Shown here in pieces: positions 1 to 64,000 of a stretch of 64,000 nt of DNA (positions within the stretch are counted from its first letter, which is position 1; the number at the start of each line of letters is the position of its first letter). The notes below the pieces were generated by a model. The model ran no database searches and had not been told where the DNA came from. It saw only the letters and a program-made list of their open reading frames with translations. The position numbers were made by a program, and so were the translations under genes. The stretch spans positions 1 through 64,000 of IMG/VR virus record IMGVR_UViG_3300032315_001657. One strand, 5' to 3'. The stretch is from a virus.

Positions 1-12
1 ATACTTTTAACA

Positions 13-258
13 ATGAAGAAAGAGTTCAAACCCATTGTCTATCTCGGCTATAAGATCGAGCAAGTCATTAACAAAAACCCCTATCTGTTCTATGGAGCTT
101 GGACCTACCCCGAGAACCACCCTAAGCGCAGGGTGGGTAAGAAGGTCTACGCAGTCGAATGGGCCGATAAGATGGAAGGGTACTGCTACGAAACTTACTA
201 CTATTCATCTCTAGCATTTGCAAAAAGGTCTATCAAACTCTGGCGACGGAACAAATAA
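13..258 (+). CDS. hypothetical protein
   Basis: 81-aa ORF, ATG start, co-oriented with neighbours; no recognisable motif. Confidence 0.6.
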   Translation: MKKEFKPIVYLGYKIEQVINKNPYLFYGAWTYPENHPKRRVGKKVYAVEWADKMEGYCYETYYYSSLAFAKRSIKLWRRNK

Positions 259-261
259 TTT

Positions 262-558
262 ATGAGTACAAAGAGAACCCTAGAAGAGGATATGTCGTTG
301 AGGTTTATTCATCTCATCTACGACATACTAAACAAACACACCGTTAAACGCTTCACCTACTATCATGATTCGTATGTGGAGGACGATGTCACAGTGCATA
401 TGCACAAGTTTAAGCGTAAGGGTATTGTATCCTTTAAAAGGCTTAAAGAGCTCTGCAATCATTTAGAACAAGAAGGCATTAAAGGCTTCAAGCCTACTTC
501 GGCCAAGACTGAGTCCTATTCTGGCATCGTCCTCTATCACAAGGTAAAGAACAAGTAG
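262..558 (+). CDS. hypothetical protein
   Basis: 98-aa ORF packed 3 nt after the previous stop. Confidence 0.6.
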   Translation: MSTKRTLEEDMSLRFIHLIYDILNKHTVKRFTYYHDSYVEDDVTVHMHKFKRKGIVSFKRLKELCNHLEQEGIKGFKPTSAKTESYSGIVLYHKVKNK

Positions 559-560
559 TA

Positions 561-713
561 ATGGATGAACTGATTACCCCGGAAGAGCTCCGAGCTCATG
601 AAGCTTTGATCAAAAAAATTCGGGCCGAAGAGCCGACTCGTTCTTGTGATATGGTCCGGGCCTGGATGAAGCTCAATATTGAGTCCTCTATGACCAGGGT
701 CTGGAATAACTAG
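561..713 (+). CDS. small hypothetical protein (not in ORF track)
   Basis: ATG 561 to TAG 713, MDELITPEELRAHE..., fills the gap between ORFs. Confidence 0.45.
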   Translation: MDELITPEELRAHEALIKKIRAEEPTRSCDMVRAWMKLNIESSMTRVWNN

Positions 714-733
714 TTCTAGAATAAATAAAAGAT

Positions 734-1006
734 ATGAAGAAGAAGGATCAAGAACTAATAGCTGAGGCTTATAATAAGGTCCTTAATAAACAAACATCTG
801 AAGTTTTTAATATTGGGGACGAGCTTAGTAAACTTTATGTTCAGCTTGGGCCGGAAATTAAGACTAAGTCAGGTGCTGAAGTAGCAGAAATAGTAAAGAT
901 GATTATAGATGAATTAAAGAAGACTGTTGACGATCACAAACGTTCTGCTGATTCAGAACCTGGGGAGACTTTGCAATCCCTTTTAAGTAAGCTAACAGTA
1001 GATTGA
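734..1006 (+). CDS. hypothetical protein, KDQxLxAExY N-terminal family
   Basis: MKKKDQELIAEAYNKVL; TAAATA at 722-727 just upstream. Confidence 0.7.
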   Translation: MKKKDQELIAEAYNKVLNKQTSEVFNIGDELSKLYVQLGPEIKTKSGAEVAEIVKMIIDELKKTVDDHKRSADSEPGETLQSLLSKLTVD

Positions 1007-1035
1007 TAAAGAACTAATAGCCGAATATTACTAAT

Positions 1036-1368
1036 ATGAAGTTCAATAAGATAGCTGATTCTATTCTTAAAGAAGAAGTACTGAGTGGTACTTTATATCT
1101 TTTAAAATGGTCTGAGCCTTATGAAGGGGACGTGATATACGGAATTTACGATTCAAAAGAGAATGCTGGAAAAGCCTTACTGCATGCATTAAAAGAAGAT
1201 CCGTCTGAAAAAGATAGCTTAACAGTTGTAGCTGTGCCGTTAAATCCTTCTGAGCCGAACTGGGGTTATATTATCAATAAAAGTCAAAAAGTAGATATGT
1301 CTTACGAAGGTTGGAATATAGATAGTGATACAAAGGATGCTTTTCGCGGTGTAGCTGATCAGCTATAG
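1036..1368 (+). CDS. hypothetical protein, shared C-terminal motif family
   Basis: ends DSDTKDAFRGVADQL, like ORFs 1379, 2211, 2599 and 2987. Confidence 0.7.
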   Translation: MKFNKIADSILKEEVLSGTLYLLKWSEPYEGDVIYGIYDSKENAGKALLHALKEDPSEKDSLTVVAVPLNPSEPNWGYIINKSQKVDMSYEGWNIDSDTKDAFRGVADQL

Positions 1369-1378
1369 AGGATTAAAT

Positions 1379-1843
1379 ATGTCTATGCTACGTAGAGATG
1401 TAAGACTTCTTATAGAGGCCTATAAATCAATTGATAATAAGAGAGATTACAAGCCGGTAGATAAACAGTTTATTTACTTCCCGGATCAGGATGCGGTATA
1501 TCTTAATCCAAAAGATAATCCTAACGCCGGTCAGCACCTAGGTAATGGCTCTTGGGCTAGAAAAGAATTAGATTTAGATGCCTGGGAAAAGGTTAGGGTA
1601 GCTGTTGGAGAGGACATTGTAACGGTTAAAGAAGTCCTTCCTATGTCTATAGGGAAGCCTTTACCGGAATGGTTAAAGAGTGTACCATACATAGATGAAG
1701 ATGAACAATGGCGTTGGTACTTTGTGCCAGATGTATTCCCTAAAGAGCATTCATTCGAGGCCTATATACCCTATGAGATAGATAAATACAAGGTGGACAG
1801 AGATACAAAAGATGCCTGGAGGGAGGTTATCGGTGAACTTTGA
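1379..1843 (+). CDS. hypothetical protein, shared C-terminal motif family
   Basis: ends DRDTKDAWREVIGEL. Confidence 0.7.
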   Translation: MSMLRRDVRLLIEAYKSIDNKRDYKPVDKQFIYFPDQDAVYLNPKDNPNAGQHLGNGSWARKELDLDAWEKVRVAVGEDIVTVKEVLPMSIGKPLPEWLKSVPYIDEDEQWRWYFVPDVFPKEHSFEAYIPYEIDKYKVDRDTKDAWREVIGEL

Positions 1844-1874
1844 CAAATTAGCTAATACAATCTTCGAAGGTTAA
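1833..1874 (+). pseudogene. truncated copy of the 5' end of ORF 2599
   Basis: GTGAACTTTGACAAATTAGCTAATACAATCTTCGAAGGTTAA (xNFDKLANTIFEG*) versus ATGAACTTTGATCAGTTAGTTAATACAATCTTCGAAGGTGAA at 2599. Confidence 0.6.
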
Positions 1875-1932
1875 AAGGATGAACGGGATCTATTAATATA
1901 TCCTAGTCTTCATTTTTGATTAATTATTAACA

Positions 1933-2214
1933 ATGAATAAAGATCAAAGACTTTTAGCTGAGCAGTATGAACTAGTTTTGACTCAAGAGGCTACTATTTT
2001 TGATTTTCCTTCTTATAATTCTAAAATACAAGAAAAAGATTTCTATCAATTGATAGATAGAAATTTTCAAAATAACAAAGAAAAGATCTTTAAACAATTT
2101 GAGGCTTTTAGACAAGGTATAATGGATAAAAGTATTAATAAAGTATCCAATCCCTATAGTATAGACACGTTTGGATATTATTTGTATAATTTAGCTACAG
2201 GTAATAAAAGATGA
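1933..2214 (+). CDS. hypothetical protein, MNKDQxLLAE family
   Basis: MNKDQRLLAEQY; ATGA overlap with the next gene. Confidence 0.7.
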   Translation: MNKDQRLLAEQYELVLTQEATIFDFPSYNSKIQEKDFYQLIDRNFQNNKEKIFKQFEAFRQGIMDKSINKVSNPYSIDTFGYYLYNLATGNKR

Positions 2215-2609
2215 ATAAAGATCAAAAAATTCTCGCCGAGAAATATAATCAAATTTTGTTTGAAGGAGATACAGAACCATATGTACTTTTTCTTTTTTAT
2301 GATCACAAAGAGCATACGAGTAAAGACATTTATTATAAAATAGTTCCTAAAAATGATTTAAGACCTAGTGAAAGAAAAAAATATGATGAAATAGGCTGGA
2401 CACATAATAATCCAAATGGTACAAAGACTCGTCGTAAAGATGGTTATGAAAGTTCTATTTGTTTTATTGAAGGGCCTAAGCGGGTACTCGAACGCTCGCT
2501 TAAAGCTCAACGGGAATATGGAGAAGAGATGGGTGAGATTTATAAACCTATGTTAAAGCTAGATAAAGAGACAGAACAACAATGGGGAGGTATAGTGGAT
2601 GAACTTTGA
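2211..2609 (+). CDS. hypothetical protein, MNKDQxLLAE family with shared C-terminal motif
   Basis: MNKDQKILAEKY...QQWGGIVDEL. Confidence 0.7.
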   Translation: MNKDQKILAEKYNQILFEGDTEPYVLFLFYDHKEHTSKDIYYKIVPKNDLRPSERKKYDEIGWTHNNPNGTKTRRKDGYESSICFIEGPKRVLERSLKAQREYGEEMGEIYKPMLKLDKETEQQWGGIVDEL

Positions 2610-2997
2610 TCAGTTAGTTAATACAATCTTCGAAGGTGAAAGGGAGGAATGGGTGTTGTTTGCTGAAATGTTTGATAAAGATGAAGACCTCTGTGTATGT
2701 AAATTAAAGCAGTACAAATATCTAACTAAAGAAGAGAGAGCTTTAATTAAAAAATCTAAAGATAATAGTTACACATTAAACTCTTTTCAGAAACAAGATG
2801 GTATACGGTCCCGAGAATACTTCCCTCCGGGTAGAATTAGTAAAAGCCGTACTGAGATCTATATAGGGCCTAAGAAGGCATTAGAAGAAGAGATGGAACT
2901 TTTTAAAGAAACATACCCTCATTTTAAGCAATTATCGGCCTTAAACTTAGAACCAGAAGTTAAACAATCTTGGGAGGATATTATTAATGAACTTTGA
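2599..2997 (+). CDS. hypothetical protein, MNFD family
   Basis: MNFDQLVNTIFE...QSWEDIINEL. Confidence 0.7.
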   Translation: MNFDQLVNTIFEGEREEWVLFAEMFDKDEDLCVCKLKQYKYLTKEERALIKKSKDNSYTLNSFQKQDGIRSREYFPPGRISKSRTEIYIGPKKALEEEMELFKETYPHFKQLSALNLEPEVKQSWEDIINEL

Positions 2998-3364
2998 TGA
3001 GATAGTATTAGAGGCTTTGAGAGATGAATGGGTTATTATCCTAGAATTTACTTTAGTAGGTACAGATCAGGAAGAAGAAACCGATAGTGAGATAACATAC
3101 ACTATGAAGAAAGTAAAGGATCTAACACCAGAAGAACTAGAAAAAATAAAAACTCTTGATCCGTTTAAAGGTTTTGCTAGATATAAAACAGCATTCAGCA
3201 GGACAAGTGATGACGGTCTTCCTATCTTGGCCTTCTTTGATACAAAAAAGAAAGTAGAATGGATATTGTGGTACTATAAACAAACTGGTAATAAAATGTC
3301 ACCAAAGATAGAATTACCAAAAGATGTAGAACCGTATTGGAAGGGGATTGTAGATGAAATTTAA
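2987..3364 (+). CDS. hypothetical protein, MNFD family
   Basis: MNFDEIVLEAL...PYWKGIVDEI. Confidence 0.7.
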   Translation: MNFDEIVLEALRDEWVIILEFTLVGTDQEEETDSEITYTMKKVKDLTPEELEKIKTLDPFKGFARYKTAFSRTSDDGLPILAFFDTKKKVEWILWYYKQTGNKMSPKIELPKDVEPYWKGIVDEI

Positions 3365-3366
3365 GC

Positions 3367-3395
3367 TTGTAGTACCGGGCCGGTTCCTTTACTAT
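3367..3395 (+). promoter_or_regulatory. sigma70-like promoter with GGTTCC spacer element
   Basis: TTGTAG-17 nt (contains GGTTCC)-TACTAT; ATG 7 nt downstream. Confidence 0.55.
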
Positions 3396-3402
3396 TAGAG
3401 GT

Positions 3403-3537
3403 ATGATGTGTGTTGATAACGTTTACGGAACTTGGGCCGGAGAGCCCGCTAATGAAGATAACCTTCTTTTGGAGCAAGAATTAGAGTATGAGACCATTGC
3501 CCCTTATGGCTCAGAGAATATTGACGAGGGGTATTAA
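3403..3537 (+). CDS. small acidic hypothetical protein (not in ORF track)
   Basis: 44-aa ORF MMCVDNVYGTWAGE...DEGY directly behind the promoter. Confidence 0.5.
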   Translation: MMCVDNVYGTWAGEPANEDNLLLEQELEYETIAPYGSENIDEGY

Positions 3538-3541
3538 GTCT

Positions 3542-4207
3542 TTAGATATCTAAGCTCTTAAGCTCCGCTCTACCCTTCCCGTTAATCTTGCAGTACGTAA
3601 TGGGTAGGTCACATTGGGACCCTAGGTTTATGCACTCTACTCCGTGAAGAGTATTATGTAAAGGAATGTGAGTATGACCAAAAACCACAACGTCATACCC
3701 ATGATTACTAGCGTATTTGCAAACCCTCTCAGATATTTTTTTAGCTGCTCCATGCCAGGACTTTATCTTTCTTTTAATTATTCTAGTATACTTTTGTTTT
3801 TTGTCCAGCTTTTGTAAGAAGTAATAAAGACCGGAGGCTAGCTCTGTAAGGAAAGGTTTAAGCTGTATAATATAGTCCCATCTATCACCATGAACAAAGT
3901 AAAACTTCTTTGTACCGATTACCTCAATATGCTCTTCCTTAAAGTCAAAGCCTAAGAGAGCTGATATCATATCCAGGCCCTTATCATGGTTACCCTTTAT
4001 AAAGATGCATTCTTTCTTCTTAGATATCTTTCTCAGAGCTGACAGCACCTTCCATTGCTTCTTACAGAGTCTATGGATGTTGTATGAGTCTAGGATATCC
4101 CCGCAGATAATAAGCTTATCGTACTTTTCTTCTTCCAGGAGCTTAAGAGTTAGTTCGGCCTGGCACACCGGTGAACCTAAATGAATATCGGATAAACAGA
4201 GTATCAT
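3542..4207 (-). CDS. calcineurin-like metallophosphoesterase (LpxH-like family)
   Basis: motifs SDIHLG, GDILD, GNHD, HGD, GHTH. Confidence 0.85.
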   Translation of the reverse strand: MILCLSDIHLGSPVCQAELTLKLLEEEKYDKLIICGDILDSYNIHRLCKKQWKVLSALRKISKKKECIFIKGNHDKGLDMISALLGFDFKEEHIEVIGTKKFYFVHGDRWDYIIQLKPFLTELASGLYYFLQKLDKKQKYTRIIKRKIKSWHGAAKKISERVCKYASNHGYDVVVFGHTHIPLHNTLHGVECINLGSQCDLPITYCKINGKGRAELKSLDI

Positions 4208-4562
4208 TCTATAGTATTTATAAGAAAGTTATTGCCCTTCCATTAGGTTCATCTAATATAGAAACAATGAGAGATTACATCCGACTTATTACCTGGACCG
4301 GTATACTACTTTGGTGTCTTATTTTTTGGCTCTTTGTTATTAATCAGGCCTGGGATTGATAAATATGAATATGAGACAGCTCCTTAAAAAGATAAACAGA
4401 GCGGCTCTAGAGTGCTCAGTGGCTATTTCCCAAGAAAACGCTCTTAAAAACGTCACTGATGACGACGTAGATGGACTAGCTGAAGCCATTGAACTGCTTA
4501 ATGATATTTACGAAGAGCTTTATAACAAGGTGTTTGAAGAGACTCCAGAAGATTAATAATTT

Positions 4563-4769
4563 ATGACCGCTAAAGCCAAGCCATCAAAACAACCATCTTC
4601 TTCGACCTATATACCCTATTCAGATTGGTCTGAAGGGGTTATTAAGAGTATTAAATCTCTTTCTGATGAATGTTTAGATAGGTTTAAAGAGGACAAGAAG
4701 ATCAATACTGAAATTCTTAAAATGCTCTCTAAGCTCCAAGCTTTGGTAGAAAAAAAGTATTACGAATAA
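4563..4769 (+). CDS. hypothetical protein
   Basis: 68-aa ORF in a co-oriented run. Confidence 0.55.
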   Translation: MTAKAKPSKQPSSSTYIPYSDWSEGVIKSIKSLSDECLDRFKEDKKINTEILKMLSKLQALVEKKYYE

Positions 4770-4786
4770 GAGCTTAAATAGCTTAT

Positions 4787-4984
4787 ATGAGTTTTAAGCA
4801 CCACTGGGCTTTAGAAAATAATAAAGAGGTATTAGAAGAAAAAAAGCGAAAGCGGAAGAAGGCTAAGAAGAAACGTTCTTCCAAATACTATGGTTGGGGG
4901 TATGTTGGGTATGGGTATCCAGGTATGTATGATGGAATAGATGATGCAGGAGGAGCTGGTGATGGTGGTGGGGGAGGAGAATAA
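4787..4984 (+). CDS. small basic/Gly-rich hypothetical protein
   Basis: poly-K/R stretch, then GY-rich and Gly-rich tail; TAAATA 4775-4780 upstream. Confidence 0.6.
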   Translation: MSFKHHWALENNKEVLEEKKRKRKKAKKKRSSKYYGWGYVGYGYPGMYDGIDDAGGAGDGGGGGE

Positions 4985-4993
4985 ATACAATAT

Positions 4994-5203
4994 ATGAATA
5001 AATTTAACGAGGTAGCCCAGACAGTTCTTAAAGAAGAAATAGATCCAAAAATCGGATCACACTACAAACAAATTTCTGATATTCTTTCTAAAAAGGGTTT
5101 AAAGGCTTTTGAGCAAAATGAAGTAATGGACGTAGTTCAGAAGGCTATTAAGCTGGCCTTTAACGAAGGTTATAAAGCTGCAGAAAAGAATCCCTTTAAA
5201 TGA
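4994..5203 (+). CDS. hypothetical protein
   Basis: MNKFNEVAQTVLKEE; TAAATA 4982-4987 upstream. Confidence 0.6.
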   Translation: MNKFNEVAQTVLKEEIDPKIGSHYKQISDILSKKGLKAFEQNEVMDVVQKAIKLAFNEGYKAAEKNPFK

Positions 5204-5376
5204 TCTCATTTACTGATTTATACAATTTGGTTATCGGGGAGAAGAAAAATAAAGAGCTGTCTGGCTACGATTACTACAAGATGATTCGTAGGTCCACCCC
5301 TCCTACGGGCACCGCTTTTAGAGACAAAAAGAAGTATAATCGTAAAGACAAGCACAAGGGTAGTTATAACGATTAA
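5200..5376 (+). CDS. small basic hypothetical protein (not in ORF track)
   Basis: ATGA overlap with the previous stop; MISFTDLYNLVIGE...FRDKKKYNRKDKHKGSYND. Confidence 0.55.
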   Translation: MISFTDLYNLVIGEKKNKELSGYDYYKMIRRSTPPTGTAFRDKKKYNRKDKHKGSYND

Positions 5377-5420
5377 TATATTTGTTGCTTGTTTGTAGGT
5401 TTAGTTTATACTTGGTTTAA

Positions 5421-5645
5421 ATGAAGATCGATAAACTGAGGTTCAGAGGTAAAACAATTGGGGTAGTTATTATACCTCGTATGACTCAAACTAAAGGTAA
5501 TGAACCTACCTATTCTTGTGACCTTGAGATAACAGGCTGGAAGGGTAAAATGAGTGCAGAGGACTTTCAATCTTTAAAGAAGTACCTAAAAGATGAAGGC
5601 TATATTGAACAGGCCTATGAAGTCTTTAATGTTGTTAAAGAGTAA
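5421..5645 (+). CDS. hypothetical protein
   Basis: 74-aa ORF after a TATACT -10-like box. Confidence 0.55.
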   Translation: MKIDKLRFRGKTIGVVIIPRMTQTKGNEPTYSCDLEITGWKGKMSAEDFQSLKKYLKDEGYIEQAYEVFNVVKE

Positions 5646-5686
5646 TTTTAGTAACTTTTAAAGGCCTGTTCGTATAAATATAATAT

Positions 5687-6439
5687 ATGAATAAAGACGC
5701 CGAACTTTTGGCCGAGGCTTATCAAAAAGTGCTCGAAGAAGCTAAACATTGTAAAGCAGCTATGGAAGGCTGTGACTGTGATGATTGTGAAGAATGTGAA
5801 GAGAATCAAACAGTAAGCGAAGCCAAGAAGTCTAAAAAGCCAGATGCAGATGGAGACGGGGTACCTGATTGGGCTGATAAAAAGTCCGGCAAAGATGATA
5901 ATGCCGATAAAAAAGGTAAACTTACTCAAGCAGAAAATAGAGAGCGTTTTAAAAAAATGGTAGCCGGTAAAAAGAAGTCAATGCATAAAGAAAATGCTGA
6001 AATGGGCCAGGCTTACGAAACAATTTTAGAGTTTAAACAAATCAATAAAAAATTTGCGCGCCGTTATAACAAAGTTACTGCCGCCATGCTTAAAGCTCAA
6101 CCCGGTTCAGAAGAGTACGGAGCTTTAAAAACAGAGAGAGAGGATTTGGTAGCTATTCTTAGAGACCATGATCAGACTCCAAAAGATCTTGAGGCTTACT
6201 TAGTAAAGAAAGAAAAGAGTAACCCTCTTCCTGATGTACAAGATCCTCAGACAGCTAATCAGTATAGAGATAGTTCATATTCTGATACTGCTGATATCCC
6301 TTCAGCTGAAAATGAATATGAGGCAGACATGCACGCACCTCAATCAGAAGTTGCTCAAATGCCTCCTGATGCTCCAGCTCCTCAAGAAGTTAGAGCTGCT
6401 CAAGCATCTACAAGTCAGTATATCACAAGAAACGCTTGA
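5687..6439 (+). CDS. hypothetical late protein with Cys cluster and DxDGDG loop
   Basis: MNKDAELLAEAY N-terminus, CxxxxxxCxCxxCxxC, PDADGDGVPDWAD; perfect TATAAATA at 5673-5680. Confidence 0.7.
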   Translation: MNKDAELLAEAYQKVLEEAKHCKAAMEGCDCDDCEECEENQTVSEAKKSKKPDADGDGVPDWADKKSGKDDNADKKGKLTQAENRERFKKMVAGKKKSMHKENAEMGQAYETILEFKQINKKFARRYNKVTAAMLKAQPGSEEYGALKTEREDLVAILRDHDQTPKDLEAYLVKKEKSNPLPDVQDPQTANQYRDSSYSDTADIPSAENEYEADMHAPQSEVAQMPPDAPAPQEVRAAQASTSQYITRNA

Positions 6440-6651
6440 TTTAATTTAAAGGTTCCGGTACTATAGGTGTAATGAAACACCTAAATGATTCCGAGAAGTA
6501 CTTCGAAGTTCGTGGTACTTTAGAGTTTGTACTCCGTGCTCTTCGTTCTGTTTATAACGAAGGTATGTTTAATTCAGCACAAAAGCGCTATATTTTTAAT
6601 CTTCTTAAAGAAGGAGATACATCCATTCGGAAAGTTTCTGAATAAAAACTC

Positions 6652-6705
6652 TTGCTTTCAAATAAGGTTCCTGTAATATTAGAACATCAATCCGAAAGGA
6701 GGTGA
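6652..6705 (+). promoter_or_regulatory. sigma70-like promoter plus strong Shine-Dalgarno
   Basis: TTGCTT-16 nt (GGTTCC)-TAATAT, then GAAAGGAGGTGA ahead of ATG 6714. Confidence 0.65.
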
Positions 6706-6713
6706 AATTAAAA

Positions 6714-7070
6714 ATGAACGAAACAAACACAATTAAAATCGAACGTAAGGCCGACGGTACTGTTGGTCGTGTTAAAGAAGGTAAGCGTCGTGGGCGTCCG
6801 GCTGGTTCCGGTAACCCGACTCTTAAGCTGGTCTGTCAGGTCACGAGCAAATCTCGCGCCACCAACCAGAACTACCTTAACGCTAAAGCCGCTCGCTTGG
6901 GAGTTTCTGTTGATGAAATTATCAACAATTATGTTTCCAAGGAAGGCCTTAAGCAGCTGCAAAACGATCAGACGATTGCTACCGATCGTAAGGAGCAATT
7001 GATCCGAGTCAATGGCGGTACCCGTCAGCGTACTGAGCAGACTGTGGAGCTTAAAAAGGCTGCTAAGTAA
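6714..7070 (+). CDS. basic, putative DNA-binding early protein (AT-hook-like RRGRP)
   Basis: start moved to the ATG behind the SD; KRRGRPAG; codon usage (CGT, GGT, AAC, GCT) unlike the AT-rich neighbours. Confidence 0.65.
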   Translation: MNETNTIKIERKADGTVGRVKEGKRRGRPAGSGNPTLKLVCQVTSKSRATNQNYLNAKAARLGVSVDEIINNYVSKEGLKQLQNDQTIATDRKEQLIRVNGGTRQRTEQTVELKKAAK

Positions 7071-7077
7071 TCATAGA

Positions 7078-7111
7078 GCCGGTGCTAGGCTAAACCCCTG
7101 CACCGGTTTTT
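7078..7111 (+). terminator. rho-independent terminator
   Basis: GCCGGTGC...GCACCGGT followed by TTTT. Confidence 0.75.
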
Positions 7112-7140
7112 CTAATTTTAAAATAAATAATTTTCTAAAT

Positions 7141-7728
7141 ATGTCCGAAAAATTAAGTCGGAATACTGTATTAGTTCTCAATAAAAATTGGCAAGCTGTA
7201 GGGATTAAATCCCCAGCAGATACCTTTGCCATGCTTATGACTGATACAGCAACAGGTCTAGATATTAGAGGTACGGACTATATGGTACCACTTTGCTGGA
7301 ATGATTGGACGCAATTACCAATTAATGAAGAAGATGAGTTCGTACAAACAGTTAATTCTAAAATAAAAATTCCTAAAGTTATTATTTTAGCAAAGTTTGA
7401 TAGAGTACCAAAAAAACGACCTAGGTTTTCTCAAAAAAATGTTTGGATTAGAGATGGTTATACCTGTCAGTATACAGGGAAGAAGCTTAAACCCGGAGAG
7501 GGTAATATTGATCACATTGTTCCGAAATCTCGTGGAGGGATTACTGATTGGACAAATTGTGTACTAGCTTGTAAAAAAGTTAATGCTAAAAAAGCTGATG
7601 CTACACCTGAAGAGATAGGTCTTAGGTTGCTCAAAAAACCTGAACCTCCAAAAGAGCTTCCTATCTATCATTATATTACTAACAGACACAAGATAAAAGA
7701 GTGGGATATTTTTCTTGCAAAAAATTAA
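7141..7728 (+). CDS. HNH endonuclease (McrA-like)
   Basis: VLVLNKNW, RDGYTCQYTG, IDHIVPKSRGG..W.N.V..C..VN..K; start reassigned to ATG 7141. Confidence 0.85.
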   Translation: MSEKLSRNTVLVLNKNWQAVGIKSPADTFAMLMTDTATGLDIRGTDYMVPLCWNDWTQLPINEEDEFVQTVNSKIKIPKVIILAKFDRVPKKRPRFSQKNVWIRDGYTCQYTGKKLKPGEGNIDHIVPKSRGGITDWTNCVLACKKVNAKKADATPEEIGLRLLKKPEPPKELPIYHYITNRHKIKEWDIFLAKN

Positions 7729-7742
7729 TAAACTACCATAAT
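7715..7742 (+). promoter_or_regulatory. sigma70-like promoter of the tRNA array 1 leader
   Basis: TTGCAA-16 nt-CATAAT. Confidence 0.5.
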
Positions 7743-7759
7743 TAATAGTATATTCAAAA

Positions 7760-7834
7760 ATGAAGCATACAGATACACGCTTGAACATGGCTATTTCGGG
7801 TCTTTCCGGGACCTGGACACCATGTTCTATATAA
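7760..7834 (+). CDS. leader peptide of tRNA array 1 (MKHTDTRLNMAISGLSGTWTPCSI)
   Basis: 24-aa ORF whose TAA lies in attenuator segment 2; contains codons for every elongator amino acid of array 1. Confidence 0.7.
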   Translation: MKHTDTRLNMAISGLSGTWTPCSI

Positions 7835-7898
7835 GCGGGTATCATAATTTTTTAACTTGATAGACCCGCTGAACTCAATAAAATGAGCAGCGGGTTTT
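7772..7898 (+). promoter_or_regulatory. transcription attenuator (protector/antiterminator/terminator)
   Basis: seg1 GATACACGCTT 7772-82 : seg2 AAGCGGGTATC 7833-43; seg2 : seg3 GATAGACCCGCT 7859-70; seg3 ACCCGCTG : seg4 CAGCGGGT 7888-95 + TTT. Confidence 0.7.
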
Positions 7899-7994
7899 AA
7901 ATTCTAAAGGCCTTTTGGAAAGTGAGCCTGAATCACTGAAACAACCACCGTGAATCCGTGGGTACAGAAATGTAGAGGTGTAGGTTCATAAAAA

Positions 7995-8065
7995 GCGGAT
8001 GTGATGTAATGGTAGCCTGGAACCTTGCCAAGGTTTTCGCGAGGGTTCGATTCCCTCTATCCGCT
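7995..8065 (+). tRNA. tRNA-Gly(GCC)
   Basis: cloverleaf; loop TTGCCAA; GGTTCGATTCC T arm. Confidence 0.9.
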
Positions 8066-8075
8066 CATTATTTTC

Positions 8076-8146
8076 GCCTGGTTAGTTTAATGGTAAAACG
8101 GTTGATTTGTAATCATCTGACGTCAGTTCGATTCTGTCACTGGGCT
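8076..8146 (+). tRNA. tRNA-Thr(TGT)
   Basis: loop TTTGTAA; acceptor GCCTGGT/ACTGGGC. Confidence 0.85.
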
Positions 8147-8155
8147 CTTTTTTAT

Positions 8156-8230
8156 GCACCAGAAGCTAAACGGCTAGGCATTGGTCTGCAAAACCTTTAT
8201 TAGTCAGTTCGACTCTGACCTGGTGCTCCA
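8156..8230 (+). tRNA. tRNA-Cys(GCA)
   Basis: loop CTGCAAA; U73 and encoded CCA. Confidence 0.88.
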
Positions 8231-8233
8231 TTT

Positions 8234-8307
8234 CCCTTCTTAGTATAGTAGCATTACAATCGGTTGATAACCGATAGAACAAGGGGCAGTACCTTGAGGA
8301 GGGACCA
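8234..8307 (+). tRNA. tRNA-Ile(GAT), non-canonical D/T loops
   Basis: ATCGG-TTGATAA-CCGAT; T arm CAAGG-GGCAGTA-CCTTG; ACCA end. Confidence 0.8.
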
Positions 8308-8314
8308 ATTTAAA

Positions 8315-8388
8315 CGGGATGTGGCTCAATTTGGTAGAGCATCTGCTTTGGGAGCAGAGGGTTGCAGGTTCAAATCCTGTCATCCCGA
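8315..8388 (+). tRNA. tRNA-Pro(TGG)
   Basis: TCTGC-TTTGGGA-GCAGA; C1:G72, A73. Confidence 0.92.
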
Positions 8389-8398
8389 TACTTTAAAT

Positions 8399-8474
8399 GT
8401 TGCTCGTGGTGTAGCGGTCTAGCATTACTCACTGTGACTGAGTCGGGGCGGGTTCGAACCCCGTCGAGCAACCC
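8399..8474 (+). tRNA. tRNA-His(GTG)
   Basis: ACTCA-CTGTGAC-TGAGT; G-1:C73 pair. Confidence 0.9.
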
Positions 8475-8479
8475 TTTTT

Positions 8480-8567
8480 GGGCTAATCTTGTCAATGGAG
8501 CCGACATTCCACTTTGTAAGAGGTGGTTGAGATTGGCCCTGGAGCGTCGCGGGTAAACTTGCTCCAT
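8480..8567 (+). ncRNA. unassigned structured RNA inside the tRNA array
   Basis: 11-bp stem 8480-90/8529-39 enclosing two hairpins (one GTAA tetraloop), then a TGGAGC/GCTCCA hairpin. Confidence 0.45.
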
Positions 8568-8574
8568 AACTTTC

Positions 8575-8645
8575 GGGGAATTAGTTAAGTGGTATAACTC
8601 CTGATTTGCATTCAGGTGTCACCAGTTCGACTCTGGTATTCTCCA
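8575..8645 (+). tRNA. tRNA-Ala(TGC)
   Basis: CCTGA-TTTGCAT-TCAGG; G3:U70 identity pair. Confidence 0.92.
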
Positions 8646-8653
8646 AACTTTTA

Positions 8654-8735
8654 GCTCAATTGGCGTAATTGGCAGCCGCGCTAGACTTAGGATCTAGTTT
8701 CGTAAGAAGTGTGGGTTCGAGTCCCTCATTGAGCA
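8654..8735 (+). tRNA. tRNA-Leu(TAG)
   Basis: CTAGA-CTTAGGA-TCTAG; variable arm; A73. Confidence 0.9.
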
Positions 8736-8737
8736 TT

Positions 8738-8824
8738 GGAAGTGTGGCTGAGCGGTCTATAGCAGAAGTTTACTAAACTTCCGAGGTTTAATAGCCTCCG
8801 TGGGTTCGAATCCTACCACTTCCG
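8738..8824 (+). tRNA. tRNA-Ser(ACT)
   Basis: GAAGT-TTACTAA-ACTTC; long variable arm GAGGTTTAATAGCCTC; G73. Confidence 0.85.
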
Positions 8825-8842
8825 TTTTTAGAAAAATTTTAT

Positions 8843-8933
8843 GGGCAGATGGCTGAGCTGGTCTAAGGCGTCCGACTTGAAATCGGAAGTGGTTTTATCA
8901 CCACCGTGGGTTCGAATCCTACTCTGCCCGCCA
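8843..8933 (+). tRNA. tRNA-Ser(TGA)
   Basis: TCCGA-CTTGAAA-TCGGA; long variable arm; GCCA end. Confidence 0.92.
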
Positions 8934-8941
8934 TCTTTAAT

Positions 8942-9014
8942 TGCAGGGTCGACAAGTGGTTAAGTCAGTAGGCTCACAACCTACCATGCATGGGTTCAAA
9001 TCCCATCCCTGCTA
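8942..9014 (+). tRNA. initiator (fMet)-type tRNA body with CAC anticodon
   Basis: U1xU72 mismatch, G2:C71, C3:G70, A73, A11:U24, loop CTCACAA, TTCAAAT T loop. Confidence 0.75.
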
Positions 9015-9023
9015 TTTTTTAAT

Positions 9024-9097
9024 ACGTATATAGTGTAATGGTAGCACAATTCTCTCCAAAAGAATTTGTCAGGGTTCAAGTCCTTGTATACGTGCCA
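9024..9097 (+). tRNA. tRNA-Trp(CCA)
   Basis: ATTCT-CTCCAAA-AGAAT; GCCA end. Confidence 0.9.
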
Positions 9098-9102
9098 TTT
9101 TC

Positions 9103-9173
9103 GCCGCAGTAACATAAAAGTAATGTGTTAGTCTTCCAAACTAAAGAACTCGGGGCAGTACCGTGCTGCGGCA
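9103..9173 (+). tRNA. tRNA-Gly(TCC), non-canonical D/T loops
   Basis: TTAGT-CTTCCAA-ACTAA; T loop GGCAGTA; no D-loop GG. Confidence 0.75.
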
Positions 9174-9182
9174 TATTTTTAA

Positions 9183-9259
9183 GGAGTTGTAGCTCAGTTG
9201 GTTAGAGCATCTGACTGTCACTTAGAAGGTCGCGGGTTCGAGCCCCGTCAGCTCCGCCA
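9183..9259 (+). tRNA. tRNA-Asp(GTC)
   Basis: loop CTGTCAC; GCCA end. Confidence 0.93.
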
Positions 9260-9264
9260 TTTTT

Positions 9265-9339
9265 AGGACTGTAGCTCAGCGGAATTAGAGCATCTGAATA
9301 CGGATCAGAAGGTCAAAGGTTCAAATCCTTTCAGTCCTA
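9265..9339 (+). tRNA. tRNA-Arg(ACG)
   Basis: TCTGA-ATACGGA-TCAGA. Confidence 0.88.
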
Positions 9340-9376
9340 TACTTGTTTTTTATAGTTCACTAGCTATAATAATGGT

Positions 9377-10024
9377 ATGAACTCACAAGAACAGATAAAA
9401 GATTATTTTGTCAAATTATCCGAAACTTTAAGCAAACATTTCGGATCTCATACTAATAAAGAGTTACCGTTTCAAAAATTAGAACACGAATGGTTAAATT
9501 ATTTTTATAACTCTACTACTTTTAGACACATACATCTTGAGTACTATAAAACTGATAAAATTTGTGCTCTGCATTTAACAGTGATGCCTACACCATCTTT
9601 TGATTACCCTATTCTTGGTTTTGATATGATTGCTCTTGGAGATAAAATTACTGGGCTATTTTTTGATATAACACCAACAATTACACAATGTGTAAATTTA
9701 TCTCAAAATTTAATTGATTTAAATAAAGATATAAAATCAGTAAAAAGACCGCTGCCTGAATGGGCTGATATTTTTAGTAATAACTTTGTATGTGTATCTC
9801 CTGATGTAGATGAACTTCCTGTTATATTTGATAATGTTGTTTCTTGTATAACTAAATATATATCTCACTCAAAATCATTAGTAACTAAAAACATTGAAAT
9901 ACAAAACAAATATTGTCAAGGGCAAAAGAAAAATCAAAAGACATTTAAAGCTTTAATAGCCGAAGTTGGTAAAGAAAATGCTCAATTGTTCTTTGATGAT
10001 TATCTTTTTCCAGAAATAAAATAA
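9377..10024 (+). CDS. ferredoxin-dependent bilin reductase (PcyA/PcyX-like)
   Basis: FRHIHLE, LH...P...D.PILGFD, D.TP, RPLPEWADIFS, QNKYC..QKKN.KT. Confidence 0.8.
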   Translation: MNSQEQIKDYFVKLSETLSKHFGSHTNKELPFQKLEHEWLNYFYNSTTFRHIHLEYYKTDKICALHLTVMPTPSFDYPILGFDMIALGDKITGLFFDITPTITQCVNLSQNLIDLNKDIKSVKRPLPEWADIFSNNFVCVSPDVDELPVIFDNVVSCITKYISHSKSLVTKNIEIQNKYCQGQKKNQKTFKALIAEVGKENAQLFFDDYLFPEIK

Positions 10025-10037
10025 CCAAGCACATTAC

Positions 10038-10934
10038 ATGCTTAAAAAAATTAAATTAACATGTAATTGGTGTGATGATCAGTCTCTTTATGAGCGTTTT
10101 AAACGGGTTTATATTAGTAAGTTTAATGAAGATTCTGAATTTGAATTTACTAATTCAAATGAATATAATTTTTTAGTAATTATAAATTACTCTAGTTATG
10201 AAATAAATTTTCCTAAAGAAAGTACGTTGGGTATAATTTTAGAGCCAACCTGGAGACCCGAATTTGTTGAGTCGAAATGTTTAAAAGATCTGTGTCAACA
10301 TATTTTGTTTCATAAGCTACAAGAGGACTCTCAATTCATACAAATTTGTGGTTTGCTACCCTTTCATTTAGACTATAATGAAGGAGAAGATCTAGATTAT
10401 TATATCAATAGCTCTTTTTCAAACAGCAAAAACAAATTATGTAGTATCATAGTATCCCATTACGATGAAAATACTGCTCATAGCTATTTTAAACAATCGA
10501 AAGAATGTCTGTATTCTCAAAGAATGAATCTTGTTAGAAATATTTTGCAAACTGATTTAGATATTGATATCTACGGTAATTATTGGGAATATTCATCTAT
10601 TAAAGATCCAAGAATTAAGGGTAGTTTGTATAATAAAAAAGATGGTTTATTAAATTACAAATATTCAATCGCTATAGAGAACTGTATAGAAGAGGGATAC
10701 TTCACCGAAAAACTTACTGATTGTATTTTAACAGATACTATACCTATTTATTACGGTTGCCCGAACATTGAAAAATATTTTTCAGGTATACCGGTTCTAT
10801 CTAATTTAAATGATACAGATCTCATAAAAAAAGTAATCAATAGTAATACCTTTAAACCAATAAGAGATAAAAAAATATTAGCTACAAAATACAATCTGTA
10901 TAGTGCTATTATAAACTATTTTAAAAAAATATAA
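10038..10934 (+). CDS. glycosyltransferase family 10 (fucosyltransferase-like)
   Basis: YKYSIAIEN...GYFTEKLTDC...PIYYGCPNI. Confidence 0.8.
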   Translation: MLKKIKLTCNWCDDQSLYERFKRVYISKFNEDSEFEFTNSNEYNFLVIINYSSYEINFPKESTLGIILEPTWRPEFVESKCLKDLCQHILFHKLQEDSQFIQICGLLPFHLDYNEGEDLDYYINSSFSNSKNKLCSIIVSHYDENTAHSYFKQSKECLYSQRMNLVRNILQTDLDIDIYGNYWEYSSIKDPRIKGSLYNKKDGLLNYKYSIAIENCIEEGYFTEKLTDCILTDTIPIYYGCPNIEKYFSGIPVLSNLNDTDLIKKVINSNTFKPIRDKKILATKYNLYSAIINYFKKI

Positions 10935-10976
10935 AATTTGATAAATTAGTTATTTTTTGATATATATTAGAATAAT

Positions 10977-11945
10977 ATGTTTGTAAAACAGGCTTTAGAA
11001 AATGGTAGTAATTTGTACCCACTCTTTATTGATCCTGAACTTACATCGGGTACTGGTATAATGAACCCTTCGATCTTTGTTGATAAAGATCGCTTATTAC
11101 TAAATATTAGACATATAAATTATACCTTATTTCATTCAGAAAAAAAGGTAATAACTCACCCTTGGGGCCCAGTGCATTATGTACATCCGGAAAATGATAT
11201 GCATTTAACTACTGTTAACTATCTAGGGGTATTAAATGATGACTATACCTGGAAATATTATTCTCGGGTAGACACTTCCCTATTAGATAAAGAACCTATC
11301 TGGGAATTTATAGGTTTAGAAGACGGAAGAGTTGTCCGCTGGAACGATAAATTGTATTTAACAGGTGTTAGAAGAGACACTACAACTAACGGCCAGGGAC
11401 GAATGGAGTTATCAGAAATAGTAGAAGAAAATCAGACCTTTAAAGAAGTTTCTCGCAAAAGAATACCGGCTCCAGGAGATGATGGCTCGTATTGTGAAAA
11501 AAATTGGATGCCGGTGCTAGATAGACCCTTCGAGTATGTTAAGTGGTGTAACCCTACTCAAGTAGTTAGGGCCGGGTTAAATGATAATCCAACTATTGAA
11601 GTACATTTAGGGGAATATCAGTATCAAAATTGGGATTTTCGTGGTAGTTCTCAAATTGTGCCTTACAAAGATTATTATATTTGTATTGTACATACTTGTT
11701 ATCTTTATAAAAGTGCAACCGGGAGAAGGGATGCTAAATACCGGCATTTGTTTATAGTGTGGGACAAAAACTGGAATGTTATAAAGTATGGAGAACCCTT
11801 TTCTTTTTTAAACGGAGATATCGAATTTTGCTGCGGTATGTGTATTTGGAAGGATAAATTTTTAATTACTTTTGGTTTTCAAGACAATTCTTCATTTTTA
11901 TTAGAATGTCCAAAAGATTTTATAGAAGAGTTTTTATCGATATGA
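10977..11945 (+). CDS. beta-propeller glycoside hydrolase/phosphorylase-like protein
   Basis: NPSI, GLEDGRV, EKNWMP, RGSSQ, IEFC..G motifs. Confidence 0.6.
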   Translation: MFVKQALENGSNLYPLFIDPELTSGTGIMNPSIFVDKDRLLLNIRHINYTLFHSEKKVITHPWGPVHYVHPENDMHLTTVNYLGVLNDDYTWKYYSRVDTSLLDKEPIWEFIGLEDGRVVRWNDKLYLTGVRRDTTTNGQGRMELSEIVEENQTFKEVSRKRIPAPGDDGSYCEKNWMPVLDRPFEYVKWCNPTQVVRAGLNDNPTIEVHLGEYQYQNWDFRGSSQIVPYKDYYICIVHTCYLYKSATGRRDAKYRHLFIVWDKNWNVIKYGEPFSFLNGDIEFCCGMCIWKDKFLITFGFQDNSSFLLECPKDFIEEFLSI

Positions 11946-14890
11946 ATGAAGAAATTAGAAATATTTTAATGGGTAATTCTTTTTTAGAAAAGGAATACGT
12001 TTTTCCCTCTTTACCTGTTAATAAAAAATTTACTATTATAATACCCTATAGAGATAATTCTGAACAAAAACGTAAACAGCAATTAAAAATTCTAATACCC
12101 CATTTAGAGAACAAGCTAAAAAGTAAAAATGCTAACTTTAATATTATTGTTATAGAACAAAATAACTATAAAGAATTTAATAGGGGAGCTCTATTAAATG
12201 TTGGTGCTGATTTAGCACATAAATCAAATTCGTCTTATATAATTTTGCATGATGTAGATATACTACCTGATGATGATTTAATTGAATATTATTTAACAGA
12301 ACCTAAGACTGATGAAGTATGGCATATAGGTAAACAAATAACAAAGTACAAATATAATACTTTTTTTGGAGCCGCAAATAGTTTTTCTTTAAAAACCTTT
12401 AAAAAAATTAACGGTTACCCTAACAGTTTTTGGGGCTGGGGAGGAGAGGATGATTGTTTATTAATAAGATTTACTAATCTTAAGCATGCAAAAATTATTA
12501 GACCAAATAAGGGTAAGTATAAGGAACTACAAGTTGAGGTAATTCGACAAGACCCTTTAAGAGAAGAATTAAAAACAAAAAAAATTATAAATGACAAAAA
12601 AAATTGGACTAATGATGGTTTCAATCAAATAAGTTACGAAATTTTAAATACTAAAAATTTAAATTCCAATACTCAAAAACTTACAGTTAATTTATTATTA
12701 GATAAATTTAAAATTGACCCTCCAAAAGAGCAGGATATTTTTACAGAATTTGCATACAACACAGAAGATGCTGAATTAAACTTTAAATTAGGGTTACATT
12801 ATCATGGTATGAATCAGACTGCTTCAGCATTTAGTCATTATTATCGCTGTGCAGAAAGAACAACAGATGAGACATTGAGATATGAGTGTTTATTACGGTG
12901 TTATATGTGTTTTATGAGTCAGACAAATAGGGACTTTACAGCACTTCATTGCTTAAAACAAGCAGTTTGTTTATTGCCCGAGAGGCCTGAAGCTTATTTC
13001 TTAATAGCTAAACATTACGAAGATCATAAAGAATATTACGATTGTTATACATACTGTAACATAGCATTAAATCTATGTAATTTTAATCTCCCTAGTTTAA
13101 AAACTTGGGTCAATTACCCAGGCAAGTACGGTTTACTTTTTCAAAAAGCTATCTCGGGGTGGTGGTGGGATAAAATAGATGAAACATATGATATTTTAAC
13201 TGGGTTATTAACAGATTACCCGGATTTACCAGAAGAGTATAAAATCATAATAAAAAATAATTTAAAAAACTTTTATAAAGAGGCAAAATATAGATACACA
13301 TTACCCGAAGAAATTGTACAAACAAAAAATGTTATTGACTGTTTTAGTTTCTTTTCAGGATACGGAAAAGAAATGCTTGAGCTTAGATACAACATATTAA
13401 AAGATCATGTAGATTATTTTGTACTATGCGAGCTTAATACAACTCATACTGGCACATTAATAAAGCTAGAGGCAGCTAATTTAATAGAGCAGCTCGGCTT
13501 ACCTAAAGAAAAATTTATTATTATAAATTTAAATATTCCTGAAGAAGAAAACTTAGAGATACAGGAAATAGACCGGTTGAACTGTATGTGCGGTAATCAT
13601 GAAAATAAAGATTCTTTATACAGTCGAGTACGTGAAAGATTACAGAAAGATGCTATACAGCAAATTTATGATGTTTTTAATAATGATACAGTTTTTATAC
13701 ATAGTGATTTAGACGAAATTATTAACCCTAAATATCTTAAATGGTTTGCCGACCAAGCAAGAAGAACACCTGACAACATTATAAAGGTACCTCTTGTTTA
13801 TTTACAAGGAAGAGCTGATTTAAGAACATATTTTAAGGACTCTAATACCCCTGCTCCTTGGGATGATAATCTTTTTCTATGTCTCAAATCTCATTTACAA
13901 AATGCAAGTCCGACCCAAATAAGATCAAATAAATTTACCCCCTATAGTAATGTATACATTACACAAAATAATGAAATTGTTCGAGACGCTGGGTGGCATT
14001 TTTCATGGATGGGAAATTCTGATATTAAAAAAATAAAACAAAAATCGTTTATACATTATACTGATAAATTTGACTTTGTAGCGGGGGGTAGCTACAACAA
14101 TACTGAGCTTAATAATATTCTTAATGTAGAAGATTTAGAAAATAAAATACCTCCAAGCGGAGAAAAGGATAAAATTTTACAAAAATATAATGTTAATTTA
14201 TTACCTAATGAAATTTTTAAACTTGACAGAGTAAAGAAGTTTTTATTACCAAATTGTAAAGAAGTTAATTTTTTAGAAAATATACCAGATGTATTGCAAA
14301 ATATATATGGGTTTTGTAGTGTTAAAAAAGCTACAGTATTAATAGACTTAATAACAAAAAATAAATTACAAACGATTGTTGAAATAGGGGTGTTAGAAGG
14401 AAGCTCTCTTATGCCTCAGGCATTAGCCGTTAAGCAGGCTGGTTCAGGTAAAGTATATGGTATAGATCCTTGGTCTCAAGAAGAGTCTTTACAGTATACA
14501 AAAGATGAAAATCATAAAAATTATTGGGGCACTATTAATCATGATGTTTTTTATAACAACTTTTTAAATCACTTACAGAATTATAATGTTGAGGGGGTTG
14601 TTGAAGTTCTTAAGACTACTAGTAAAGAAGCATCTGAAAAATTTTTACCTAATACTATAGATTTGTTACATGTTGATGGTAATCATTCTGAAGAAAAAAG
14701 CTTTGAGGATGTTTGTTTATATTTACCTCTTGTAAAAAAAGGTGGTTTTATAGTATTTGACGATTTACATTGGGTAGATGGTGGTAAGAATACTACTCAT
14801 AAAGCTGCAAAATATCTACAACAACATTGTGCTGAAATAGAACAAATAACAGATGAGCTTGGAAATTTCTTTGTTATTTTTCAAAAGTAA
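11942..14890 (+). CDS. multidomain GT7 + TPR-like + GT17 + class I SAM methyltransferase
   Basis: IPYR, FNRG, HDVD, NGYPNSFWGWGGEDD (GT7); helical PERPEAY repeats; SDLDEI, GWHFSWMG (GT17); EIGV..G.S, LHVDGNH (Methyltransf_24); ATGA overlap at 11942. Confidence 0.8.
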   Translation: MNEEIRNILMGNSFLEKEYVFPSLPVNKKFTIIIPYRDNSEQKRKQQLKILIPHLENKLKSKNANFNIIVIEQNNYKEFNRGALLNVGADLAHKSNSSYIILHDVDILPDDDLIEYYLTEPKTDEVWHIGKQITKYKYNTFFGAANSFSLKTFKKINGYPNSFWGWGGEDDCLLIRFTNLKHAKIIRPNKGKYKELQVEVIRQDPLREELKTKKIINDKKNWTNDGFNQISYEILNTKNLNSNTQKLTVNLLLDKFKIDPPKEQDIFTEFAYNTEDAELNFKLGLHYHGMNQTASAFSHYYRCAERTTDETLRYECLLRCYMCFMSQTNRDFTALHCLKQAVCLLPERPEAYFLIAKHYEDHKEYYDCYTYCNIALNLCNFNLPSLKTWVNYPGKYGLLFQKAISGWWWDKIDETYDILTGLLTDYPDLPEEYKIIIKNNLKNFYKEAKYRYTLPEEIVQTKNVIDCFSFFSGYGKEMLELRYNILKDHVDYFVLCELNTTHTGTLIKLEAANLIEQLGLPKEKFIIINLNIPEEENLEIQEIDRLNCMCGNHENKDSLYSRVRERLQKDAIQQIYDVFNNDTVFIHSDLDEIINPKYLKWFADQARRTPDNIIKVPLVYLQGRADLRTYFKDSNTPAPWDDNLFLCLKSHLQNASPTQIRSNKFTPYSNVYITQNNEIVRDAGWHFSWMGNSDIKKIKQKSFIHYTDKFDFVAGGSYNNTELNNILNVEDLENKIPPSGEKDKILQKYNVNLLPNEIFKLDRVKKFLLPNCKEVNFLENIPDVLQNIYGFCSVKKATVLIDLITKNKLQTIVEIGVLEGSSLMPQALAVKQAGSGKVYGIDPWSQEESLQYTKDENHKNYWGTINHDVFYNNFLNHLQNYNVEGVVEVLKTTSKEASEKFLPNTIDLLHVDGNHSEEKSFEDVCLYLPLVKKGGFIVFDDLHWVDGGKNTTHKAAKYLQQHCAEIEQITDELGNFFVIFQK

Positions 14891-14905
14891 TATATACTAC
14901 CTAAT

Positions 14906-15172
14906 ATGCAGGAAATTGTTAAAGAGGTAGCAGGCATCATAATGACTTTATGTTTTATGTTTTGCTATATTCCACAGATTATTAAAATATACAAAAACAA
15001 ATCATCGGAAGGTGTCTCTCTAATGTTAATTTTAATGTGTATTGGAGGGTATGTTTCTGGAATGGTGTACTTATTTCTTGGAACTTTCGGACTTTGGTGG
15101 TTTATGAATTATTGTGTTGGGCTCATTATGTGCTCAATTCTTGTGTACGCTTGGTTTAAGTATAAGAAATAA
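14906..15172 (+). CDS. PQ-loop/SemiSWEET-like small membrane transporter
   Basis: three hydrophobic helices; YIPQIIKIYKNKSSEGVS. Confidence 0.75.
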   Translation: MQEIVKEVAGIIMTLCFMFCYIPQIIKIYKNKSSEGVSLMLILMCIGGYVSGMVYLFLGTFGLWWFMNYCVGLIMCSILVYAWFKYKK

Positions 15173-15173
15173 T

Positions 15174-15248
15174 GCGCGCGTAGCTTAGCGGTAGAGCAGG
15201 TCCTTTACACGGACAAGGTCGGGAGTTCAATCCTCTCCGCGCGTACCA
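15174..15248 (+). tRNA. tRNA-Val(TAC)
   Basis: loop TTTACAC; ACCA end. Confidence 0.92.
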
Positions 15249-15263
15249 TTCTTAAATAATGCT

Positions 15264-15626
15264 ATGAAAAGAGTAGTGACGATAGATTTTGACGAAACCC
15301 TTGCAACAGAAAAAAATATGGGTTGGGGTAAGTCTTTGGTTCCGTATCAAACTATTTTAGATTTAATAAACAAGGAACATAAACAAGGGTCTGAGATTCA
15401 TATTGTTTCTTTTAGATCTGAAAAAGAAAGACCAGAAGTTGAGCGTTTTGTTAGAATGTACAATCTACCTATTAAATCTATTGTTTGCACTAATCTACAA
15501 AGCAAAACGCCTTATCTTCTTAAGCTCAGTTCAAACCTTCATGTTGACGATATGAAGTTTGCTTTAGATGATGCTCAAGAGGCGGGCATAGAAACTCTTC
15601 ATTTTAAAGAAGGTAAATTTATTTAA
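15264..15626 (+). CDS. HAD-superfamily phosphatase-like protein
   Basis: IDFDETL motif I; K and HVDD motif IV. Confidence 0.7.
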   Translation: MKRVVTIDFDETLATEKNMGWGKSLVPYQTILDLINKEHKQGSEIHIVSFRSEKERPEVERFVRMYNLPIKSIVCTNLQSKTPYLLKLSSNLHVDDMKFALDDAQEAGIETLHFKEGKFI

Positions 15627-15675
15627 ATTTTTTTCTTGCAGTTCAGACTGAACTCCGTATAATGGTGAGTGCAAT

Positions 15676-16746
15676 ATGAACGCAACATTAACTAAAGCCT
15701 ACAACAAACAGGCAAACATCGTCCGGGAGAGCTATTCGCATTTTCGGAAACAACCGGTCCGTCTTTCGAATATTCGTCGGGATGGAAAACTATTCACAGT
15801 CAATGATGTGGAAGTCACATCCAGGGCTCTTAATGATCTGGCAAATATCTTCTCGATTAAAGCGAGTTTGGTGGACCAGATTGAAAATGACAAAGAACAA
15901 TGGCAGCCACTTCAGCATGCCTTGACTAACATCAAAAAAGATCGCACAGTTACAGCAATTGTGAATGAAGGTTCAACTTCTCGTCCTTTCATTACAAAAT
16001 TTGTTGATGCCTCAATTGAAGAAGCAACACCTCTAAACTTCGATAAGGGTATCGAACAAATCGGGGGGTATCTTGAAACAGCAGAAGGAGATCTTGAAAT
16101 TCGTAATTTTCACTTCAATTCTGATAGTTTGAGTCTTGAGCTCAACATACAAGATAAGTCTAACAACATTGACGTCTTTAAAGATGGTAATGATATCTGG
16201 AATCCGGGGTTCGGTATTAACTATGGAGAAAATCGCACCTCGATTGCTCCGTATTACCTCCGTCTAGTGTGTACTAACGGTATGACCGCGGCGCATGAAA
16301 TTCTTCAACGCTATTTTAACAATAAGCCTATGAAGCAAGAAACATTTAATAAGTTGATTAACAATGTTGTTGAAAGAGACATGCACGTCCTTTGTCAAGC
16401 AAATGGTAGCCGCTTAAAGAATGTTAATTGCTCCCTTCGGGAGTTCTTCGCAGCTCGTAGTATTTTGAGTGGTAAAAAAGAGCCACAAAAAGAGTACTTT
16501 GATGACACCGAGATTCAAGAGGCTTATAAGCCTTATAGTATTCGGTATAAGAACAAACGTTGGTTAGCATCTGCTAATAGCAATGTTAACGGTTACGATC
16601 TGTTCAACCGACTCACTCATGCTGCTAGTCACAAGGCGACCTTGCCTATGGCTACTAGAACAGCTTTGAATGCCTTAGCTTCAGAATTGTTCTTCAAAGG
16701 ACCAGACCTATCTTTTCAAGCTCCTAATCCGTTTAGTAGGAATTAA
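15676..16746 (+). CDS. DUF932-like hypothetical protein
   Basis: RLVCTNG motif; own TTGCAG-N17-TATAAT promoter. Confidence 0.55.
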   Translation: MNATLTKAYNKQANIVRESYSHFRKQPVRLSNIRRDGKLFTVNDVEVTSRALNDLANIFSIKASLVDQIENDKEQWQPLQHALTNIKKDRTVTAIVNEGSTSRPFITKFVDASIEEATPLNFDKGIEQIGGYLETAEGDLEIRNFHFNSDSLSLELNIQDKSNNIDVFKDGNDIWNPGFGINYGENRTSIAPYYLRLVCTNGMTAAHEILQRYFNNKPMKQETFNKLINNVVERDMHVLCQANGSRLKNVNCSLREFFAARSILSGKKEPQKEYFDDTEIQEAYKPYSIRYKNKRWLASANSNVNGYDLFNRLTHAASHKATLPMATRTALNALASELFFKGPDLSFQAPNPFSRN

Positions 16747-16764
16747 AAAATAGTAATATTAAAC

Positions 16765-16797
16765 AAGCACCCCTCGGCGCGCCGAGGGGTTTGCTTT
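16765..16797 (+). terminator. rho-independent terminator
   Basis: CCCCTCGG-CGCG-CCGAGGGG then TTTGCTTT. Confidence 0.75.
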
Positions 16798-16836
16798 AAC
16801 TATTGATGTAAATATAATTTCCTTTATTATAAGCTT

Positions 16837-17226
16837 ATGAAAGTAGAGTATTTTAAAGATTGTGGAGGTTCTCCTGAGCATGAACGTAATGACTGTACTG
16901 TAAGAGCTTTAGCTATATCAACTGGAGGCTCGTATCATGAGGCTTATATGGTTCTTAATAGTTTTGGTCGAAGAGCTAATAAAGGGACTAACATCCGCAA
17001 ATTTTTTAAAAATAATTGTATAGTCTTAAACAAAGTGTTTACGAAGTTGAAATTTCGTAAACAAATTACACTTAATAAATTTGTACAAAAATACCCTACC
17101 GGTACATTTTACGTAAGAATAACTCGGCACGTTTTTGTAGTTAAAGATGGAGTAGCCATAGATATGACTAGACCTAAAACCTTTTGTCGTATTACCGATG
17201 CCTGGGAAGTTACCGAAATTGTTTAA
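16837..17226 (+). CDS. hypothetical protein (NDCxVRA motif)
   Basis: NDCTVRALAI...HVFVVKDG..D. Confidence 0.65.
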   Translation: MKVEYFKDCGGSPEHERNDCTVRALAISTGGSYHEAYMVLNSFGRRANKGTNIRKFFKNNCIVLNKVFTKLKFRKQITLNKFVQKYPTGTFYVRITRHVFVVKDGVAIDMTRPKTFCRITDAWEVTEIV

Positions 17227-17234
17227 ATATTAAT

Positions 17235-17513
17235 ATGCAATTTGATAGATTAGTTGAAGAACTACTAACAGAGATGCCTTATATAGAAATTGGAGATCAA
17301 ATTATTGATTTAGAAGTTGAGCTATATAAGGAAAGACCAGAAGAATTTATTGACAAATTAAAAAGTATCTTACAGGGTAATAGGGTAACAGGTAAATACA
17401 ACTCCTCCATACAATTAACAACGCCGGAAGAAAAACAAGAGTTTCTCAAAAAAATAAAATTAAATTACATGTTAAAAGGATTTATACCTGGAGATCTTAT
17501 CGATAGTTTATAA
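17235..17513 (+). CDS. hypothetical late protein
   Basis: start moved to MQFDRLVEELLTE behind TAAATA 17224-29. Confidence 0.6.
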   Translation: MQFDRLVEELLTEMPYIEIGDQIIDLEVELYKERPEEFIDKLKSILQGNRVTGKYNSSIQLTTPEEKQEFLKKIKLNYMLKGFIPGDLIDSL

Positions 17514-17524
17514 AATAGTGCATT

Positions 17525-18016
17525 ATGGGCCCAACCTCGATTGCACCTGATGAAATTTTAGATATTAAAAAACAATATTACTCTTGGAATCGTTTTCATG
17601 AACTTATTAATAGGGTTAAGAAACAAATTGATATTCCACCTAATTTAATTGTATCTATTGGTAAAGGGGGATCCATTCCCGGTGTTGTTTTAGCTGAAAT
17701 GTTTGAGTGTAATAATATAAATTTAGGTTTAAAATCCTATAAGGGACACTCTCGGGGTAACATTCATGAGTATCAATCTATTGGCTGTTTTAATGGGTTT
17801 AGAGATGCTAATATTCTTATTGTTGATGATCTTGCCGATTCAGGTGAAACTTTTCTTTATGCGGTTAAAAAGTTTAAAGGTAATGGTTGTGAGAATATAA
17901 GAACAGCCTCAGTATTTTATAAGCCTTGTTCAAGGTTTAAGCCTGACTATTTTGCAGAAGAAGTGGATAGCAAGATCTGGATCGTGCTGCCTTGGGAGAC
18001 TATGGAAGTTCAGTAA
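17525..18016 (+). CDS. type I phosphoribosyltransferase (purine PRT-like)
   Basis: PRPP loop ILIVDDLADSGET; C-terminal WIVLPWE. Confidence 0.85.
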   Translation: MGPTSIAPDEILDIKKQYYSWNRFHELINRVKKQIDIPPNLIVSIGKGGSIPGVVLAEMFECNNINLGLKSYKGHSRGNIHEYQSIGCFNGFRDANILIVDDLADSGETFLYAVKKFKGNGCENIRTASVFYKPCSRFKPDYFAEEVDSKIWIVLPWETMEVQ

Positions 18017-18416
18017 TAAACTTCTTATATAAATCCCAATACGATTTAAAAACAGAAGTTAATTTCTCCGGCTTAACCTTTTTATAGTTAATCCATTTAT
18101 AGTCTATATGCTCCCAGGATAGAGTGGGCATAAAACTATCATTAACCACCATAAAAAATGAGTAAACAGGCTGTTTTTCTCCTTCTTTAGTAATCTTTAA
18201 TTTACCCACTAAATTACCCTCAGGCATTAGTCCAATCTCTTCTATACACTCTCTCTGAGCAGTTTCTAGAGGTGAATATTCATCTTCCTCCCTGTGACCT
18301 CCGGGAAATGTATATTTACCGTTTTCTTTTTGTAGTAGAAGTACCTCTTTTTGTGGGGTAACAAAAACTATACCTGCACCGATGTATTTTATTTTAATAA
18401 ATTCTGCAAAGCTCAT
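18000..18416 (-). CDS. Nudix hydrolase
   Basis: PGGHREEDE..LETAQRECIEEIG Nudix box. Confidence 0.85.
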   Translation of the reverse strand: MSFAEFIKIKYIGAGIVFVTPQKEVLLLQKENGKYTFPGGHREEDEYSPLETAQRECIEEIGLMPEGNLVGKLKITKEGEKQPVYSFFMVVNDSFMPTLSWEHIDYKWINYKKVKPEKLTSVFKSYWDLYKKFITELP

Positions 18417-18453
18417 GGTTGATGTTTAATATAAATAATTTATAATACAACTC

Positions 18454-18678
18454 ATGGAAAATATAGCAGTTTATTTACAAAAAGGGGAATTTTCAGGTAG
18501 AGAACATATTGATCGAGTACTCAAAAGGCTTAAAGGCAAAATGGAGTCAGAGGGTATTTTAGATACCGTCCGCTCCAAAAAGGCCTTTGAGAATGAAACT
18601 CAAAAAAGACAACGTAAAGCTAAGAAGCTAGCAAAACAACGTAAGCTTCAAAAGCTTAAGCGGCAGCACCAGTCTTAG
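18454..18678 (+). CDS. rpsU: ribosomal protein bS21 homolog
   Basis: E.IDRVLKRLK.K...EGIL...R....FE.....R.RK pattern; basic, 74 aa. Confidence 0.75.
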   Translation: MENIAVYLQKGEFSGREHIDRVLKRLKGKMESEGILDTVRSKKAFENETQKRQRKAKKLAKQRKLQKLKRQHQS

Positions 18679-18859
18679 CAGCTTTGCGGGAGTTCTTCTC
18701 TTCTTGAATGGCTTTACGTTCGTTTTTGACATATTTACCAATCTCTTGAAGGGCTTTACGAGCACGAGACCCTGCAGCATTGTTCCCTCCGTAAAACTTT
18801 TCAGCTTCTACGGAAAAAGTTTCAACGATTTGTTTTAGTGTGTCTGTAGTATTAGGCAT
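18656..18859 (-). CDS. histone H1-like (Hc1 family) protein
   Basis: EAEKF..GNNAAGSRARKAL.EI......RK.IQ..KN. Confidence 0.7.
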   Translation of the reverse strand: MPNTTDTLKQIVETFSVEAEKFYGGNNAAGSRARKALQEIGKYVKNERKAIQEEKNSRKAAKTGAAA

Positions 18860-18912
18860 AATATCAATAGTTATTTGCATTTGTATGCTTTTTCAACTAA
18901 TTAATTTTACCT

Positions 18913-19668
18913 ATGAATAAAAAAAGTTTAAATTTGGATATGTCAACTAGTGGCTATACGAATTTAGCAGGTATAGCTACTCTTTATAATGAATTTTTTT
19001 CTCGGCATGATTATAGATGGTGGTATGAGGTACACCCTGGAGATATTGTTGTGGATGTTGGTGGTTGTATTGGTATGTTTACCTGTTTAGCTTTAGATAG
19101 CGGTGCAAGTAAAGTTTTTACAGTAGAACCTAATCCATCCCTCGCAAAAACTATTCTCAAAAATGCATCAATACACATTTTTAATAAAAAAGACTCACCT
19201 GTAACTATTATTAATAAAGCTATTGGTACTGACAGTACTTATTTTAAACACATATATGGTAATAAATATATGAACTCAAATGATATTGGTGCTGAATTAA
19301 CTGAAGAAGAATTTAATGCTTTAGAGCTAATATCCTTTAAAGAATTTATAAAGCAATACGACATTAAGCATATAGATTATCTTAAGATAGATTGTGAAGG
19401 TGGAGAGTTTGATATTTTAACTGCTGAAAACCTTGATTTTATAAAAAATAATGTAAAGCATATAGCTGTAGAGTTTCATATAGGGGCTTTTGAAGATGGC
19501 CCAGAAAGATATAATAAATTTAAAGATACTTTTTTATCTCAATTTGATAAAAGTAAAATTAAGTTTTTAAACTCTGAAGATTATGAAAAAGCTTTTAATA
19601 TAGACTGGACAAAACGACAAGAGGGATGGAGAACAAGTGTCTTTATGATATACATATGTAATTTTTAA
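18913..19668 (+). CDS. FkbM-family methyltransferase
   Basis: VVDVGGCIG, VEPNP, YLKIDCEGGE. Confidence 0.85.
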   Translation: MNKKSLNLDMSTSGYTNLAGIATLYNEFFSRHDYRWWYEVHPGDIVVDVGGCIGMFTCLALDSGASKVFTVEPNPSLAKTILKNASIHIFNKKDSPVTIINKAIGTDSTYFKHIYGNKYMNSNDIGAELTEEEFNALELISFKEFIKQYDIKHIDYLKIDCEGGEFDILTAENLDFIKNNVKHIAVEFHIGAFEDGPERYNKFKDTFLSQFDKSKIKFLNSEDYEKAFNIDWTKRQEGWRTSVFMIYICNF

Positions 19669-19734
19669 AAAATTACTAAAGAAATTAAACTTTATATTTG
19701 CAATACCTTATTAATACAATAAATTTATAGTGTT

Positions 19735-19848
19735 ATGAAATACATCCTACTCGCAGTTTTGGTAGTCTCTGCTGTTATGACTACTGCTTGTGCCTCTAAA
19801 AAAGAATGCACACCATGTAATAAAACTGTCGTCACCACGACTAAATAA
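19735..19848 (+). CDS. small lipoprotein (not in ORF track)
   Basis: MKYILLAVLVVSAVMTTA-C signal with lipobox-like Cys. Confidence 0.55.
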   Translation: MKYILLAVLVVSAVMTTACASKKECTPCNKTVVTTTK

Positions 19849-19853
19849 TAATA

Positions 19854-19907
19854 ATGTTTTATTACATACAAAACGAAAATAATAGAAAACCTCCCTTTAC
19901 GGGCTGA
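19854..19907 (+). CDS. leader peptide of tRNA array 2 (MFYYIQNENNRKPPFTG)
   Basis: 17-aa ORF 6 nt after TAAATA; first 12 codons cover all 8 anticodons of array 2; TGA lies in the antiterminator arm. Confidence 0.75.
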   Translation: MFYYIQNENNRKPPFTG

Positions 19908-19962
19908 GTTCTTGATTCGTTTTGTTTTGAGACCCGGCCCTAAAAAGCCGGGTTTTCTTTTT
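19868..19962 (+). promoter_or_regulatory. transcription attenuator (protector/antiterminator/terminator)
   Basis: ACAAAACGAA 19868-77 : TTCGTTTTGT 19916-25; GGGCTGAGTT 19901-10 : GACCCGGCCC 19931-40; terminator GAGACCCGGC/GCCGGGTTTT + CTTTTT. Confidence 0.75.
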
Positions 19963-19996
19963 GATCTTTGATAGCTTTAATCTTAAATAATTTTTC

Positions 19997-20078
19997 GGGT
20001 AGATCGCATAGTGGCAATTGCCGGAGACTGTAAATCTCCTCTCATTAGAGTTCGTAGGTTCGAGTCCTACTCTACCCA
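19997..20078 (+). tRNA. tRNA-Tyr(GTA)
   Basis: GGAGA-CTGTAAA-TCTCC; variable arm. Confidence 0.92.
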
Positions 20079-20091
20079 TATTTTAATAATT

Positions 20092-20162
20092 TGGCTCGTA
20101 GTGTAATGGTAACACCAGAGAATTTGGATCTCTTAATCATAGTTCGAGTCTATGCGAGCCAG
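20092..20162 (+). tRNA. tRNA-Gln(TTG)
   Basis: AGAGA-ATTTGGA-TCTCT; U1:A72, G73. Confidence 0.88.
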
Positions 20163-20205
20163 TTTTTAGTTGCACAATTTAAAAGATTCCGACATAATAA
20201 CAACA

Positions 20206-20379
20206 ATGAAGCTTTTAAAGCAGCCCTGGGAAAAATATGGCATAACCGAAATGGCATATTTAATGGCTTACACACAGGGATACCAAGGGGCATTTAGATC
20301 TCCTGACACCACCTATAAGCATGGTACAGTACTTAGAAAAATTTATAATAAAGGAAGAAGAGAGGCTAAACAATATTAA
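20206..20379 (+). CDS. hypothetical protein inserted in tRNA array 2
   Basis: MKLLKQPWEKYG...; TTGCAC...CATAAT promoter-like element upstream. Confidence 0.5.
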   Translation: MKLLKQPWEKYGITEMAYLMAYTQGYQGAFRSPDTTYKHGTVLRKIYNKGRREAKQY

Positions 20380-20586
20380 TGAAATTAGACTTAGACATTT
20401 TATATGCTTTTGTACTCTGCATACTCATAGCTGTTTTTACAATTCAATCGCGAGAAATTAAAATTTTGCAAACTGAAATTAAAGAGCTTAGAATTATTGT
20501 TGATCAAAAATTCTTACCTCCAGTAAATACAGATAAAAATTTGTAATATGGAAGACTTTGACGGTTTAGGAATTTAATGAATTCTA

Positions 20587-20677
20587 GCTGGGTTAGTGTA
20601 ATTGGAAGCACCGACAGTCTTATAAACTGTGTGCCCTAGATGAGGGCCGAGCATGGGTTCAATTCCCATACCCAGCA
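20587..20677 (+). tRNA. tRNA with TAT anticodon (Ile) and long variable arm
   Basis: ACAGT-CTTATAA-ACTGT; GCCCT..AGGGC extra arm; A73. Confidence 0.8.
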
Positions 20678-20705
20678 TATTTTTTTTTTGATCTTTTACA
20701 TTTTA

Positions 20706-20778
20706 GGGGTGGTAGCTCAATGGTTAGAGCAGTCGGCTCATAATCGATAGGTTGACGGTTCGAATCCGTCCCGCCCCA
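20706..20778 (+). tRNA. tRNA-CAT (elongator Met or Ile2)
   Basis: loop CTCATAA; paired G1:C72, so not an initiator. Confidence 0.88.
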
Positions 20779-20785
20779 CATTTTC

Positions 20786-20857
20786 GGAACGGTAACTCAA
20801 TGGTAGAGTAGCGCCCTTTTAAGGCGTAAGTTCTGGGTTCGAGCCCCAGTCGTTCCA
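20786..20857 (+). tRNA. tRNA-Lys(TTT)
   Basis: GCGCC-CTTTTAA-GGCGT. Confidence 0.9.
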
Positions 20858-20876
20858 TATTAAATAGCTCTTTAAT

Positions 20877-20951
20877 ACCTAGGTAGCACAGCGGTAGTGC
20901 AGCGCACTGTTAATGCGCGGGTCGTTGGTTCGAATCCAACCCTAGGTGCCA
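20877..20951 (+). tRNA. tRNA-Asn(GTT)
   Basis: GCGCA-CTGTTAA-TGCGC; GCCA end. Confidence 0.92.
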
Positions 20952-20959
20952 TTTTAAAA

Positions 20960-21031
20960 GTCTCGTTCGTTCAAGGGATAGGACCGAAAACTTCTAATTT
21001 TCTAATGTAGGTTCGAGTCCTACACGAGACA
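20960..21031 (+). tRNA. tRNA-Arg(TCT)
   Basis: GAAAA-CTTCTAA-TTTTC. Confidence 0.88.
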
Positions 21032-21052
21032 TACATTTAAATATACAATAAC

Positions 21053-21124
21053 GTCGCCATCGTCTAACGGTTAGGACACATGGTTTTCATCCATGTAATC
21101 GGGGTTCGATTCTCCGTGGCGATG
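21053..21124 (+). tRNA. tRNA-Glu(TTC)
   Basis: CATGG-TTTTCAT-CCATG; G73. Confidence 0.9.
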
Positions 21125-21178
21125 CTTTATATTTTTAGTTGCCGGTCTATTAATCCCCTCTATACTTTTCATAACTCT

Positions 21179-22348
21179 ATGTCTAAAATTCAATTACCTA
21201 AAAACATAGGTCAAGGCAAACCAGCTAAAATTAAGGAAAATGTTCAGTATTTTGATACATCTCATCATGGTTCATTTTTTCCTTTTGGTGTATATTTCAC
21301 TACTACTCATGGAGTAATGCCTTCTACTATTCATATTAACAAAACGTATACAGAAGATTTAATTTTCTTTTTAAGAGAAAAAGGCGAAATCTTTCAAGAT
21401 CTTGTCTCTATTCCTGCAACTTCTCCTCGATCCATGACTCTTAGTATGTATCAAGATGACTTTGAAACAGAAGAGCCAGAATATAAAGGTACTTTCCTTT
21501 ATAAGGATTGTGTAATTAATTTTCAAAGAACACCTTCTCGTAAACATAAAAAGTCTGCTGAAACACCACCGCTTTTTACTATCTCAATTTATTATAAACC
21601 TGGTACTACACCTCCAGTAAAGGATTTTGATAAATTTTTATTTGAAGAAAAACTTAATAGTGTAATTCATACTATTTTTCGAGATGAGCACGGAGGAATT
21701 GTTTTTGAGCCTTTTGAAACTGTTGTACCTGAAGGTTATTCAGTAGAAAAATATTACACTAAAGACTTTCAACCGATTCATAAACATATTGTTGATACTC
21801 TTCAAAAAAATGAATCTGGGTTATACCTCTTTCATGGGGAGCCTGGAACTGGTAAAACAACTTATATTAAATACTTAGCAAGTGTTCTTAAAAGAGATGT
21901 AATTTATGTTCCGGTTGCTTTTATCGACTCTCTAGTTGATCCGTCGTTCTTACCAGCATTGCTTAAAAAGCGTCATTCGGTTCTTGTTATTGAGGATGCT
22001 GAAAAAGCCTTATTAGCTCGAGAGCCAGGCGATTCGTCCTCCCTTGTTTCAGCTATCCTCAATATAACTGATGGTATTATGGGTAATGTGTTTAGTATAT
22101 CGGTTATAGCTACTTACAATTCCCCTAGAGCAGGGATTGATAAAGCTTTGCTTCGTAAGGGAAGATTAAAGGGAGAGCATAAATTTGATAAACTTCCCGT
22201 AGAACAAGTTCAAAAAATTCTGGATGATAATAAGATTAATTTTACCGCTAAAGAGCCTATGTCCTTGGCAGAAATATTTAACACCCAAGAGCCCGACTCT
22301 TTGAATACTAAATCTTTAGTCGAAGAAAAAAGAATGGGCTTTTTTTAA
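21179..22348 (+). CDS. AAA+ ATPase (BCS1-like)
   Basis: GEPGTGKT Walker A, LVIEDAE Walker B, IDKALLRKGR; start moved out of tRNA-Glu. Confidence 0.85.
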   Translation: MSKIQLPKNIGQGKPAKIKENVQYFDTSHHGSFFPFGVYFTTTHGVMPSTIHINKTYTEDLIFFLREKGEIFQDLVSIPATSPRSMTLSMYQDDFETEEPEYKGTFLYKDCVINFQRTPSRKHKKSAETPPLFTISIYYKPGTTPPVKDFDKFLFEEKLNSVIHTIFRDEHGGIVFEPFETVVPEGYSVEKYYTKDFQPIHKHIVDTLQKNESGLYLFHGEPGTGKTTYIKYLASVLKRDVIYVPVAFIDSLVDPSFLPALLKKRHSVLVIEDAEKALLAREPGDSSSLVSAILNITDGIMGNVFSISVIATYNSPRAGIDKALLRKGRLKGEHKFDKLPVEQVQKILDDNKINFTAKEPMSLAEIFNTQEPDSLNTKSLVEEKRMGFF

Positions 22349-22394
22349 AAAGTTAGTGGAAAAGCTTAAAACCTCATATATTATTAAACGCGTT

Positions 22395-22634
22395 ATGAAA
22401 AACACAAACATCACGACAATGAACCTCGAACAGATCGCTGACTTCTACATTCCGGCCAATGCGCCTAAGAATGTTAAGTCCTGCATCGTCGAGAACTACC
22501 TCGATACAACACGTTACGAGTTTCTCGGTTTCGTTGATCGCTCGAACACCGCTGTTCTTCGCCAACGCTTTCATAGCGTTCGTGATAACAACGGCCGTTT
22601 CGCTAAGATCCGCGCTACCCGTAGTGCTCGCTAA
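22395..22634 (+). CDS. small basic hypothetical protein
   Basis: codon usage like ORF 6714; RDNNGRF motif; followed by a terminator. Confidence 0.6.
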   Translation: MKNTNITTMNLEQIADFYIPANAPKNVKSCIVENYLDTTRYEFLGFVDRSNTAVLRQRFHSVRDNNGRFAKIRATRSAR

Positions 22635-22651
22635 GTTGTTGTAGCGTTACA

Positions 22652-22697
22652 CGAACCCGGCTTTGAGCTTGACTTAAGGCCGGGTTCCTTTTATACT
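22652..22697 (+). terminator. terminator hairpin with an embedded promoter
   Basis: GAACCCGGCTTTGAG...CTTAAGGCCGGGTTC-CTTTT, overlapping TTGACT-N17-TATACT. Confidence 0.65.
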
Positions 22698-22703
22698 AAC
22701 AGT

Positions 22704-22994
22704 ATGAAAAAATTAGAAAAAACGTTTGTTAAAAAAGGATTTAAATATACCCAAGTTGAACGTAAGGGAGAGTTTGCTATCTACAAACAAGAAAGCGCTA
22801 AAATAAAAGACTCGAAGGCTAACTACGAAGTAGTGCAAATTAAGTCTCATAACGGCTATGAGATCGGTGGCTCAAAAATTGCCGCAGCTGAAGTCTACCC
22901 CGGCTCTACTCAATGGGGCATTCTTGGATGGACTCATCTTGATCTCCCATCTGCTGAAAAAAGATTTAAAAAGCTTATTCGAGGATCGAACTAA
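22704..22994 (+). CDS. hypothetical protein
   Basis: 96 aa; EVYPG..QWG..GWT motif. Confidence 0.65.
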   Translation: MKKLEKTFVKKGFKYTQVERKGEFAIYKQESAKIKDSKANYEVVQIKSHNGYEIGGSKIAAAEVYPGSTQWGILGWTHLDLPSAEKRFKKLIRGSN

Positions 22995-23154
22995 CTAGGT
23001 CTTCAAAAGATTCTTTTTTAAGAAACTTTTTAATTTCTTTTTTAGGCATTTCTTTAGCTACTTTTTTAGCAGCACCTTTAACACCCTTTTGACCCTCTTT
23101 GGCTCCCATTACGGCACCAAAAAATTTACGCTGTTTTTCTGACTTTGCTGGCAT
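22975..23154 (-). CDS. small basic hypothetical protein (not in ORF track)
   Basis: MPAKSEKQRKFFGAVM...AKKVAKEMPKKEIKKF. Confidence 0.6.
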   Translation of the reverse strand: MPAKSEKQRKFFGAVMGAKEGQKGVKGAAKKVAKEMPKKEIKKFLKKESFEDLVSSILE

Positions 23155-23183
23155 ATTATGATTAATTAAGCAATATATTACTA

Positions 23184-23738
23184 ATGGCCGCTAAAAAACA
23201 AACACGTCAAAAAAGAGTGGATCTAGTCTGTATACTGACTGGTGAAATAATACCTAAGCAGCCAAGAGCGCGGGTTGAGAAACAGGCCAAGAAACTTAAA
23301 TTTGATGATGTTGAAGATTACATCAATTATTTTATAAGCAGGGATGCTCGTAAATTATTATCGAAAGGTAATTCAGAATTAGAAATTCGTAAACAGTTTA
23401 ATTGTAAAGAAACAAAGTCAATACCTTTCCCTATACTGAAGTGTTACGTTAAGAAATTTAAATCGAAGGACGCTGTAGATAGAAAGCGACAAAAGAAGGT
23501 CGCAGAAGAGTACAAACAAAAGCCTATTGTAATGCAATGGAAAGGTTCTGAGCCTATTAGTATGCTCAAGAACAAAGAAATGTGCGAACAGGTAACTCAG
23601 TTTGCTTGTTGGAGGCCGGACATATATCTTGATTTAGGATGTGAGGCCTGTATACTTAAAGACAATTGCGCCTGTCCTATTAAAAATCTCAAGCGGAAAC
23701 CTAATGATAGAAGAGTTAAAAAAGCTAAAAGTATTTGA
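23184..23738 (+). CDS. hypothetical protein, Cys-rich C-terminus, paralog of ORF 6714
   Basis: LVCILTG...YISRDARKLL; CWRPD...CxxC....C.C. Confidence 0.65.
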   Translation: MAAKKQTRQKRVDLVCILTGEIIPKQPRARVEKQAKKLKFDDVEDYINYFISRDARKLLSKGNSELEIRKQFNCKETKSIPFPILKCYVKKFKSKDAVDRKRQKKVAEEYKQKPIVMQWKGSEPISMLKNKEMCEQVTQFACWRPDIYLDLGCEACILKDNCACPIKNLKRKPNDRRVKKAKSI

Positions 23739-24507
23739 TCGAATCACTTATTTCGATAAAGACCATACATATAAAATTGATGGTCAGCCTAGCGCAAGAG
23801 TTTCAGTAACTGGTCTTGTTGGGTCTGTTAAAGAGAAGTTTGACGAAAATAAATGGTCAGCAATTAAGGCTAAGGAGCATGGTATTACACCAGAAGAGAT
23901 GAGACTTGTCTGGAAAAAAAATAACCAGATGTCTACCTACCAAGGTTCTACTCTTCATAACTACATTGACAATTATTATCAGAATAAAGTAGTTCCGTAC
24001 AACCGCAATCTTGCTGAAGCTATTTTAGGGCAAACCTTGCATGAAATGATGCAAAAAAATCTTGTAGTCCTTGTTAAGCAGTTTAATAATTTTTACAATA
24101 CTACAAAAGATTATATTCTACCTATTAAGAACGAATTTGTGGTTGGAGATCTATCAAATACAAAAGTATGCGGTATGCTGGATATGCTCGCATACAATAC
24201 TGAAACAAATGCATTTGAAATTTACGACTTTAAAACTAATAAACGTTTTAGTTTAGAGTCAGAATACGAAAAAAAGCTCCTACCCCCTGTAGAGCATCTC
24301 GACGAATGTGAATTTAGTTCTTATAGCTTACAGCTATCTTTGTACAAAATATTCATAGAAAAGTATACTAGTATTAAGATCGGGGATATTAAAGTTATTT
24401 GGTTCTCGGTTAACAACGAAGACTATAAAATAGTGCCTTTGAAGTTTATGCCTGATGAATGTGCGGCAATAATGGAAAAGTTCCTAATTGAGCAGCGCGT
24501 TTTATAA
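23704..24507 (+). CDS. PD-(D/E)XK exonuclease (Cas4-like fold)
   Basis: SVT, GSTLH, E...CGMLDM, IYDFKT, Y.LQL..Y. Confidence 0.8.
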   Translation: MIEELKKLKVFDRITYFDKDHTYKIDGQPSARVSVTGLVGSVKEKFDENKWSAIKAKEHGITPEEMRLVWKKNNQMSTYQGSTLHNYIDNYYQNKVVPYNRNLAEAILGQTLHEMMQKNLVVLVKQFNNFYNTTKDYILPIKNEFVVGDLSNTKVCGMLDMLAYNTETNAFEIYDFKTNKRFSLESEYEKKLLPPVEHLDECEFSSYSLQLSLYKIFIEKYTSIKIGDIKVIWFSVNNEDYKIVPLKFMPDECAAIMEKFLIEQRVL

Positions 24508-24858
24508 TAGGCGGCTAAATAAAAGGTATACTGCTAAAGTTACAAGAAACACCACTGGGATATACAAAGCTGTTAAGAATAGACAAGCCCCTAAAATACT
24601 TAGCCATAGAGCTAAACAGAGCGGGCAAGTGATTAACTCTATTAAAAACATACAAGCATTACAATTAAAAAGTAAGTTACGCTTAACATAGAGATATTGA
24701 GGAAAAGTTAAACCGTCTGTATTAGTGTCATAACCAGCTAGTAGTTTTTTTAAACCTAATACCTTACAATACGCTGGAAAAGCTCCAGAATTAAACCAAA
24801 CTATCATAATAGTTACTAATAAAGCTATTACTTTAAGAAAAACTATTAAATCTACCAT
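24502..24858 (-). CDS. membrane protein with CxxC motif
   Basis: hydrophobic helices; LITCPLCLALW. Confidence 0.6.
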   Translation of the reverse strand: MVDLIVFLKVIALLVTIMIVWFNSGAFPAYCKVLGLKKLLAGYDTNTDGLTFPQYLYVKRNLLFNCNACMFLIELITCPLCLALWLSILGACLFLTALYIPVVFLVTLAVYLLFSRLL

Positions 24859-24878
24859 AAATATACTTATAAAGATAT

Positions 24879-25322
24879 ATGAAATTTGACACCCTTTACA
24901 GAAACGTATTTATCACTGAACAAGATGATTTATCTGTTCCTACTGATGAGCCCATGGATGGAGATATGACTGGAGAAGAGCCAGCACCAGAGCCTGCTGC
25001 TGACGGAGTGCCAATGCCTGATAATTTTGATGTAGACCCTGCGCCTGTAGCTTCACCAGCTGGCGATGCCGGAACTGTTAAGAATCATGTTATGAAGCTC
25101 GATCAATTTGCTGATGAATTGAACGGTATTGATACAGGTTCCCTTCAACAAATGGTAACAGACCTTGACAAACAAGGTTCATTATTTCAAGGAATTTCTC
25201 GAGAAACATCTTCAAAGATTATTAAACTCGCAGAACAAGCTAGAGAGTTATCAGAAATCTTTAAAGGTTTTATTATTAATTCAGCTAAACGTCAAAGAGA
25301 TATTGCTGCCGGCCAAGGTTAA
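24879..25322 (+). CDS. acidic hypothetical protein
   Basis: MKFDTLYRNVFITE, then Pro/acidic linker and helical C-terminus. Confidence 0.65.
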   Translation: MKFDTLYRNVFITEQDDLSVPTDEPMDGDMTGEEPAPEPAADGVPMPDNFDVDPAPVASPAGDAGTVKNHVMKLDQFADELNGIDTGSLQQMVTDLDKQGSLFQGISRETSSKIIKLAEQARELSEIFKGFIINSAKRQRDIAAGQG

Positions 25323-25336
25323 TATATAATATAGAG

Positions 25337-26341
25337 GTGGAAGGACTACCTCAAGATTATGTTATACAGGCTCTTTACTCTCACTGTAAAAGACCTGTAT
25401 ACAAAAAGTATCAAAGAGTTTACAACGCAGAGTGCTGTGTTTGCGGGGAAGGTCATTCTGCTGGTCGTAAGCGTCGTTTATTTTATTTTCCAGACGATCG
25501 GTATTTTTATTGTTTTAATTGTAGTAGGTCTTGGTCTGAGCTTAATTGGATTCATGAGATTTCTAAAAAACCTGTTCATGAAATTTTAAAAGAAACTAAA
25601 ATGTTTCATAGCAGTAAAGAGATTCAGACTAAAATTGCTAAACAAAACGAAGTCGTAAAAGTAGTTGATGTACCCGCGCTTCCTGATGACGCAATTGATA
25701 TATTTGATAGCAATCAGGTAGCCTTTCATAAAGAAGAAAAACTCGTTAAGAGTTCTATTGAATATGCCCAAAAAAGAAGACTCTTCACTGCTGTAAATAG
25801 ACCGAAATCTCTTTATGTATCTTTAAGGGATAAAGTGCATAAAAATCGACTTATTATACCCTTTTATGGGGAGTTAGGTAAAGTGGAGTCCTACCAGTCT
25901 CGGAGTTTAGATGGGGATGTATATCCGAAATATCTAACAAAGTACGGAGAGAAGAGTCTTTACGGTGAAAACAATATAGATAATGATATTCCTTATATCT
26001 TTATCTTTGAGGGTCCAATTGATGCTATGTTTGTTAAGAACGCTGTAGCTGTTGGCGGTGCTTCAATGACTGATAAACAAGAAGCCTTTATTAAGAAATG
26101 CGTCGATAAAGAAATTATCTACGTTTACGATAATGATAAGAACAATAAAGAGATGTCTAAGAAGATTAAGAATCTTATTAAACAAAATAAAAAACTTTTT
26201 GTATGGCCTAAAGAGTTTAAGAAGTTTAAAGATGTGAACGAGATTTGTTGTAACCTTTGCTTAGACGAATTACCTTACAAATTTATTGTACAGAACTCCT
26301 ATTCGGGAGTAGAAGCCTTAATGAAACAAAAGTCTACTTAA
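25337..26341 (+). CDS. DNA primase (T4 gp61-like), GTG start
   Basis: Zn finger CxxC...CFNC; RLIIPF, PKY, FEGPIDA, YDND TOPRIM, KDVN. Confidence 0.9.
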   Translation: MEGLPQDYVIQALYSHCKRPVYKKYQRVYNAECCVCGEGHSAGRKRRLFYFPDDRYFYCFNCSRSWSELNWIHEISKKPVHEILKETKMFHSSKEIQTKIAKQNEVVKVVDVPALPDDAIDIFDSNQVAFHKEEKLVKSSIEYAQKRRLFTAVNRPKSLYVSLRDKVHKNRLIIPFYGELGKVESYQSRSLDGDVYPKYLTKYGEKSLYGENNIDNDIPYIFIFEGPIDAMFVKNAVAVGGASMTDKQEAFIKKCVDKEIIYVYDNDKNNKEMSKKIKNLIKQNKKLFVWPKEFKKFKDVNEICCNLCLDELPYKFIVQNSYSGVEALMKQKST

Positions 26342-26573
26342 GATTGCTTACACAGAAGTTAACAGCTTTTAAAAACTTATCTTTATAATTACGGATAGGT
26401 TTAACTTCTATATCTGTCTCTGCTTCTTCAATCATTTGAAGTCTTGAAAACTCCTCTTTAAGAGACTTTAAAAATTTTTCAGAGAACTGAATTTGTTTCG
26501 GGTAACGAACCCTTGTAACAAACTTCATAGTTCTCGGAAAAAAACTTTCGCAAAGCTGATCAAACTTATTCAT
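26334..26573 (-). CDS. hypothetical protein
   Basis: MNKFDQLCE N-terminus; in a minus-strand run. Confidence 0.55.
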   Translation of the reverse strand: MNKFDQLCESFFPRTMKFVTRVRYPKQIQFSEKFLKSLKEEFSRLQMIEEAETDIEVKPIRNYKDKFLKAVNFCVSNLK

Positions 26574-26574
26574 A

Positions 26575-27105
26575 TTAACCGTAAAGTTTAGCGCCGCCGA
26601 ATGCTGCTAATGCACCTAAAGCTTGAGTTGCATAATCTAAACGACTTTTACCTGGTTCTTTTCCGAGAGCATTAGCTACTAGCCCGTTTGTTACTTCCCA
26701 TTGTTTTTTATTTGTATATTTAACAATAACATCTCTTTCTTGAGCGCCGTTTTTCTCCACACTTTTATTATTAAGAAAATCCCGTAAGTTTTTCGCTGGT
26801 TTCGGTGAAGCACTTTCCCATAAGTTTTTTAAAACATCTAAAATTAAAATATTTTTTCCTACTGCACGGGCATCTTGACCTGCAATATAACCTTTAGTAA
26901 CAATAGGGAATATTCTATTAATATCAGATTCTGTAACTTCCCCTAAACCGAGCTCTTTATGTTTTGCTAAAATATCTTTTAACCAATCTTGAGAATTCTG
27001 TTGTAATGCTGGTGACGGTAGAGGTGGTGCACCTGCAGGTGTAGCGACCGGTGTTGGTTTAGGCTGCTCTAAAACTAAATGTACTGTTTTTTCAAAATTA
27101 AACAT
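26575..27105 (-). CDS. hypothetical protein
   Basis: MFNFEKTVHLVLE and Pro-rich linker. Confidence 0.6.
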   Translation of the reverse strand: MFNFEKTVHLVLEQPKPTPVATPAGAPPLPSPALQQNSQDWLKDILAKHKELGLGEVTESDINRIFPIVTKGYIAGQDARAVGKNILILDVLKNLWESASPKPAKNLRDFLNNKSVEKNGAQERDVIVKYTNKKQWEVTNGLVANALGKEPGKSRLDYATQALGALAAFGGAKLYG

Positions 27106-27132
27106 AGTGATAGTATTATTATTTAATACAAA

Positions 27133-27765
27133 TCACATATTAGCTAGCAGAGAACCATCTTCTTCATGAAAGAACTTACCGGAAGGTTTAATATACATAG
27201 GTATCTGTTCAATACGTAGATCTGGAGGACCTTCAAGTGTAATAACAGCAGGACAATCTTCTCTTGGAAAGAAAATACCTTGATTCTTTTCATACGTACC
27301 GACAACAGCTCTAAAAAGATTGTCAATTTCTTGTCGATAAATAGGATCTAAAGCTCGGCCTTTTTTAGGTACTATTGTTATTTCCTCTCTTAACGGTATA
27401 TAAAATATAATATCAAACATTTTTATGGCTTGAAAAGCAATATGCTTAGTATCCATAATAAACTCATCAGATACTTTGCCCTTTTCATTAAGCCAAAGGG
27501 AATAAACAATGTTATCTATAACACAGCGATCAAATACTAAAAAGTCATCTCCTTTTGCAGTAGCATTTTGAGTATCATCTATAATTGCATTTAAAATAGC
27601 TTTTTGAGAATCAGCTGTACCCTCTTCGTTATTAGTTACCTTACCAGTCTTAATAAGTTTACGATAAGTCGACTTAACCTCTTTGTACATAGGCCATCTT
27701 TTAATAAATTCTTTAATTAGTGTACTCTTTCCGTTACACTGTGTACCCATAAATGCAATTTTCAT
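27133..27765 (-). CDS. P-loop nucleoside/nucleotide kinase (AAA_28-like)
   Basis: GTQCNGKST, FDRC..D...Y. Confidence 0.75.
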   Translation of the reverse strand: MKIAFMGTQCNGKSTLIKEFIKRWPMYKEVKSTYRKLIKTGKVTNNEEGTADSQKAILNAIIDDTQNATAKGDDFLVFDRCVIDNIVYSLWLNEKGKVSDEFIMDTKHIAFQAIKMFDIIFYIPLREEITIVPKKGRALDPIYRQEIDNLFRAVVGTYEKNQGIFFPREDCPAVITLEGPPDLRIEQIPMYIKPSGKFFHEEDGSLLANM

Positions 27766-27767
27766 AA

Positions 27768-28526
27768 TTATACCTTAAGGGCTTTATCCCAGATTACCAA
27801 CTGTAATCTTGGAGAAAAGTTTACATGCATAGCTTTAGCATATTCTGCTACAGCAGTACTTTTTTCAACGTGCTCTTCTCGAGAACCACAGCAGGGCATA
27901 AACCAAATACGGAATAAAGGTACGTTAATACCTAAATCATCATAAACATACTTACGCCAAATTTCTTCAATATCTTTATCAGAATTAATAACAAATTTAA
28001 ACCCTGAACCATTTGTAACATGCCATTTCAACACTTCAGGTTTATAAGTTTTCTCCTCCGGATCTCCGTTTGAAATAAGCTTAGGAGAGGTAGTAAAGGT
28101 TGCTTTAAACTCTTGCCGCCAACGAGGAGAGGGGGTTAAAGTAGCATTAGTTTCAAAGTCGATACGAGGTATAAAATGATACCTGTCTCTAAAAGCTTCA
28201 ATAAACTTTAGCAATTGCTTTTCCTGAATAAAGGGCTCTCCACCTGTAAGTTTAAGAATAGCATTATGGCGAAGATGTTCAATATAGTTATTATTCTCCA
28301 TTAACTCAAAGACCTCAGTAAAGGTCTTTTTATTCTTTACCGACCAAGATACAAATGAGTCACAACCATTAGGTGAATCCTCTGATGCAAAGCCAATACA
28401 AGTTAAATTACACATAGACATCCGCATAAAAACAGATGGCTGACCAATATATTCCCCTTCACCTTCAATGGTATAAAATACCAAATCGTCAGATAGAAAT
28501 AATGTTTCTTTATCGTTATCAATCAT
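27768..28526 (-). CDS. queE: 7-carboxy-7-deazaguanine synthase (radical SAM)
   Basis: FYTIEGEG..G..SVF.R...CNL.C...CDS, LTGGEP, ETN, SPK, SPRLQ..IW; near queD. Confidence 0.88.
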   Translation of the reverse strand: MIDNDKETLFLSDDLVFYTIEGEGEYIGQPSVFMRMSMCNLTCIGFASEDSPNGCDSFVSWSVKNKKTFTEVFELMENNNYIEHLRHNAILKLTGGEPFIQEKQLLKFIEAFRDRYHFIPRIDFETNATLTPSPRWRQEFKATFTTSPKLISNGDPEEKTYKPEVLKWHVTNGSGFKFVINSDKDIEEIWRKYVYDDLGINVPLFRIWFMPCCGSREEHVEKSTAVAEYAKAMHVNFSPRLQLVIWDKALKV

Positions 28527-28529
28527 AAA

Positions 28530-28736
28530 TTAACCTCCAATAATAAATTTAAAAAGTAAAGAACAGATTACAATAGCAATCCATCCAATAGGATTAAACA
28601 ATAATAGATAAAGTAAGGCAAAAATCAAGACAGATACTAAAGATAAAAATTCCCAAAAACCTATTTTACGATCTTTAAGCCATACTTGTTCAAATTTAGC
28701 TGTAATTACTTCAAGGTCTTTTTTCATAGATTGCAC
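28530..28736 (-). CDS. small membrane protein
   Basis: two hydrophobic segments. Confidence 0.5.
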   Translation of the reverse strand: MQSMKKDLEVITAKFEQVWLKDRKIGFWEFLSLVSVLIFALLYLLLFNPIGWIAIVICSLLFKFIIGG

Positions 28737-29157
28737 TATTTAGCTCATGTTCCCACACTTCAACTCTATTAAGCCAGCAACGACCTACAGACATATCTCT
28801 TATCATAGGATCAACAGTCTTAAAACACCATTCAGCCGTCTTTTCAATACCTACACCATCCATAACACGAAGCTGGCAACCTCCATTATCCGCTAATTGA
28901 ATAAAACTAGGTAGCAACGGATCATCTTGAGCAATACAAAGAGTGTGATCAAATTGATCCTGTAATAACCTTTTAACGTCTTTTAAGCCTCCAAAATTTA
29001 TAACCCAATTCTTATCATCTAATCCCTGACATCCAAACCAAAACTTAGCTTTAAGCTGATATCCATGTACATATTTACAATGAGTACCTTCAGCTCTCCA
29101 CTGCCTGAAGGCACAAGAGCCAAGTTCTATAATCTTAGTTGATTCAAATCTAACCAT
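28711..29157 (-). CDS. queD: 6-carboxytetrahydropterin synthase
   Basis: C...HGY, W..NFG.LK, FDH, E..A, V.E...N.A.Y. Confidence 0.88.
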   Translation of the reverse strand: MVRFESTKIIELGSCAFRQWRAEGTHCKYVHGYQLKAKFWFGCQGLDDKNWVINFGGLKDVKRLLQDQFDHTLCIAQDDPLLPSFIQLADNGGCQLRVMDGVGIEKTAEWCFKTVDPMIRDMSVGRCWLNRVEVWEHELNSAIYEKRP

Positions 29158-29158
29158 T

Positions 29159-29446
29159 TTAAGCTTGCTGTAAAGGTACTATATTAAGATCACCTCTAAA
29201 AAAGTTAAACACATCTTGTGTCCATTTATCTTCGTAATTTTCTTCTTCGTAAAAAACAATATGATTAAGTTTAGTAGAGCCATTTAATTGCTGTTTAAGC
29301 TTTTTAGATAGAGTAACCATTTTATTAATATCTCTTTCAGACCAATTTGCTCCAACATTAATGGATGATGCAAACAATAAAGCTTCGAGCAATGTATTAG
29401 CTTCCTCCTGTTTAAGATCTAAGGTTACGGTACTACTAGTTTTCAT
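29159..29446 (-). CDS. hypothetical protein
   Basis: 95-aa ORF at the head of the que operon, behind TTGAAA...TATAAT. Confidence 0.6.
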   Translation of the reverse strand: MKTSSTVTLDLKQEEANTLLEALLFASSINVGANWSERDINKMVTLSKKLKQQLNGSTKLNHIVFYEEENYEDKWTQDVFNFFRGDLNIVPLQQA

Positions 29447-29473
29447 ATAGAGGTATTATACTACCTCTGGAAC

Positions 29474-30088
29474 TTATTTCAACTTTTTATTAAACAAGTT
29501 ATAGATACCGTTATCAAATTTTCCGTAGAGGTCTACAATTATTTGTTTTCTTTCTGCCTCTGAAACATGTTTGTACATATCTCTAATTTGGGTAGCACTT
29601 GTTATATTTTTACCTAAAACTTTAAAAGGGAAAACAGGGGCAACAGTAATGTATCCCTTTTCCCCTAAAGGTAACATTTCGTTAGCATCTTGAAGTTTTT
29701 GAAAATAGCTTGGTGAACCGTCTTTTTTTGGTTTGTATGAAAATCTATCTATATCTTTTTCTGATACAGCATATATAAGTCTGTCTTTTAAGTCGTTATA
29801 TTTTAATGTAATTTCTTTTGCTACATAAGGAGACACAACCTGTACAATTTTATCAGCTGGTACACCGGCCTTGACTAAAGCTAACTTGCGCTCTTGAAAG
29901 CTAAAAGGAGATTTTTCATCAACTTTATTACTTGTAGCTACATACACATCTGCCCCTGGGTACTGCTCTACAAGAGAATTATAGACCTGAGCATGCCCTC
30001 TGTGGGCTGGTTGAAAGCGGCCAGGGTAAATTACAACTAGCTTGCCATTTCTAGTTTGTTCTGTAAAAAACTGATTAAATGCTATCAT
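29474..30088 (-). CDS. cytidylyltransferase-like nucleotidyltransferase (HxGH)
   Basis: YPGRFQPAHRGH, SAT.IR. Confidence 0.8.
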   Translation of the reverse strand: MIAFNQFFTEQTRNGKLVVIYPGRFQPAHRGHAQVYNSLVEQYPGADVYVATSNKVDEKSPFSFQERKLALVKAGVPADKIVQVVSPYVAKEITLKYNDLKDRLIYAVSEKDIDRFSYKPKKDGSPSYFQKLQDANEMLPLGEKGYITVAPVFPFKVLGKNITSATQIRDMYKHVSEAERKQIIVDLYGKFDNGIYNLFNKKLK

Positions 30089-31338
30089 TTAAATTTTTCC
30101 TCCCTTGAGATAGCAAAATTAGCCCGAGAAAACTCCAATCGATCTACAAGCTTTACCATATTACCAGATCTATCTACAGCTACAAAGCCCTCTCCGGGAG
30201 TAACCTTTAATGTACCATCAGGCTGAGTTAAAAATTGTTTTGTCTTGATAGCAGTACTATATTTGTTAAAGAAAATCTTTTTTATGTCTGCTATTTTTTT
30301 GGTAAGATTAAAAATATTAACAATAGACATTTTATTTGTATTAAAAAACTTTATAGCTTTATTTTTACCTTCAATTTTTTTTTGCTTACCTGCTTCAGAT
30401 TTTAATTTTTCAATTTCTTTATCTACCCGGCCATTATACCACTCTATAAACCCGTTAAACGTTTCTTCTGGATTTTCAACAAATTTACCTTGACGTATAA
30501 GGGTATTAATATAGGTATTTGCTAAAGTATAAAAATTATTAGGTAAACCGACCCAATCAGTTATACCCGCTATCTTCTGTATTGAATTCAGACCTTCAGA
30601 TACTGCTGTTTTTTCATCATCAGTTAATGTAACAGTGCCAGACATGTCTTTAAACTTTGCATCGTCAAACCATACATCAGGGGATTGACTAAACTCAGAA
30701 ACATTAACGTCAGCAGATTTAGAAAGCTGTTGTAAGTTAGGTCCTGTGTAGCGAGTATGAAACACAACACCAATTTGGGCTGTTTGTATTTTTTTACCTA
30801 ACTCAGAATCTACCTCTACAGCGTATGTAATTGTATTAGGTTTGAAGGTTATTAATTTTTCTCCTTGAAACTCTATTTGCTGCAATGTTGCCTTATCAAA
30901 CATGAAATCACCTTGATAAACATTGCTTTTAATAACTTTTGGTAAATAAAGTAGTGCTAACCTCATCTTTTCAACTAAGCCTGGTGCTTGGCTGTAGTTT
31001 TGCTGAATGTCTTGATTCGTGTAACATATCTTTGGTGTTTTGGCCGCAGCACTCTTTGTTGCAACAAAGAACTTGTTATTTTCAGGGTTATATCCACATA
31101 TTATAGCAGGGGCACCGTCATATTTGACTGTTGTAAAAACACCAGAATCCGCATTACCGTTAAATGTCTCGGTTAAAGCCTTAATAAACTCTACAGCAAT
31201 ATCTAGACCTGCTTTCTGTTGAGTTAAAATGTACTCTTCAAGATGGGTAAGATGCTTAATAATACCTTCTTGTTGCTCAATGACAAGATATTTACTAATA
31301 CTATCTTTATAAAAGCTATTGAAAGCTTGTTCAATCAT
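30085..31338 (-). CDS. conserved T4-like phage protein with ligase-type KxDG motif
   Basis: HLTHLEE, TVKYDGAPA, QGDFMF, GEGFV, KLVDRLEFS. Confidence 0.65.
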   Translation of the reverse strand: MIEQAFNSFYKDSISKYLVIEQQEGIIKHLTHLEEYILTQQKAGLDIAVEFIKALTETFNGNADSGVFTTVKYDGAPAIICGYNPENNKFFVATKSAAAKTPKICYTNQDIQQNYSQAPGLVEKMRLALLYLPKVIKSNVYQGDFMFDKATLQQIEFQGEKLITFKPNTITYAVEVDSELGKKIQTAQIGVVFHTRYTGPNLQQLSKSADVNVSEFSQSPDVWFDDAKFKDMSGTVTLTDDEKTAVSEGLNSIQKIAGITDWVGLPNNFYTLANTYINTLIRQGKFVENPEETFNGFIEWYNGRVDKEIEKLKSEAGKQKKIEGKNKAIKFFNTNKMSIVNIFNLTKKIADIKKIFFNKYSTAIKTKQFLTQPDGTLKVTPGEGFVAVDRSGNMVKLVDRLEFSRANFAISREEKFK

Positions 31339-31347
31339 AACGCTCTA

Positions 31348-31716
31348 TTATTTAAGCGTTAAGAGATAGCGTAGTCTATTAATAACAGCTAGAATTTCGT
31401 CTCTAATATTGAGACAATCAGTATCCTTTACAGGGTCGTGCATTTCATTGAATGGACCAGATAGGTAATCGTTTAACTGAATTAAAATATCCTCAAGATC
31501 TATTTCATCTTGATTAACTAAACCTAAATCAATAGGGGTTTCAAAGGTTAATCTTCCGTATTTGCCTTGATGAACTTCAACTAAACTATCAATTAATCCG
31601 TCAAGGCCTTCATACGCATTACCTAAAGCTTTATGAGCAGCATAAGAAAGAGTCTGCCAATGCAGTATTCTCAACTGATTCTGTATTTTAATTAAATTGA
31701 CAATTACTTTGTCCAT
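31348..31716 (-). CDS. Dps/ferritin-like four-helix protein
   Basis: LHWQT..YAAHKAL...Y......D..VE; RDE......YLL. Confidence 0.65.
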   Translation of the reverse strand: MDKVIVNLIKIQNQLRILHWQTLSYAAHKALGNAYEGLDGLIDSLVEVHQGKYGRLTFETPIDLGLVNQDEIDLEDILIQLNDYLSGPFNEMHDPVKDTDCLNIRDEILAVINRLRYLLTLK

Positions 31717-31964
31717 TAGACAGCTGGCTGTTGATTTGGAGCAGGTTGTTGCCCGGGTTTAGCAGCTTGTAATGCCTGCATTTTTTGTAAAGCTATTTGA
31801 ACCTGTTGTTCTGTTTTAGCAGCAATTAGCTCTTGTACTATTTTTGGATCCAATGGAAGCTGTTGAGCTGCAGCAGCGCTAGGCGCTGGTTTTGGTTGTG
31901 GCTGTCCAGGTGTAACGGGCAGCATTTCTTCTATTCTTTTATAAACGGCATCAAATTTACTCAT
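31716..31964 (-). CDS. Gln/Pro/Ala-rich hypothetical late protein
   Basis: TAAATA 6 nt upstream of the ATG. Confidence 0.55.
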   Translation of the reverse strand: MSKFDAVYKRIEEMLPVTPGQPQPKPAPSAAAAQQLPLDPKIVQELIAAKTEQQVQIALQKMQALQAAKPGQQPAPNQQPAV

Positions 31965-32036
31965 ATGTATTATTTAATCGGGAACAATATATTTCTAGAA
32001 TCTATTTGGCGAAGTCCCAATCTTCCATACATGCAC

Positions 32037-32525
32037 TTAAACATTATTTTCAGTTAAATCCACTGATCCTAAAGAAAAAGTTTTAGATTTTTTATTCTTC
32101 TTTTGAAAGCTGTAAAGGGCATTCTTATTCAGAAACTTTTGTAACTTAGAGCTCACCAGACGGTTTACATTGAGAGTTCGGGTTAATGCCATTTCTGTGT
32201 CGGGGGAGTCAAAGGAACTAACTTTAACCCAGGGTACAGGTAATACCTTCAAGATAGTTTCAAAGTGCTTGTCCGTAAAGCCTACACCTTTAGGCAAAGG
32301 ATGTATGACAAAAGCTTTTGGGTATTTTGAGCTGCATTTTTGATAACCGTAACAAAACTTTTCTAAGCAATAATGATAAAAGAATTTTTGTATATCTTTG
32401 TTTTTAAAACTATAAGGTATTTTATATTTCTTACAAAATGCATAAGACTCTTTAAGAGCTTCTATAAAATAAGGATAATAATCAATCCCACATACTCTTG
32501 ATTTAGGATATTCTATAAAATGCAT
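32037..32525 (-). CDS. hypothetical protein
   Basis: 162-aa ORF in an operon-like run. Confidence 0.6.
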   Translation of the reverse strand: MHFIEYPKSRVCGIDYYPYFIEALKESYAFCKKYKIPYSFKNKDIQKFFYHYCLEKFCYGYQKCSSKYPKAFVIHPLPKGVGFTDKHFETILKVLPVPWVKVSSFDSPDTEMALTRTLNVNRLVSSKLQKFLNKNALYSFQKKNKKSKTFSLGSVDLTENNV

Positions 32526-32527
32526 TA

Positions 32528-33136
32528 TTATAATAATGCTTGAACCTGCTCGATACTCAAGCCTTCTTTTAAAGCCTCTTCTGCTGTTTTGTAAAGTTCA
32601 GCAATAATATTATTAATTTTTTCTTCGTAACGTAAGACTGTTTTATGATTTTCTTTATTGTAGTTCAGTTTGGAGGCAGATTCAAGAACAGCAGTTTGAT
32701 TAATGAGGTCTAGCTTAGAACCTAAATACTTTTTAACTTTGAGAATAGTTTTTGTTTCTGGAGAATAAGCAGCTAGCTCTTGTTCAGTTACTGGCTCTTT
32801 AATCTTATCACCGTTACTGTTTATTATGCCTAGTTTGTAAGCTTCAAAATCTTTAAAGTTTTTGTTAAGGGAAGAGAGAAGAAATTTGTTTTTCATAGAT
32901 TCATTAAACATTTTATTATAATCAATACCATGAAGATGGATATCTGAAAATGGGTTTAACTTACAACCCTTACCATAAGAGGTAGAACCGCAATAAGAAC
33001 ACCTTTTAGGATCTTGAGGATGAAAGTGAACCCCCTTAGGCGCAAATCTACATCCCTTGCCGTAAGAGGTTGAATTGCAGTACAGACACCTTGAGACAGG
33101 CTTGAACACAGATACTTTTTCACTAACTGGAGTCAT
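32528..33136 (-). CDS. hypothetical protein with two tandem Cys/His repeats
   Basis: RC.YC.STSYGKGC...P...H.H twice; AYKLGII..NG. Confidence 0.65.
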   Translation of the reverse strand: MTPVSEKVSVFKPVSRCLYCNSTSYGKGCRFAPKGVHFHPQDPKRCSYCGSTSYGKGCKLNPFSDIHLHGIDYNKMFNESMKNKFLLSSLNKNFKDFEAYKLGIINSNGDKIKEPVTEQELAAYSPETKTILKVKKYLGSKLDLINQTAVLESASKLNYNKENHKTVLRYEEKINNIIAELYKTAEEALKEGLSIEQVQALL

Positions 33137-33142
33137 TGTGTA

Positions 33143-33556
33143 TTATTTAAGGAGGCTCTTAGGGGGAGTCCCTATGCGTACGTTGATTATTCCGTTGTAA
33201 TAGTCATCTCTTCGGAGAACGTCTCGTGCTATTTGTTCTTTAATTTCTTCATATCCGAGCTCCCATTTTGATCCGCATATTTTAAGAATACGAAATTCAA
33301 AATTATCTTTACCGTGCTTTTGAATATCTTCGTTTAAATCGTTAGAAGATGAAGTATAAGTCTTCCAATCTGATTCTTTATGATCAATTCTATTACGAGT
33401 CTTACCTTTAAGAGGTTTGCGTTTAATCTTACGTATACACTGCTTTTTACCAATATATTTTTTGCCGTTAACTTTGTTGGTTATTTCATAAATAAAACCA
33501 AACATGTTTTCAAAAATATAAACATCTTCATTTAGTAACCAATGCCCGGTATCCAT
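33143..33556 (-). CDS. GIY-YIG endonuclease
   Basis: GFIYEITN....KKYIGKK, W..Y.SS, E, YYN. Confidence 0.8.
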   Translation of the reverse strand: MDTGHWLLNEDVYIFENMFGFIYEITNKVNGKKYIGKKQCIRKIKRKPLKGKTRNRIDHKESDWKTYTSSSNDLNEDIQKHGKDNFEFRILKICGSKWELGYEEIKEQIARDVLRRDDYYNGIINVRIGTPPKSLLK

Positions 33557-33558
33557 TA

Positions 33559-33786
33559 TTAACTTTTACGTTTATTTTTACGTTTCTTTCTGCGCTTAAT
33601 TAAGCCCCCACGTGTAACAATACCACCGTATAAGCTCTTAGGCACTCGGGCATCCCCAGGTGCATAATTATCTCCGGAGAATTGAGTAGCCGTCGCCTGC
33701 ACACCTGGACCGAAAGCTGAACCTGCACCACCAGCCATATTCTCTTCTTTTAATACATTTAGGATTATATTTTTTAAATTTATCAT
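33559..33786 (-). CDS. small hypothetical protein
   Basis: YAPGDARVPK; basic tail. Confidence 0.55.
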   Translation of the reverse strand: MINLKNIILNVLKEENMAGGAGSAFGPGVQATATQFSGDNYAPGDARVPKSLYGGIVTRGGLIKRRKKRKNKRKS

Positions 33787-33929
33787 TTCACCTGCCCCCT
33801 TCTACATCTCACCATATAACCAGATGCATATGCAGATGGAAATACTTTATATTTTCTTTTAGCCTTGTAGTAACACCTATCTTTTTTTTCTAAGATTTGT
33901 TGTTTAAAAAATTCTTTAAATGTTTGCAT
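33783..33929 (-). CDS. small basic hypothetical protein (not in ORF track)
   Basis: MQTFKEFF...DRCYYKAKKKYKVFPSAYASGYMVRCR; TGA overlaps the next ATG. Confidence 0.6.
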   Translation of the reverse strand: MQTFKEFFKQQILEKKDRCYYKAKRKYKVFPSAYASGYMVRCRRGQVK

Positions 33930-33938
33930 TTGGAGTAT

Positions 33939-34196
33939 TTATTTCTTTTTAGACCATTTAATTCTTTTTGGTCCTTTTTTCTTTACTTTTGATCCAGTAC
34001 ATTGAGATAAAGTCGGTCGACAAGCCGGGTAGCCCTTAGAGGGGCCCTTAGTACCTTTTTCTCTACCACAAGGAACAAGTTTACCCGGCTTTGATTTTTT
34101 ACAGTTTATCCAGCCTTTGCCCTTATTTCTCTTGAACCATTTATGAAGAGACTCTTCGTTTAACAGCTCTGTTACTGTATTAATAAAGTCTAACAT
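33939..34196 (-). CDS. small basic Cys-containing hypothetical protein
   Basis: L.KWF, W.NC, PCGR, YPACRP; TAAATA upstream. Confidence 0.6.
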   Translation of the reverse strand: MLDFINTVTELLNEESLHKWFKRNKGKGWINCKKSKPGKLVPCGREKGTKGPSKGYPACRPTLSQCTGSKVKKKGPKRIKWSKKK

Positions 34197-34251
34197 ACTA
34201 TTATTTAAGTTGTTTACTCTTTAAAAGACTCTATTATATTAGGTAATAGTT

Positions 34252-34671
34252 ATGGAAGAACAGGAACAAACACCAATTTCATTAATTGCAAAATACAACG
34301 ACGAGATCAAAAAATATGTATCTGTTGATGAATTTAACATGAAACAGATACAAATGGATCTACCAGCTACTCGTCACTACTGGGTTGGTCGTCTTATGTT
34401 TCATAAACAAGAAATTTTAAAGTTAAAGAGACTCCGGAAAGAAGCTCAGAAAAAAATTGCTGACAGATTGGAGCATGAATCCCCTGTTGGCCTTAACCCT
34501 AAGACCTTAGAACAAGCTCAACAGCATCATCCGCTTGTAGGTAAGATCGACGGTCAAATTGCTGAACATGAACTTGTTGTTGAGTATCTAGGAAAGATTG
34601 AAGCTAACTTTAGATCTATCTCATTTGATATTAAGAATCTTATTGAGATAGTTAAGCTTGAGACAACATAA
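34252..34671 (+). CDS. uvsY: recombination mediator UvsY-like
   Basis: helical 139 aa, F.IKN.IE C-terminus, directly upstream of uvsW. Confidence 0.65.
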   Translation: MEEQEQTPISLIAKYNDEIKKYVSVDEFNMKQIQMDLPATRHYWVGRLMFHKQEILKLKRLRKEAQKKIADRLEHESPVGLNPKTLEQAQQHHPLVGKIDGQIAEHELVVEYLGKIEANFRSISFDIKNLIEIVKLETT

Positions 34672-36116
34672 TGGTACAAATAACTCTTGATTACGACTCC
34701 ACTCGAAAGAAAGGTATAATAGTCTCAGATTACTTACCGAATATTAGAGAGCATTTTTCAGTTGAAGACAAACAACAAGTCTTTAAGCGCCGTTATGCTA
34801 TAGGTTATAGACCTCAGACCAGACTTTACGCAATAACCCCTCAGGGTAGGTTTGAGACTCGTTTAGTTTTTTCTATTCTAGAATTTTTACAAAATCAGGA
34901 TATTAAATTTAATATTGAATTAACAGATAAGTTTAAAGAAGTAATTTTTATTCCTGAATTAAAAGAGAATTTAACAAAATTAAATCTTGACCTTAGAGAT
35001 TATCAAGAAGAGTCTGTTAGGTTAGCTTTAAAGAATAAATCAGGAGTTATTATTTTGCCTACCTCAGCAGGTAAAACTCTTGTTATTGCCACTTTAGTAA
35101 AATCTATCCAGGATCAACATGACTTCAAAGCTCTAATACTTGTCCCTGATATACAGCTTGTTGCACAAACATACTCTGACTTTATCGATTACGGAATACC
35201 GGAATCTGAAATTACTAAGTGGACTGGCTCTACAGAACCAGATAAGAATGCTAAGATAGTAATTTCAAATGCACAAATTTTACTCTCTGAAAAACAAGAC
35301 CTATCTTTACTAAAAGATATTAAATTGCTTGTTATTGATGAGGTACACAAACTAAAATATGGAAACAAAATTAACAAAGTTGTTGAGCAAATTCCTGCAC
35401 TTTTTCGCTACGGATTTACAGGAACTCTGCCAGACTATAAAATCGACCAATGGAACATTTTCGGGAAGATAGGTAGAGTTATATATTTTAAAGAATCGAT
35501 AGATTTGAGAGATCAAAATTATATCTCTCAAGTTCATGTAGCTGCTTTAAAATTGACCTATAAAAACACTCCTCAATTTACTACTCCCTCTATGCATAAT
35601 CCAACTGCGGGTTACGAGGAAGAGATAACTTGGTTACAAACTAACCCGTATAGAAACGCAATTATTATAAAATTAGTCAATAAGTCAGATAAAAATACTC
35701 TTATTATGGTAGATAGAATTGCTCATGGAGAAGAGTTATTAAGGGTATTACAGGAAAGTACTAAAAAACAAGTACACTTTGTTCATGGCGCTGTTGAAAT
35801 TGAAGAACGAGAAATGATTCGTAAGCTTATGGAAGAACACGATAATGTAGCTTGTATAGCTATCTCTAAGATATTCTCTACCGGTATTAATATTAAGAAC
35901 CTACATAATATTATTTTTGCTGCTATTGGCAAAGCTCGTATTAAAATTATTCAGTCTATTGGCAGAAGTTTGAGAAAACATTCTAGTAAAAAATTAGCTA
36001 CAATTTTTGATATTTGGGATAATCTTCGTTATGGTAATAAACATATGGTAGAAAGATTAGCTCTATACGATAGAGAACAAATACCTTATTCCGTTACTGA
36101 ATTAACGGAGAGTTGA
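34671..36116 (+). CDS. uvsW: SF2 DNA helicase UvsW
   Basis: RDYQ, PTSAGKT, IDEVH, GFTGT, FSTGINI, QSIGRSLR. Confidence 0.9.
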   Translation: MVQITLDYDSTRKKGIIVSDYLPNIREHFSVEDKQQVFKRRYAIGYRPQTRLYAITPQGRFETRLVFSILEFLQNQDIKFNIELTDKFKEVIFIPELKENLTKLNLDLRDYQEESVRLALKNKSGVIILPTSAGKTLVIATLVKSIQDQHDFKALILVPDIQLVAQTYSDFIDYGIPESEITKWTGSTEPDKNAKIVISNAQILLSEKQDLSLLKDIKLLVIDEVHKLKYGNKINKVVEQIPALFRYGFTGTLPDYKIDQWNIFGKIGRVIYFKESIDLRDQNYISQVHVAALKLTYKNTPQFTTPSMHNPTAGYEEEITWLQTNPYRNAIIIKLVNKSDKNTLIMVDRIAHGEELLRVLQESTKKQVHFVHGAVEIEEREMIRKLMEEHDNVACIAISKIFSTGINIKNLHNIIFAAIGKARIKIIQSIGRSLRKHSSKKLATIFDIWDNLRYGNKHMVERLALYDREQIPYSVTELTES

Positions 36117-36148
36117 TTTATTGTTAATTTATAATAGACTTACTTATT

Positions 36149-36718
36149 ATGCCGTTTCCTCGTAAAAGAAAAATAAAAGATGAAGAGTTTGTTAATGATC
36201 CAAACGAAGAGGATTTTACCTCTTTGTGGGATTCTGAACCAAAGAAAAAAAAGAAACGGGTAAGGAGAACTAAGGAAGAACTAAAACCTAATTACGTTGA
36301 CCCTATTGAGATGGAAAATTTTATTATTCAGTACTACGAACAGGGAGGTAAAGATATACCCTCTGAACTAGCTGACATGATTCAAAAAATTGCTACCCGT
36401 CTTGGTTATGCACAAAATTTTATTAACTATTCTTACAAAGAAGAAATGATTGGAGATGCTATCATAAAGATGATAACAGCAGTAACCCGTCAACGCTTTA
36501 AATGTAGGTCTGGCTATAACCCCTTTTCATATTTTACTAAAGTAGCTTATAGAGCTTTTCAGAATCGTATTAAAAAAGAAAAGAAAGAGCATGACACCAT
36601 TCATCGCTATCAAACAGAGGTATACACACTTTTGACTGAGTCAGGTCAAATACCATCTCAGAAAAATACTAAGTTTGATACAGACTATGATGACTCATAC
36701 CGTCAAGAAAACGCCTGA
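36149..36718 (+). CDS. late-transcription sigma factor (T4 gp55-like)
   Basis: KIA..L....NFINYSY.EEMIGDA, NPFSYFT...Y.AF..RIK.EK. Confidence 0.88.
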   Translation: MPFPRKRKIKDEEFVNDPNEEDFTSLWDSEPKKKKKRVRRTKEELKPNYVDPIEMENFIIQYYEQGGKDIPSELADMIQKIATRLGYAQNFINYSYKEEMIGDAIIKMITAVTRQRFKCRSGYNPFSYFTKVAYRAFQNRIKKEKKEHDTIHRYQTEVYTLLTESGQIPSQKNTKFDTDYDDSYRQENA

Positions 36719-37779
36719 TGCATTTTAGTTCAAACAAAGTAGCTTGTATTTCTGACATACATTTAGGGGTGCATCAGAATGCACATACCTGGCATGAAAT
36801 AGCTTTAGATTTTGCTCGATGGCTTGATCAAGAGTTAAAGCTTAGAGATATCAAGGATATTATTATAGCTGGTGACATCTTTCATAATCGTCATGAAATC
36901 GGAGTTAATACTATCCATTGTGCTCGCAAATTCTTTGATACACTCTCCAACTACAACATTGTAACTATAACCGGCAATCATGACTGCTATTACAAAGATA
37001 AGTCAGATATTAACTCAATATCTATTCTTAATGGGTATAAAAATGTCACTGTATATCAAGAGCTAGCTACCCAGACAATAAACAACAAAAAGTTTGTATT
37101 CTGCCCTTGGGGAGTAGATTTACAAGAAATTCCTTTATGTGATATTATTGTTGGTCATTTCGAGATTCTTAATTTTAAAATGAGTTCTCACAAAGTATGT
37201 GATCACGGGTTAGAGAGTGATTCATTACTAGAAAAATCTAAGCTTGTCATTACTGGGCACTTCCATTGCCGGGATCATAGAAAGTATTCAAATGGCAAAT
37301 CAATTATCTATCTTGGTTCACCTTATGAGTTAGATTTTGGTGATAGAGAGCAAACAAAAGGTTTTACTATTTTAGACACTGATGATCTATCTCTGGAGCT
37401 AATAGAAAACAACATAACACCTAAGCATAAAAAAATTAAGATATCTGATCTTCTTGATAATAAAATTAACTTAGAAAACGTTTCTGGTGAATTACAAAAT
37501 AACTTTGTCAGTCTTTGTATTGATAGGAACGTAAATGAGCAAGTTCTTAATTTAATGCTCTCAAAATTTAATCAATATAAGCCTAGACATGTTCGAACTG
37601 ATTTTAATATTTTTGAATCCGTACAGTTATCTGCTACTGAGCTTAATGAAGTATCCATAGATATTGATACAGCTTTGCATGAGTTTGTTAATCTTTTAGA
37701 TACACCCGTGCCTAAGAAGGATATTCTCGATAAATGTATAGATCTTTATAGAATATCCCAAACCGTAAATGAGCACTAA
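36718..37779 (+). CDS. recombination nuclease (gp47/SbcD/Mre11-like)
   Basis: SDIHLG, GDIFH, GNHD, GHFE, GHFH, YLGSPY. Confidence 0.9.
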   Translation: MHFSSNKVACISDIHLGVHQNAHTWHEIALDFARWLDQELKLRDIKDIIIAGDIFHNRHEIGVNTIHCARKFFDTLSNYNIVTITGNHDCYYKDKSDINSISILNGYKNVTVYQELATQTINNKKFVFCPWGVDLQEIPLCDIIVGHFEILNFKMSSHKVCDHGLESDSLLEKSKLVITGHFHCRDHRKYSNGKSIIYLGSPYELDFGDREQTKGFTILDTDDLSLELIENNITPKHKKIKISDLLDNKINLENVSGELQNNFVSLCIDRNVNEQVLNLMLSKFNQYKPRHVRTDFNIFESVQLSATELNEVSIDIDTALHEFVNLLDTPVPKKDILDKCIDLYRISQTVNEH

Positions 37780-38614
37780 AATTGGAGTAGGAATTATAAC
37801 TTGTGATAGACCTGATTACCTTAAAGGTCTTCTTAATTCTTTAGACGGGGTAAATATCGATTGTCTTTACATCATTAATGATGGTAAACCTTTAAAAGAG
37901 CACAATCTTAATATTGAGCTAAATGAGAGACTTTGTTTATATGAACAAATACCTCAAAGACAAGGGGTTGCGAAAGCTAAAAACCAGGCAATGAAGTATC
38001 TTCTTAACAAAAATTGTGATTATATTTTTGTAATAGAAGAAGATATGCTAATCTTAGATAAAGAAGTATTTAACAAGTATATCGAGGCGCATAAACTATC
38101 AGGCATTCATCACTTTAACTACGGGCCCGGATCACCTTTTAATCGTAAACAAAATATTCAATTTGATCTTTATAATAGACATTTACTCAAACAAGATACG
38201 GAAGTTAATCCAAAGCTCATTATTGAATATTCTAAAGATATTAAAGTAGCTCTATATGAACATACTGTTGCTATGTTTTCTTTTTTTACTAAAGAAATTT
38301 TAGAAAAAGTGGGGTTAATTGACGAGCAGTTTTATAATGCCTGGGAGCATGTAGACCATACATATAGGATCATAAAAGCAGGTTACCATCCACCTTTTTG
38401 GTGGTTTGCAGATCTCGCTGATAGTCATAAACTCTTAACAGAAGCACCTGGAGCTATTGATAATTCTTCTATCGCGAATAAATCTGATGAATGGGCTAAA
38501 AATGTTTATGGGGGTAGAGAAATATACCTTAAGAAGCACGGACATTATCCCAATCAACCTCCTTTTGTTTCTAAAGAAGAGGTTATAAAAATTATTAAAA
38601 AATTAAAGTCATGA
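37769..38614 (+). CDS. glycosyltransferase family 2
   Basis: GIITCDR, INDG, GVA.AKN, EED, G.IDE.F..AWEH. Confidence 0.8.
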   Translation: MSTKIGVGIITCDRPDYLKGLLNSLDGVNIDCLYIINDGKPLKEHNLNIELNERLCLYEQIPQRQGVAKAKNQAMKYLLNKNCDYIFVIEEDMLILDKEVFNKYIEAHKLSGIHHFNYGPGSPFNRKQNIQFDLYNRHLLKQDTEVNPKLIIEYSKDIKVALYEHTVAMFSFFTKEILEKVGLIDEQFYNAWEHVDHTYRIIKAGYHPPFWWFADLADSHKLLTEAPGAIDNSSIANKSDEWAKNVYGGREIYLKKHGHYPNQPPFVSKEEVIKIIKKLKS

Positions 38615-39198
38615 TATTATCAGAAAATGAATTAGATAGTCAAAATTTAGATGAATTTACAGAACTTTTAAAAGAGTATATAAAGTTAAAACCTTATTGT
38701 TTTATAGAGATTGGTTCTATGTATGGCTGGTCTTTACAACATTTTATACATTACAGTGAAGAAGGTTCAACGGGTATTGCAATTGATTTACCAGTCCGAC
38801 ACTTTGTAGGCTCTAATGATTGGAGAGTAGAAAAACAAGAATTAAATTATAAAAATGTTTGGCCTAAATGGGCTAAAGAAAAAAAATGTAAATTGTACTT
38901 ATTACCTTGTTGTTCTTATAAACCTGAAACGTTATTAAAGGTAAAAGAAATTATAAAAGACAAAAAAATAGATTTTCTTTTTATTGATGGAGATCATCGC
39001 TATGAGGCAATTAAAAATGATTATAATTTATATTCACCGCTTGTTAGAGATGGCGGAGTGATTGCTTTTCATGATATCGGAGAAAATGAAGAGGGTGGCG
39101 GTCGCATGTTTTGGGATGAAATAAAAAATAACTTCAAACATAAAGAAATTTTAAAGGATTCAAATAAAGGTAAAGGAATAGGTATTTTGTATGTCTAA
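38611..39198 (+). CDS. class I SAM methyltransferase (Methyltransf_24)
   Basis: EIGS..G.S, LFIDGDH.Y, GG.IAFHD. Confidence 0.85.
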   Translation: MILSENELDSQNLDEFTELLKEYIKLKPYCFIEIGSMYGWSLQHFIHYSEEGSTGIAIDLPVRHFVGSNDWRVEKQELNYKNVWPKWAKEKKCKLYLLPCCSYKPETLLKVKEIIKDKKIDFLFIDGDHRYEAIKNDYNLYSPLVRDGGVIAFHDIGENEEGGGRMFWDEIKNNFKHKEILKDSNKGKGIGILYV

Positions 39199-40015
39199 AA
39201 TTGCAGTCGGAACAAACCTATTTGGTTATGGTAGTCGCCAAGAATTTGGTATTCAAAGCCTCCTAAAATGTAAGGAAAAAATGCCTGATCAAATTGATCT
39301 GTTTAATTTACAATTTAAAAACGAAAAAGATATTCGGGAACAGGAAGGATTTATAACTCTAAAATGTCTAGAAAAAACTAGTAAAGATGTTTGTAACGGT
39401 GATAGAGGTTTACCGATTGTACGTGAGATGTTTGATTGTCTTGCAGATCTAAATTACGATTATTTTTGTTTTATTAATTCTGATATAATAGTCTCTTTAA
39501 ACTTTTTTAAAGAATTAGAAAATAATAAGAGTTATGATGCTTATATCGGTTCTCGATTAGCTATTGAGAAGGAAAACGTAAAAGACCTCAATTTTGAAAT
39601 AAGACTCAACGACCCAACTTCCCCTGTTAAAAACAGTCATTATCAAGTTTCAGGATTTGATACATTTACAATTAATACGAAGTGGTGGAAAGAAAATCGT
39701 AATTTATTTCCAGAATACGTATACGCAGTAGTGTATTGGGATACCCACTACGCCACTTTATTGCTAAAAAACGGTAATACGTTTATGCAAAATAAAAAAC
39801 CAACTTTATTTCATATTATTCATGAAGATGCATCTTCTGCTCAATGCATCGAATTTACTTACAATCAAAGCACATTTTATAATAATTACAGAGAAGATTT
39901 TGATAGATGGCATTATTATTTTTTTAATGTACTCGTAAAACGAGGAGTAGAACAAAATTATTTGCATCCTTTTAAAAATGAGTTAGAATTAGAAAAACAA
40001 TACTTTAAAACATGA
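39191..40015 (+). CDS. putative glycosyltransferase-like protein
   Basis: FINSDI (DxD-like), GFD.F, WD; island context. Confidence 0.5.
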   Translation: MSKIAVGTNLFGYGSRQEFGIQSLLKCKEKMPDQIDLFNLQFKNEKDIREQEGFITLKCLEKTSKDVCNGDRGLPIVREMFDCLADLNYDYFCFINSDIIVSLNFFKELENNKSYDAYIGSRLAIEKENVKDLNFEIRLNDPTSPVKNSHYQVSGFDTFTINTKWWKENRNLFPEYVYAVVYWDTHYATLLLKNGNTFMQNKKPTLFHIIHEDASSAQCIEFTYNQSTFYNNYREDFDRWHYYFFNVLVKRGVEQNYLHPFKNELELEKQYFKT

Positions 40016-40881
40016 TCGTACAAATTACAATGACAAGAAATGAATGCTTTTTGCTTAAAGAACTCTTACCTCTTTGGCAAAAATATGCTGACGGCTTTAT
40101 ATTTTACAACCATTTTTCTGACGACGGTACTGCTGAGTTTTTAGAGGCTAATAAAGAAAAATATAATATATTAAAAGTAATTACCCCCGATCCTAATGAA
40201 ACAGACCCGTCAAATCCTTACGCTATTATGGAAACATCTATGCGTCAACAATTATTTGATGAGGCCTTAAAATATACAAATAATATTATCTGTTTAGACA
40301 GTGATGAATACTTCGACGGAAAAATGACGAAACAGGATTTAGTATTAACTCTTGAAAAATACCCAAATACTATTTTTTACAGCTTATGGGCACAGTATGC
40401 AAGTAAAAACACATTAAGAGTAGATGGTGATTGGTCAAGATCTTTCAACGACCGTATTGGTAACTATCAACAGCGTTTTGAAATACCAATAAGATCTCGA
40501 CATTCCCTACATATGCCCCCTGCCTTAAATGTTGCTCGAATTAATCCAGAAGATCTTTTTATAGCACATTTACAATGGATAGATAAAAGATGGGTAGGGG
40601 TTAAACAGTATTTTTGGAAGGTTACAGATTATGTGATGCATAAAAACTGTGGTTTTACAGATATTGTAGGTAAAGAAGCGTATGATAACTCTATTAATAA
40701 TTTTACCTGGTCTTATGCCCCTGCTTCAATAGAACTTAAAGTTCCAGAAGATATTTACAAAATTCAAGACATTAAAAATAATTACAAATTAAAAGAAATT
40801 GTTAAATTTACAAAACAATATAATATACCTAATCTCGGGGATTGGGGAATGGGTATTTATGAATACTGTTTAAAACATTGA
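40012..40881 (+). CDS. GT-A fold glycosyltransferase
   Basis: RNE, S.DGT, LDSDE. Confidence 0.65.
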   Translation: MIVQITMTRNECFLLKELLPLWQKYADGFIFYNHFSDDGTAEFLEANKEKYNILKVITPDPNETDPSNPYAIMETSMRQQLFDEALKYTNNIICLDSDEYFDGKMTKQDLVLTLEKYPNTIFYSLWAQYASKNTLRVDGDWSRSFNDRIGNYQQRFEIPIRSRHSLHMPPALNVARINPEDLFIAHLQWIDKRWVGVKQYFWKVTDYVMHKNCGFTDIVGKEAYDNSINNFTWSYAPASIELKVPEDIYKIQDIKNNYKLKEIVKFTKQYNIPNLGDWGMGIYEYCLKH

Positions 40882-40914
40882 CTTACTTTATTTTTAGTAT
40901 AGAATATACATTAT

Positions 40915-42243
40915 ATGGTGACAAAAGAAGAAATATTAAAACTTGTAGGCAGTTTTATAAGTGAAAAAAATGCAAATAAAAAATGGGAAGCAGGCAAAGA
41001 CTGGGTTCAATATGCAGGTCCCTGTTTTGACGAACAGGAATATATTGCTTCAATAGAAACTCTACTAGATGGGTGGTTAGTTCTAGGTAAAAAGGGTATT
41101 AGTTTTGAAAATATTTTTCCAAAACACCTTAATAAAGATTATGGTATACTTACAAATAGTGGTAGTAGCTCTAATTTAATTATGATGTCTGCTTTAACAT
41201 CAAAGAGACTATACAACTTACAAAAAGGCACCAAGGTTATTACACCTATTGCAGGTTTTCCAACTACAATTAACCCTATTTTTCAATTAGGGTTTGAACC
41301 ACTATTTGTTGATATAGATCTTGACACACTTAATCTAAATTTAGAACAGGTCGAATTACGTGCAAAAGAAGGAGCAAAGGTTATTACATTTGCTCATGTA
41401 CTCGGTAATCCTCCTAATATGGATGAATTAATGTGTATTATTGAAAAATATAATCTTATTTTACTTGAAGATTGTTGTGACGCGCTTGGATCTACATATG
41501 ACGGAAAACCGCTTGGCTCGTTCGGAGAATTTGCTAGCTGTTCCTTCTATCCAGCTCATCATATTACAATGGGAGAGGGTGGGTTTGTTGCCTGTAAGAC
41601 CCACCAGCAAGAGATTATTGCACGTAGCTTTAGAGAATGGGGCCGCGGTTGTTATTGTATTGGAATGAAAGCTGGTCTACTTAAAAATGGTACTTGTGGA
41701 AATAGATTTGATAACTGGCTACCTTCATTACCAGATGAAATTTTTGATCACAAGTACGTATATGATGAAATAGGTTATAACCTGAAGCCTATTGAAGTGC
41801 AGGCAGCAATGGGACTTGAGCAAATTAAAAAACTCCCTTATATTAATGAAAGACGTAATCACAATCATAAACGCTTGTGTGAAATATTTAGCAAATATGA
41901 AGAGTGCTTTATTATACCTAAAGCAACTGAAAAGAGTGACCCGAGTTGGTTTGCTTTTGCTGTAACTATTAAAGACGGTACTAATTTTAAGAGACGGGAT
42001 ATTATTAATCATTTTGAAAGTAATAAAATTCAAACCCGTCCATACTTTGCTGGTAATATTATGCTGCAACCAGCATATGAGGGTTTAATGAATCAACAAG
42101 ACGTTATTAAAAATTACCCTAATGCAAGAAAAGTAACTACTGATACCTTTTTTCTTGGAACAAGTCCGGTTATAACCGATGAGCAATTAGATTATATAGA
42201 AATAATATTAAAAGATTTCTTTAAAGAAAACTCCCTATTATAA
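40915..42243 (+). CDS. rfbH: CDP-4-keto-6-deoxyglucose 3-dehydratase (RfbH/DdhC, DegT family)
   Basis: NSGSSSN, EDCCDALG, SFYPAHHITMGEGG (His at the Schiff-base Lys site), WGR.C.C, YDEIGYNLK. Confidence 0.85.
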   Translation: MVTKEEILKLVGSFISEKNANKKWEAGKDWVQYAGPCFDEQEYIASIETLLDGWLVLGKKGISFENIFPKHLNKDYGILTNSGSSSNLIMMSALTSKRLYNLQKGTKVITPIAGFPTTINPIFQLGFEPLFVDIDLDTLNLNLEQVELRAKEGAKVITFAHVLGNPPNMDELMCIIEKYNLILLEDCCDALGSTYDGKPLGSFGEFASCSFYPAHHITMGEGGFVACKTHQQEIIARSFREWGRGCYCIGMKAGLLKNGTCGNRFDNWLPSLPDEIFDHKYVYDEIGYNLKPIEVQAAMGLEQIKKLPYINERRNHNHKRLCEIFSKYEECFIIPKATEKSDPSWFAFAVTIKDGTNFKRRDIINHFESNKIQTRPYFAGNIMLQPAYEGLMNQQDVIKNYPNARKVTTDTFFLGTSPVITDEQLDYIEIILKDFFKENSLL

Positions 42244-42250
42244 TACCTAT

Positions 42251-42916
42251 ATGAGTAAACTAGATTTAACTAATACAACCCTGTGGTGTTTAAATGGTAT
42301 TAATCCTGAGCTCGGTGTACAGGCATTACGATATAGTATGAAAAGTTTACAATTTAAAAAAGCTTTACTATTCTCCCATATCAAACCAAACAATCTAACA
42401 CCAGATATTGAATTTATTAAAATTGATAAGATTGATCATACAATGTCAAGCTATTTTTCTATGAAGGGAATTTACCCGTATATCGATACAGATTATAGCT
42501 TATCAATTCATGATGATGGTTTTGTTATTAACCCACATCTATGGAACCCGGAATGGTTAAAATATGATTATATAGGGGCACCTTGGGCTGTGGGTCATGT
42601 ACACAGAGTAGGCAATGGAGGGTTTTGTTTAAAGAGTAAAAAGTTTATAGATGTATGTCAAACAGTTCCCTGGAATGGCGAACATGATGATACGCATACC
42701 TGTATGACGTATCATGACTATTTTGTTGAACAAGGGTGTAGATTTGCACCGGTGGAAGTAGCAATGAAATTTTCTCTCGAATCTAAGATACCTGAATGTG
42801 ATTATAATTTAGATAATTGTTTCGGTTTTCATGGTCGAGGGGAGGTCTACCCTACTAATCAAGATGGAGGTCAACAATTTAAAGATAAAATAAAATTGCT
42901 TGACAATATACCTTGA
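42251..42916 (+). CDS. DUF5672-like glycan-island protein
   Basis: DG, YDYIGAPW, VGNGGFCL.S, FGFHG. Confidence 0.7.
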   Translation: MSKLDLTNTTLWCLNGINPELGVQALRYSMKSLQFKKALLFSHIKPNNLTPDIEFIKIDKIDHTMSSYFSMKGIYPYIDTDYSLSIHDDGFVINPHLWNPEWLKYDYIGAPWAVGHVHRVGNGGFCLKSKKFIDVCQTVPWNGEHDDTHTCMTYHDYFVEQGCRFAPVEVAMKFSLESKIPECDYNLDNCFGFHGRGEVYPTNQDGGQQFKDKIKLLDNIP

Positions 42917-42946
42917 TTTACCTTATTTTAAGCTATAATATAATAT

Positions 42947-43777
42947 ATGAACTCTCATGATAAGCTAAGTATTCTTAAGTCTCTTTTAAATATAGAATTA
43001 AAGCACGAACCGTTCACTTACGGTGTTATTGATAACTTTTTGCCACACGATCTTGCTAAAAACTTAGCTAAAGAATTTCCGGATTTTAATGACGAAGTTT
43101 GGTTTAACTACAAAAATCAGATTGAAGATAAAAAACTTTTAAGTGATTGGAGAAAATTTCCTAAAGAAACATATCAAATATTTAGTTTTTTAAACTCAAA
43201 CCTTATACTCGAAACTCTTTCAACAATTATAGGTACAAAATTACAAGAAGATCATGGACTACATGGGGGCGGGTGGCACATTCATGCAAATGGTGGGAAG
43301 CTAAACCCTCACTTAGATTATTCGTTACACCCATCACTTAAACTTCAGCGTAAGCTTAACTTGATTGTGTACCTTTGTGAAGACTGGAAGGAAGAATATG
43401 GTGGCCATTTCGGTCTCTGGAATTGTGACCCTGAAACTAAAAGAGCAGGTAAGCTACACACAGAACTACCAGTAGCATTTAATAGAGCTGTTATTTTTGA
43501 TACTACTCAGGGTTCCTGGCACGGCTTGAGTCGTGAAGTTAGTTGCCCTAATGACAAATACAGAAAAAGTCTTGCTGTATATTATTTGTGTGAGCCCCCT
43601 GTCAATGCTGACAGTAGAAGCAGAGCTTTGTTTGCTGCAACAGAAGAACAGCAAGACAATAAAGAAATCAAAGAGTTAATTCAAAAACGCTCAGTTGAAT
43701 CATCAGCAAAAAATGTCTACGTCCAAAAATACAACAATCCCACGTCTACAGATAAACCTGTTTACGTGCAACCCTAA
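42947..43777 (+). CDS. 2OG-Fe(II) oxygenase
   Basis: IDNFL, GGG.H, HLD, R.LNLI.YL, FNR.VIF, S.HG, RKS.A.YY. Confidence 0.85.
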   Translation: MNSHDKLSILKSLLNIELKHEPFTYGVIDNFLPHDLAKNLAKEFPDFNDEVWFNYKNQIEDKKLLSDWRKFPKETYQIFSFLNSNLILETLSTIIGTKLQEDHGLHGGGWHIHANGGKLNPHLDYSLHPSLKLQRKLNLIVYLCEDWKEEYGGHFGLWNCDPETKRAGKLHTELPVAFNRAVIFDTTQGSWHGLSREVSCPNDKYRKSLAVYYLCEPPVNADSRSRALFAATEEQQDNKEIKELIQKRSVESSAKNVYVQKYNNPTSTDKPVYVQP

Positions 43778-44699
43778 AAAAAACAGATCAAGATTTACTC
43801 TTCGTATGATCGAAGAGTTACTGAAATGTAAATATTTAAATCAGTGTAGCCTGTTTATTTACACTGAAAGAGATGGCGTAGACACGTTAAAACAGTTTTT
43901 TAGTTCAAAAAAAACAGAGCTTACAACATCTTTAGTTGTTTTAGGAGACTCGAATTACACTGACAGAGTTAAAAATGCACATAAAAGTATAGCTGAATTT
44001 TCTTGTAAGATGGATGATGACGTCTTAATGAGTCATTATGTATGGGACTTTTTATTTGAAAGCTTAGATAAGATTACATCAGAACATCCAATTATATCTC
44101 CTATTTTTACAAACGGTATTCCATCAGCTAATACCTTTGTTGAAGATTTTATAGAAAGACAAGAAGATGTACAAACCGCTCACAATTGGTTTTTAACAGA
44201 ACGTATTGCTGACACAGAATGGGGATTAAATTATACACCTATTAATGAAAAACTGAGTAGTATGAAGTTATGGTGTGATAGGGAGTATTGGGAAGCAGTT
44301 ACGGATATTAATACCGAATGGGATACGAGACCTTTACCCTGGTATTACTTTATGGTACGTGGTGTACATCCTGCTAGATACTCAAGACATTACAATATGT
44401 TTATCGCAGATCAAATTATTAACAATAAAGATAAATTTTTTAGAAAAAATAATTACTGGCTGGATACAATTACAGCTCCTTACTTTTGTAATAATTTATT
44501 TGTCGCTAAGACAGAGTATTGGAAGAACTCTGCTAATCTGTTTACTGATGGCTGGGATGAAGGTCAATTAACATTACAAATGAAACTTGATAACACTACC
44601 CCGCTTTATATAAGAAATGGTTTTGCTATTCATATGGCGTATGGTATGACGCGTAACCAACAAGAAATTGAAACATACTATATGCAACATTTAACATAA
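43713..44699 (+). CDS. putative glycosyltransferase
   Basis: KMDDD motif, DE, H.AY; island context. Confidence 0.5.
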   Translation: MSTSKNTTIPRLQINLFTCNPKKNRSRFTLRMIEELLKCKYLNQCSLFIYTERDGVDTLKQFFSSKKTELTTSLVVLGDSNYTDRVKNAHKSIAEFSCKMDDDVLMSHYVWDFLFESLDKITSEHPIISPIFTNGIPSANTFVEDFIERQEDVQTAHNWFLTERIADTEWGLNYTPINEKLSSMKLWCDREYWEAVTDINTEWDTRPLPWYYFMVRGVHPARYSRHYNMFIADQIINNKDKFFRKNNYWLDTITAPYFCNNLFVAKTEYWKNSANLFTDGWDEGQLTLQMKLDNTTPLYIRNGFAIHMAYGMTRNQQEIETYYMQHLT

Positions 44700-44700
44700 T

Positions 44701-45477
44701 ATGAAATACGTAATAATTAAAAATAATGGAGATTGTGGTTTGTGTGGTTATGTTTGGCAGGTATTACGAGCAATACATAAGTACCCGAACCGCAAATACT
44801 ATATTGATTTTTCACAAGGGTGCAAGTATCAAGATGCTTATATTACAGATACCGGAAATGTATGGGAGTACTATTTTAAACAACCAGGGAATTCAACATA
44901 CCCTCTTAGTAGTGATATCGAGATAATATTAGAATCTATTATAGACGAGCCAGAGAGTGAATTTCGAGATATTTACATGGTAAATCCTACCCTCGAATAT
45001 ATTTCTAACCGTCGTTACGAATTTAATAAAATTCTAACTGAAAATATACATTTACAGCCAGCCATAGAAAAAAAAATACAAAAATTTATTACTGACAATT
45101 TCACTAATAAGCGTGTATTAGGTGTACATTTTAGAGGAACTGATCATCCTGATAAGCAATCTGTTTTTAATTACTTTCAAAGTATAAAAGATAAAGCTGC
45201 TAATTATGATGTTATTTTCTGTGCATCCGATGAAGAATATCGCATAAATGCTCTCAAAGCTGTTTTTGGAAAAAAGGTAGTAAACTATAATAGTATCCGT
45301 AGTGAATCTGAACAACCTCTTCATTATAGTAATAAACCTAAATTTAAAATAGGGGAAGATGTAATAATAGAAACATATATTATGGCTAATACAGATTTTT
45401 TATTTTGCTGCAGTAATTCAAATGTAAATTATCTTGCAAGAGCTATAAATCCGAAATTAGAATCGATAGCATTATAA
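44701..45477 (+). CDS. NodZ/GT23-like fucosyltransferase
   Basis: LGVHFRGTD, IFCASD, SNV. Confidence 0.7.
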   Translation: MKYVIIKNNGDCGLCGYVWQVLRAIHKYPNRKYYIDFSQGCKYQDAYITDTGNVWEYYFKQPGNSTYPLSSDIEIILESIIDEPESEFRDIYMVNPTLEYISNRRYEFNKILTENIHLQPAIEKKIQKFITDNFTNKRVLGVHFRGTDHPDKQSVFNYFQSIKDKAANYDVIFCASDEEYRINALKAVFGKKVVNYNSIRSESEQPLHYSNKPKFKIGEDVIIETYIMANTDFLFCCSNSNVNYLARAINPKLESIAL

Positions 45478-45481
45478 CAAT

Positions 45482-46336
45482 ATGTCAGATAAAATTTCTG
45501 TATTTGGTTCAACGGGGTTTATTGGTAAAAGATTTTGTGAATTATATAAAGATGATGTAGTACAAATTGAACGCAATACATATTCTTCTGATACTAATAA
45601 TATTTTATATATGATTAGCACTGTAGATAACTACAATGTTCATAGTGATTTACACATTGATGTGGATACTAATTTAACGGTGCTCTTAAAAGTAATCGAT
45701 AATATTAAAGATAAAAAAGATGTTATCTTTAATTTTATTAGTTCTTGGTTTGTATATGGAAAAAACAACGAAATTCCATTTAGAGAAGATTACTCTAAAT
45801 GTAGTCCAACGGGATTTTATTCTATAACCAAACATTGTGCAGAACAATTATTAATTTCGTTTTGCGAAACATACGATATCAAATATAGAATATTTCGACT
45901 AGCAAATGTAATTGGAGAAGGAGATACAAAGATATCAAAGAAAAAAAATGCTCTGCAGTTCCTTATTAAAGAAATAGTTCACAATAATGAAGTCCCACTA
46001 TATTATGGAGGAGAAGTATTAAGAGATTATATCTACGTAGATGACGTATGTGATGCAATTAAACTTTGTATGGACAAAGCTCCAACTGATCAAATTATTA
46101 ATATAGGTAGCGGAAAACCGTATAGATTTTTAGATTTAATTGAGAATGCAATTGCTTACTCTAATTCTACTTCGGAAATTAAAGAAATTAAACCAACAAA
46201 TTTTCATAATATAGTACAAGTACGACATTCATATCTCAATACGACTAAATTACAATCATACGGGTTTGAAATAAAGTACAATATTAATACTATAGTAGAA
46301 CGTCTTGTTGATTTTTATAGACAAAACAGTAAATAA
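45482..46336 (+). CDS. NAD-dependent epimerase/dehydratase
   Basis: GSTGFIG, SS..VYG, YSITK. Confidence 0.85.
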   Translation: MSDKISVFGSTGFIGKRFCELYKDDVVQIERNTYSSDTNNILYMISTVDNYNVHSDLHIDVDTNLTVLLKVIDNIKDKKDVIFNFISSWFVYGKNNEIPFREDYSKCSPTGFYSITKHCAEQLLISFCETYDIKYRIFRLANVIGEGDTKISKKKNALQFLIKEIVHNNEVPLYYGGEVLRDYIYVDDVCDAIKLCMDKAPTDQIINIGSGKPYRFLDLIENAIAYSNSTSEIKEIKPTNFHNIVQVRHSYLNTTKLQSYGFEIKYNINTIVERLVDFYRQNSK

Positions 46337-46349
46337 GATAAATTTTAAA

Positions 46350-47297
46350 ATGAAAAAAGTTGTATATATAACTGGCTGCCTTGGTTTTATCGGTTCATAT
46401 ATTGTTAGAGCTTGTCTTTTAAAGGGTTGGTACGTAAAAGGCGTGGATAAAATTACATACGCCGCTAATAGAACATTACTAAAAGAGTTTAATGATTATA
46501 CCAATTTCACTTTTGTAAATTGTGATATAAATGAATTAAAATTTTTGTACGAGTGTGACTATATTATTAATACTGCTGCGGAAACACATGTTGGTAATTC
46601 TATTGCAAATAGTGACGAGTTTGTGAGCTCCAACATTACAGGGGTTCACAATATTCTTGAGTTAATTAAAAATTATAGACAGGAAACTAATAGAAAACCA
46701 ATATTAATACATTTTAGTACTGATGAGGTATATGGAGACATAATTAAAGGTGCTCATACAGAAGCAGACTTACTTAAACCTAGCAACCCATATTCTGCTA
46801 CAAAAGCTGCAGCTGACATGTTAGTAATTGCTTGGAATAGAACCTACAATATACCTTATATTATTGTAAGACCTACTAACAATTATGGTATTGGACAATA
46901 TGTAGAAAAGCTTATACCTAAAGCTTGTAAATACTTAATGCTTGATAAAAAACTACCATTACATAATAATGGTACACCTATACGCAATTGGCTTCATGCT
47001 CGAGACACTGCATCAGCAATTATTAAGATAATTGAAAGTAGTGTTAAAAATGAAATATACAATATTAACGGTGATTACGAGCAAAGTAATTATCAAACAT
47101 TTGAAAAAATAGTAGCTCTTTATGATAAAAAGAACGTTGAAGATTATATAGATTTTTCCTACAATAGAGAAGGTCAAGATTTGAGATATGCTCTTGATGA
47201 TAGTAAATTAAGAAATTTAGGATGGAAACCAGAAGCTGACTTTAATAAAGAACTTTTTGAGATTGTGAAATACTATAAAGAAAAATATATATGGTAA
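46350..47297 (+). CDS. rmlB: dTDP-glucose 4,6-dehydratase (RmlB-like)
   Basis: TG..GFIG, DKITYA, AAETHV, STDEVYG, PYSATKAA, NNYG, EKLIP, R.GQDLRY. Confidence 0.88.
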   Translation: MKKVVYITGCLGFIGSYIVRACLLKGWYVKGVDKITYAANRTLLKEFNDYTNFTFVNCDINELKFLYECDYIINTAAETHVGNSIANSDEFVSSNITGVHNILELIKNYRQETNRKPILIHFSTDEVYGDIIKGAHTEADLLKPSNPYSATKAAADMLVIAWNRTYNIPYIIVRPTNNYGIGQYVEKLIPKACKYLMLDKKLPLHNNGTPIRNWLHARDTASAIIKIIESSVKNEIYNINGDYEQSNYQTFEKIVALYDKKNVEDYIDFSYNREGQDLRYALDDSKLRNLGWKPEADFNKELFEIVKYYKEKYIW

Positions 47298-47920
47298 CTG
47301 CAGAAGAGTTGATAAAATTTGAGCGAGAAATCGGGGATACGTTTGATAGTGGTGCAATTAAAGCCCCTATTCATCTATATCACGGCAATGAAGATGTAAT
47401 GCTTGAGATTTTTAAGTATATTAATATTGAAGAAGACTGGGTGTGTTGTACTTGGCGAAATCATTATCAAGGACTTTTAAAGGGTATACCTCAAAATGTT
47501 TTAAAGGAAAATATTGTTAGCGGTAAGTCAATGGTTCTAACGTTACCAGAGTATAAATTTATTTGTAGCTCAATTGTAGGGGGTATACCCTCTATTGCAG
47601 CTGGTATTGCGTTATCAATTAAATTAAAAGGCAAGACAAATAAAGTTTGGTGTTGGGTTGGAGACATGAGTGCAGAAACTGGAGCGTTTCATGAAGCTTA
47701 TAAATACAGCCTAAATCACAATTTACCTATCACTTTTATTATTGAGGATAATAAAAAATCAGTATGTACCCCAACGGCCCCTATTTGGGGTAGAGAAAAT
47801 CCGTATTATCTTAATACAGAATATACAGGCGGGATAGTTAAACAAAAAAACTTAATTTATTATCAATATAGTAATACTGAGTACCCTCACGCAGGGGCAG
47901 GTAAGCGTGTCCAGTTTTAA
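47291..47920 (+). CDS. TPP-dependent enzyme, E1-alpha-like subunit
   Basis: HL..G.E, R.H, SIVGG, GD...E.G.F.E, F..EDN. Confidence 0.8.
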   Translation: MVTAEELIKFEREIGDTFDSGAIKAPIHLYHGNEDVMLEIFKYINIEEDWVCCTWRNHYQGLLKGIPQNVLKENIVSGKSMVLTLPEYKFICSSIVGGIPSIAAGIALSIKLKGKTNKVWCWVGDMSAETGAFHEAYKYSLNHNLPITFIIEDNKKSVCTPTAPIWGRENPYYLNTEYTGGIVKQKNLIYYQYSNTEYPHAGAGKRVQF

Positions 47921-47925
47921 ATAAT

Positions 47926-48462
47926 ATGAAATATTTTAATGAATTAAAAAAAGCTATGACTATACTAGCTGAACACCCTAATACTATTTTTATTGGTCAA
48001 GCAGTAGAGTATGAGGGTACAGGTCTTTACGATTCTTTAGAGCATCTCCCTAAACATAAAAAAATGGAACTACCTGTTGCTGAATATTTGCAGTCAGGAA
48101 TTGCTAACGGTTTAGCTATAGAGGGAATGATACCTGTATCTATTTTTCCGAGATGGAATTTTTTACTTATGGGCACTGATCAAATTATTAATCATCTTGA
48201 TAAATTTTCTTTAATGTCAAGAGGTGGATGTAATCCAAAAGTAATAATTAGAGTTGCCGCAGGTAGTGAAAGACCTGTTGATCCGCAAGATCAACATAAA
48301 GGAAATTTCAGTGAGGCATTTAGACTAATGTGTAAAACACTTGATATAATAGAACTGTTTGAGCCTGAAGATATTGTTCCCAGTTATGAAAAAGCTCTAA
48401 ACAGAACTGATGGTAGGAGCACTATCTTAGTTGAGTTTGGAGATTTTAGTAAAGAAAAATGA
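47926..48462 (+). CDS. TPP-dependent enzyme, E1-beta/transketolase pyrimidine-binding subunit
   Basis: ELPVAE...G.A.GLA..G..P, DQIIN, QH. Confidence 0.8.
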   Translation: MKYFNELKKAMTILAEHPNTIFIGQAVEYEGTGLYDSLEHLPKHKKMELPVAEYLQSGIANGLAIEGMIPVSIFPRWNFLLMGTDQIINHLDKFSLMSRGGCNPKVIIRVAAGSERPVDPQDQHKGNFSEAFRLMCKTLDIIELFEPEDIVPSYEKALNRTDGRSTILVEFGDFSKEK

Positions 48463-49259
48463 ACGTGCTTATTACAGGTGGCAACGGGTTTATAGCAAAA
48501 AATATAAAAAACAGTTTAAAAAGTTTTTTTGATATAGATACCATTTCAAGACAAGATTTTAATTTATTAGATACTAATAAAGTTAATGATTTTTTTAAAA
48601 ATAAATTTTATGATGTAATTATTCACACTGCTATCGCAGGGGGTAGTAGGCTAAAAGAAGACAACCCTTCAATAGTGTATGAAAATACTTTAATGTTGTA
48701 TAATATTTTAGACAATAAAAGTAGTTATAGAAGATTAATAAATTTAGGATCAGGAGCTGAACTAACTTATCCTAAAACCCCTTACGGTATGAGCAAAAAT
48801 ATAATCTCTAATACTATAAAACCTTTAAAAGAACATTACAATTTACGTATATTTGCTGTTTTTAGTGAAAATGAACTAAACACTAGATTTATTAAATCAA
48901 ATATTTTAAGATATTTAAATAAAAAAAATTTAATTATACATCAAAATAAATTTATGGATTTTTTTAGTTTAAATGACTTTATAAAGGTTATAAAAATGTA
49001 TATCACCGCAGAGACTATACATCTGGACAAAACATTTGACTGCTGTTATAATAAAAAATACTCGTTATTAGATATTGCTAATATTATTAATAGTTTAGAT
49101 GATTATAAGGTTAATATAAATATTTTAAACAGCTTGACTACAGGCTCGAGCTACACGGGAAATAAACCTACAAAGTGTAATTTAAAGTACTATGGTTTAG
49201 AAAGTAGTATAAGAAAGGTTTTTAAAGCTCTTAAAAAAAACAAACTACAAATTAGTTAG
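48459..49259 (+). CDS. NAD-dependent epimerase/reductase
   Basis: TGGNGFIA, GSGAE, YGMSK. Confidence 0.8.
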   Translation: MNVLITGGNGFIAKNIKNSLKSFFDIDTISRQDFNLLDTNKVNDFFKNKFYDVIIHTAIAGGSRLKEDNPSIVYENTLMLYNILDNKSSYRRLINLGSGAELTYPKTPYGMSKNIISNTIKPLKEHYNLRIFAVFSENELNTRFIKSNILRYLNKKNLIIHQNKFMDFFSLNDFIKVIKMYITAETIHLDKTFDCCYNKKYSLLDIANIINSLDDYKVNINILNSLTTGSSYTGNKPTKCNLKYYGLESSIRKVFKALKKNKLQIS

Positions 49260-49306
49260 CTTTATTAAAGTAGATATTTTTTAACTTTTTATTATAATCA
49301 ATAGTA

Positions 49307-51103
49307 GTGCGTTTAGTAAATTTTAAATCTCTTACGATCAAGAACTTTCTCTCTGTTGGAGAAACACCAGTAACTATTAATTTCCAAACCGGGGTTAACG
49401 TTATTACAGGTATTAATTACGACAAAGAAGACTCTAAGAACGGTGTCGGTAAATCTACCATAGCAGATGCACTTTACTTTTCGTTGTTTGGAACAACTAT
49501 TAGAGATTTACCTAAAGACTTAATAGTCAATTCTTTTACTAAGAAAAAATGTGAGGTAATTTTAGACTTCGATATTGAAAACGGTAACGGCTTATCTCAG
49601 TATCGTATCATAAGGACTATTAATCCTACTAAATGTCATATGACAAAGAACGGGGAGGATATAACCCGTTCTACTATGGCTAAGACAAACGAGTTTATTC
49701 AAAGACTTGTTATGTCCAATGGTAAGATTTTTCAAAACTCTGTCATAATGACTATTAATACAACTGTACCTTTTATGGCACAGTCTAAGATCGATAAGAG
49801 AAAGTTTATCGAGAGTATTCTTAGTCTTGAAGTCTTTTCAGATATGCTTTCAAAAGCTAGAGAAGAGCATAACATACTTAAAAAAGATTATGAAGTGTTA
49901 TTTACTAAGGTAGAAGGTATTGAAAAAGGTTACAAATTTAATAAAGAGCAACTTGATGCTTTTGAAGAAACAAAAAAATTAAAGATCGAAACTTTAACAA
50001 AACGTATTGAAGAGAGTAAAGCTAAAATTGAAGATCTTAAAAAGAGTATTAAAGTTCTTCCTAATGATGTTATAGAAAAACTCGACATTAAACTTCAGCA
50101 ATGCAATGAAGAACTACAAGAATCACAAAAACTTTATAAAATTGCCTATCAGGTTTTAGCTGATGTTAAAAGTAAAATTAGTCATATTGAAGATCAGTTA
50201 AAAGAAATTGAAAAAGTTGGTGCTATTTGTACAACTTGTAAGAGAGCATACTCTGACGATGATCTCAAACATAAAGAATCTAATAAAAAAGAACTTAACA
50301 ATAAATTAAAAGTTCTAACAAAAGAACTTAATACTGCTCAAAAGACTCTTGATGAAGTAAATGCCTTTCAGGTTAAAAAAGAAAAAGAAATAAAGGATAT
50401 TCAAGATAATAAAAATATTGTAAAAGATATCTTAAACAATAATAAAAATACTGAAACTAAGATCGGGCTTATTAACGAAAATATTCAAGAACTCTTAAAA
50501 GAAATTGAAGAGGTTAAAGGACAGACAAATGAAGCTTTAGAGAATGTTGTAAAAGAGCTCGAACAAAAGCTTAAAACTGGAAAAGTTGATTTAGAAAAAT
50601 TAGATCATGAATGTAATGTTCTCGAATGTGTTAAGTTTGTAGTATCTGAAGAGGGTGTTAAGTCATACATTGTTAAAAAGATCTTAGCTGTCTTAAACGG
50701 AAGAATGGCATACTACCTCGAGAAACTTCATGCTAACTGTTTGTGTCAATTCGATGAGTTCTTTGACGAACAGATTACAGATGAAAAAGCAGAACATAAA
50801 TCCTATTTTAACTTCTCTGGCGGAGAGCGTAAGAGAATTGATTTAGCTTGTCTGTTCTCATTCTTAGATATTCGTAGAATGCAAGGAGATGTGCACTTCT
50901 CAACTATCTTCTATGATGAGCTTTTAGATTCTTCTTTAGATGATAAAGGGGTAGAACTAGTTTTAGACGTTCTCCGGGAAAGAGCTTTAAAGCATAACGA
51001 AAACTGTTATATTATTACTCATCGAGGTACTACTATTACAGAGAAAATTGATAATACAATATTTCTGGAAAAACGTAACAATTTTACATATTTATTACCA
51101 TAA
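49307..51103 (+). CDS. recombination ATPase (gp46/SbcC/Rad50-like), GTG start
   Basis: KNFLSVG, NGVGKST, coiled coil with CTTC hook, FSGGE, YDELLD, ITH. Confidence 0.92.
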   Translation: MRLVNFKSLTIKNFLSVGETPVTINFQTGVNVITGINYDKEDSKNGVGKSTIADALYFSLFGTTIRDLPKDLIVNSFTKKKCEVILDFDIENGNGLSQYRIIRTINPTKCHMTKNGEDITRSTMAKTNEFIQRLVMSNGKIFQNSVIMTINTTVPFMAQSKIDKRKFIESILSLEVFSDMLSKAREEHNILKKDYEVLFTKVEGIEKGYKFNKEQLDAFEETKKLKIETLTKRIEESKAKIEDLKKSIKVLPNDVIEKLDIKLQQCNEELQESQKLYKIAYQVLADVKSKISHIEDQLKEIEKVGAICTTCKRAYSDDDLKHKESNKKELNNKLKVLTKELNTAQKTLDEVNAFQVKKEKEIKDIQDNKNIVKDILNNNKNTETKIGLINENIQELLKEIEEVKGQTNEALENVVKELEQKLKTGKVDLEKLDHECNVLECVKFVVSEEGVKSYIVKKILAVLNGRMAYYLEKLHANCLCQFDEFFDEQITDEKAEHKSYFNFSGGERKRIDLACLFSFLDIRRMQGDVHFSTIFYDELLDSSLDDKGVELVLDVLRERALKHNENCYIITHRGTTITEKIDNTIFLEKRNNFTYLLP

Positions 51104-51107
51104 CCTT

Positions 51108-52367
51108 ATGTCTCAATTTGTAATTCAGCAATCCGGTCTATCCAATATTATGGGCGCACCCATTGGACTACCCCCTTTTATACCCTCTACCACTCAAGTA
51201 CTTCATGCTAGACCTAATGGAGATTTACCACCACCTGAAATACCAGGGGAAGGTTTGTCAAGAGCTATAAATTACCTTGCTGATTATGGTGGATGTTCTT
51301 GGTACCGTTGCATGGCTCCAAACCTAATGCTTAATCTCTACCAAAAAGCAGTTCTTTTAGAACTAACTACAATGGTGCTTGATCCGAGATTTTATAATGG
51401 AGTGAAGGCAGTTAAAATTCAGCGTCAGGCAACACCCATTCAAAGAGACTTTGTTAAGATGCTTAAAGAGATTTCTCGTCAAATGCCTGATGGAGGATTC
51501 AAACTTATCTATGAAATTGACGATATTGTTTTTAGAGAAGATATTCCTGACTTTAATAGAAACAAAGATGCTTTTGTTGCAGATGAAATTCGTAACTCGA
51601 TCTTAGAGATTCTTGATATGTGTGATGAAGTCACAGTAACTTGTGAGTTCATGAAGGATTATTTTGACGAAAAAATGGGAATTAAAAAATCAACCGTGAT
51701 ACCTAACTACCTTCTTAAATGGTGGTTTGACCGGTATTACAATCTTGGAGAATTGGTTAAAAATTTCGAAAAAAATAAAAAGAAACCTGTTGTATCTATT
51801 TTTGCTTCAGGCACTCACGTTGATGTTACAAACAGAACTGGACAGAAGGACGACTTTGAAATGGTAGTACCTGCTATTATTAAGACGAGAAAAGACTTTA
51901 GGTGGAAGTTCTACGGAAGTTACCCACTGCCCTTAAAACCTTTTATTGATCGAGGTGAGATGGAGTTTCATCAGTGGGCTCCATTGCCCGAGTTTCCAGC
52001 TACTATGGCTGAATCTGGTACTCAATTAACTTTTGCAGCTCTTCAGGACAACAACTTTAACCGTGCTAAAAGTAATATTAAGTTGCTTGAAGCCGCCGCA
52101 CTAGGTATTCCTTGTGTGTGCCCAGATATGTGTACATACAAGGATGCCTTCTTAAAATATTCTAATGCTAACGAGTTTATTGATTGTATTAAAACTGCTA
52201 CTAAGAATCAGTCTGTTTATGCTGATCTTTGTAAAAAGTCTCGCGCATATGCCGATAACTTCTGGTTAGAAGACGAAAAGAATCTCATGAAGCATCATGA
52301 GGCATATTTTACCCCGTTTGGTTCCCCTGATCGTAAGTATTTGCTTGAGACTAACCCAAAACCATAA
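51108..52367 (+). CDS. GT-B fold glycosyltransferase
   Basis: GC.WYR, YEIDD, H, L.DN.FN.AKS.IK.LE.AALG.P. Confidence 0.75.
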   Translation: MSQFVIQQSGLSNIMGAPIGLPPFIPSTTQVLHARPNGDLPPPEIPGEGLSRAINYLADYGGCSWYRCMAPNLMLNLYQKAVLLELTTMVLDPRFYNGVKAVKIQRQATPIQRDFVKMLKEISRQMPDGGFKLIYEIDDIVFREDIPDFNRNKDAFVADEIRNSILEILDMCDEVTVTCEFMKDYFDEKMGIKKSTVIPNYLLKWWFDRYYNLGELVKNFEKNKKKPVVSIFASGTHVDVTNRTGQKDDFEMVVPAIIKTRKDFRWKFYGSYPLPLKPFIDRGEMEFHQWAPLPEFPATMAESGTQLTFAALQDNNFNRAKSNIKLLEAAALGIPCVCPDMCTYKDAFLKYSNANEFIDCIKTATKNQSVYADLCKKSRAYADNFWLEDEKNLMKHHEAYFTPFGSPDRKYLLETNPKP

Positions 52368-52381
52368 TACAATAGGTCTTA

Positions 52382-54928
52382 GTGTATAGGAACGCATCAT
52401 ACAACCCTCGAGAAGGAACTGTCTTCTTACGGACATGGACTGAAGATGGAGATAGAATCGATACCGATGTCCCCTTCACTCCCTATCTCTTTACAGAGCA
52501 TAAGGACTCTAAAGACGCTACATCTATCTTCAAGACACCTCTTAAGAAGCATTATTTCAAAAATACCTTTGAACGTTCTAAGTTCGTTCAAGAAACTAAG
52601 AATCCGAGACTATTTGGTAATCTATCTGTAGACCAGCAATTCTTAGTTGATCAGTTTAAGGAAGATGTACATAAACCTGAATTTAGTCAATTCCCTCTTA
52701 AAGTATTCTTTATTGATATTGAGACCTACTCTCCAGGTGCCTTCCCTATACCGAAGTACGCTAAAGACCCAGTTAATCTTATAACAGTACTAGACACACT
52801 TAGCGGTAAAATACATACTTGGGGTCTAAGACAGGACTATAAACCTAAGCTTGACAATGTCACATATTATTGTTGTAAGACAGAAGGAGAGCTATTTGAG
52901 AGGTTTGTTAATTTCTGGAAAAAAGACCCTCCTGATATTTTAACAGGTTGGAATACTGAGCAGTTTGACATTCCCTATATTATTAACCGTGCTAAGAACT
53001 TACTTGGAGAAGACTTTATTAAACAGCTCTCTCCAGTAGGTCAGGTACATTATAGAGAGAACTTCGCTAAGTTTGGTAAAGAGATGGGTAGGTGGTATAT
53101 TTCTGGTGTTAGCTGTTTAGATTACATGGAAATTTACAAGACATATTCTAAGGGTGATAGAGAGTCTTTCTCTCTTAACTATATTTGTGAATACGAGCTT
53201 GGTGAAGGTAAACTTGCTATTAATGCTACAAACCTTTCTTCCCTATCTGAAACAGACTGGGAAAACTTTGTAGATTATAATATTCAAGACGTTGATCTAC
53301 TTCGTAAGTTAGAAGAGAAGCTAAACTACTTAAAAATTATTCGTTTGTTGTCTTATAAGGGGTGTACTAACTTCGAAAGAGCATTAGGAAAGGTATCTAT
53401 TGTAACTGGCGCTATGACTCTCCAGGCACAAAAGCAGGGATATGTTATACCTACCTTTAAAAACGAAACTACTAGGGAATCTTTAGAAGGGGGTTATGTA
53501 AGAGAGCCTGAAAGAGGTCTAAAGGAAGCTATTGTATCCTTTGACGTTAACTCTCTATACCCTAATACCATTATTACTCTTAATATTGGATCTGAGACTA
53601 AGCTTGGTAAAATTGTTACTGGAGACCCTGAGTACGATAAAGAGGTTGAAATTAAACTCGAGTCTGGTGGTATGTTTAAAGTAACTACTGCTAAACTGAA
53701 GAAGTTCTTGACTGATGAAAACGTGGCTCTATCAAAGGCTGGTGTTTTATATTCTCAAAAGTTTAAAGGGGTTTGTCCGAATCTAATTAATAGTATTTAC
53801 GATGAGCGAGTTTATGCTCGTAATGAAATGCTTAAACTAAAAAAGACAAAGCAGAAGGATAAAGATACCACTAGTAAGATTCAGTACTTTGATACCCTTC
53901 AATACACGTTAAAGATTCTTCTCAACTCCATCTACGGTACGTTTGCTAATAAGCACTCGGCCTTTATGGATATTGATAACGCTTCATCTATTACCCTAAC
54001 GGGTCAAGCAGTTGCTAAAGCGGGCGGAGCTATTATTAATGCTTGGGCTAAAGATAAGTTTGGAGTTACTGAGTCTCTTATCTTAGCAGGAGATACTGAC
54101 TCTCTATATACAACAATTCAACCTATTCTCAATAAACTTAAACTACCACTTGTTAAGGACGGCAATATTACAACCGAAGTCCATAAGATCGTAGATGCGA
54201 TGGAAAAGCATCTCAATACTGAGATTATTAACTGGGCTAAGGCTGATCTTAATTCTGCTGATCCTCGCTTTGTTTTTAAACGAGAAGCTATTGCTGATGT
54301 AGGTTCGTTCTTAATGAAGAAGCGTTATATTCTTCATATTTTGGATGAAGAAGGGGTTCCTACTAATAAGTTTAAATATGTAGGCGTTGAACTGGCTCGT
54401 TCAACAACCCCTAAGGAAGTTAAGGCCTTGATTAAGAAAACCATTGATACAGCGTTCTTAACCAAAGATGTTAAAAAGACTAACGAAGTCTTTCGAGAAG
54501 CTTACGATCACTTTAAAACTCTTGATATCTCTGAAGCGGCCTTTCGTAAAGCTGCTAAAGAGCTTGAGAAGTATTCTGCAGATGCCTCTTTACATAAATT
54601 TAATAAAGGCACACCCTGCCATGTTAAAGCTGCTTTGGCTTACAACTTTCTTCTCGAGAAAATGAATATACAGAAAAGATATGAGAAGATTACTTCCGGA
54701 CAAAAAATTAAGTTCTTCTATGCAATGAAAAACCCTTATGGTTTAGATGCCGTAGGGTTTAGTAGTGAGTATCCGAAGGAGTTTCACGAGATTAAGATTG
54801 ACTATGACAAGATGTTTGGTAAGATTGTTGTGCCACCTATTGAAGCAGTTTATGATGCAATTGGATGGAGGATACCTCAGATTGGTAAAGAGGTTCAAAC
54901 AGATTTATTTGATTTATTTGGAGACTAA
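52382..54928 (+). CDS. family B DNA polymerase (gp43-like), GTG start
   Basis: DIET, GWN...FD, YN.QD, SFDVNSLYP, K..LNS.YG, GDTDS, KKRY. Confidence 0.95.
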   Translation: MYRNASYNPREGTVFLRTWTEDGDRIDTDVPFTPYLFTEHKDSKDATSIFKTPLKKHYFKNTFERSKFVQETKNPRLFGNLSVDQQFLVDQFKEDVHKPEFSQFPLKVFFIDIETYSPGAFPIPKYAKDPVNLITVLDTLSGKIHTWGLRQDYKPKLDNVTYYCCKTEGELFERFVNFWKKDPPDILTGWNTEQFDIPYIINRAKNLLGEDFIKQLSPVGQVHYRENFAKFGKEMGRWYISGVSCLDYMEIYKTYSKGDRESFSLNYICEYELGEGKLAINATNLSSLSETDWENFVDYNIQDVDLLRKLEEKLNYLKIIRLLSYKGCTNFERALGKVSIVTGAMTLQAQKQGYVIPTFKNETTRESLEGGYVREPERGLKEAIVSFDVNSLYPNTIITLNIGSETKLGKIVTGDPEYDKEVEIKLESGGMFKVTTAKLKKFLTDENVALSKAGVLYSQKFKGVCPNLINSIYDERVYARNEMLKLKKTKQKDKDTTSKIQYFDTLQYTLKILLNSIYGTFANKHSAFMDIDNASSITLTGQAVAKAGGAIINAWAKDKFGVTESLILAGDTDSLYTTIQPILNKLKLPLVKDGNITTEVHKIVDAMEKHLNTEIINWAKADLNSADPRFVFKREAIADVGSFLMKKRYILHILDEEGVPTNKFKYVGVELARSTTPKEVKALIKKTIDTAFLTKDVKKTNEVFREAYDHFKTLDISEAAFRKAAKELEKYSADASLHKFNKGTPCHVKAALAYNFLLEKMNIQKRYEKITSGQKIKFFYAMKNPYGLDAVGFSSEYPKEFHEIKIDYDKMFGKIVVPPIEAVYDAIGWRIPQIGKEVQTDLFDLFGD

Positions 54929-54943
54929 TTTATACTTTTAACC

Positions 54944-55774
54944 ATGCTTATTTCACATGAAACGCCTGTCTCGTTGTTGCCTTATTCCTGGGGATACAAT
55001 GATTATGATTACTGCTTAGTACATTTGTTACCCGAGAATCAAAAGTACAAAGATTTCTACTTTAAGTCTGTAGAGTATGGACGTAGAGTTCTACTTGATA
55101 ATTCTATCTTTGAATTAGGTACATCCTTTGACCCTGAGCAATTTGCTTACTGGGTTAAAGAGCTTAAACCCTTTGAGTATGTTATACCTGATGTCTTAGA
55201 AGATACTGAAGGTACTTGTGTATCTATGGATAACTTCCTATCGAAGTATTCTGATCTCCCTGGTCGTAAGATTGGGGTGGTGCAGGGTAAAACTTATCAA
55301 GAACTTATCGATTGCTATGATTATATTGCACCAAAGGTAGACAAAGTAGCTATCTCGTTTGATTATTCTTATTATCTTGAGAATTGTGATTGGTCGCAAA
55401 TTAATGTACCTGGCTTTGTTAAGGGACAAGAAGAAAACAAATGGCTCAAATATGCCGTAGGAAGAGTTCAACTACTGGATAATCTTTATGATGATGATGT
55501 ACTTGATGTAAATAAACCTCACCATTTACTTGGTGCCTCTCTACCTTGGGAATTTGCTCTTTATTCTGAAAACTTCTTATCTGAGTATATTGAAACAATT
55601 GATACATCAAACCCGATTGTAGCAGGTATTTTAGGAAAGAAATATGAACCTGAGTTTGGTTTATCGGAAAAGTGGTCAGTAAAGCTTGTTGACTTTATTG
55701 ATGCTGAATTAACTGAGCAGCAAATTACTAATTCGTTTTGGAACATTACTCAATTTAAAAAGCTATGTCGATAA
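54944..55774 (+). CDS. tRNA-guanine-transglycosylase-fold protein (DpdA-like)
   Basis: LDNS.FE, PDV, VVQG, HLLG, IDTSNP follow the TGT/DpdA motif order; adjacent to queF. Confidence 0.65.
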   Translation: MLISHETPVSLLPYSWGYNDYDYCLVHLLPENQKYKDFYFKSVEYGRRVLLDNSIFELGTSFDPEQFAYWVKELKPFEYVIPDVLEDTEGTCVSMDNFLSKYSDLPGRKIGVVQGKTYQELIDCYDYIAPKVDKVAISFDYSYYLENCDWSQINVPGFVKGQEENKWLKYAVGRVQLLDNLYDDDVLDVNKPHHLLGASLPWEFALYSENFLSEYIETIDTSNPIVAGILGKKYEPEFGLSEKWSVKLVDFIDAELTEQQITNSFWNITQFKKLCR

Positions 55775-56313
55775 AAAAGCCCTGGGTTACTTTATTTTCT
55801 CAGACAGGTTCCGAAATTTACAAGATATCTAAAAAACTTGAACGAGTTCCTGATATTATTGTAACTAATAAACCAAAAGATAAAATTCTTGAAATTAACC
55901 CTAACCTATCTGAAGAGTATCTAGATAGGTTTGTATGGTTACCTAAAAAACCAACTGTAGAAGATTACAAACATGCTATTCCAGAAAGAGCTTTAGTGAC
56001 CCTTCACGGATGGTTAAGAATTATACCGCCTGAAGTATGTGGGCTGTTTGAGATTTATAATTTACACCCAGCGCCTATACATCTTGAAGGTTATGAAAAA
56101 TACAAAGGAAAAGATCCTCAAGTCAGAATCTTCGAAGATAAAGCAAAGTATTCTGGAAACGTAATTCATGAATGTATCCCGGAATTAGATGCCGGAAAAA
56201 TATTAGCTAAAAATCAGTTTGATGTATCTGGCTTTGATTTAGATATGGTGTTTAAATTAACTCATGCAAAAGCTTCTGAACTTTGGAGTAGCTTTTTAAA
56301 GGATAGAGTTTAA
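55765..56313 (+). CDS. PurN-like formyltransferase (DpdN-like)
   Basis: FSQTGSE, LHGWLRII, YNLHP, G.VIH....LDAG.I. Confidence 0.75.
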   Translation: MSIKKPWVTLFSQTGSEIYKISKKLERVPDIIVTNKPKDKILEINPNLSEEYLDRFVWLPKKPTVEDYKHAIPERALVTLHGWLRIIPPEVCGLFEIYNLHPAPIHLEGYEKYKGKDPQVRIFEDKAKYSGNVIHECIPELDAGKILAKNQFDVSGFDLDMVFKLTHAKASELWSSFLKDRV

Positions 56314-56325
56314 TATTAAGAAGTC

Positions 56326-56871
56326 ATGAGAGTTTCATTCACAGGTGCTCAGAGTACTGGTAAGACTACTTTACTCAACAAGTGTAAAGAAGTATACAAA
56401 GACTATAAATTTGTTGATGAGGTAACACGTTATGTTCGTAAGACGTATGATGTTAAGATTAATGAGATTGGTGGAACTGAAACTCAACTGTATATTTTAG
56501 CAGAACATATTAAGAATCATTTAAAGCCAGATGAAAATTTGATACTTGATCGTTGTATATTAGATGGCTATGTTTATACAAAATATCAGGTAGAGAATAG
56601 AAAAGTTTCAGAACAAGTCTTACAGGCTTTTAATGGAGTATTTGCTGTTTTAATTGATAAGTTGGATTATATTTTTTATACTGATCCATCTGATGTAAAA
56701 TTAGTTGATGATGGTGAACGTTCAGTGGATTATAATTTTAGATGCGATATAATTGATATATTTGAAGATCTTATTTCGTATAAGATGTCTCCGAAGAATA
56801 GAGAGAAAGTAGTTCGTCTCAGCGGTACTGTAGAAGAAAGAATGAAAACTATAGAAAAATATTTAAAATAA
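56326..56871 (+). CDS. P-loop nucleotide kinase (AAA_28-like)
   Basis: GAQSTGKTT, LDRC..D..VY, DDG.R. Confidence 0.75.
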   Translation: MRVSFTGAQSTGKTTLLNKCKEVYKDYKFVDEVTRYVRKTYDVKINEIGGTETQLYILAEHIKNHLKPDENLILDRCILDGYVYTKYQVENRKVSEQVLQAFNGVFAVLIDKLDYIFYTDPSDVKLVDDGERSVDYNFRCDIIDIFEDLISYKMSPKNREKVVRLSGTVEERMKTIEKYLK

Positions 56872-57815
56872 TGAATACAAACCTAAATGATATTGCCTCT
56901 AAGACCTTAGGGTCTTCAGCCTCATACGCCATCTATACAGACCGTTATGATGCTTCACTTCTTAACCCAATGCCTCGAAAGCTAGCTCGCGAAGGATGGG
57001 GTATTAAAGGAGATGAATTTGTAGGCTGGGATACATGGCACTGTCATGAAGCAACCTTTCTTCTTGATAATGGTGCACCAGTTGCTGGAACATTAAAGTA
57101 TGTTTACTCTTCTGATTCAAAGTATATGGTAGAATCTAAGTCTGCTAAACTATATCTTAATACTTTTGATATGTGTAAGATGGGCCAAACTATAGATACA
57201 GCAATTCAAAATTACGAACTACAAGTTAAAGCAGATTTAGAAAAAGTTTTAGAAACAGAAGTATCTGTTAAATTCTTTAAGTCGGGTGAAGACTCCCAAG
57301 GCATCTTCCCTATGTCAGGGTATATTGACCTTCAAGGGTTCTTAGATAAGAGTTTAGAAGATTTAGAAATTACAGACTACAGTGCTGAACGTAATCATTT
57401 AGAGTTTGAAAAAGTAAATTTTGCAGGTATTGGTTATAGTGCAAAAGATAATAAAAAGATTTATGTTAATAAGTTCTTTACAAATGCTTTAAGATCTCGC
57501 TGCAGACACACTAAACAAAAAGATACGGGTACAGCTTTTATCTCTGTTAATACTCTCGATTGCACACTTATTCCGTCGTCTCTATTTAAACAGATTGTAT
57601 CCTTAAGAGAGATTAATGAATTCCATGAGTTCTGTGCTGAAAAACTTTATACAGAAATTATGAAATACCCTGAGGTTGAGTCCTGTTGTGTAACGTTACT
57701 TTACGCACGTAGAGGCTCTCTTGATATTAATCCTTGCAGGGCAACTACTCTTAATATGCTACCACCAGTACTTATCAATCCGAAATACTATACTAATAAG
57801 GCAATGGGACAGTAG
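56871..57815 (+). CDS. queF: preQ0 reductase, bimodular type
   Basis: VESKS.KLYLN, LRSRC..T.Q.D, EFHE.C.E, YARRG.LDINP.R. Confidence 0.88.
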   Translation: MNTNLNDIASKTLGSSASYAIYTDRYDASLLNPMPRKLAREGWGIKGDEFVGWDTWHCHEATFLLDNGAPVAGTLKYVYSSDSKYMVESKSAKLYLNTFDMCKMGQTIDTAIQNYELQVKADLEKVLETEVSVKFFKSGEDSQGIFPMSGYIDLQGFLDKSLEDLEITDYSAERNHLEFEKVNFAGIGYSAKDNKKIYVNKFFTNALRSRCRHTKQKDTGTAFISVNTLDCTLIPSSLFKQIVSLREINEFHEFCAEKLYTEIMKYPEVESCCVTLLYARRGSLDINPCRATTLNMLPPVLINPKYYTNKAMGQ

Positions 57816-57847
57816 ATTTTTGAATTCGTTTTGATTTAATATAATTT

Positions 57848-58222
57848 ATGAGTAATACAGAAAACAAAATTGTGGTGTTCTTCGATTCCGTCGGTAGAAC
57901 AATCCTTGGTGAAAGACTAGAAGACAAGACAACAAACGAGGTTCTCACTATTAAGAACCCTGCTGTTGTTCATATTATGCCTAACCAACAAAGCGGGCAA
58001 TTGCAGCTTCAAATTCTTCCTTTATTCTTTAAAGAGTTTTTAGCTGATAAAGATACTGGTACGGTTTGGAATTACAGCCGAGCTAATATTACTGAAGCTG
58101 TGGATGTAACATTTGATTTCAAACTAGAAGCACAATACCGTCAGATCTTTGCAGCAGGTCCAGCACCAGCTCCTCAACAACCACAAGGCTCACCTGAAGT
58201 AATAAAGTTGTTTGATGATTGA
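57848..58222 (+). CDS. hypothetical protein
   Basis: D.VGRTI.G, NP; ends VIKLFDD. Confidence 0.65.
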   Translation: MSNTENKIVVFFDSVGRTILGERLEDKTTNEVLTIKNPAVVHIMPNQQSGQLQLQILPLFFKEFLADKDTGTVWNYSRANITEAVDVTFDFKLEAQYRQIFAAGPAPAPQQPQGSPEVIKLFDD

Positions 58223-58260
58223 TAGGTTGCATTACCGTAAGGTTCCTGCACAATAGATAT

Positions 58261-59367
58261 ATGGCAAAAAAGACAAATACCTTAGACGGTCTCAAAGACA
58301 TTTTTAAGTCTGTTGACGATTTAAACCCTGATGCAGCTATTTTAGAAGCATCTACTCTTTCAACAGCAGATGAGTGGATTGATACTGGTTCATATGCTTT
58401 AAATGCTATTATTTCAGGCTCTATGTATAAAGGTATACCTGTAGGTAGAATCTCAGGATTTTCAGGTCCGTCAATGGCCGGTAAGACTCTTATTATGAAT
58501 AAGATTATGGCTAATGCTCAAAAAGAAGGCTTTATTGCTGTGATTTGGGATTCTGAAGTAGCAGTAGATAAAAAAGGAGCTGAGGCTATTGGTATGGATG
58601 CATCTCGTACTAAGTACTACCCTGTTGAGACGATTGAAGATTGTCGTAACCAAATTTGTGCATTTCTAGATAACGTTATTAAGGCTGATAACCCCGAGCT
58701 TAAATTTATCATATCAATCGATTCTTTAGGTAACCTAGCTTCTGCAAAAGAAATTAGAGATACCGCTTCTAACAAAGATGCTTCTGATGTCGGACAAAGA
58801 GCTAAGGCTATTAAGTCTATGATGCGGGTTCTTACATATAAGGCTGCTAAGGCTCGGGTACCCATCCTTTTCTCCAACCACGTCTATGATTCAATGGAGA
58901 TGTTTCCTACTCTGGTAAAAACCCAATCAGGAGGCAAAGGACCAATTTATCTTGCCTCTGTATTAGTACAGCTTAGTACTAAGAATGAAAAGGTGTCTGA
59001 TAACCCAAATGAGAATTCAGTAGCTATTGCCCATAATATCTCGGGAGTTACATTGGGTGCACTAACGATTAAAAACCGTTTTGTACCTAACTATCTTAAA
59101 ACTGAATTGTATCTTAATTTTAAAACTGGTCTAGATAAACATACCGGTCTTTTTGAAATCGCAGAGGCTTTTCAAGTTATTGAAAAACCAGGCCGTACTG
59201 TTATGTTCAATGGGGAGTCTTTAGGTTACCGTAAAGATCTTGAAAAGAATCCAGAGTTCTGGGCTAAAGTTATGCCTAAACTCGAAGAGGTTCTTCAAGA
59301 AAAACTTTGCTATGGCGGCGGTGATACATCAGTTGATATTAAAGAAGAAGTCGATAATATTGATTAA
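58261..59367 (+). CDS. uvsX: RecA-like recombinase UvsX
   Basis: IDTGSYALN.IISG, GPSMAGKT, DSE, IDSLG; start moved to the ATG behind a promoter. Confidence 0.9.
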   Translation: MAKKTNTLDGLKDIFKSVDDLNPDAAILEASTLSTADEWIDTGSYALNAIISGSMYKGIPVGRISGFSGPSMAGKTLIMNKIMANAQKEGFIAVIWDSEVAVDKKGAEAIGMDASRTKYYPVETIEDCRNQICAFLDNVIKADNPELKFIISIDSLGNLASAKEIRDTASNKDASDVGQRAKAIKSMMRVLTYKAAKARVPILFSNHVYDSMEMFPTLVKTQSGGKGPIYLASVLVQLSTKNEKVSDNPNENSVAIAHNISGVTLGALTIKNRFVPNYLKTELYLNFKTGLDKHTGLFEIAEAFQVIEKPGRTVMFNGESLGYRKDLEKNPEFWAKVMPKLEEVLQEKLCYGGGDTSVDIKEEVDNID

Positions 59368-60716
59368 TGTCTTCGAAACTTGATCTCGACTATTACGAGA
59401 ATATCATACTCTTTAACTCTCTCCTGAGTCAAGAGTACCTTTCCTCAATAATAGAGCATACCGATCCTGAATACTTTAGTGATCGAATCGTTAAGACAAT
59501 ATTCAAAGCTATTGTATCTTACTTTAATGAGAGAGGTCAATGCCCTACAGCTACTGAACTTAAATCTCGCTTAACAACTGAAGAAGAGAAAAAAGCCTTT
59601 AATGAAGTAGCTTCTAAGTTTAAAGAGTTTGATACTAACTTTAATAAAGAAGAGTTACTAAACAATACAGAGCGCTTTCTTAAAGAACGCTGTTTATATA
59701 AGACGATTGTTGAAACAGCTGAGAAGTATGCTCAGGGTAAAGCTGATCCTGCTGAGACGCTTAGAGACTTCGAAAAGGCTTACAATATTAATTTAGCAGA
59801 AGATATCGGTTCTTGGTATTTCGAAGATATTGATGAACATATTAAAGAACTTACCAAGATTTATAATCCTATACCTACAGGGTGGAAGTTTTTAGATGAA
59901 AGACTTGAAGGTGGGTTGTTCGCTAAAACATTAACTTGTTTAGTTGGTCAGGTCAATGTAGGTAAGAGTATATTTTTAGGTAACTTAGCTGCTAATATGG
60001 TAATGAGGGGTAAGAACACCCTTTTAATATCGCTTGAAATGTCTGAGTTTATGTATGCTAAGAGAGTAAGTACTCAGCTAACTCAAATACCTCATAGTGA
60101 TTTAAAAGTCTATACTGACGAACTCAAACAACAGATCGGGCACTTACATAAGCAACTTGATTCAAAGCTTATTATTAAAGAGTATGCACCAAAGACTGTA
60201 ACAGTTCGTCATATTGATGGTTATATCGGGAAGTTAAAACATAAAGGGTTTGTACCTGAAGTTGTTGTTATTGATTATATCAATCTTCTTAAACCTACTT
60301 CTAAAAATTTAAACTCATATGCTGAAATTAAAGAGATAGCCGAACAGCTTAGAGCTCTTTCCTTTAAGCATAGCATACCCTTTGTAACTGCATCTCAGTT
60401 AAATAGGGGTGCATTTAATACAGTATCCCCTGGCATGGAAGGCATTTCAGAAAGTATTGGGCTGGCTGCTACATGTGACGTTATTTGTTCTCTTTGGCAG
60501 GAAGCTGAAGATAAAGAATTAGGACTCATTCACCTCGGTATGCAGAAGAATCGCTTTGGTGTTAATTACGGTCACTGTACCTTTAAGGTCAAATATGAAA
60601 CGTTAACTCTTACAGAAGTTAACCCGGATCACTTTGCACAGGAAAATACCCAGCAGGCGGTACAAGAGGCTGAAAATACTTTAACAAAGTTAACAGAAGA
60701 AAAAAGCACACCTTAA
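59367..60716 (+). CDS. replicative DnaB-like helicase (gp41)
   Basis: PTGW..LD..L.GG, GQVNVGKS, SLEM, IDY, TASQLNR, SES, KNRFG. Confidence 0.92.
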   Translation: MSSKLDLDYYENIILFNSLLSQEYLSSIIEHTDPEYFSDRIVKTIFKAIVSYFNERGQCPTATELKSRLTTEEEKKAFNEVASKFKEFDTNFNKEELLNNTERFLKERCLYKTIVETAEKYAQGKADPAETLRDFEKAYNINLAEDIGSWYFEDIDEHIKELTKIYNPIPTGWKFLDERLEGGLFAKTLTCLVGQVNVGKSIFLGNLAANMVMRGKNTLLISLEMSEFMYAKRVSTQLTQIPHSDLKVYTDELKQQIGHLHKQLDSKLIIKEYAPKTVTVRHIDGYIGKLKHKGFVPEVVVIDYINLLKPTSKNLNSYAEIKEIAEQLRALSFKHSIPFVTASQLNRGAFNTVSPGMEGISESIGLAATCDVICSLWQEAEDKELGLIHLGMQKNRFGVNYGHCTFKVKYETLTLTEVNPDHFAQENTQQAVQEAENTLTKLTEEKSTP

Positions 60717-60757
60717 CTTGATTAATAGCATTTTATGTAGTAAATACTCTACATCAG

Positions 60758-61066
60758 ATGTTTAACGAAAAAGTCCTTAATGACTTTAACTCCAGAACTA
60801 ACCCTTTAAGTCAAATTTGTACCAAAGAGTATATTCTCGGGGTATTTAAATTCGGCTCTTACCTTTCTATTATTCATAATAAAAGACTTAACCCATCTGC
60901 AATTTTTGTATGTGTTTTAGAAAACAGAGAAATAAGAGATATGTTTGTGGAAATTACACATTCAGACTCTGTACACGAAGCTTTACTTGGCCTGTTGCAA
61001 TTATACCCCCCGCTATTAAAATCGAAGAACACCAAACGGTTGTTTAAGAAATCAATAGCAAAATGA
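60758..61066 (+). CDS. hypothetical protein
   Basis: 102-aa ORF in the replication cluster. Confidence 0.6.
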   Translation: MFNEKVLNDFNSRTNPLSQICTKEYILGVFKFGSYLSIIHNKRLNPSAIFVCVLENREIRDMFVEITHSDSVHEALLGLLQLYPPLLKSKNTKRLFKKSIAK

Positions 61067-61731
61067 CGAACCTAGAACAGCGTATATTCAATAAACACTT
61101 AGCCGTATCTCGTTCCCTTCGTAATAAACCTTTCAAGCTTCGTCAGAACTTTGATAACTTCGAACAAGATCCGAAATATATTCATATAAAAAGACTTTCA
61201 ATATTCTTTTCAAAGTATCCAGATGTTAATATGGATACCTATTTTTTATCTCCCTATAAACTTTATCCTGATGTTCAGTATTTTGATTTAGCTTACTTTG
61301 CTTCACCTAGAGCAATAAAGTCATATACAATTTATAAACAACAATTATTTCAAGAATCTCCAGATGCTCAAAAAGATGATGTGAAAGAGTCTCTACAATT
61401 TTTAGTTCGTTATTGCTTACAGAATAAAATACAACTCCACGATTATATCTATCATAAAGATAAAAGCATTGAACCTATCTGGACCTATCATATTAAGCAT
61501 AACAAAATTAACCCTTATGTTTTAATGGAGTTTCCTAATATATTTCATACAATACAGGAAATGCCTAAAGATGAGAGAGAGTTCCTTTTAGGACGTTTCG
61601 GAACTAACTTTCTTGATTACCGGACAAAGTATATGAATTCTAAAGAACTCAGGCCGTTTTTGGAAAAAGCTTTTTTCCGTCTAAAACTTTTTGTAGATAA
61701 AAACTTGAACTCTGCAAAATACAATACATAA
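61063..61731 (+). CDS. hypothetical protein (between helicase and SSB)
   Basis: 222-aa ORF with ATGA overlap; no motif recognised with confidence. Confidence 0.65.
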   Translation: MTNLEQRIFNKHLAVSRSLRNKPFKLRQNFDNFEQDPKYIHIKRLSIFFSKYPDVNMDTYFLSPYKLYPDVQYFDLAYFASPRAIKSYTIYKQQLFQESPDAQKDDVKESLQFLVRYCLQNKIQLHDYIYHKDKSIEPIWTYHIKHNKINPYVLMEFPNIFHTIQEMPKDEREFLLGRFGTNFLDYRTKYMNSKELRPFLEKAFFRLKLFVDKNLNSAKYNT

Positions 61732-61741
61732 TATATCAACT

Positions 61742-62662
61742 ATGACATTCACAAAAAATATGTTTAACGAAATTAAGGCCTCCTTGTCTGATAAAAAAGA
61801 TAGCTCATATAAGGATATCATGAAATTTGAACCCGGGAAGACTTACGTTGTTCGTCTTGTCCCTAACGTAACTGATCCTAAGACTACAATGTATCATTAC
61901 TATCACCATTCCTGGAATAGTCTTTGTACTGGTCAGTTCGTTACTACCCTTTGTCCTTCTACTTACGGAGAGCAATGCCCGATCGATCAATACGTTCTTA
62001 AGACCTACAATACCGGGTCTGCTGAAGATAAAGAAAAAATTAAACCGATCACACGTAAAGAGAATTGGTTTGTTAATGCCTATATTATCTCTGATCCTAC
62101 TAATGCTGAAAACGAAGGTAAAGTTAAGGCTATTCGCTACGGTAAAGAGTTAGCTAAGGTTATCAACGCAGCTATTGACGGAGATGATGCTGATGAGTTT
62201 GGTGTTAAGATCTTTGATGTTGCTGAAGGCTGTTCCCTCAAGATTAAATGCGAGTCTCGTACCGGCATGGGTGGCTCTAGAGCCTTTGTTACATACTCGG
62301 CTTCAAAGTTTACTTCGCCCTCTAAGCTTGAAGGTGTAGATGCTAAGAAGATTGATGGCATCTATGAGTCTGTTCTTGAGCTTGATAAGTTCAATAAGCC
62401 GAAAACCTATGCTGAACTTCAGCGTATGCTTGATCAGCACTTCTTTTGTATTCAGGATGTTACCTCTGTGGAAGAAGATGATGAACCCGTCTCTAAACCT
62501 ACCCCTTCAAAGAAGGATGAAGCATTAAACTCCATCTTTGCAGGTATTAAAGAGGCTACTTCAACTATTGAGCCATCTGTTTCTAAAGTCGAAGTATCTG
62601 AAGAAAAGCCGGCTGTTGATGATACTGATGCTAAACTCAAAGAACTTCTCGCAAGTCTTTAA
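61742..62662 (+). CDS. single-stranded DNA-binding protein (gp32-like)
   Basis: VRL.P, H.W, C....GE.CPI, N.Y.I.DP...ENEGKV, acidic tail. Confidence 0.85.
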   Translation: MTFTKNMFNEIKASLSDKKDSSYKDIMKFEPGKTYVVRLVPNVTDPKTTMYHYYHHSWNSLCTGQFVTTLCPSTYGEQCPIDQYVLKTYNTGSAEDKEKIKPITRKENWFVNAYIISDPTNAENEGKVKAIRYGKELAKVINAAIDGDDADEFGVKIFDVAEGCSLKIKCESRTGMGGSRAFVTYSASKFTSPSKLEGVDAKKIDGIYESVLELDKFNKPKTYAELQRMLDQHFFCIQDVTSVEEDDEPVSKPTPSKKDEALNSIFAGIKEATSTIEPSVSKVEVSEEKPAVDDTDAKLKELLASL

Positions 62663-62665
62663 TTT

Positions 62666-63331
62666 ATGTTAAGAAGTAAAAAGAAACTCCAATACGCTAA
62701 TCATAACATTCTTCATTCACCTGAAGAAGTTGAAGGGCTTATTAATAATGCTGCAAAGGCTTATGAAGCTTATCTTGATGCTTTAGGCTTTGATTGGCGT
62801 AACGATCCGAATAGTGCTGATACACCTCGACGGGTTGCTAAGGCTTTTGTTACTGATTTAGCTATGGGGTGTTATTCTGCACCCCCTAAAGTAACCGCCT
62901 TCGATAACGTGGATGGTTATGATGGTATGGTTTGTCAGAACAATATCAAAGTTGTTTCAATGTGCTCTCACCATCATGCACCTTTTATGGGTGTAGCTCA
63001 TGTAGCTTATTTACCCGCTAAGAATGGTAAAGTAATTGGACTATCAAAGCTTAATCGTATTGTAGATTGGTTTTCAAGAAGGCCTCAAGTTCAAGAAAAC
63101 TTAACTATGCAGGTTCATGAGTACATTGATCAAGTTTGCGAGAAGAATAAAGGAGTAGCTATATTAATTGAAGCTAATCATACTTGTTGTTCTAACCGTG
63201 GGATTAAGCATGATTCAACTATGAGAACTGCTAGAATGTCTGGTTCCTTTTTAGATGAAAAAGATAATTCAAGGGCTGAGTTTTACAAATTTGTGGAGTT
63301 TGCCCAAAATAATAAAGGACATATTTCATAA
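62666..63331 (+). CDS. folE: GTP cyclohydrolase I
   Basis: TPRRVAK, SMCSHH..PF.G, GLSKL.R, RPQVQE.LT, H.C...RG. Confidence 0.92.
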   Translation: MLRSKKKLQYANHNILHSPEEVEGLINNAAKAYEAYLDALGFDWRNDPNSADTPRRVAKAFVTDLAMGCYSAPPKVTAFDNVDGYDGMVCQNNIKVVSMCSHHHAPFMGVAHVAYLPAKNGKVIGLSKLNRIVDWFSRRPQVQENLTMQVHEYIDQVCEKNKGVAILIEANHTCCSNRGIKHDSTMRTARMSGSFLDEKDNSRAEFYKFVEFAQNNKGHIS

Positions 63332-63332
63332 A

Positions 63333-63770
63333 ATGAGTACAATTGAAGAACAACTTGCAACAGCTATTGTAGCTAAGATGGCAGGAGTTGAACTACAAAA
63401 AGTAGACGAACACACCATAACCCAGTCTTCTACTGGTCCAGCTAGAAAGTTAGACCCTAAGTCATTTCTACCAGGTATGCAGCAGCATCAACAGAGGCAA
63501 CAAGATGCAATTGTTGCTGCCGCTAACCGAGAGGCTGAAATGGCATACCCTTTGCCAGTTGATTATGGAAATCAGTCCCAGCCCGTACTTCAAACGTCTC
63601 CAGGTGCACCGCCAGTTTTAGCACAACCTCAAGCTGATCCTAATCAACTCACCTTTGATTTCTTAGATGAAGCTACTACTAAAAAATCTTTAAAACAGCT
63701 TGATTTAATTGTCGATTACCTGTATTCTATTAATAACAAATTAGATAAGGTACTCTCAAAACGTGACTAA
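63333..63770 (+). CDS. Gln/Pro-rich hypothetical protein
   Basis: start moved to ATG 63333; DPNQL.FDF motif. Confidence 0.6.
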   Translation: MSTIEEQLATAIVAKMAGVELQKVDEHTITQSSTGPARKLDPKSFLPGMQQHQQRQQDAIVAAANREAEMAYPLPVDYGNQSQPVLQTSPGAPPVLAQPQADPNQLTFDFLDEATTKKSLKQLDLIVDYLYSINNKLDKVLSKRD

Positions 63771-64000
63771 CATTCTGTCTCTCAATAAAGAATCTTTTGT
63801 TCAGAAGTTTCTTTCACCTATTAGTAAACTAGCTGATAACGTTTCCATCACTATTGATGATAACGAGGTATTTACTACTTGCGCCTCTCAGGATGGCTCA
63901 GTGGTACTCTTAGCTAGTTACAAAACCGATACAGCTGTTAGAGGTATACCCCGGATAAACCTTCCTGATGTTAAAAAGTTTGTCCGTCTTCTTGATTGCG
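63763..64000 (+). CDS. probable sliding clamp (gp45-like), 5' part, GTG start (not in ORF track)
   Basis: open to the window end: MTNILSLNKESFVQKFLSPISKL...INLPDVKKFVRLLDC; position in the replication cluster. Confidence 0.55.
   Translation, partial: MTNILSLNKESFVQKFLSPISKLADNVSITIDDNEVFTTCASQDGSVVLLASYKTDTAVRGIPRINLPDVKKFVRLLDC

Follow-up and report, generated by a model that had tools for sequence, protein, structure and literature searches.

We estimate a roughly even chance, judged from the sequence and its conservation, that positions 7738-7898 of a 64,000-nucleotide viral DNA (IMG/VR record IMGVR_UViG_3300032315_001657, positions 1 to 64,000; hereafter the window) form a ribosome-mediated, trp-type transcription attenuator ahead of a structured RNA, R1, and an array of 15 tRNA genes. 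The phage that bears the array is T4-like. Discussions of phage tRNA genes usually treat them as static patches for codon usage or as reserves against the anticodon nucleases of the host. Rfam identified the 15 tRNAs of array 1, which include Thr-UGU, Ser-UGA, Ala-UGC, Pro-UGG and Arg-ACG, versus 12 counted by ARAGORN. The HNH endonuclease gene that precedes the leader also precedes it in four relatives (L004-L007), and PMC8421152 reports that long tRNA arrays of bacteria have an HNH gene upstream. A search of the GenBank phage collection for close relatives returned none, with matches at the level of tRNAs only. The features discussed below are collected in Table 1.

Table 1. Features in and around the leader of tRNA array 1 (positions in the window)
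Feature	Position	Strand	Basis
HNH endonuclease gene, upstream of array	7012-7728	+	Pfam HNH, E 1.9e-8
Promoter-like boxes before leader ATG (ATAATTAATA 7738-7747, TATATT 7749-7754)	7738-7754	+	Pattern match only
Leader ORF, 24 codons	7760-7834	+	ORF call and translation; kept in 10 relatives
Segment 1, 5' arm of basal 1:2 helix	7772-7782	+	MFE fold, homolog comparison
Inner and apical helices of ORF hairpin (7783-90:7820-27; 7795-7804:7808-17)	7783-7827	+	MFE fold
Segment 2, core AGCGGGU, partner of segment 1 or 3	7833-7843	+	Overlaps stop codon
Sigma-70-like promoter within terminator hairpin (TTGATA, 16 nt, TAAAAT)	7857-7884	+	10/12 matches, pattern only
Segment 3, terminator 5' arm and segment 2 partner (antiterminator)	7859-7871	+	Fold, homologs
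Terminator-like hairpin 3:4, then UUUU	7862-7898	+	-17.5 to -20.9 kcal/mol in all homologs
Second -10-like box TAAATT, 3 nt before R1 RNA	7898-7903	+	TAnnnT pattern
R1, conserved pseudoknotted RNA motif heading array	7907-7982	+	85.7 bits
tRNA array 1	7995-9340	+	Rfam, 15 tRNAs; order conserved in relatives

Leader reading frame and helices

The leader ORF on which the original prediction was built is present in the sequence with the translation given there. We looked for relatives having the array without the ORF and found none: the ORF was in frame in all 10 relatives, with a fixed ATG, a stop at a constant position (TAA in most, TAG in L016 and TGA in L045) and indels of only +3 or -3 nt. 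Among these relatives, L016, L045 and L049 derive from contigs of freshwater samples. The homolog alignment that had been proposed as a check, comprising 11 sequences, thus showed a conserved frame, and it also contained compensatory changes in the helices. The peptide sequence was poorly conserved, while its frame, ends and composition persisted. An excess of variation at third positions, sought as a signature of coding, was absent, with 18 columns varying at codon position 1, 13 at position 2 and 18 at position 3. Since frame +2 was likewise open in all homologs, openness of the leader frame means little by itself. The ORF has no Shine-Dalgarno (SD) sequence, as do all but a minority of the phage's genes (SD in only 5 of 36), and its start context is that of the other genes, mostly lacking an SD and having a promoter-like box beside the ATG. 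An antisense ORF at 7564-7845 was rejected because relatives carry one or two stops in that frame.

Folding recovered every helix that had been proposed. The minimum free energy (MFE) fold of 7755-7905 consisted of a single long hairpin (7772-7843), made up of helix 1:2 (7772-82:7833-43), the inner helix (7783-90:7820-27) and an apical helix, followed by a second hairpin (7862-7897). The latter contained the 3:4 core (7864-71:7888-95) with a 4-bp extension (7874-77:7884-87) and ran into UUUU AAAUU. This fold had a z-score of -6.66, and none of 200 shuffles folded equally well. The stop codon of the ORF sits inside segment 2. The mutually exclusive helices 1:2, 2:3 and 3:4 were found in 11 of 11 sequences, with energies resembling those of the trp leader, and the ORF hairpin had z-scores of -2.45 to -5.83 in six of seven distinct homologs.

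In L045, a T-to-C change in segment 1 compensates the change of the stop codon from TAA to TGA, and an inner pair of the terminator changes from U-A to C-G in three sequences. Within segment 2, AAGCGG and the subsequent UA were identical in 11 of 11 sequences, and the full AAGCGGGUA was kept in 10 of 11, with L004 having an insertion after AAGCGG. The 2:3 helix was predicted at -13.5 kcal/mol in the window and at -8.5 to -19.2 kcal/mol across the 11 homologs. Its extension beyond a 6-bp core was significant in four relatives (P 0.012-0.035) and not in the window. The GG of segment 2 is unpaired in the relatives' 1:2 helix and paired in 2:3; only 2:3 pairing explains its conservation. Both 1:2 and 2:3 are weak in L004, which counts against an attenuator.

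The concern raised at the outset about a short U tract was borne out, with only three or four U following the 3:4 stem. The stem was otherwise good, and a simple consensus scan for terminators did not call the 3:4 site because the U tract is too short. When we folded the leader at equilibrium with simulated ribosome footprints, the terminator formed with a probability of at least 0.85 at every ribosome placement, and the same is expected of the trp leader. Given that the terminator is favored everywhere at equilibrium, antitermination would have to be kinetic.

Unrelated leaders and codon content

The original prediction held that the leader of tRNA array 2 follows the same logic and that the two loci corroborate each other. 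This view gained support: the array 2 leader ORF (19854-19907) is conserved in frame, with indels of 6 and 3 nt, and its codon bias is reciprocal to that of the array 1 leader (P 0.004-0.07). Further leaders of unrelated sequence, L025 and the pair L035 and L037, share the layout of the window's leader, and segments 2, 3 and 4 have changed together in them. In L025, which encodes 16 amino-acid types, segment 2 (GAGCGAC) lies immediately after the stop and is followed by GUCGCUC and then GAGCGGC; no tRNAs were found within 800 nt downstream of this module. The L035 and L037 ORFs, with 18 and 17 amino-acid types, lie ahead of 25-tRNA arrays and have exactly 36 codons each despite very different sequences, with the stop within segment 2. 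Neither leader contains Asp, and ARAGORN found no tRNA-Asp in their arrays. Full U tracts occur in the array 2 leader and in L025. In three sequence-unrelated leaders, those of the window's array 1, of L025 and of L035 and L037, the bases just past the stop complement the 5' arm of the terminator.

These comparisons bear on whether the element could act purely as RNA, its hairpins serving tRNA-precursor processing or stability (e.g., as nuclease entry or protection sites) or protein binding, with the ORF untranslated and open only through its G+C-rich stems. The strong and conserved folds, the open +2 frame and the missing SD would all suit such an element, and tRNA precursors require extensive processing. 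We nevertheless consider it very unlikely, as it leaves unexplained why the ATG is fixed, why the stop keeps its position although three stop codons are used, why the indels are all 3n, why the array 2 leader and both 36-codon leaders behave likewise, and why the codon bias is specific to one frame.

According to the original prediction, the leader covers every elongator amino acid of array 1. All 12 amino acids listed (G, T, C, I, P, H, A, L, S, W, D and R) are indeed present in the peptide. However, the array also contains a tRNA with a CAC anticodon (8941-9015), called as Val by ARAGORN, and the peptide lacks Val. Relatives have Met-CAT in this slot, and their arrays carry essentially the same tRNA set as each other. 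A full 12 of 12 amino acids arose by chance in 0.05% of 22-codon windows in the phage's own genes and in 0.8% of structure-preserving shuffles. Five of the leader's 24 codons do not belong to array 1 (AAG, TTG, AAC, ATG and ATA). Codons of Ser(ACT), AGC or AGT, appear in relatives' leaders.

Counting codons rather than amino acids gave a divided result. The match to array 1 was upheld among the relatives, whose leaders had 16-19 array-1-cognate codons of 22-24, but the window's own enrichment was not significant (13 of 23 cognate codons, P 0.20 against shuffles preserving structure and composition). For comparison, array-1-cognate codons make up 32% of codons in phage genes, none of 7632 22-codon windows reached 17, and the other two frames of the leader held 6-13. 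The excess of array 1 over array 2 codons had P values of 0.0000-0.012 in six diverged lineages under shuffles that preserved structure and composition. The split between the two arrays also tracks G+C content and the second codon letter, hence part of the codon match comes free from composition. The leader's amino acids mostly occur once each, and it lacks the tandem runs of classical leaders. Codons positioned as sensors are only about 3-13.

The absence of tandem regulatory codons would be equally at home in a generic translation-coupled attenuator, one that senses the overall availability or speed of ribosomes (e.g., translation load late in infection or host attack on translation) and not the supply of array tRNAs. 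The codon bias would then be a by-product of a G+C-rich hairpin and of a leaning towards small residues. Both the architecture and the conservation of the ORF fit this reading as well, the window's codon match lies inside the null, and the L025 leader samples many amino acids with no nearby downstream tRNA. On the other side stand the frame-specific enrichment of array 1 codons and depletion of array 2 codons beyond structure-preserving shuffles in six lineages, the reciprocal bias of the array 2 leader, and the matched lack of Asp and tRNA-Asp in L035 and L037. We regard a generic sensor as unlikely, and the window's leader as one that probably gauges the decoding of array 1 codons.

Promoter-like boxes and the R1 RNA

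At the position of the promoter-like box 7738-7747, relatives have TTAAATAATA or TATAAATA. Exact copies of TTAAATAATA lie 0-11 nt ahead of gene starts at 27105, 31338, 33136 and 47926, and CTAAATAATA lies 3 nt ahead of the ATG of the array 2 leader. In relatives having a different upstream gene, conservation resumes at the 7738-7754 boxes. Further promoter-like sequences are embedded in the terminator and just past it. In the sigma-70-like match, the -10 does not vary among relatives, which carry TTGATA, TTGCAA or TTGCAT as the -35, and the second -10-like box reads TAAATT, TAAAAT, TAAAGT or TAACAT. Verrucomicrobiota have TACAAT or TACATT at a similar distance ahead of the R1 motif. Because these boxes are conserved inside and just past the terminator, array 1 probably has a promoter of its own besides the attenuator. 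Such boxes could drive the array without the attenuator, which suggests that the attenuator governs only read-through from upstream and not every transcript of the array.

The same boxes can be taken to mean that the leader is a tiny late gene in its own right, ending in a terminator of its own, and that a separate promoter at 7857-7903 serves the array, with no regulatory coupling between the two. A gene-start context like that of the phage's other genes also fits this idea, and many small ORFs are found in T4-like phages. It is quite unlikely in our judgment. The peptide sequence has been poorly conserved while its frame, ends and composition have persisted; an ordinary gene followed by a terminator needs no complementarity between its post-stop bases and the terminator 5' arm, which is found in three unrelated leaders; and the segment 2 GG is conserved while unpaired in 1:2.

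Between the putative attenuator and the first tRNA lies R1, which represents a structured RNA family that is well supported, previously undescribed and associated with the tRNA arrays of both phages and bacteria. It comprises a 5' strand-to-loop pseudoknot, a covarying hairpin A, a hairpin CC(A/G)C:G(U/C)GG, a variable GNRA-type hairpin and a 3' AGGUG. Across the family, 98.4% of cells were paired compared to 34-45% in slid controls, and compensatory changes occurred in 7 of 12 pairs. The motif stands at the start of tRNA arrays in Verrucomicrobiota and in a number of phage lineages. Searching Rfam 15 with 7730-8000 at E ≤ 10 returned only psRNA14 at chance level (E 2.3), with no T-box, riboswitch or ribozyme, and only tRNAs reached the gathering score on 7000-22000. 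A literature search by the motif's sequence found nothing relevant. Candidate identities for 7907-7982 as an HDV-like (theta) ribozyme, hammerhead or T-box were dropped by eye, as their helix order or core sequences did not fit and Rfam gave no match. Pairing of the 3' AGGUG with the 3' strand of hairpin A was also rejected, since AGGUG remains the same however freely hairpin A covaries.

Proposed mechanism and relation to known systems

The mechanism that we infer would begin at a late-type promoter box, from which transcription would start just 5' of the ATG; the resulting leader would be very short, and its 24-codon ORF would be translated. A fast ribosome reaching the stop would cover segment 2, allowing 3:4 to form and ending transcription at about 7895-7898. 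A ribosome lagging in the first half of the ORF would instead occupy segment 1 and leave segment 2 free to pair with segment 3 before segment 4 exists, and the polymerase would continue into R1 and the tRNA genes. Because the ORF consists mostly of array 1 codons and avoids array 2 codons, ribosome transit time would report the supply of array 1 tRNAs. The outcome would be negative feedback on read-through into the array. Given a probable array promoter, the attenuator would adjust additional (late) expression and not the whole of it.

Leader-peptide attenuators are known from amino-acid operons, including trpL, hisL, pheL and the multivalent thrL and ilvL. The window's leader resembles those of the trpL type in having a short ORF over segment 1 of three exclusive helices, a stop in or beside segment 2, a 3:4 hairpin followed by U, similar helix energies and, significantly so in six relatives, an enrichment in codons linked to the product. 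It differs in that the product is tRNA genes and a structured RNA instead of biosynthetic enzymes, the mRNA probably is near-leaderless and starts at a late-type promoter of the phage, few U follow the hairpin and promoter-like boxes are embedded in the terminator. It also samples about 12 amino acids, mostly once or a few times and never in tandem runs, which would make total transit time the readout. The pheM attenuator of pheST, which encodes phenylalanyl-tRNA synthetase, likewise controls a component of the translation apparatus and not a biosynthetic pathway, but it responds to one amino acid, by way of consecutive Phe codons, and its target is a protein gene. T-box riboswitches make direct contact with uncharged tRNA and work without an ORF. 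They share with the proposed attenuator the sensing of specific tRNAs' state through a terminator/antiterminator switch, whereas here an ORF is present and 7730-8000 has no T-box match.

Cyanobacterial L-arrays, such as the Anabaena trn operon (PMC8421152; PMC10272220), are likewise long accessory tRNA arrays with a conserved HNH gene just upstream, and their expression is linked to translational stress (PMC8421152). Their control has been attributed to repeats in the promoter together with the repressor TrcR; the words "leader", "attenuat" and "terminator" are absent from PMC8421152. Theta (HDV-like) ribozymes (PMC10879173) are, like R1, a family of small structured RNAs beside viral tRNA genes. 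Unlike them, R1 sits at the array head behind a -10-like box and does not abut a tRNA end, and the HDV-like order, with the P1 3' strand directly after P3, could not be fitted to it.

Leader-peptide attenuation is textbook for amino-acid operons, but for tRNA genes our search of the literature found no published case of such control. More tentatively, both leader ORFs, their terminators and R1 may constitute one conserved control module for accessory tRNA arrays, in which codon-matched leaders would act as speedometers of array decoding and R1 would be a cis-acting RNA of a new class, a sensor or a processing element, marking the 5' ends of array transcripts. In that role R1 might, for instance, interact with a tRNA, with the ribosome (via its two GGAGGUG-like boxes) or with a small alarm molecule. 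We hold this broader reading to be unlikely. The recurrence of the leader layout in three sequence-unrelated leaders suggests a general rule for accessory tRNA arrays. If true, a leader written in the codons of its downstream tRNAs would sense tRNA supply by direct feedback, and trp-type attenuation would be extended from amino-acid supply to decoding capacity.

The leader ORF ahead of tRNA array 1

The window belongs to a T4-like phage (IMG/VR viral record of 75 kb) and encodes a family-B DNA polymerase, a UvsX-like recombinase, an SbcC-like nuclease and helicases. A 266-nt spacer separates an HNH endonuclease gene from tRNA array 1, and an ORF within this spacer, leader 1, was proposed to act as a ribosome-mediated (trp-type) transcription attenuator tuning read-through into the array. 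The ORF was present as predicted, and its peptide contained all 12 amino acids served by array 1 (G, T, C, I, P, H, A, L, S, W, D, R). Val was absent from the peptide, though the array has a tRNA called Val. The slot of this CAC tRNA is occupied by tRNA-Met (CAT) in relatives L016, L045, L049 and L007, which looks like a single anticodon change.

Features of the two leader loci, with positions in the window
Feature	Position	Remarks
HNH endonuclease gene	7012-7728	Upstream of array 1
Leader 1 ORF	7760-7834	Ahead of array 1
Long hairpin	7772-7843	Encloses most of the leader 1 ORF
Second hairpin	7862-7897	Followed by UUUU AAAUU
R1	7907-7982	RNA motif
tRNA array 1	7995-9340	15 tRNA genes
Conserved non-tRNA element	8479-8570	Between tRNA-His and tRNA-Ala
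tRNA, anticodon CAC	8941-9015	Within array 1; ARAGORN call Val
36-codon ORF	19737-19846	Just 5' of leader 2
Leader 2 ORF	19854-19907	17 codons; array 2

Searching with the flanking proteins and a conserved 18-mer, we found ten related loci (L004-L007, L016, L019, L045, L049, L078 and L080) with the common order HNH (or another gene), leader, array. All ten kept the leader ORF alongside the array. Its ATG fell in an identical alignment column throughout, its stop position was fixed as TAA, TAG (L016) or TGA (L045), and its only internal indels were -3 nt (L005 group) and +3 nt (L045). Because the peptides nonetheless diverged greatly, with recognizable likeness limited to the first four residues, it is frame, ends and composition that are conserved rather than protein sequence. 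In three relatives the upstream gene differs and conservation resumes ~20 nt 5' of the ATG, which marks the leader module as autonomous. Frame +2 was likewise open in all sequences of the family, so openness alone is weak evidence.

Long bacterial tRNA arrays, including that of Anabaena, are likewise reported to have a conserved HNH gene on their upstream side (PMC8421152), and the place of such a gene directly before array 1 hints at a common origin of phage and bacterial arrays. Regulation of the Anabaena array has been attributed to repeats in its promoter and to a repressor, TrcR (PMC10272220), in contrast to the leader-peptide attenuator proposed here. We found no paper on leader-peptide attenuation of tRNA genes.

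The conserved non-tRNA element inside array 1 contains a hairpin. Its loop, GUCGCGGGUAAAC, does not vary, whereas its stem shows covariation across the relatives (GGAGC/GCUCC, GAGAC/GUCUC, GAGCC/GGCUC). The element may be a decayed tRNA or some other small RNA. The arrays of L049, L016, L080 and L006 carry insertions of 0.5-1 kb between single tRNA genes (e.g., L049 6988-7890).

Alternative helices in related and unrelated leaders

Folding of 7755-7905 (z-score -6.66) produced the long hairpin, whose basal stem has the stop codon on its 3' side, and the second hairpin, whose U tract is short, as the original prediction had acknowledged. The coordinates proposed for the mutually exclusive helices 1:2, 2:3 and 3:4 (the terminator-like hairpin) were correct, with 2:3 at -13.5 kcal/mol in the window. 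Six of seven distinct homologs retained the long ORF hairpin (z -2.45 to -5.83; the exception was L004), and all three helices were possible in 11/11 sequences, at -17 to -33 kcal/mol for 1:2, -8.5 to -19.2 for 2:3 and -17.5 to -20.9 for 3:4. The homolog alignment also contained compensatory changes: in L045 a T-to-C substitution in the 5' arm accompanies the TAA-to-TGA change of the stop, and an inner terminator pair changed from U-A to C-G in three sequences.

Segment 2 (AAGCGGGUA), which overlaps the stop codon, is a near copy of the terminator 3' arm and was retained in 10/11 sequences, L004 having an insertion after AAGCGG. Its GG is unpaired in the relatives' 1:2 helix, and only 2:3 pairing accounts for it. 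Against shuffled spacers, extension of 2:3 past its 6-bp core came out better in four relatives (P 0.012-0.035) but not in the window. With a simulated ribosome footprint, equilibrium folding favored 3:4 in every case, so any antitermination would have to be kinetic, as in the trp leader.

The same layout recurred in unrelated leaders. L025 has a 29-codon ORF inside a long hairpin, and directly 3' of the stop codon lie 7 nt, GAGCGAC, that can pair with GUCGCUC, the 5' arm of a full terminator; a -10-like box and then R1 follow. L035 and L037, diverged from each other, each have a 36-codon ORF preceded by a TATAAATA or CATAAATA box, with the stop inside a segment pairing with the terminator 5' arm, then R1 and 25 tRNAs. 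Their peptides use 18 and 17 amino-acid types, respectively; both lack Asp, and ARAGORN found no tRNA-Asp in either array. In these three leaders segments 2, 3 and 4 differ in sequence yet keep the same relations, and no other comparative evidence favors the switch as strongly. No tRNA genes lie within 800 nt downstream of the L025 module. Instead, ~170 nt of non-coding sequence follows leader, terminator and R1, and then an ORF of 206 aa (L025:1036-1656), which resembles peptidyl-tRNA hydrolase PTH2 weakly and below threshold (E 0.0028).

Codon content of the two leaders

Under standard wobble, array 1 reads 28 codons, which make up 32.4% of codons in 20 phage genes. Among 7632 gene windows of 22 codons, 13 array-1 codons were reached by 1.3%, 16 by 0.03% and 17 by none. 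For leader 1 the count was 13/23 in the window, against 16-19 of 22-24 in its relatives; reading the DNA in either of the remaining frames gave 6-13. Shuffles that kept stem positions base-paired, held loop base composition and retained only open frames yielded about 11 ± 2.2. Relative to these shuffles, the excess of array-1 over array-2 codons gave P 0.0000-0.012 in L016, L045, L019, L004, L005 and L006, lineages whose relatedness makes the P values non-independent. Codon matching was supported in relatives but not by the window alone (P 0.20). If codon 2 (AAN) and an occasional Phe codon are set aside, array 1 can decode nearly every codon in the relatives' leaders; Arg codons are always CGN and never AGA. 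The lack of an AGY codon for Ser(ACT), conceded originally, holds for the window and disappears in relatives, where AGC or AGT occurs.

The reciprocal leader 2 also favored codon matching, its bias being opposite to that of leader 1 (P 0.004-0.07). It is in-frame in three relatives (indels of 6 and 3 nt), with its stop codon in a conserved block, and it too sits in a hairpin with a strong terminator downstream. Among its first 11 codons, ten are cognate to array 2, a count matched by 0.05% of gene windows; its other frames have 3-7. This reciprocity partly reflects G+C-richer codons for array 1 versus A+U-rich codons for array 2. The neighboring 36-codon ORF is conserved in two relatives and starts like a lipoprotein signal peptide, with a hydrophobic stretch and then ...TTAC|AS.

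Promoter-like boxes, R1 and control of array 1

SD-like sequences occurred at only 5/36 phage genes, and many had a -10-like box a few bases 5' of the start codon (TATAAT- or TAAATAAT-like, 0-11 nt before starts such as 5687, 9377, 25337, 42947 and 49307), a pattern suggesting that mRNAs with no leader, or almost none, are widespread. Four gene starts have an exact TTAAATAATA 0-11 nt ahead of them, and leader 2 has CTAAATAATA 3 nt ahead. Since the leader 1 ATG follows similar boxes (TTAAATAATA or TATAAATA in relatives; ATAATTAATA and TATATT in the window), it resembles an ordinary near-leaderless gene start, probably that of a late gene.

R1 is nearly invariant within the leader 1 family and recurs in unrelated contigs (L024, L025, L035-L038, L064, L097, L104 and L129-L145); its covariance model matched 14/141 genomes sampled from the class of Verrucomicrobiota MAG G006, which holds L107. 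It lies directly 5' of a same-strand tRNA array in 13/16 loci. In addition, L035 and L037 have it at the head of their 25-tRNA arrays, and L036 and L038 have it inside arrays. Across 31 distinct aligned sequences, 98.4% of cells were paired (34-45% in slid controls), and 7/12 pairs had compensatory changes, including a pseudoknot of the 5' end with a hairpin loop. An Rfam search returned no match. R1 is an undescribed, structured, pseudoknotted RNA; it heads tRNA arrays both in Verrucomicrobiota and in several lineages of phage. In bacteria, a TACAAT-like box precedes R1, and UGUUCUUUGUUGAAAUGG and an intrinsic terminator follow it.

Taken as a whole, the predicted combination of ORF, helices and amino-acid overlap was confirmed, and sequence comparison makes the attenuator architecture with a translated leader well supported. 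The short U tract and embedded promoter-like boxes limit the share of array 1 expression that would be under attenuator control. A conserved TTGATA-16-TAAAAT inside the terminator hairpin, and a TAnnnT box over the U tract that parallels the -10 box ahead of R1 in bacteria, make a separate promoter for array 1 probable. In that case the attenuator would not gate all array 1 expression but would contribute extra transcription reading through from upstream.

Follow-up and report, generated by a model that had tools for sequence, protein, structure and literature searches.

Why phages carry tRNA genes, and how the synthesis of these tRNAs is timed and dosed, is an open question, and the region preceding the second tRNA array of this phage bears directly on it: do the short ORF and the two hairpins in front of the array regulate the tRNA genes, or do they comprise a chance ORF beside an ordinary terminator? 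The window analysed here is the whole stretch of 64,000 nucleotides from positions 1 to 64,000 of the IMG/VR record IMGVR_UViG_3300032315_001657. The source is an uncultured freshwater phage with 34% G+C and a genome of roughly 200 kb, of which the record covers a 75-kb fragment; neither DNA comparison nor the AAA ATPase protein led to a close cultured relative.

The leader before array 2 is read here, with a confidence slightly above even, as a trp-type ribosome-mediated transcription attenuator that would sense the decoding of array-2 codons (Table 1). Because a codon-matched leader is wired to a switchable terminator, the phage probably makes more array-2 tRNAs when ribosomes run short of them. 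The starting view, a chance ORF followed by an ordinary terminator, did not survive the shuffle tests and the finding of a twin module before array 1, both described below.

Table 1. Features of the two leader modules and of tRNA array 2 (positions are those of the window)
Feature	Position	Strand	Remarks
TAAATA motif	19842..19847	+	6 nt 5' of leader ATG; invariant in 11 of 11 distinct homologs
Leader ORF	19854..19907	+	17 codons; ATG at 19854, TGA at 19905-07 inside the antiterminator strand
Long hairpin, proposed anti-antiterminator	19868..19925	+	Outer 10-bp stem plus inner helix 19884-95:19901-12
GGGCUGAGUUC, putative antiterminator strand and 3' arm of inner helix	19901..19911	+	Holds the stop codon; pairs with 19931-40; invariant in 11 homologs
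Intrinsic terminator	19929..19962	+	10-bp stem, 8-nt loop, U tract
Second TAAATA motif	19984..19989	+	7 nt 5' of tRNA-Tyr; promoter-like
tRNA array 2	19997..21125	+	8 tRNAs (ARAGORN, Rfam)
Two small ORFs within array 2	20206-20379, 20379-20546	+	Between Gln and Ile tRNAs
Twin module before tRNA array 1	7760..7900	+	24-codon ORF 7760-7834 in long hairpin; terminator ~7864-7894

The leader ORF and its setting

The coordinates and the codon string of the leader ORF agree exactly with those quoted in the earlier note, and its ATG is the earliest possible start because an in-frame TAA (19842-44) precedes the ORF. Every one of codons 3-12 is decoded by array-2 tRNAs, in the order Tyr, Tyr, Ile-AUA, Gln, Asn, Glu, Asn, Asn, Arg-AGA, and Lys; none of the remaining codons after the start (codon 2 and codons 13-17) is cognate to the array. 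The array itself comprises Tyr(GTA), Gln(TTG), two small ORFs, Ile(TAT), Met(CAT), Lys(TTT), Asn(GTT), Arg(TCT), and Glu(TTC), ARAGORN and Rfam bearing out all eight anticodons that had been named.

The TAAATA motif ahead of the leader ATG is probably a -10-type phage promoter or a gene-start signal. Of 91 long ORFs, 12 have the same hexamer 4-8 nt 5' of their first ATG, where 0.3 would be expected, and about a dozen genuine genes of the phage share the TAAATA-N6 context of the leader ATG; a 4-nt spacer between the motif and the ATG varies across homologs. The leader mRNA is probably leaderless. The upstream operon includes, as assigned by Pfam, the genes for bS21, an FkbM-type methyltransferase, and a small lipoprotein-like product.

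Codon match against chance

It had been claimed that each of the eight array-2 anticodons finds a cognate codon within the first 12 codons of the leader. This is the case, but the Met/CAT match carries no evidential weight, coming free because the Met codon is the start codon. Among the 16 sense codons 10 are cognate, covering 7 of 7 elongator species of array 2. Coverage of all eight tRNAs is reached by 2 of the 2272 ATG-started 12-codon windows of the 75-kb record, the leader ORF being one of the two, and by 231 of 200,000 trials with shuffled leader letters. When dinucleotides are preserved and open frames only are considered, 87 of 17,077 shuffles cover the seven elongator species (P = 0.005), whereas the count of 10 cognate codons has a dinucleotide-shuffle P of 0.012; across all relatives tested the corresponding count yields P = 0.002-0.025. 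The match proposed in the earlier note is better than expected from either composition or dinucleotide content (P ~0.005), with a look-elsewhere factor of at most ~5, since there are only five candidate ORFs 5' of array 2, a single one of them ATG-started.

The codon set of array 2 consists almost entirely of one-step neighbours of AAA, so that an A-rich hairpin arm is biased toward these codons, a bias for which the shuffles control partly. Alternative reading frames of the leader cover 1-6 array-2 species, frame +1 reaching 5 of 7. This frame is also stop-free in most homologs, and a conserved open frame is therefore weak evidence when taken alone; the argument rests instead on codon coverage specific to the frame.

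Competing helices and the proposed switch

The three helices described in the earlier note are all present at the positions given there: (i) the outer stem of the long hairpin, 19868-77:19916-25, with 10 perfect pairs; (ii) the antiterminator, 19901-10:19931-40, with 9 of 10 pairs (6 G-C, 1 A-U, 2 G-U, and 1 A-C mismatch); and (iii) the terminator stem, 19929-38:19947-56, with 10 pairs (6 G-C, 2 A-U, and 2 G-U) followed by a U tract. Their mutual exclusion does not extend to the outer stem, there termed the protector, and the antiterminator, which have no bases in common; the helix in direct competition with the antiterminator is the inner one, clamped shut by the 10-bp outer stem. The minimum-energy fold of the leader comprises the long hairpin and the terminator (z = -5.0; 0 of 200 shuffles as stable). 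The duplex between GGGCUGAGUUC and the terminator 5' arm has a predicted energy of -14.0 kcal/mol; when the upstream region was shuffled with its dinucleotides preserved, 11 of 2000 trials reached this value (P ~0.005).

Folds of the 11 homologs in which a ribosome masks part of the leader, the terminator 3' arm being taken as not yet transcribed, behave as expected of a trp-type switch. With the ribosome at codons 5 to 8, the terminator 5' arm pairs with GGGCUGAGUUC in 11 of 11 homologs; at codon 12 this pairing is weaker in two of them (L020 and L011); with the ribosome at the stop codon it never forms. The run of cognate codons stops at codon 12, the point at which a stalled ribosome would start to reach G19901 with its 3' edge. 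Full-length minimum-energy folds always retain the terminator, even with the 5' part masked, which does not settle the matter, since control in classical attenuators is kinetic. A cmscan of 19000-21600 at E up to 1 returned no Rfam cis-regulatory leader or riboswitch, the matches being tRNAs and chance-level ones, and no T-box or specifier-loop features are present at the leader.

The arrangement of a short ORF, a stop codon in the antiterminator strand, a terminator, and an anti-antiterminator reproduces the trp/his-type geometry recognized in the earlier note, and it is conserved in the homologs. By analogy with such leaders, the transcript would begin at or just 5' of the ATG, with either the TAAATA motif or the upstream operon as its source, and a ribosome would translate the 17-codon frame. 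Smooth decoding would bring the ribosome to the UGA, where it would cover GGGCUGAGUUC, allowing the terminator to form and transcription to stop ~35 nt before tRNA-Tyr. Stalling at any of codons 3-12 would instead hold open the 5' half of the long hairpin and leave GGGCUGAGUUC free to pair with the terminator 5' arm, so that RNA polymerase would read into the eight tRNA genes. Should no ribosome engage the leader, the antiterminator strand would be sequestered by the long hairpin. The net effect would be a negative feedback between phage tRNA supply and decoding demand, triggered by shortage of any one tRNA.

Conservation among relatives

Homologs of the module were collected from IMG/VR and JGI metagenomes and number 12, of which 11 are distinct; all are close relatives and thus do not constitute independent samples. 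The leader ORF and both hairpins are kept in the 11 distinct homologs, in line with the conservation that the attenuator reading anticipates. ATG, frame, and TGA are retained throughout; the indels within the ORF measure 3 and 6 nt, those elsewhere mostly 1 or 4 nt. The long hairpin has 85-91% of its cells paired, and its outer stem survives a change of register in two homologs (L018 and L024). Covariation of the helices is found in part: the terminator, with 97% of cells paired, displays compensatory changes at two pairs, but the antiterminator displays none because its 5' strand is invariant. The antiterminator register originally proposed has two pairs broken in three homologs (L018, L024, and L026), where other registers restore pairing.

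The complete codon match does not persist, the Glu codon being missing from 4 of the 11 leaders, which leaves a coverage of 6 of 7. A tRNA-Glu gene is present in three of these four relatives; the contig of the fourth (L010) ends at tRNA-Tyr. The leader peptide beyond YIQN is poorly conserved, and most leader substitutions alter the amino acid yet remain within the array-2 codon set. The content of array 2 is nearly constant among the relatives, so there is little for the leader codons to covary with. Apparent losses of Lys, Asn, Met, Arg, or Tyr genes in ARAGORN output were rejected, Infernal and inspection recovering these genes as odd tRNAs or as a tRNA-Met split by a group I intron. The module also persists in relatives in which the upstream lipoprotein-like gene is deleted. 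A search through the upstream methyltransferase yielded no further module-2 homologs, the relatives at 33-39% identity having no tRNAs, and none of 10 other phage contigs with the same tRNA-Tyr (nine distinct contexts) carries the leader beside it.

A twin module before tRNA array 1

The module preceding array 1 and that preceding array 2 are non-homologous in sequence and share the same design. In module 1 the stop codon of the ORF abuts GCGGGU, which pairs with ACCCGC in the terminator 5' arm. The ORF stays in frame in four lineages so diverged that their middle parts defy alignment, and each folds into the long hairpin, with fold z from -5.8 to -6.9. In frame 0, 10-12 of the 14 array-1 tRNA species are covered, as compared with 3-7 for the two other forward frames, which are equally open; one reverse frame of the same segment also reaches 10. 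Against dinucleotide shuffles, the coverage in the four lineages gives P = 0.07, 1e-4, 0.005, and 0.002. Cross-coverage is low, leader 1 covering 1-3 species of array 2 and leader 2 covering 1-2 species of array 1. The twin thus follows the logic of the array-2 leader, with statistics that are the stronger of the two. Whether both arrays would each stand under an attenuator of their own, with a tiny ORF sampling about one codon per encoded tRNA and nearly all species, is judged an even matter.

Possible bypass of the terminator and alternative readings

The caution in the earlier note that a TAAATA motif at 19984 might serve as a bypass promoter is well founded. Among the six homologs whose terminator abuts the array, the motif before tRNA-Tyr is kept in three, the other three displaying other A/T-rich -10-like hexamers; since -10-like motifs directly precede tRNA-Tyr, array 2 may be transcribed bypassing the terminator. 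In 5 of the 11 relatives, a convergent gene of 55-73 aa, conserved at the protein level, and a TTGACA-17-TAAATT promoter are both located between the terminator and tRNA-Tyr, and in a distant relative (G001) the array follows a coding gene and a TTGAAT-17-TAAAAT promoter, both leader and terminator being absent. Of the claim that the leader gates array 2, the attenuator geometry is real and conserved, but the promoter-like motifs and the relatives devoid of the module speak against sole gating, and array 2 is probably not controlled by the leader element alone.

These same observations favour an ordinary operon end, in which the hairpin and the terminator would finish and stabilise the upstream transcript and, in relatives, insulate it from the convergent gene, while the array would depend on its own promoter. 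The short ORF and its codons would then be incidental: the phage is AT-rich, one arm of the hairpin is rich in A, and the array-2 tRNAs happen to be readers of A-rich codons. The mutational neighbourhood of AAA and the 5 of 7 species already covered by frame +1 would allow this. The separate promoter and convergent gene in 5 of 11 relatives, the promoter-like TAAATA before tRNA-Tyr, the phages, G001 among them, that carry the array without the module, and the Pfam-assigned upstream gene context are all in keeping with this explanation. It is nevertheless considered unlikely, leaving unexplained (i) the invariant ATG beside a variable spacer and the gene-start motif ahead of it; (ii) the 3- and 6-nt indels confined to the ORF; (iii) the P of 0.005 remaining after dinucleotide shuffles; (iv) the significant complementarity, centred on the stop codon, to the terminator arm; (v) the retention of the module in relatives that have lost the upstream gene; and (vi) the independent twin at array 1, with its frame-specific coverage (P = 1e-4 to 5e-3).

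A stand-alone tiny gene is less probable again. It would be a TAAATA-driven structured RNA of ~105 nt with its own terminator and no role in tRNA transcription, acting either as a small regulatory RNA whose seed would be GGGCUGAGUUC or the conserved 5' end, or as the mRNA of a 15-17-aa peptide. The bracketing of the unit by a promoter-like motif and a terminator, its conserved structure with one invariant 11-mer, and its retention whether or not it adjoins the array would suit such a gene. The peptide version is at odds with the poor conservation beyond YIQN and with substitutions that stay in the array-2 codon set, and the small-RNA version, for which there is no Rfam match, requires neither indels in multiples of three nor an ATG; neither version accounts for the codon match or for an unrelated unit of the same design before array 1.

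The least probable proposal, a sub-case of the attenuator reading that differs only in what is sensed and why, holds that the leader detects host anticodon nucleases (PrrC, PARIS-type cleavage) and switches on replacement tRNAs. Phage tRNAs are able to counter tRNA-targeting defences, and classical attenuator leaders use runs of regulatory codons; one codon per species would suit the complete loss of one tRNA better than a graded starvation. Nothing in the sequence, however, speaks to defence, and a mismatch between the codon demand of a phage with 34% G+C and the tRNA supply of its host would explain the same design, making supply-and-demand feedback on phage tRNA synthesis the simpler reading.

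Comparison with known systems

As an attenuator, the array-2 leader would resemble the trpL, hisL, leuL, and pheL leaders, in having a short translated frame, an intrinsic terminator, a rival antiterminator, one strand of which the ribosome occupies at the stop codon, and an anti-antiterminator that includes part of the coding sequence; like the multivalent thrL and ilvGMEDA leaders, it would read out several kinds of codon together. In contrast to the enterobacterial leaders, with which it shares neither sequence similarity nor an Rfam leader family, the genes under control would be tRNA genes and not those of biosynthetic enzymes, the regulatory codons appear singly or twice instead of in runs, the mRNA is probably leaderless, and a promoter-like site may bypass the terminator. 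T-box riboswitches, which direct tRNA-sensing antitermination of aminoacyl-tRNA synthetase and amino-acid genes, likewise report the state of tRNA through the choice between terminator and antiterminator, but they bind uncharged tRNA directly, one tRNA each and without a ribosome.

Clustered phage tRNA genes are also found in phage T4, where they are transcribed as precursors and interspersed with small ORFs and small RNAs. To our knowledge, no leader-peptide attenuator has been described for the T4 tRNA genes, and a literature search for leader-peptide control of tRNA genes, T4 included, retrieved no published account; the phage bS21 paper contains nothing on promoters or tRNA control. In Anabaena sp. 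PCC 7120, the long tRNA array (trn operon) remains silent until translation is impaired, and the words leader, attenuation, and terminator are absent from the main text of the 2021 paper (PMC8421152). This array is controlled at its promoter, where direct repeats are bound by the RHH repressor TrcR (PMC10272220). Both systems comprise an accessory tRNA array whose transcription rises, as proposed here for the phage, when decoding is in trouble; the control is promoter repression in Anabaena, whereas a translated leader and a terminator are proposed for array 2.

Implications for phage tRNA synthesis

If the attenuator reading is correct, trp-type attenuation would extend to tRNA genes, a use for which no published account was found. 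tRNA genes are textbook cases of promoter-level control, not of attenuation, and a codon-reading leader would represent a simple, self-contained feedback device and a natural multi-input sensor of tRNA shortage. The phage would possess a multiplexed sensor of decoding capacity that makes the synthesis of its tRNAs self-correcting, and this sensor would also fire upon destruction of any single tRNA by host defence. The module is small (~110 nt) and directly testable in reporter or cell-free systems, and it would open a new way to study how phage tRNAs, codon usage, and tRNA-targeting defences interact.

Architecture of the leader preceding tRNA array 2

The element upstream of tRNA array 2, here module 2, comprises a short leader ORF, a long hairpin, an antiterminator and a terminator. 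Re-reading of the sequence returns the 17 codons of the ORF exactly as quoted in the earlier note, and a tRNA search bears out the eight anticodons listed there. The stretch folds as a long hairpin followed by a classic intrinsic terminator (z = -5.0, equalled by 0 of 200 shuffles). The three helices proposed as mutually exclusive all exist as described; the supposed overlap of 'protector' and 'antiterminator' does not, the two having no bases in common. The competitor of the antiterminator is an inner helix, 19884-95 with 19901-12, which is clamped shut by the 10-bp stem.

The antiterminator strand GGGCUGAGUUC (19901-19911) holds the stop codon and can pair with the terminator 5' arm at -14 kcal/mol; when the upstream region was dinucleotide-shuffled, 11 of 2000 trials matched this value. 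Each homolog was folded up to the terminator loop, the 3' arm not yet being made, with the ribosome footprint removed. In these folds, an A site at codons 5 and 8 leaves the terminator 5' arm paired with GGGCUGAGUUC in 11/11 homologs. At codon 12, the final cognate codon of the leader, this pairing is weaker in L020 and L011, and no homolog shows it with the ribosome on the stop codon. A ribosome stalled at codon 12 would, with its 3' edge, just begin to cover G19901, the first base of the 11-mer.

Features of the two modules and their surroundings.
Feature	Position	Strand	Remarks
Leader 1 ORF, 24 codons	7760-7834		inside long hairpin, z = -6.9
Segment from terminator 1 to tRNA-Gly	7900-7994		95 nt
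tRNA-Cys(GCA), array 1	8156-8227		missed by default ARAGORN; found by Rfam
tRNA-Gly(UCC), array 1	9103-9173		missed by default ARAGORN; found by Rfam
Phage bS21 gene	upstream of leader 2	+	
FkbM-type methyltransferase	upstream of leader 2	+	
Lipoprotein-like ORF, 37 aa	19735-19848	+	signal-peptide-like start, then Cys
Leader 2 ORF, 17 codons	ATG 19854 to TGA 19905-07	+	
tRNA array 2, eight tRNAs	19997-21125		
tRNA-Ile(UAU), array 2	20587-20677		91 nt, long variable arm (ARAGORN; Rfam 51.6 bits)
tRNA-Met, array 2	20706-20779		intron-free

The record spans 75,108 bp at ~34% G+C, the window being its first 64 kb; CheckV estimates on related contigs suggest a phage genome of roughly 200 kb, and no close cultured relative was found in the phage collection searched. 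The lipoprotein-like ORF ends in three in-frame TAA codons directly 5' of the leader ATG. In L020 and L028 this gene is deleted down to a short remnant, and module 2 is nonetheless retained.

Conservation among relatives

Relatives were gathered (i) by way of the AAA ATPase encoded 3' of the array and (ii) with a DNA pattern from the element itself. The 12 homologous leaders obtained include 11 distinct ones; these come from close relatives, so independent observations are few. Neither the leader ATG nor the terminal GGC-TGA changes in any of them, in contrast to the four bases preceding the ATG. Within the ORF there are two indels, of 3 and 6 nt, and most of those outside it are 1 or 4 nt long. 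Compensatory substitutions have occurred at two pairs of the terminator stem (97% of cells are paired), and the long hairpin keeps its outer stem despite a register change in L018 and L024. The 11-mer shows no variation in any homolog; no antiterminator covariation was found across them because this 5' strand never varies, and three homologs with an altered terminator arm retain the pairing via other registers.

Beyond YIQN, the leader peptide is little conserved. Codons 8-12 vary within the codons of array 2 (GAA/AAA, AAU/UAU/UAC/CAG/CAA, AAU/AUA, AAA/CAA/AUA). Four of the 11 leaders have AAA in place of the Glu codon GAA; three of these relatives retain the tRNA-Glu gene, and the contig of the fourth (L010) ends at tRNA-Tyr.

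Arrays that appear by ARAGORN to vary in content among relatives resolve, with Infernal and inspection, into odd tRNAs or intron-split tRNA-Met. Array content is thus almost constant, leaving the leader-array covariation test proposed in the earlier note without power among these relatives. In three relatives, what appears to be the tRNA-Met gene of array 2 is interrupted by a group I intron (RF00028 in Rfam, 89-93 bits), at L011:6402-6618, L028:5115-5343 and L030:3972-4201. The odd tRNA-Lys, Asn and Arg genes of the relatives escape ARAGORN, and single-tool tRNA counts are therefore too low in this clade. The 91-nt tRNA-Ile(UAU) is 98-99% identical across several relatives, others having a 72-nt version. 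A motif, TTTGATCTTT(G/T)A(C/T)A, occurs after the terminator (19961-19975) and before tRNA-Met (20687-20701), and also adjoins tRNA genes in the unrelated phages L052 and L055; a role as promoter or processing signal is conceivable.

Codon match of leader 2 and chance

The codons read by array 2 (UAY, CAA, AUA, AAA, AAY, AGA, GAA) lie nearly all one step from AAA, and the ORF sits on the A-rich arm of the hairpin; a chance match on this arm was the initial view, against which the genome-window and shuffle controls speak. All eight tRNAs are covered in 2 of 2272 ATG-started 12-codon windows of the whole record and in 231 of 200000 shuffles of the leader's own 33 letters. Among 17077 dinucleotide-preserving shuffles with open frames, 87 contain all seven elongator species and 209 at least 10 cognate codons. 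Five candidate ORFs, one with an ATG, lie upstream of the array, giving a corrected P of ~0.01-0.03; the match claimed in the earlier note survives composition and dinucleotide controls.

A twin module before tRNA array 1

Array 1 comprises 14 tRNAs, counting the two that ARAGORN missed, and follows module 1, which is unrelated to module 2 in sequence and alike in design (ORF, hairpin, antiterminator complement and strong terminator). The leader 1 stop codon abuts GCGGGU, complementary to the terminator 5' arm ACCCGC (29 of 2000 shuffles equal). Homologs occur in four diverged lineages, the distant relative G001 included, each folding into a long hairpin (z between -5.8 and -6.9); the middle of the ORF is unalignable among them, and the ATG-to-TAA distance is 72, 75, 75 and 78 nt. 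Between terminator 1 and tRNA-Gly, the intervening segment is ~90% conserved, even in G001; its predicted fold is weak (z = -1.2) and it has no Rfam match above gathering score.

Because frames +1 and +2 of leader 1 are as open as frame 0, they allow the effects of composition and structure to be controlled for within the same sequences. Of the 14 array-1 species, 10, 12, 11 and 11 are covered by frame 0 in the four lineages and 3-7 by the other two forward frames; in the window sequence, one frame on the reverse complement also reaches 10. Dinucleotide shuffles attain the frame-0 coverage at P = 0.07, 1e-4, 0.005 and 0.002. Seen in four diverged lineages, this frame-specific coverage is statistically stronger than the match for array 2. 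Cross-coverage is low, leader 1 containing 1-3 array-2 species and leader 2 containing 1-2 array-1 species. Chance or base composition is hard to credit as the cause of two unrelated leaders each fitting its own array.

Promoters and routes into array 2

A spacing of 4-8 nt to the ATG is that expected of a -10 element yielding leaderless or near-leaderless mRNAs. Of 91 long ORFs, 12 have TAAATA at this distance ahead of their first ATG (0.3 expected), for example at 5675, 15253, 17224 and 47918, and at record positions 64856, 65267, 69820 and 72210; the motif resembles a -10-type phage promoter that would produce such mRNAs. No Shine-Dalgarno sequence precedes those genes of this phage that were inspected. 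The leader 2 ATG has the same context (gap 6 nt), as does the 5' end of tRNA-Tyr (TAAATA at 19984, gap 7 nt), so that transcription of array 2 may also start beyond the terminator.

In 5/11 relatives (L010, L011, L014, L018, L028), the space between terminator and tRNA-Tyr holds a convergent gene of 55-73 aa, which is conserved as a protein and starts with a TAAATA-N8-ATG of its own, together with a TTGACA-17-TAAATT promoter; the gene's patchy distribution suggests repeated gain or loss. In G001, array 2 has no leader and is preceded instead by a coding gene with a TTGAAT-17-TAAAAT promoter, and ten other phage contigs with the same tRNA-Tyr (nine distinct contexts) all carry it in other contexts. 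The TAAATA at 19984, the convergent gene with its promoter, the leaderless array 2 of G001, the other contexts of tRNA-Tyr and the loss of the Glu codon in 4/11 leaders speak against the claim that the leader simply gates array 2; the array is probably also entered by routes other than read-through of the terminator.

Relation to known systems and possible role

Module 2 agrees feature by feature with the trp, his, thr and ilv leader-peptide attenuators, apart from one point: leader and tRNAs may or may not share a single transcript. Leader 2 matches no Rfam family, and no account of leader-peptide control of tRNA genes was found in the searchable literature. Among published systems, the trn array of Anabaena comes closest: it is induced by translational stress (PMC8421152) and controlled at promoter level by the repressor TrcR (PMC10272220), as against a putative leader attenuator here. 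The twin module 1 tipped the reading towards an attenuator; a leader-peptide attenuator before array 2 is the best explanation, favoured by a modest margin over even chances. As to its role, the dedicated counter-defence sensor of tRNA depletion envisaged in the earlier note is less likely; the leader-peptide attenuator would more likely provide supply-and-demand feedback on phage tRNA synthesis.
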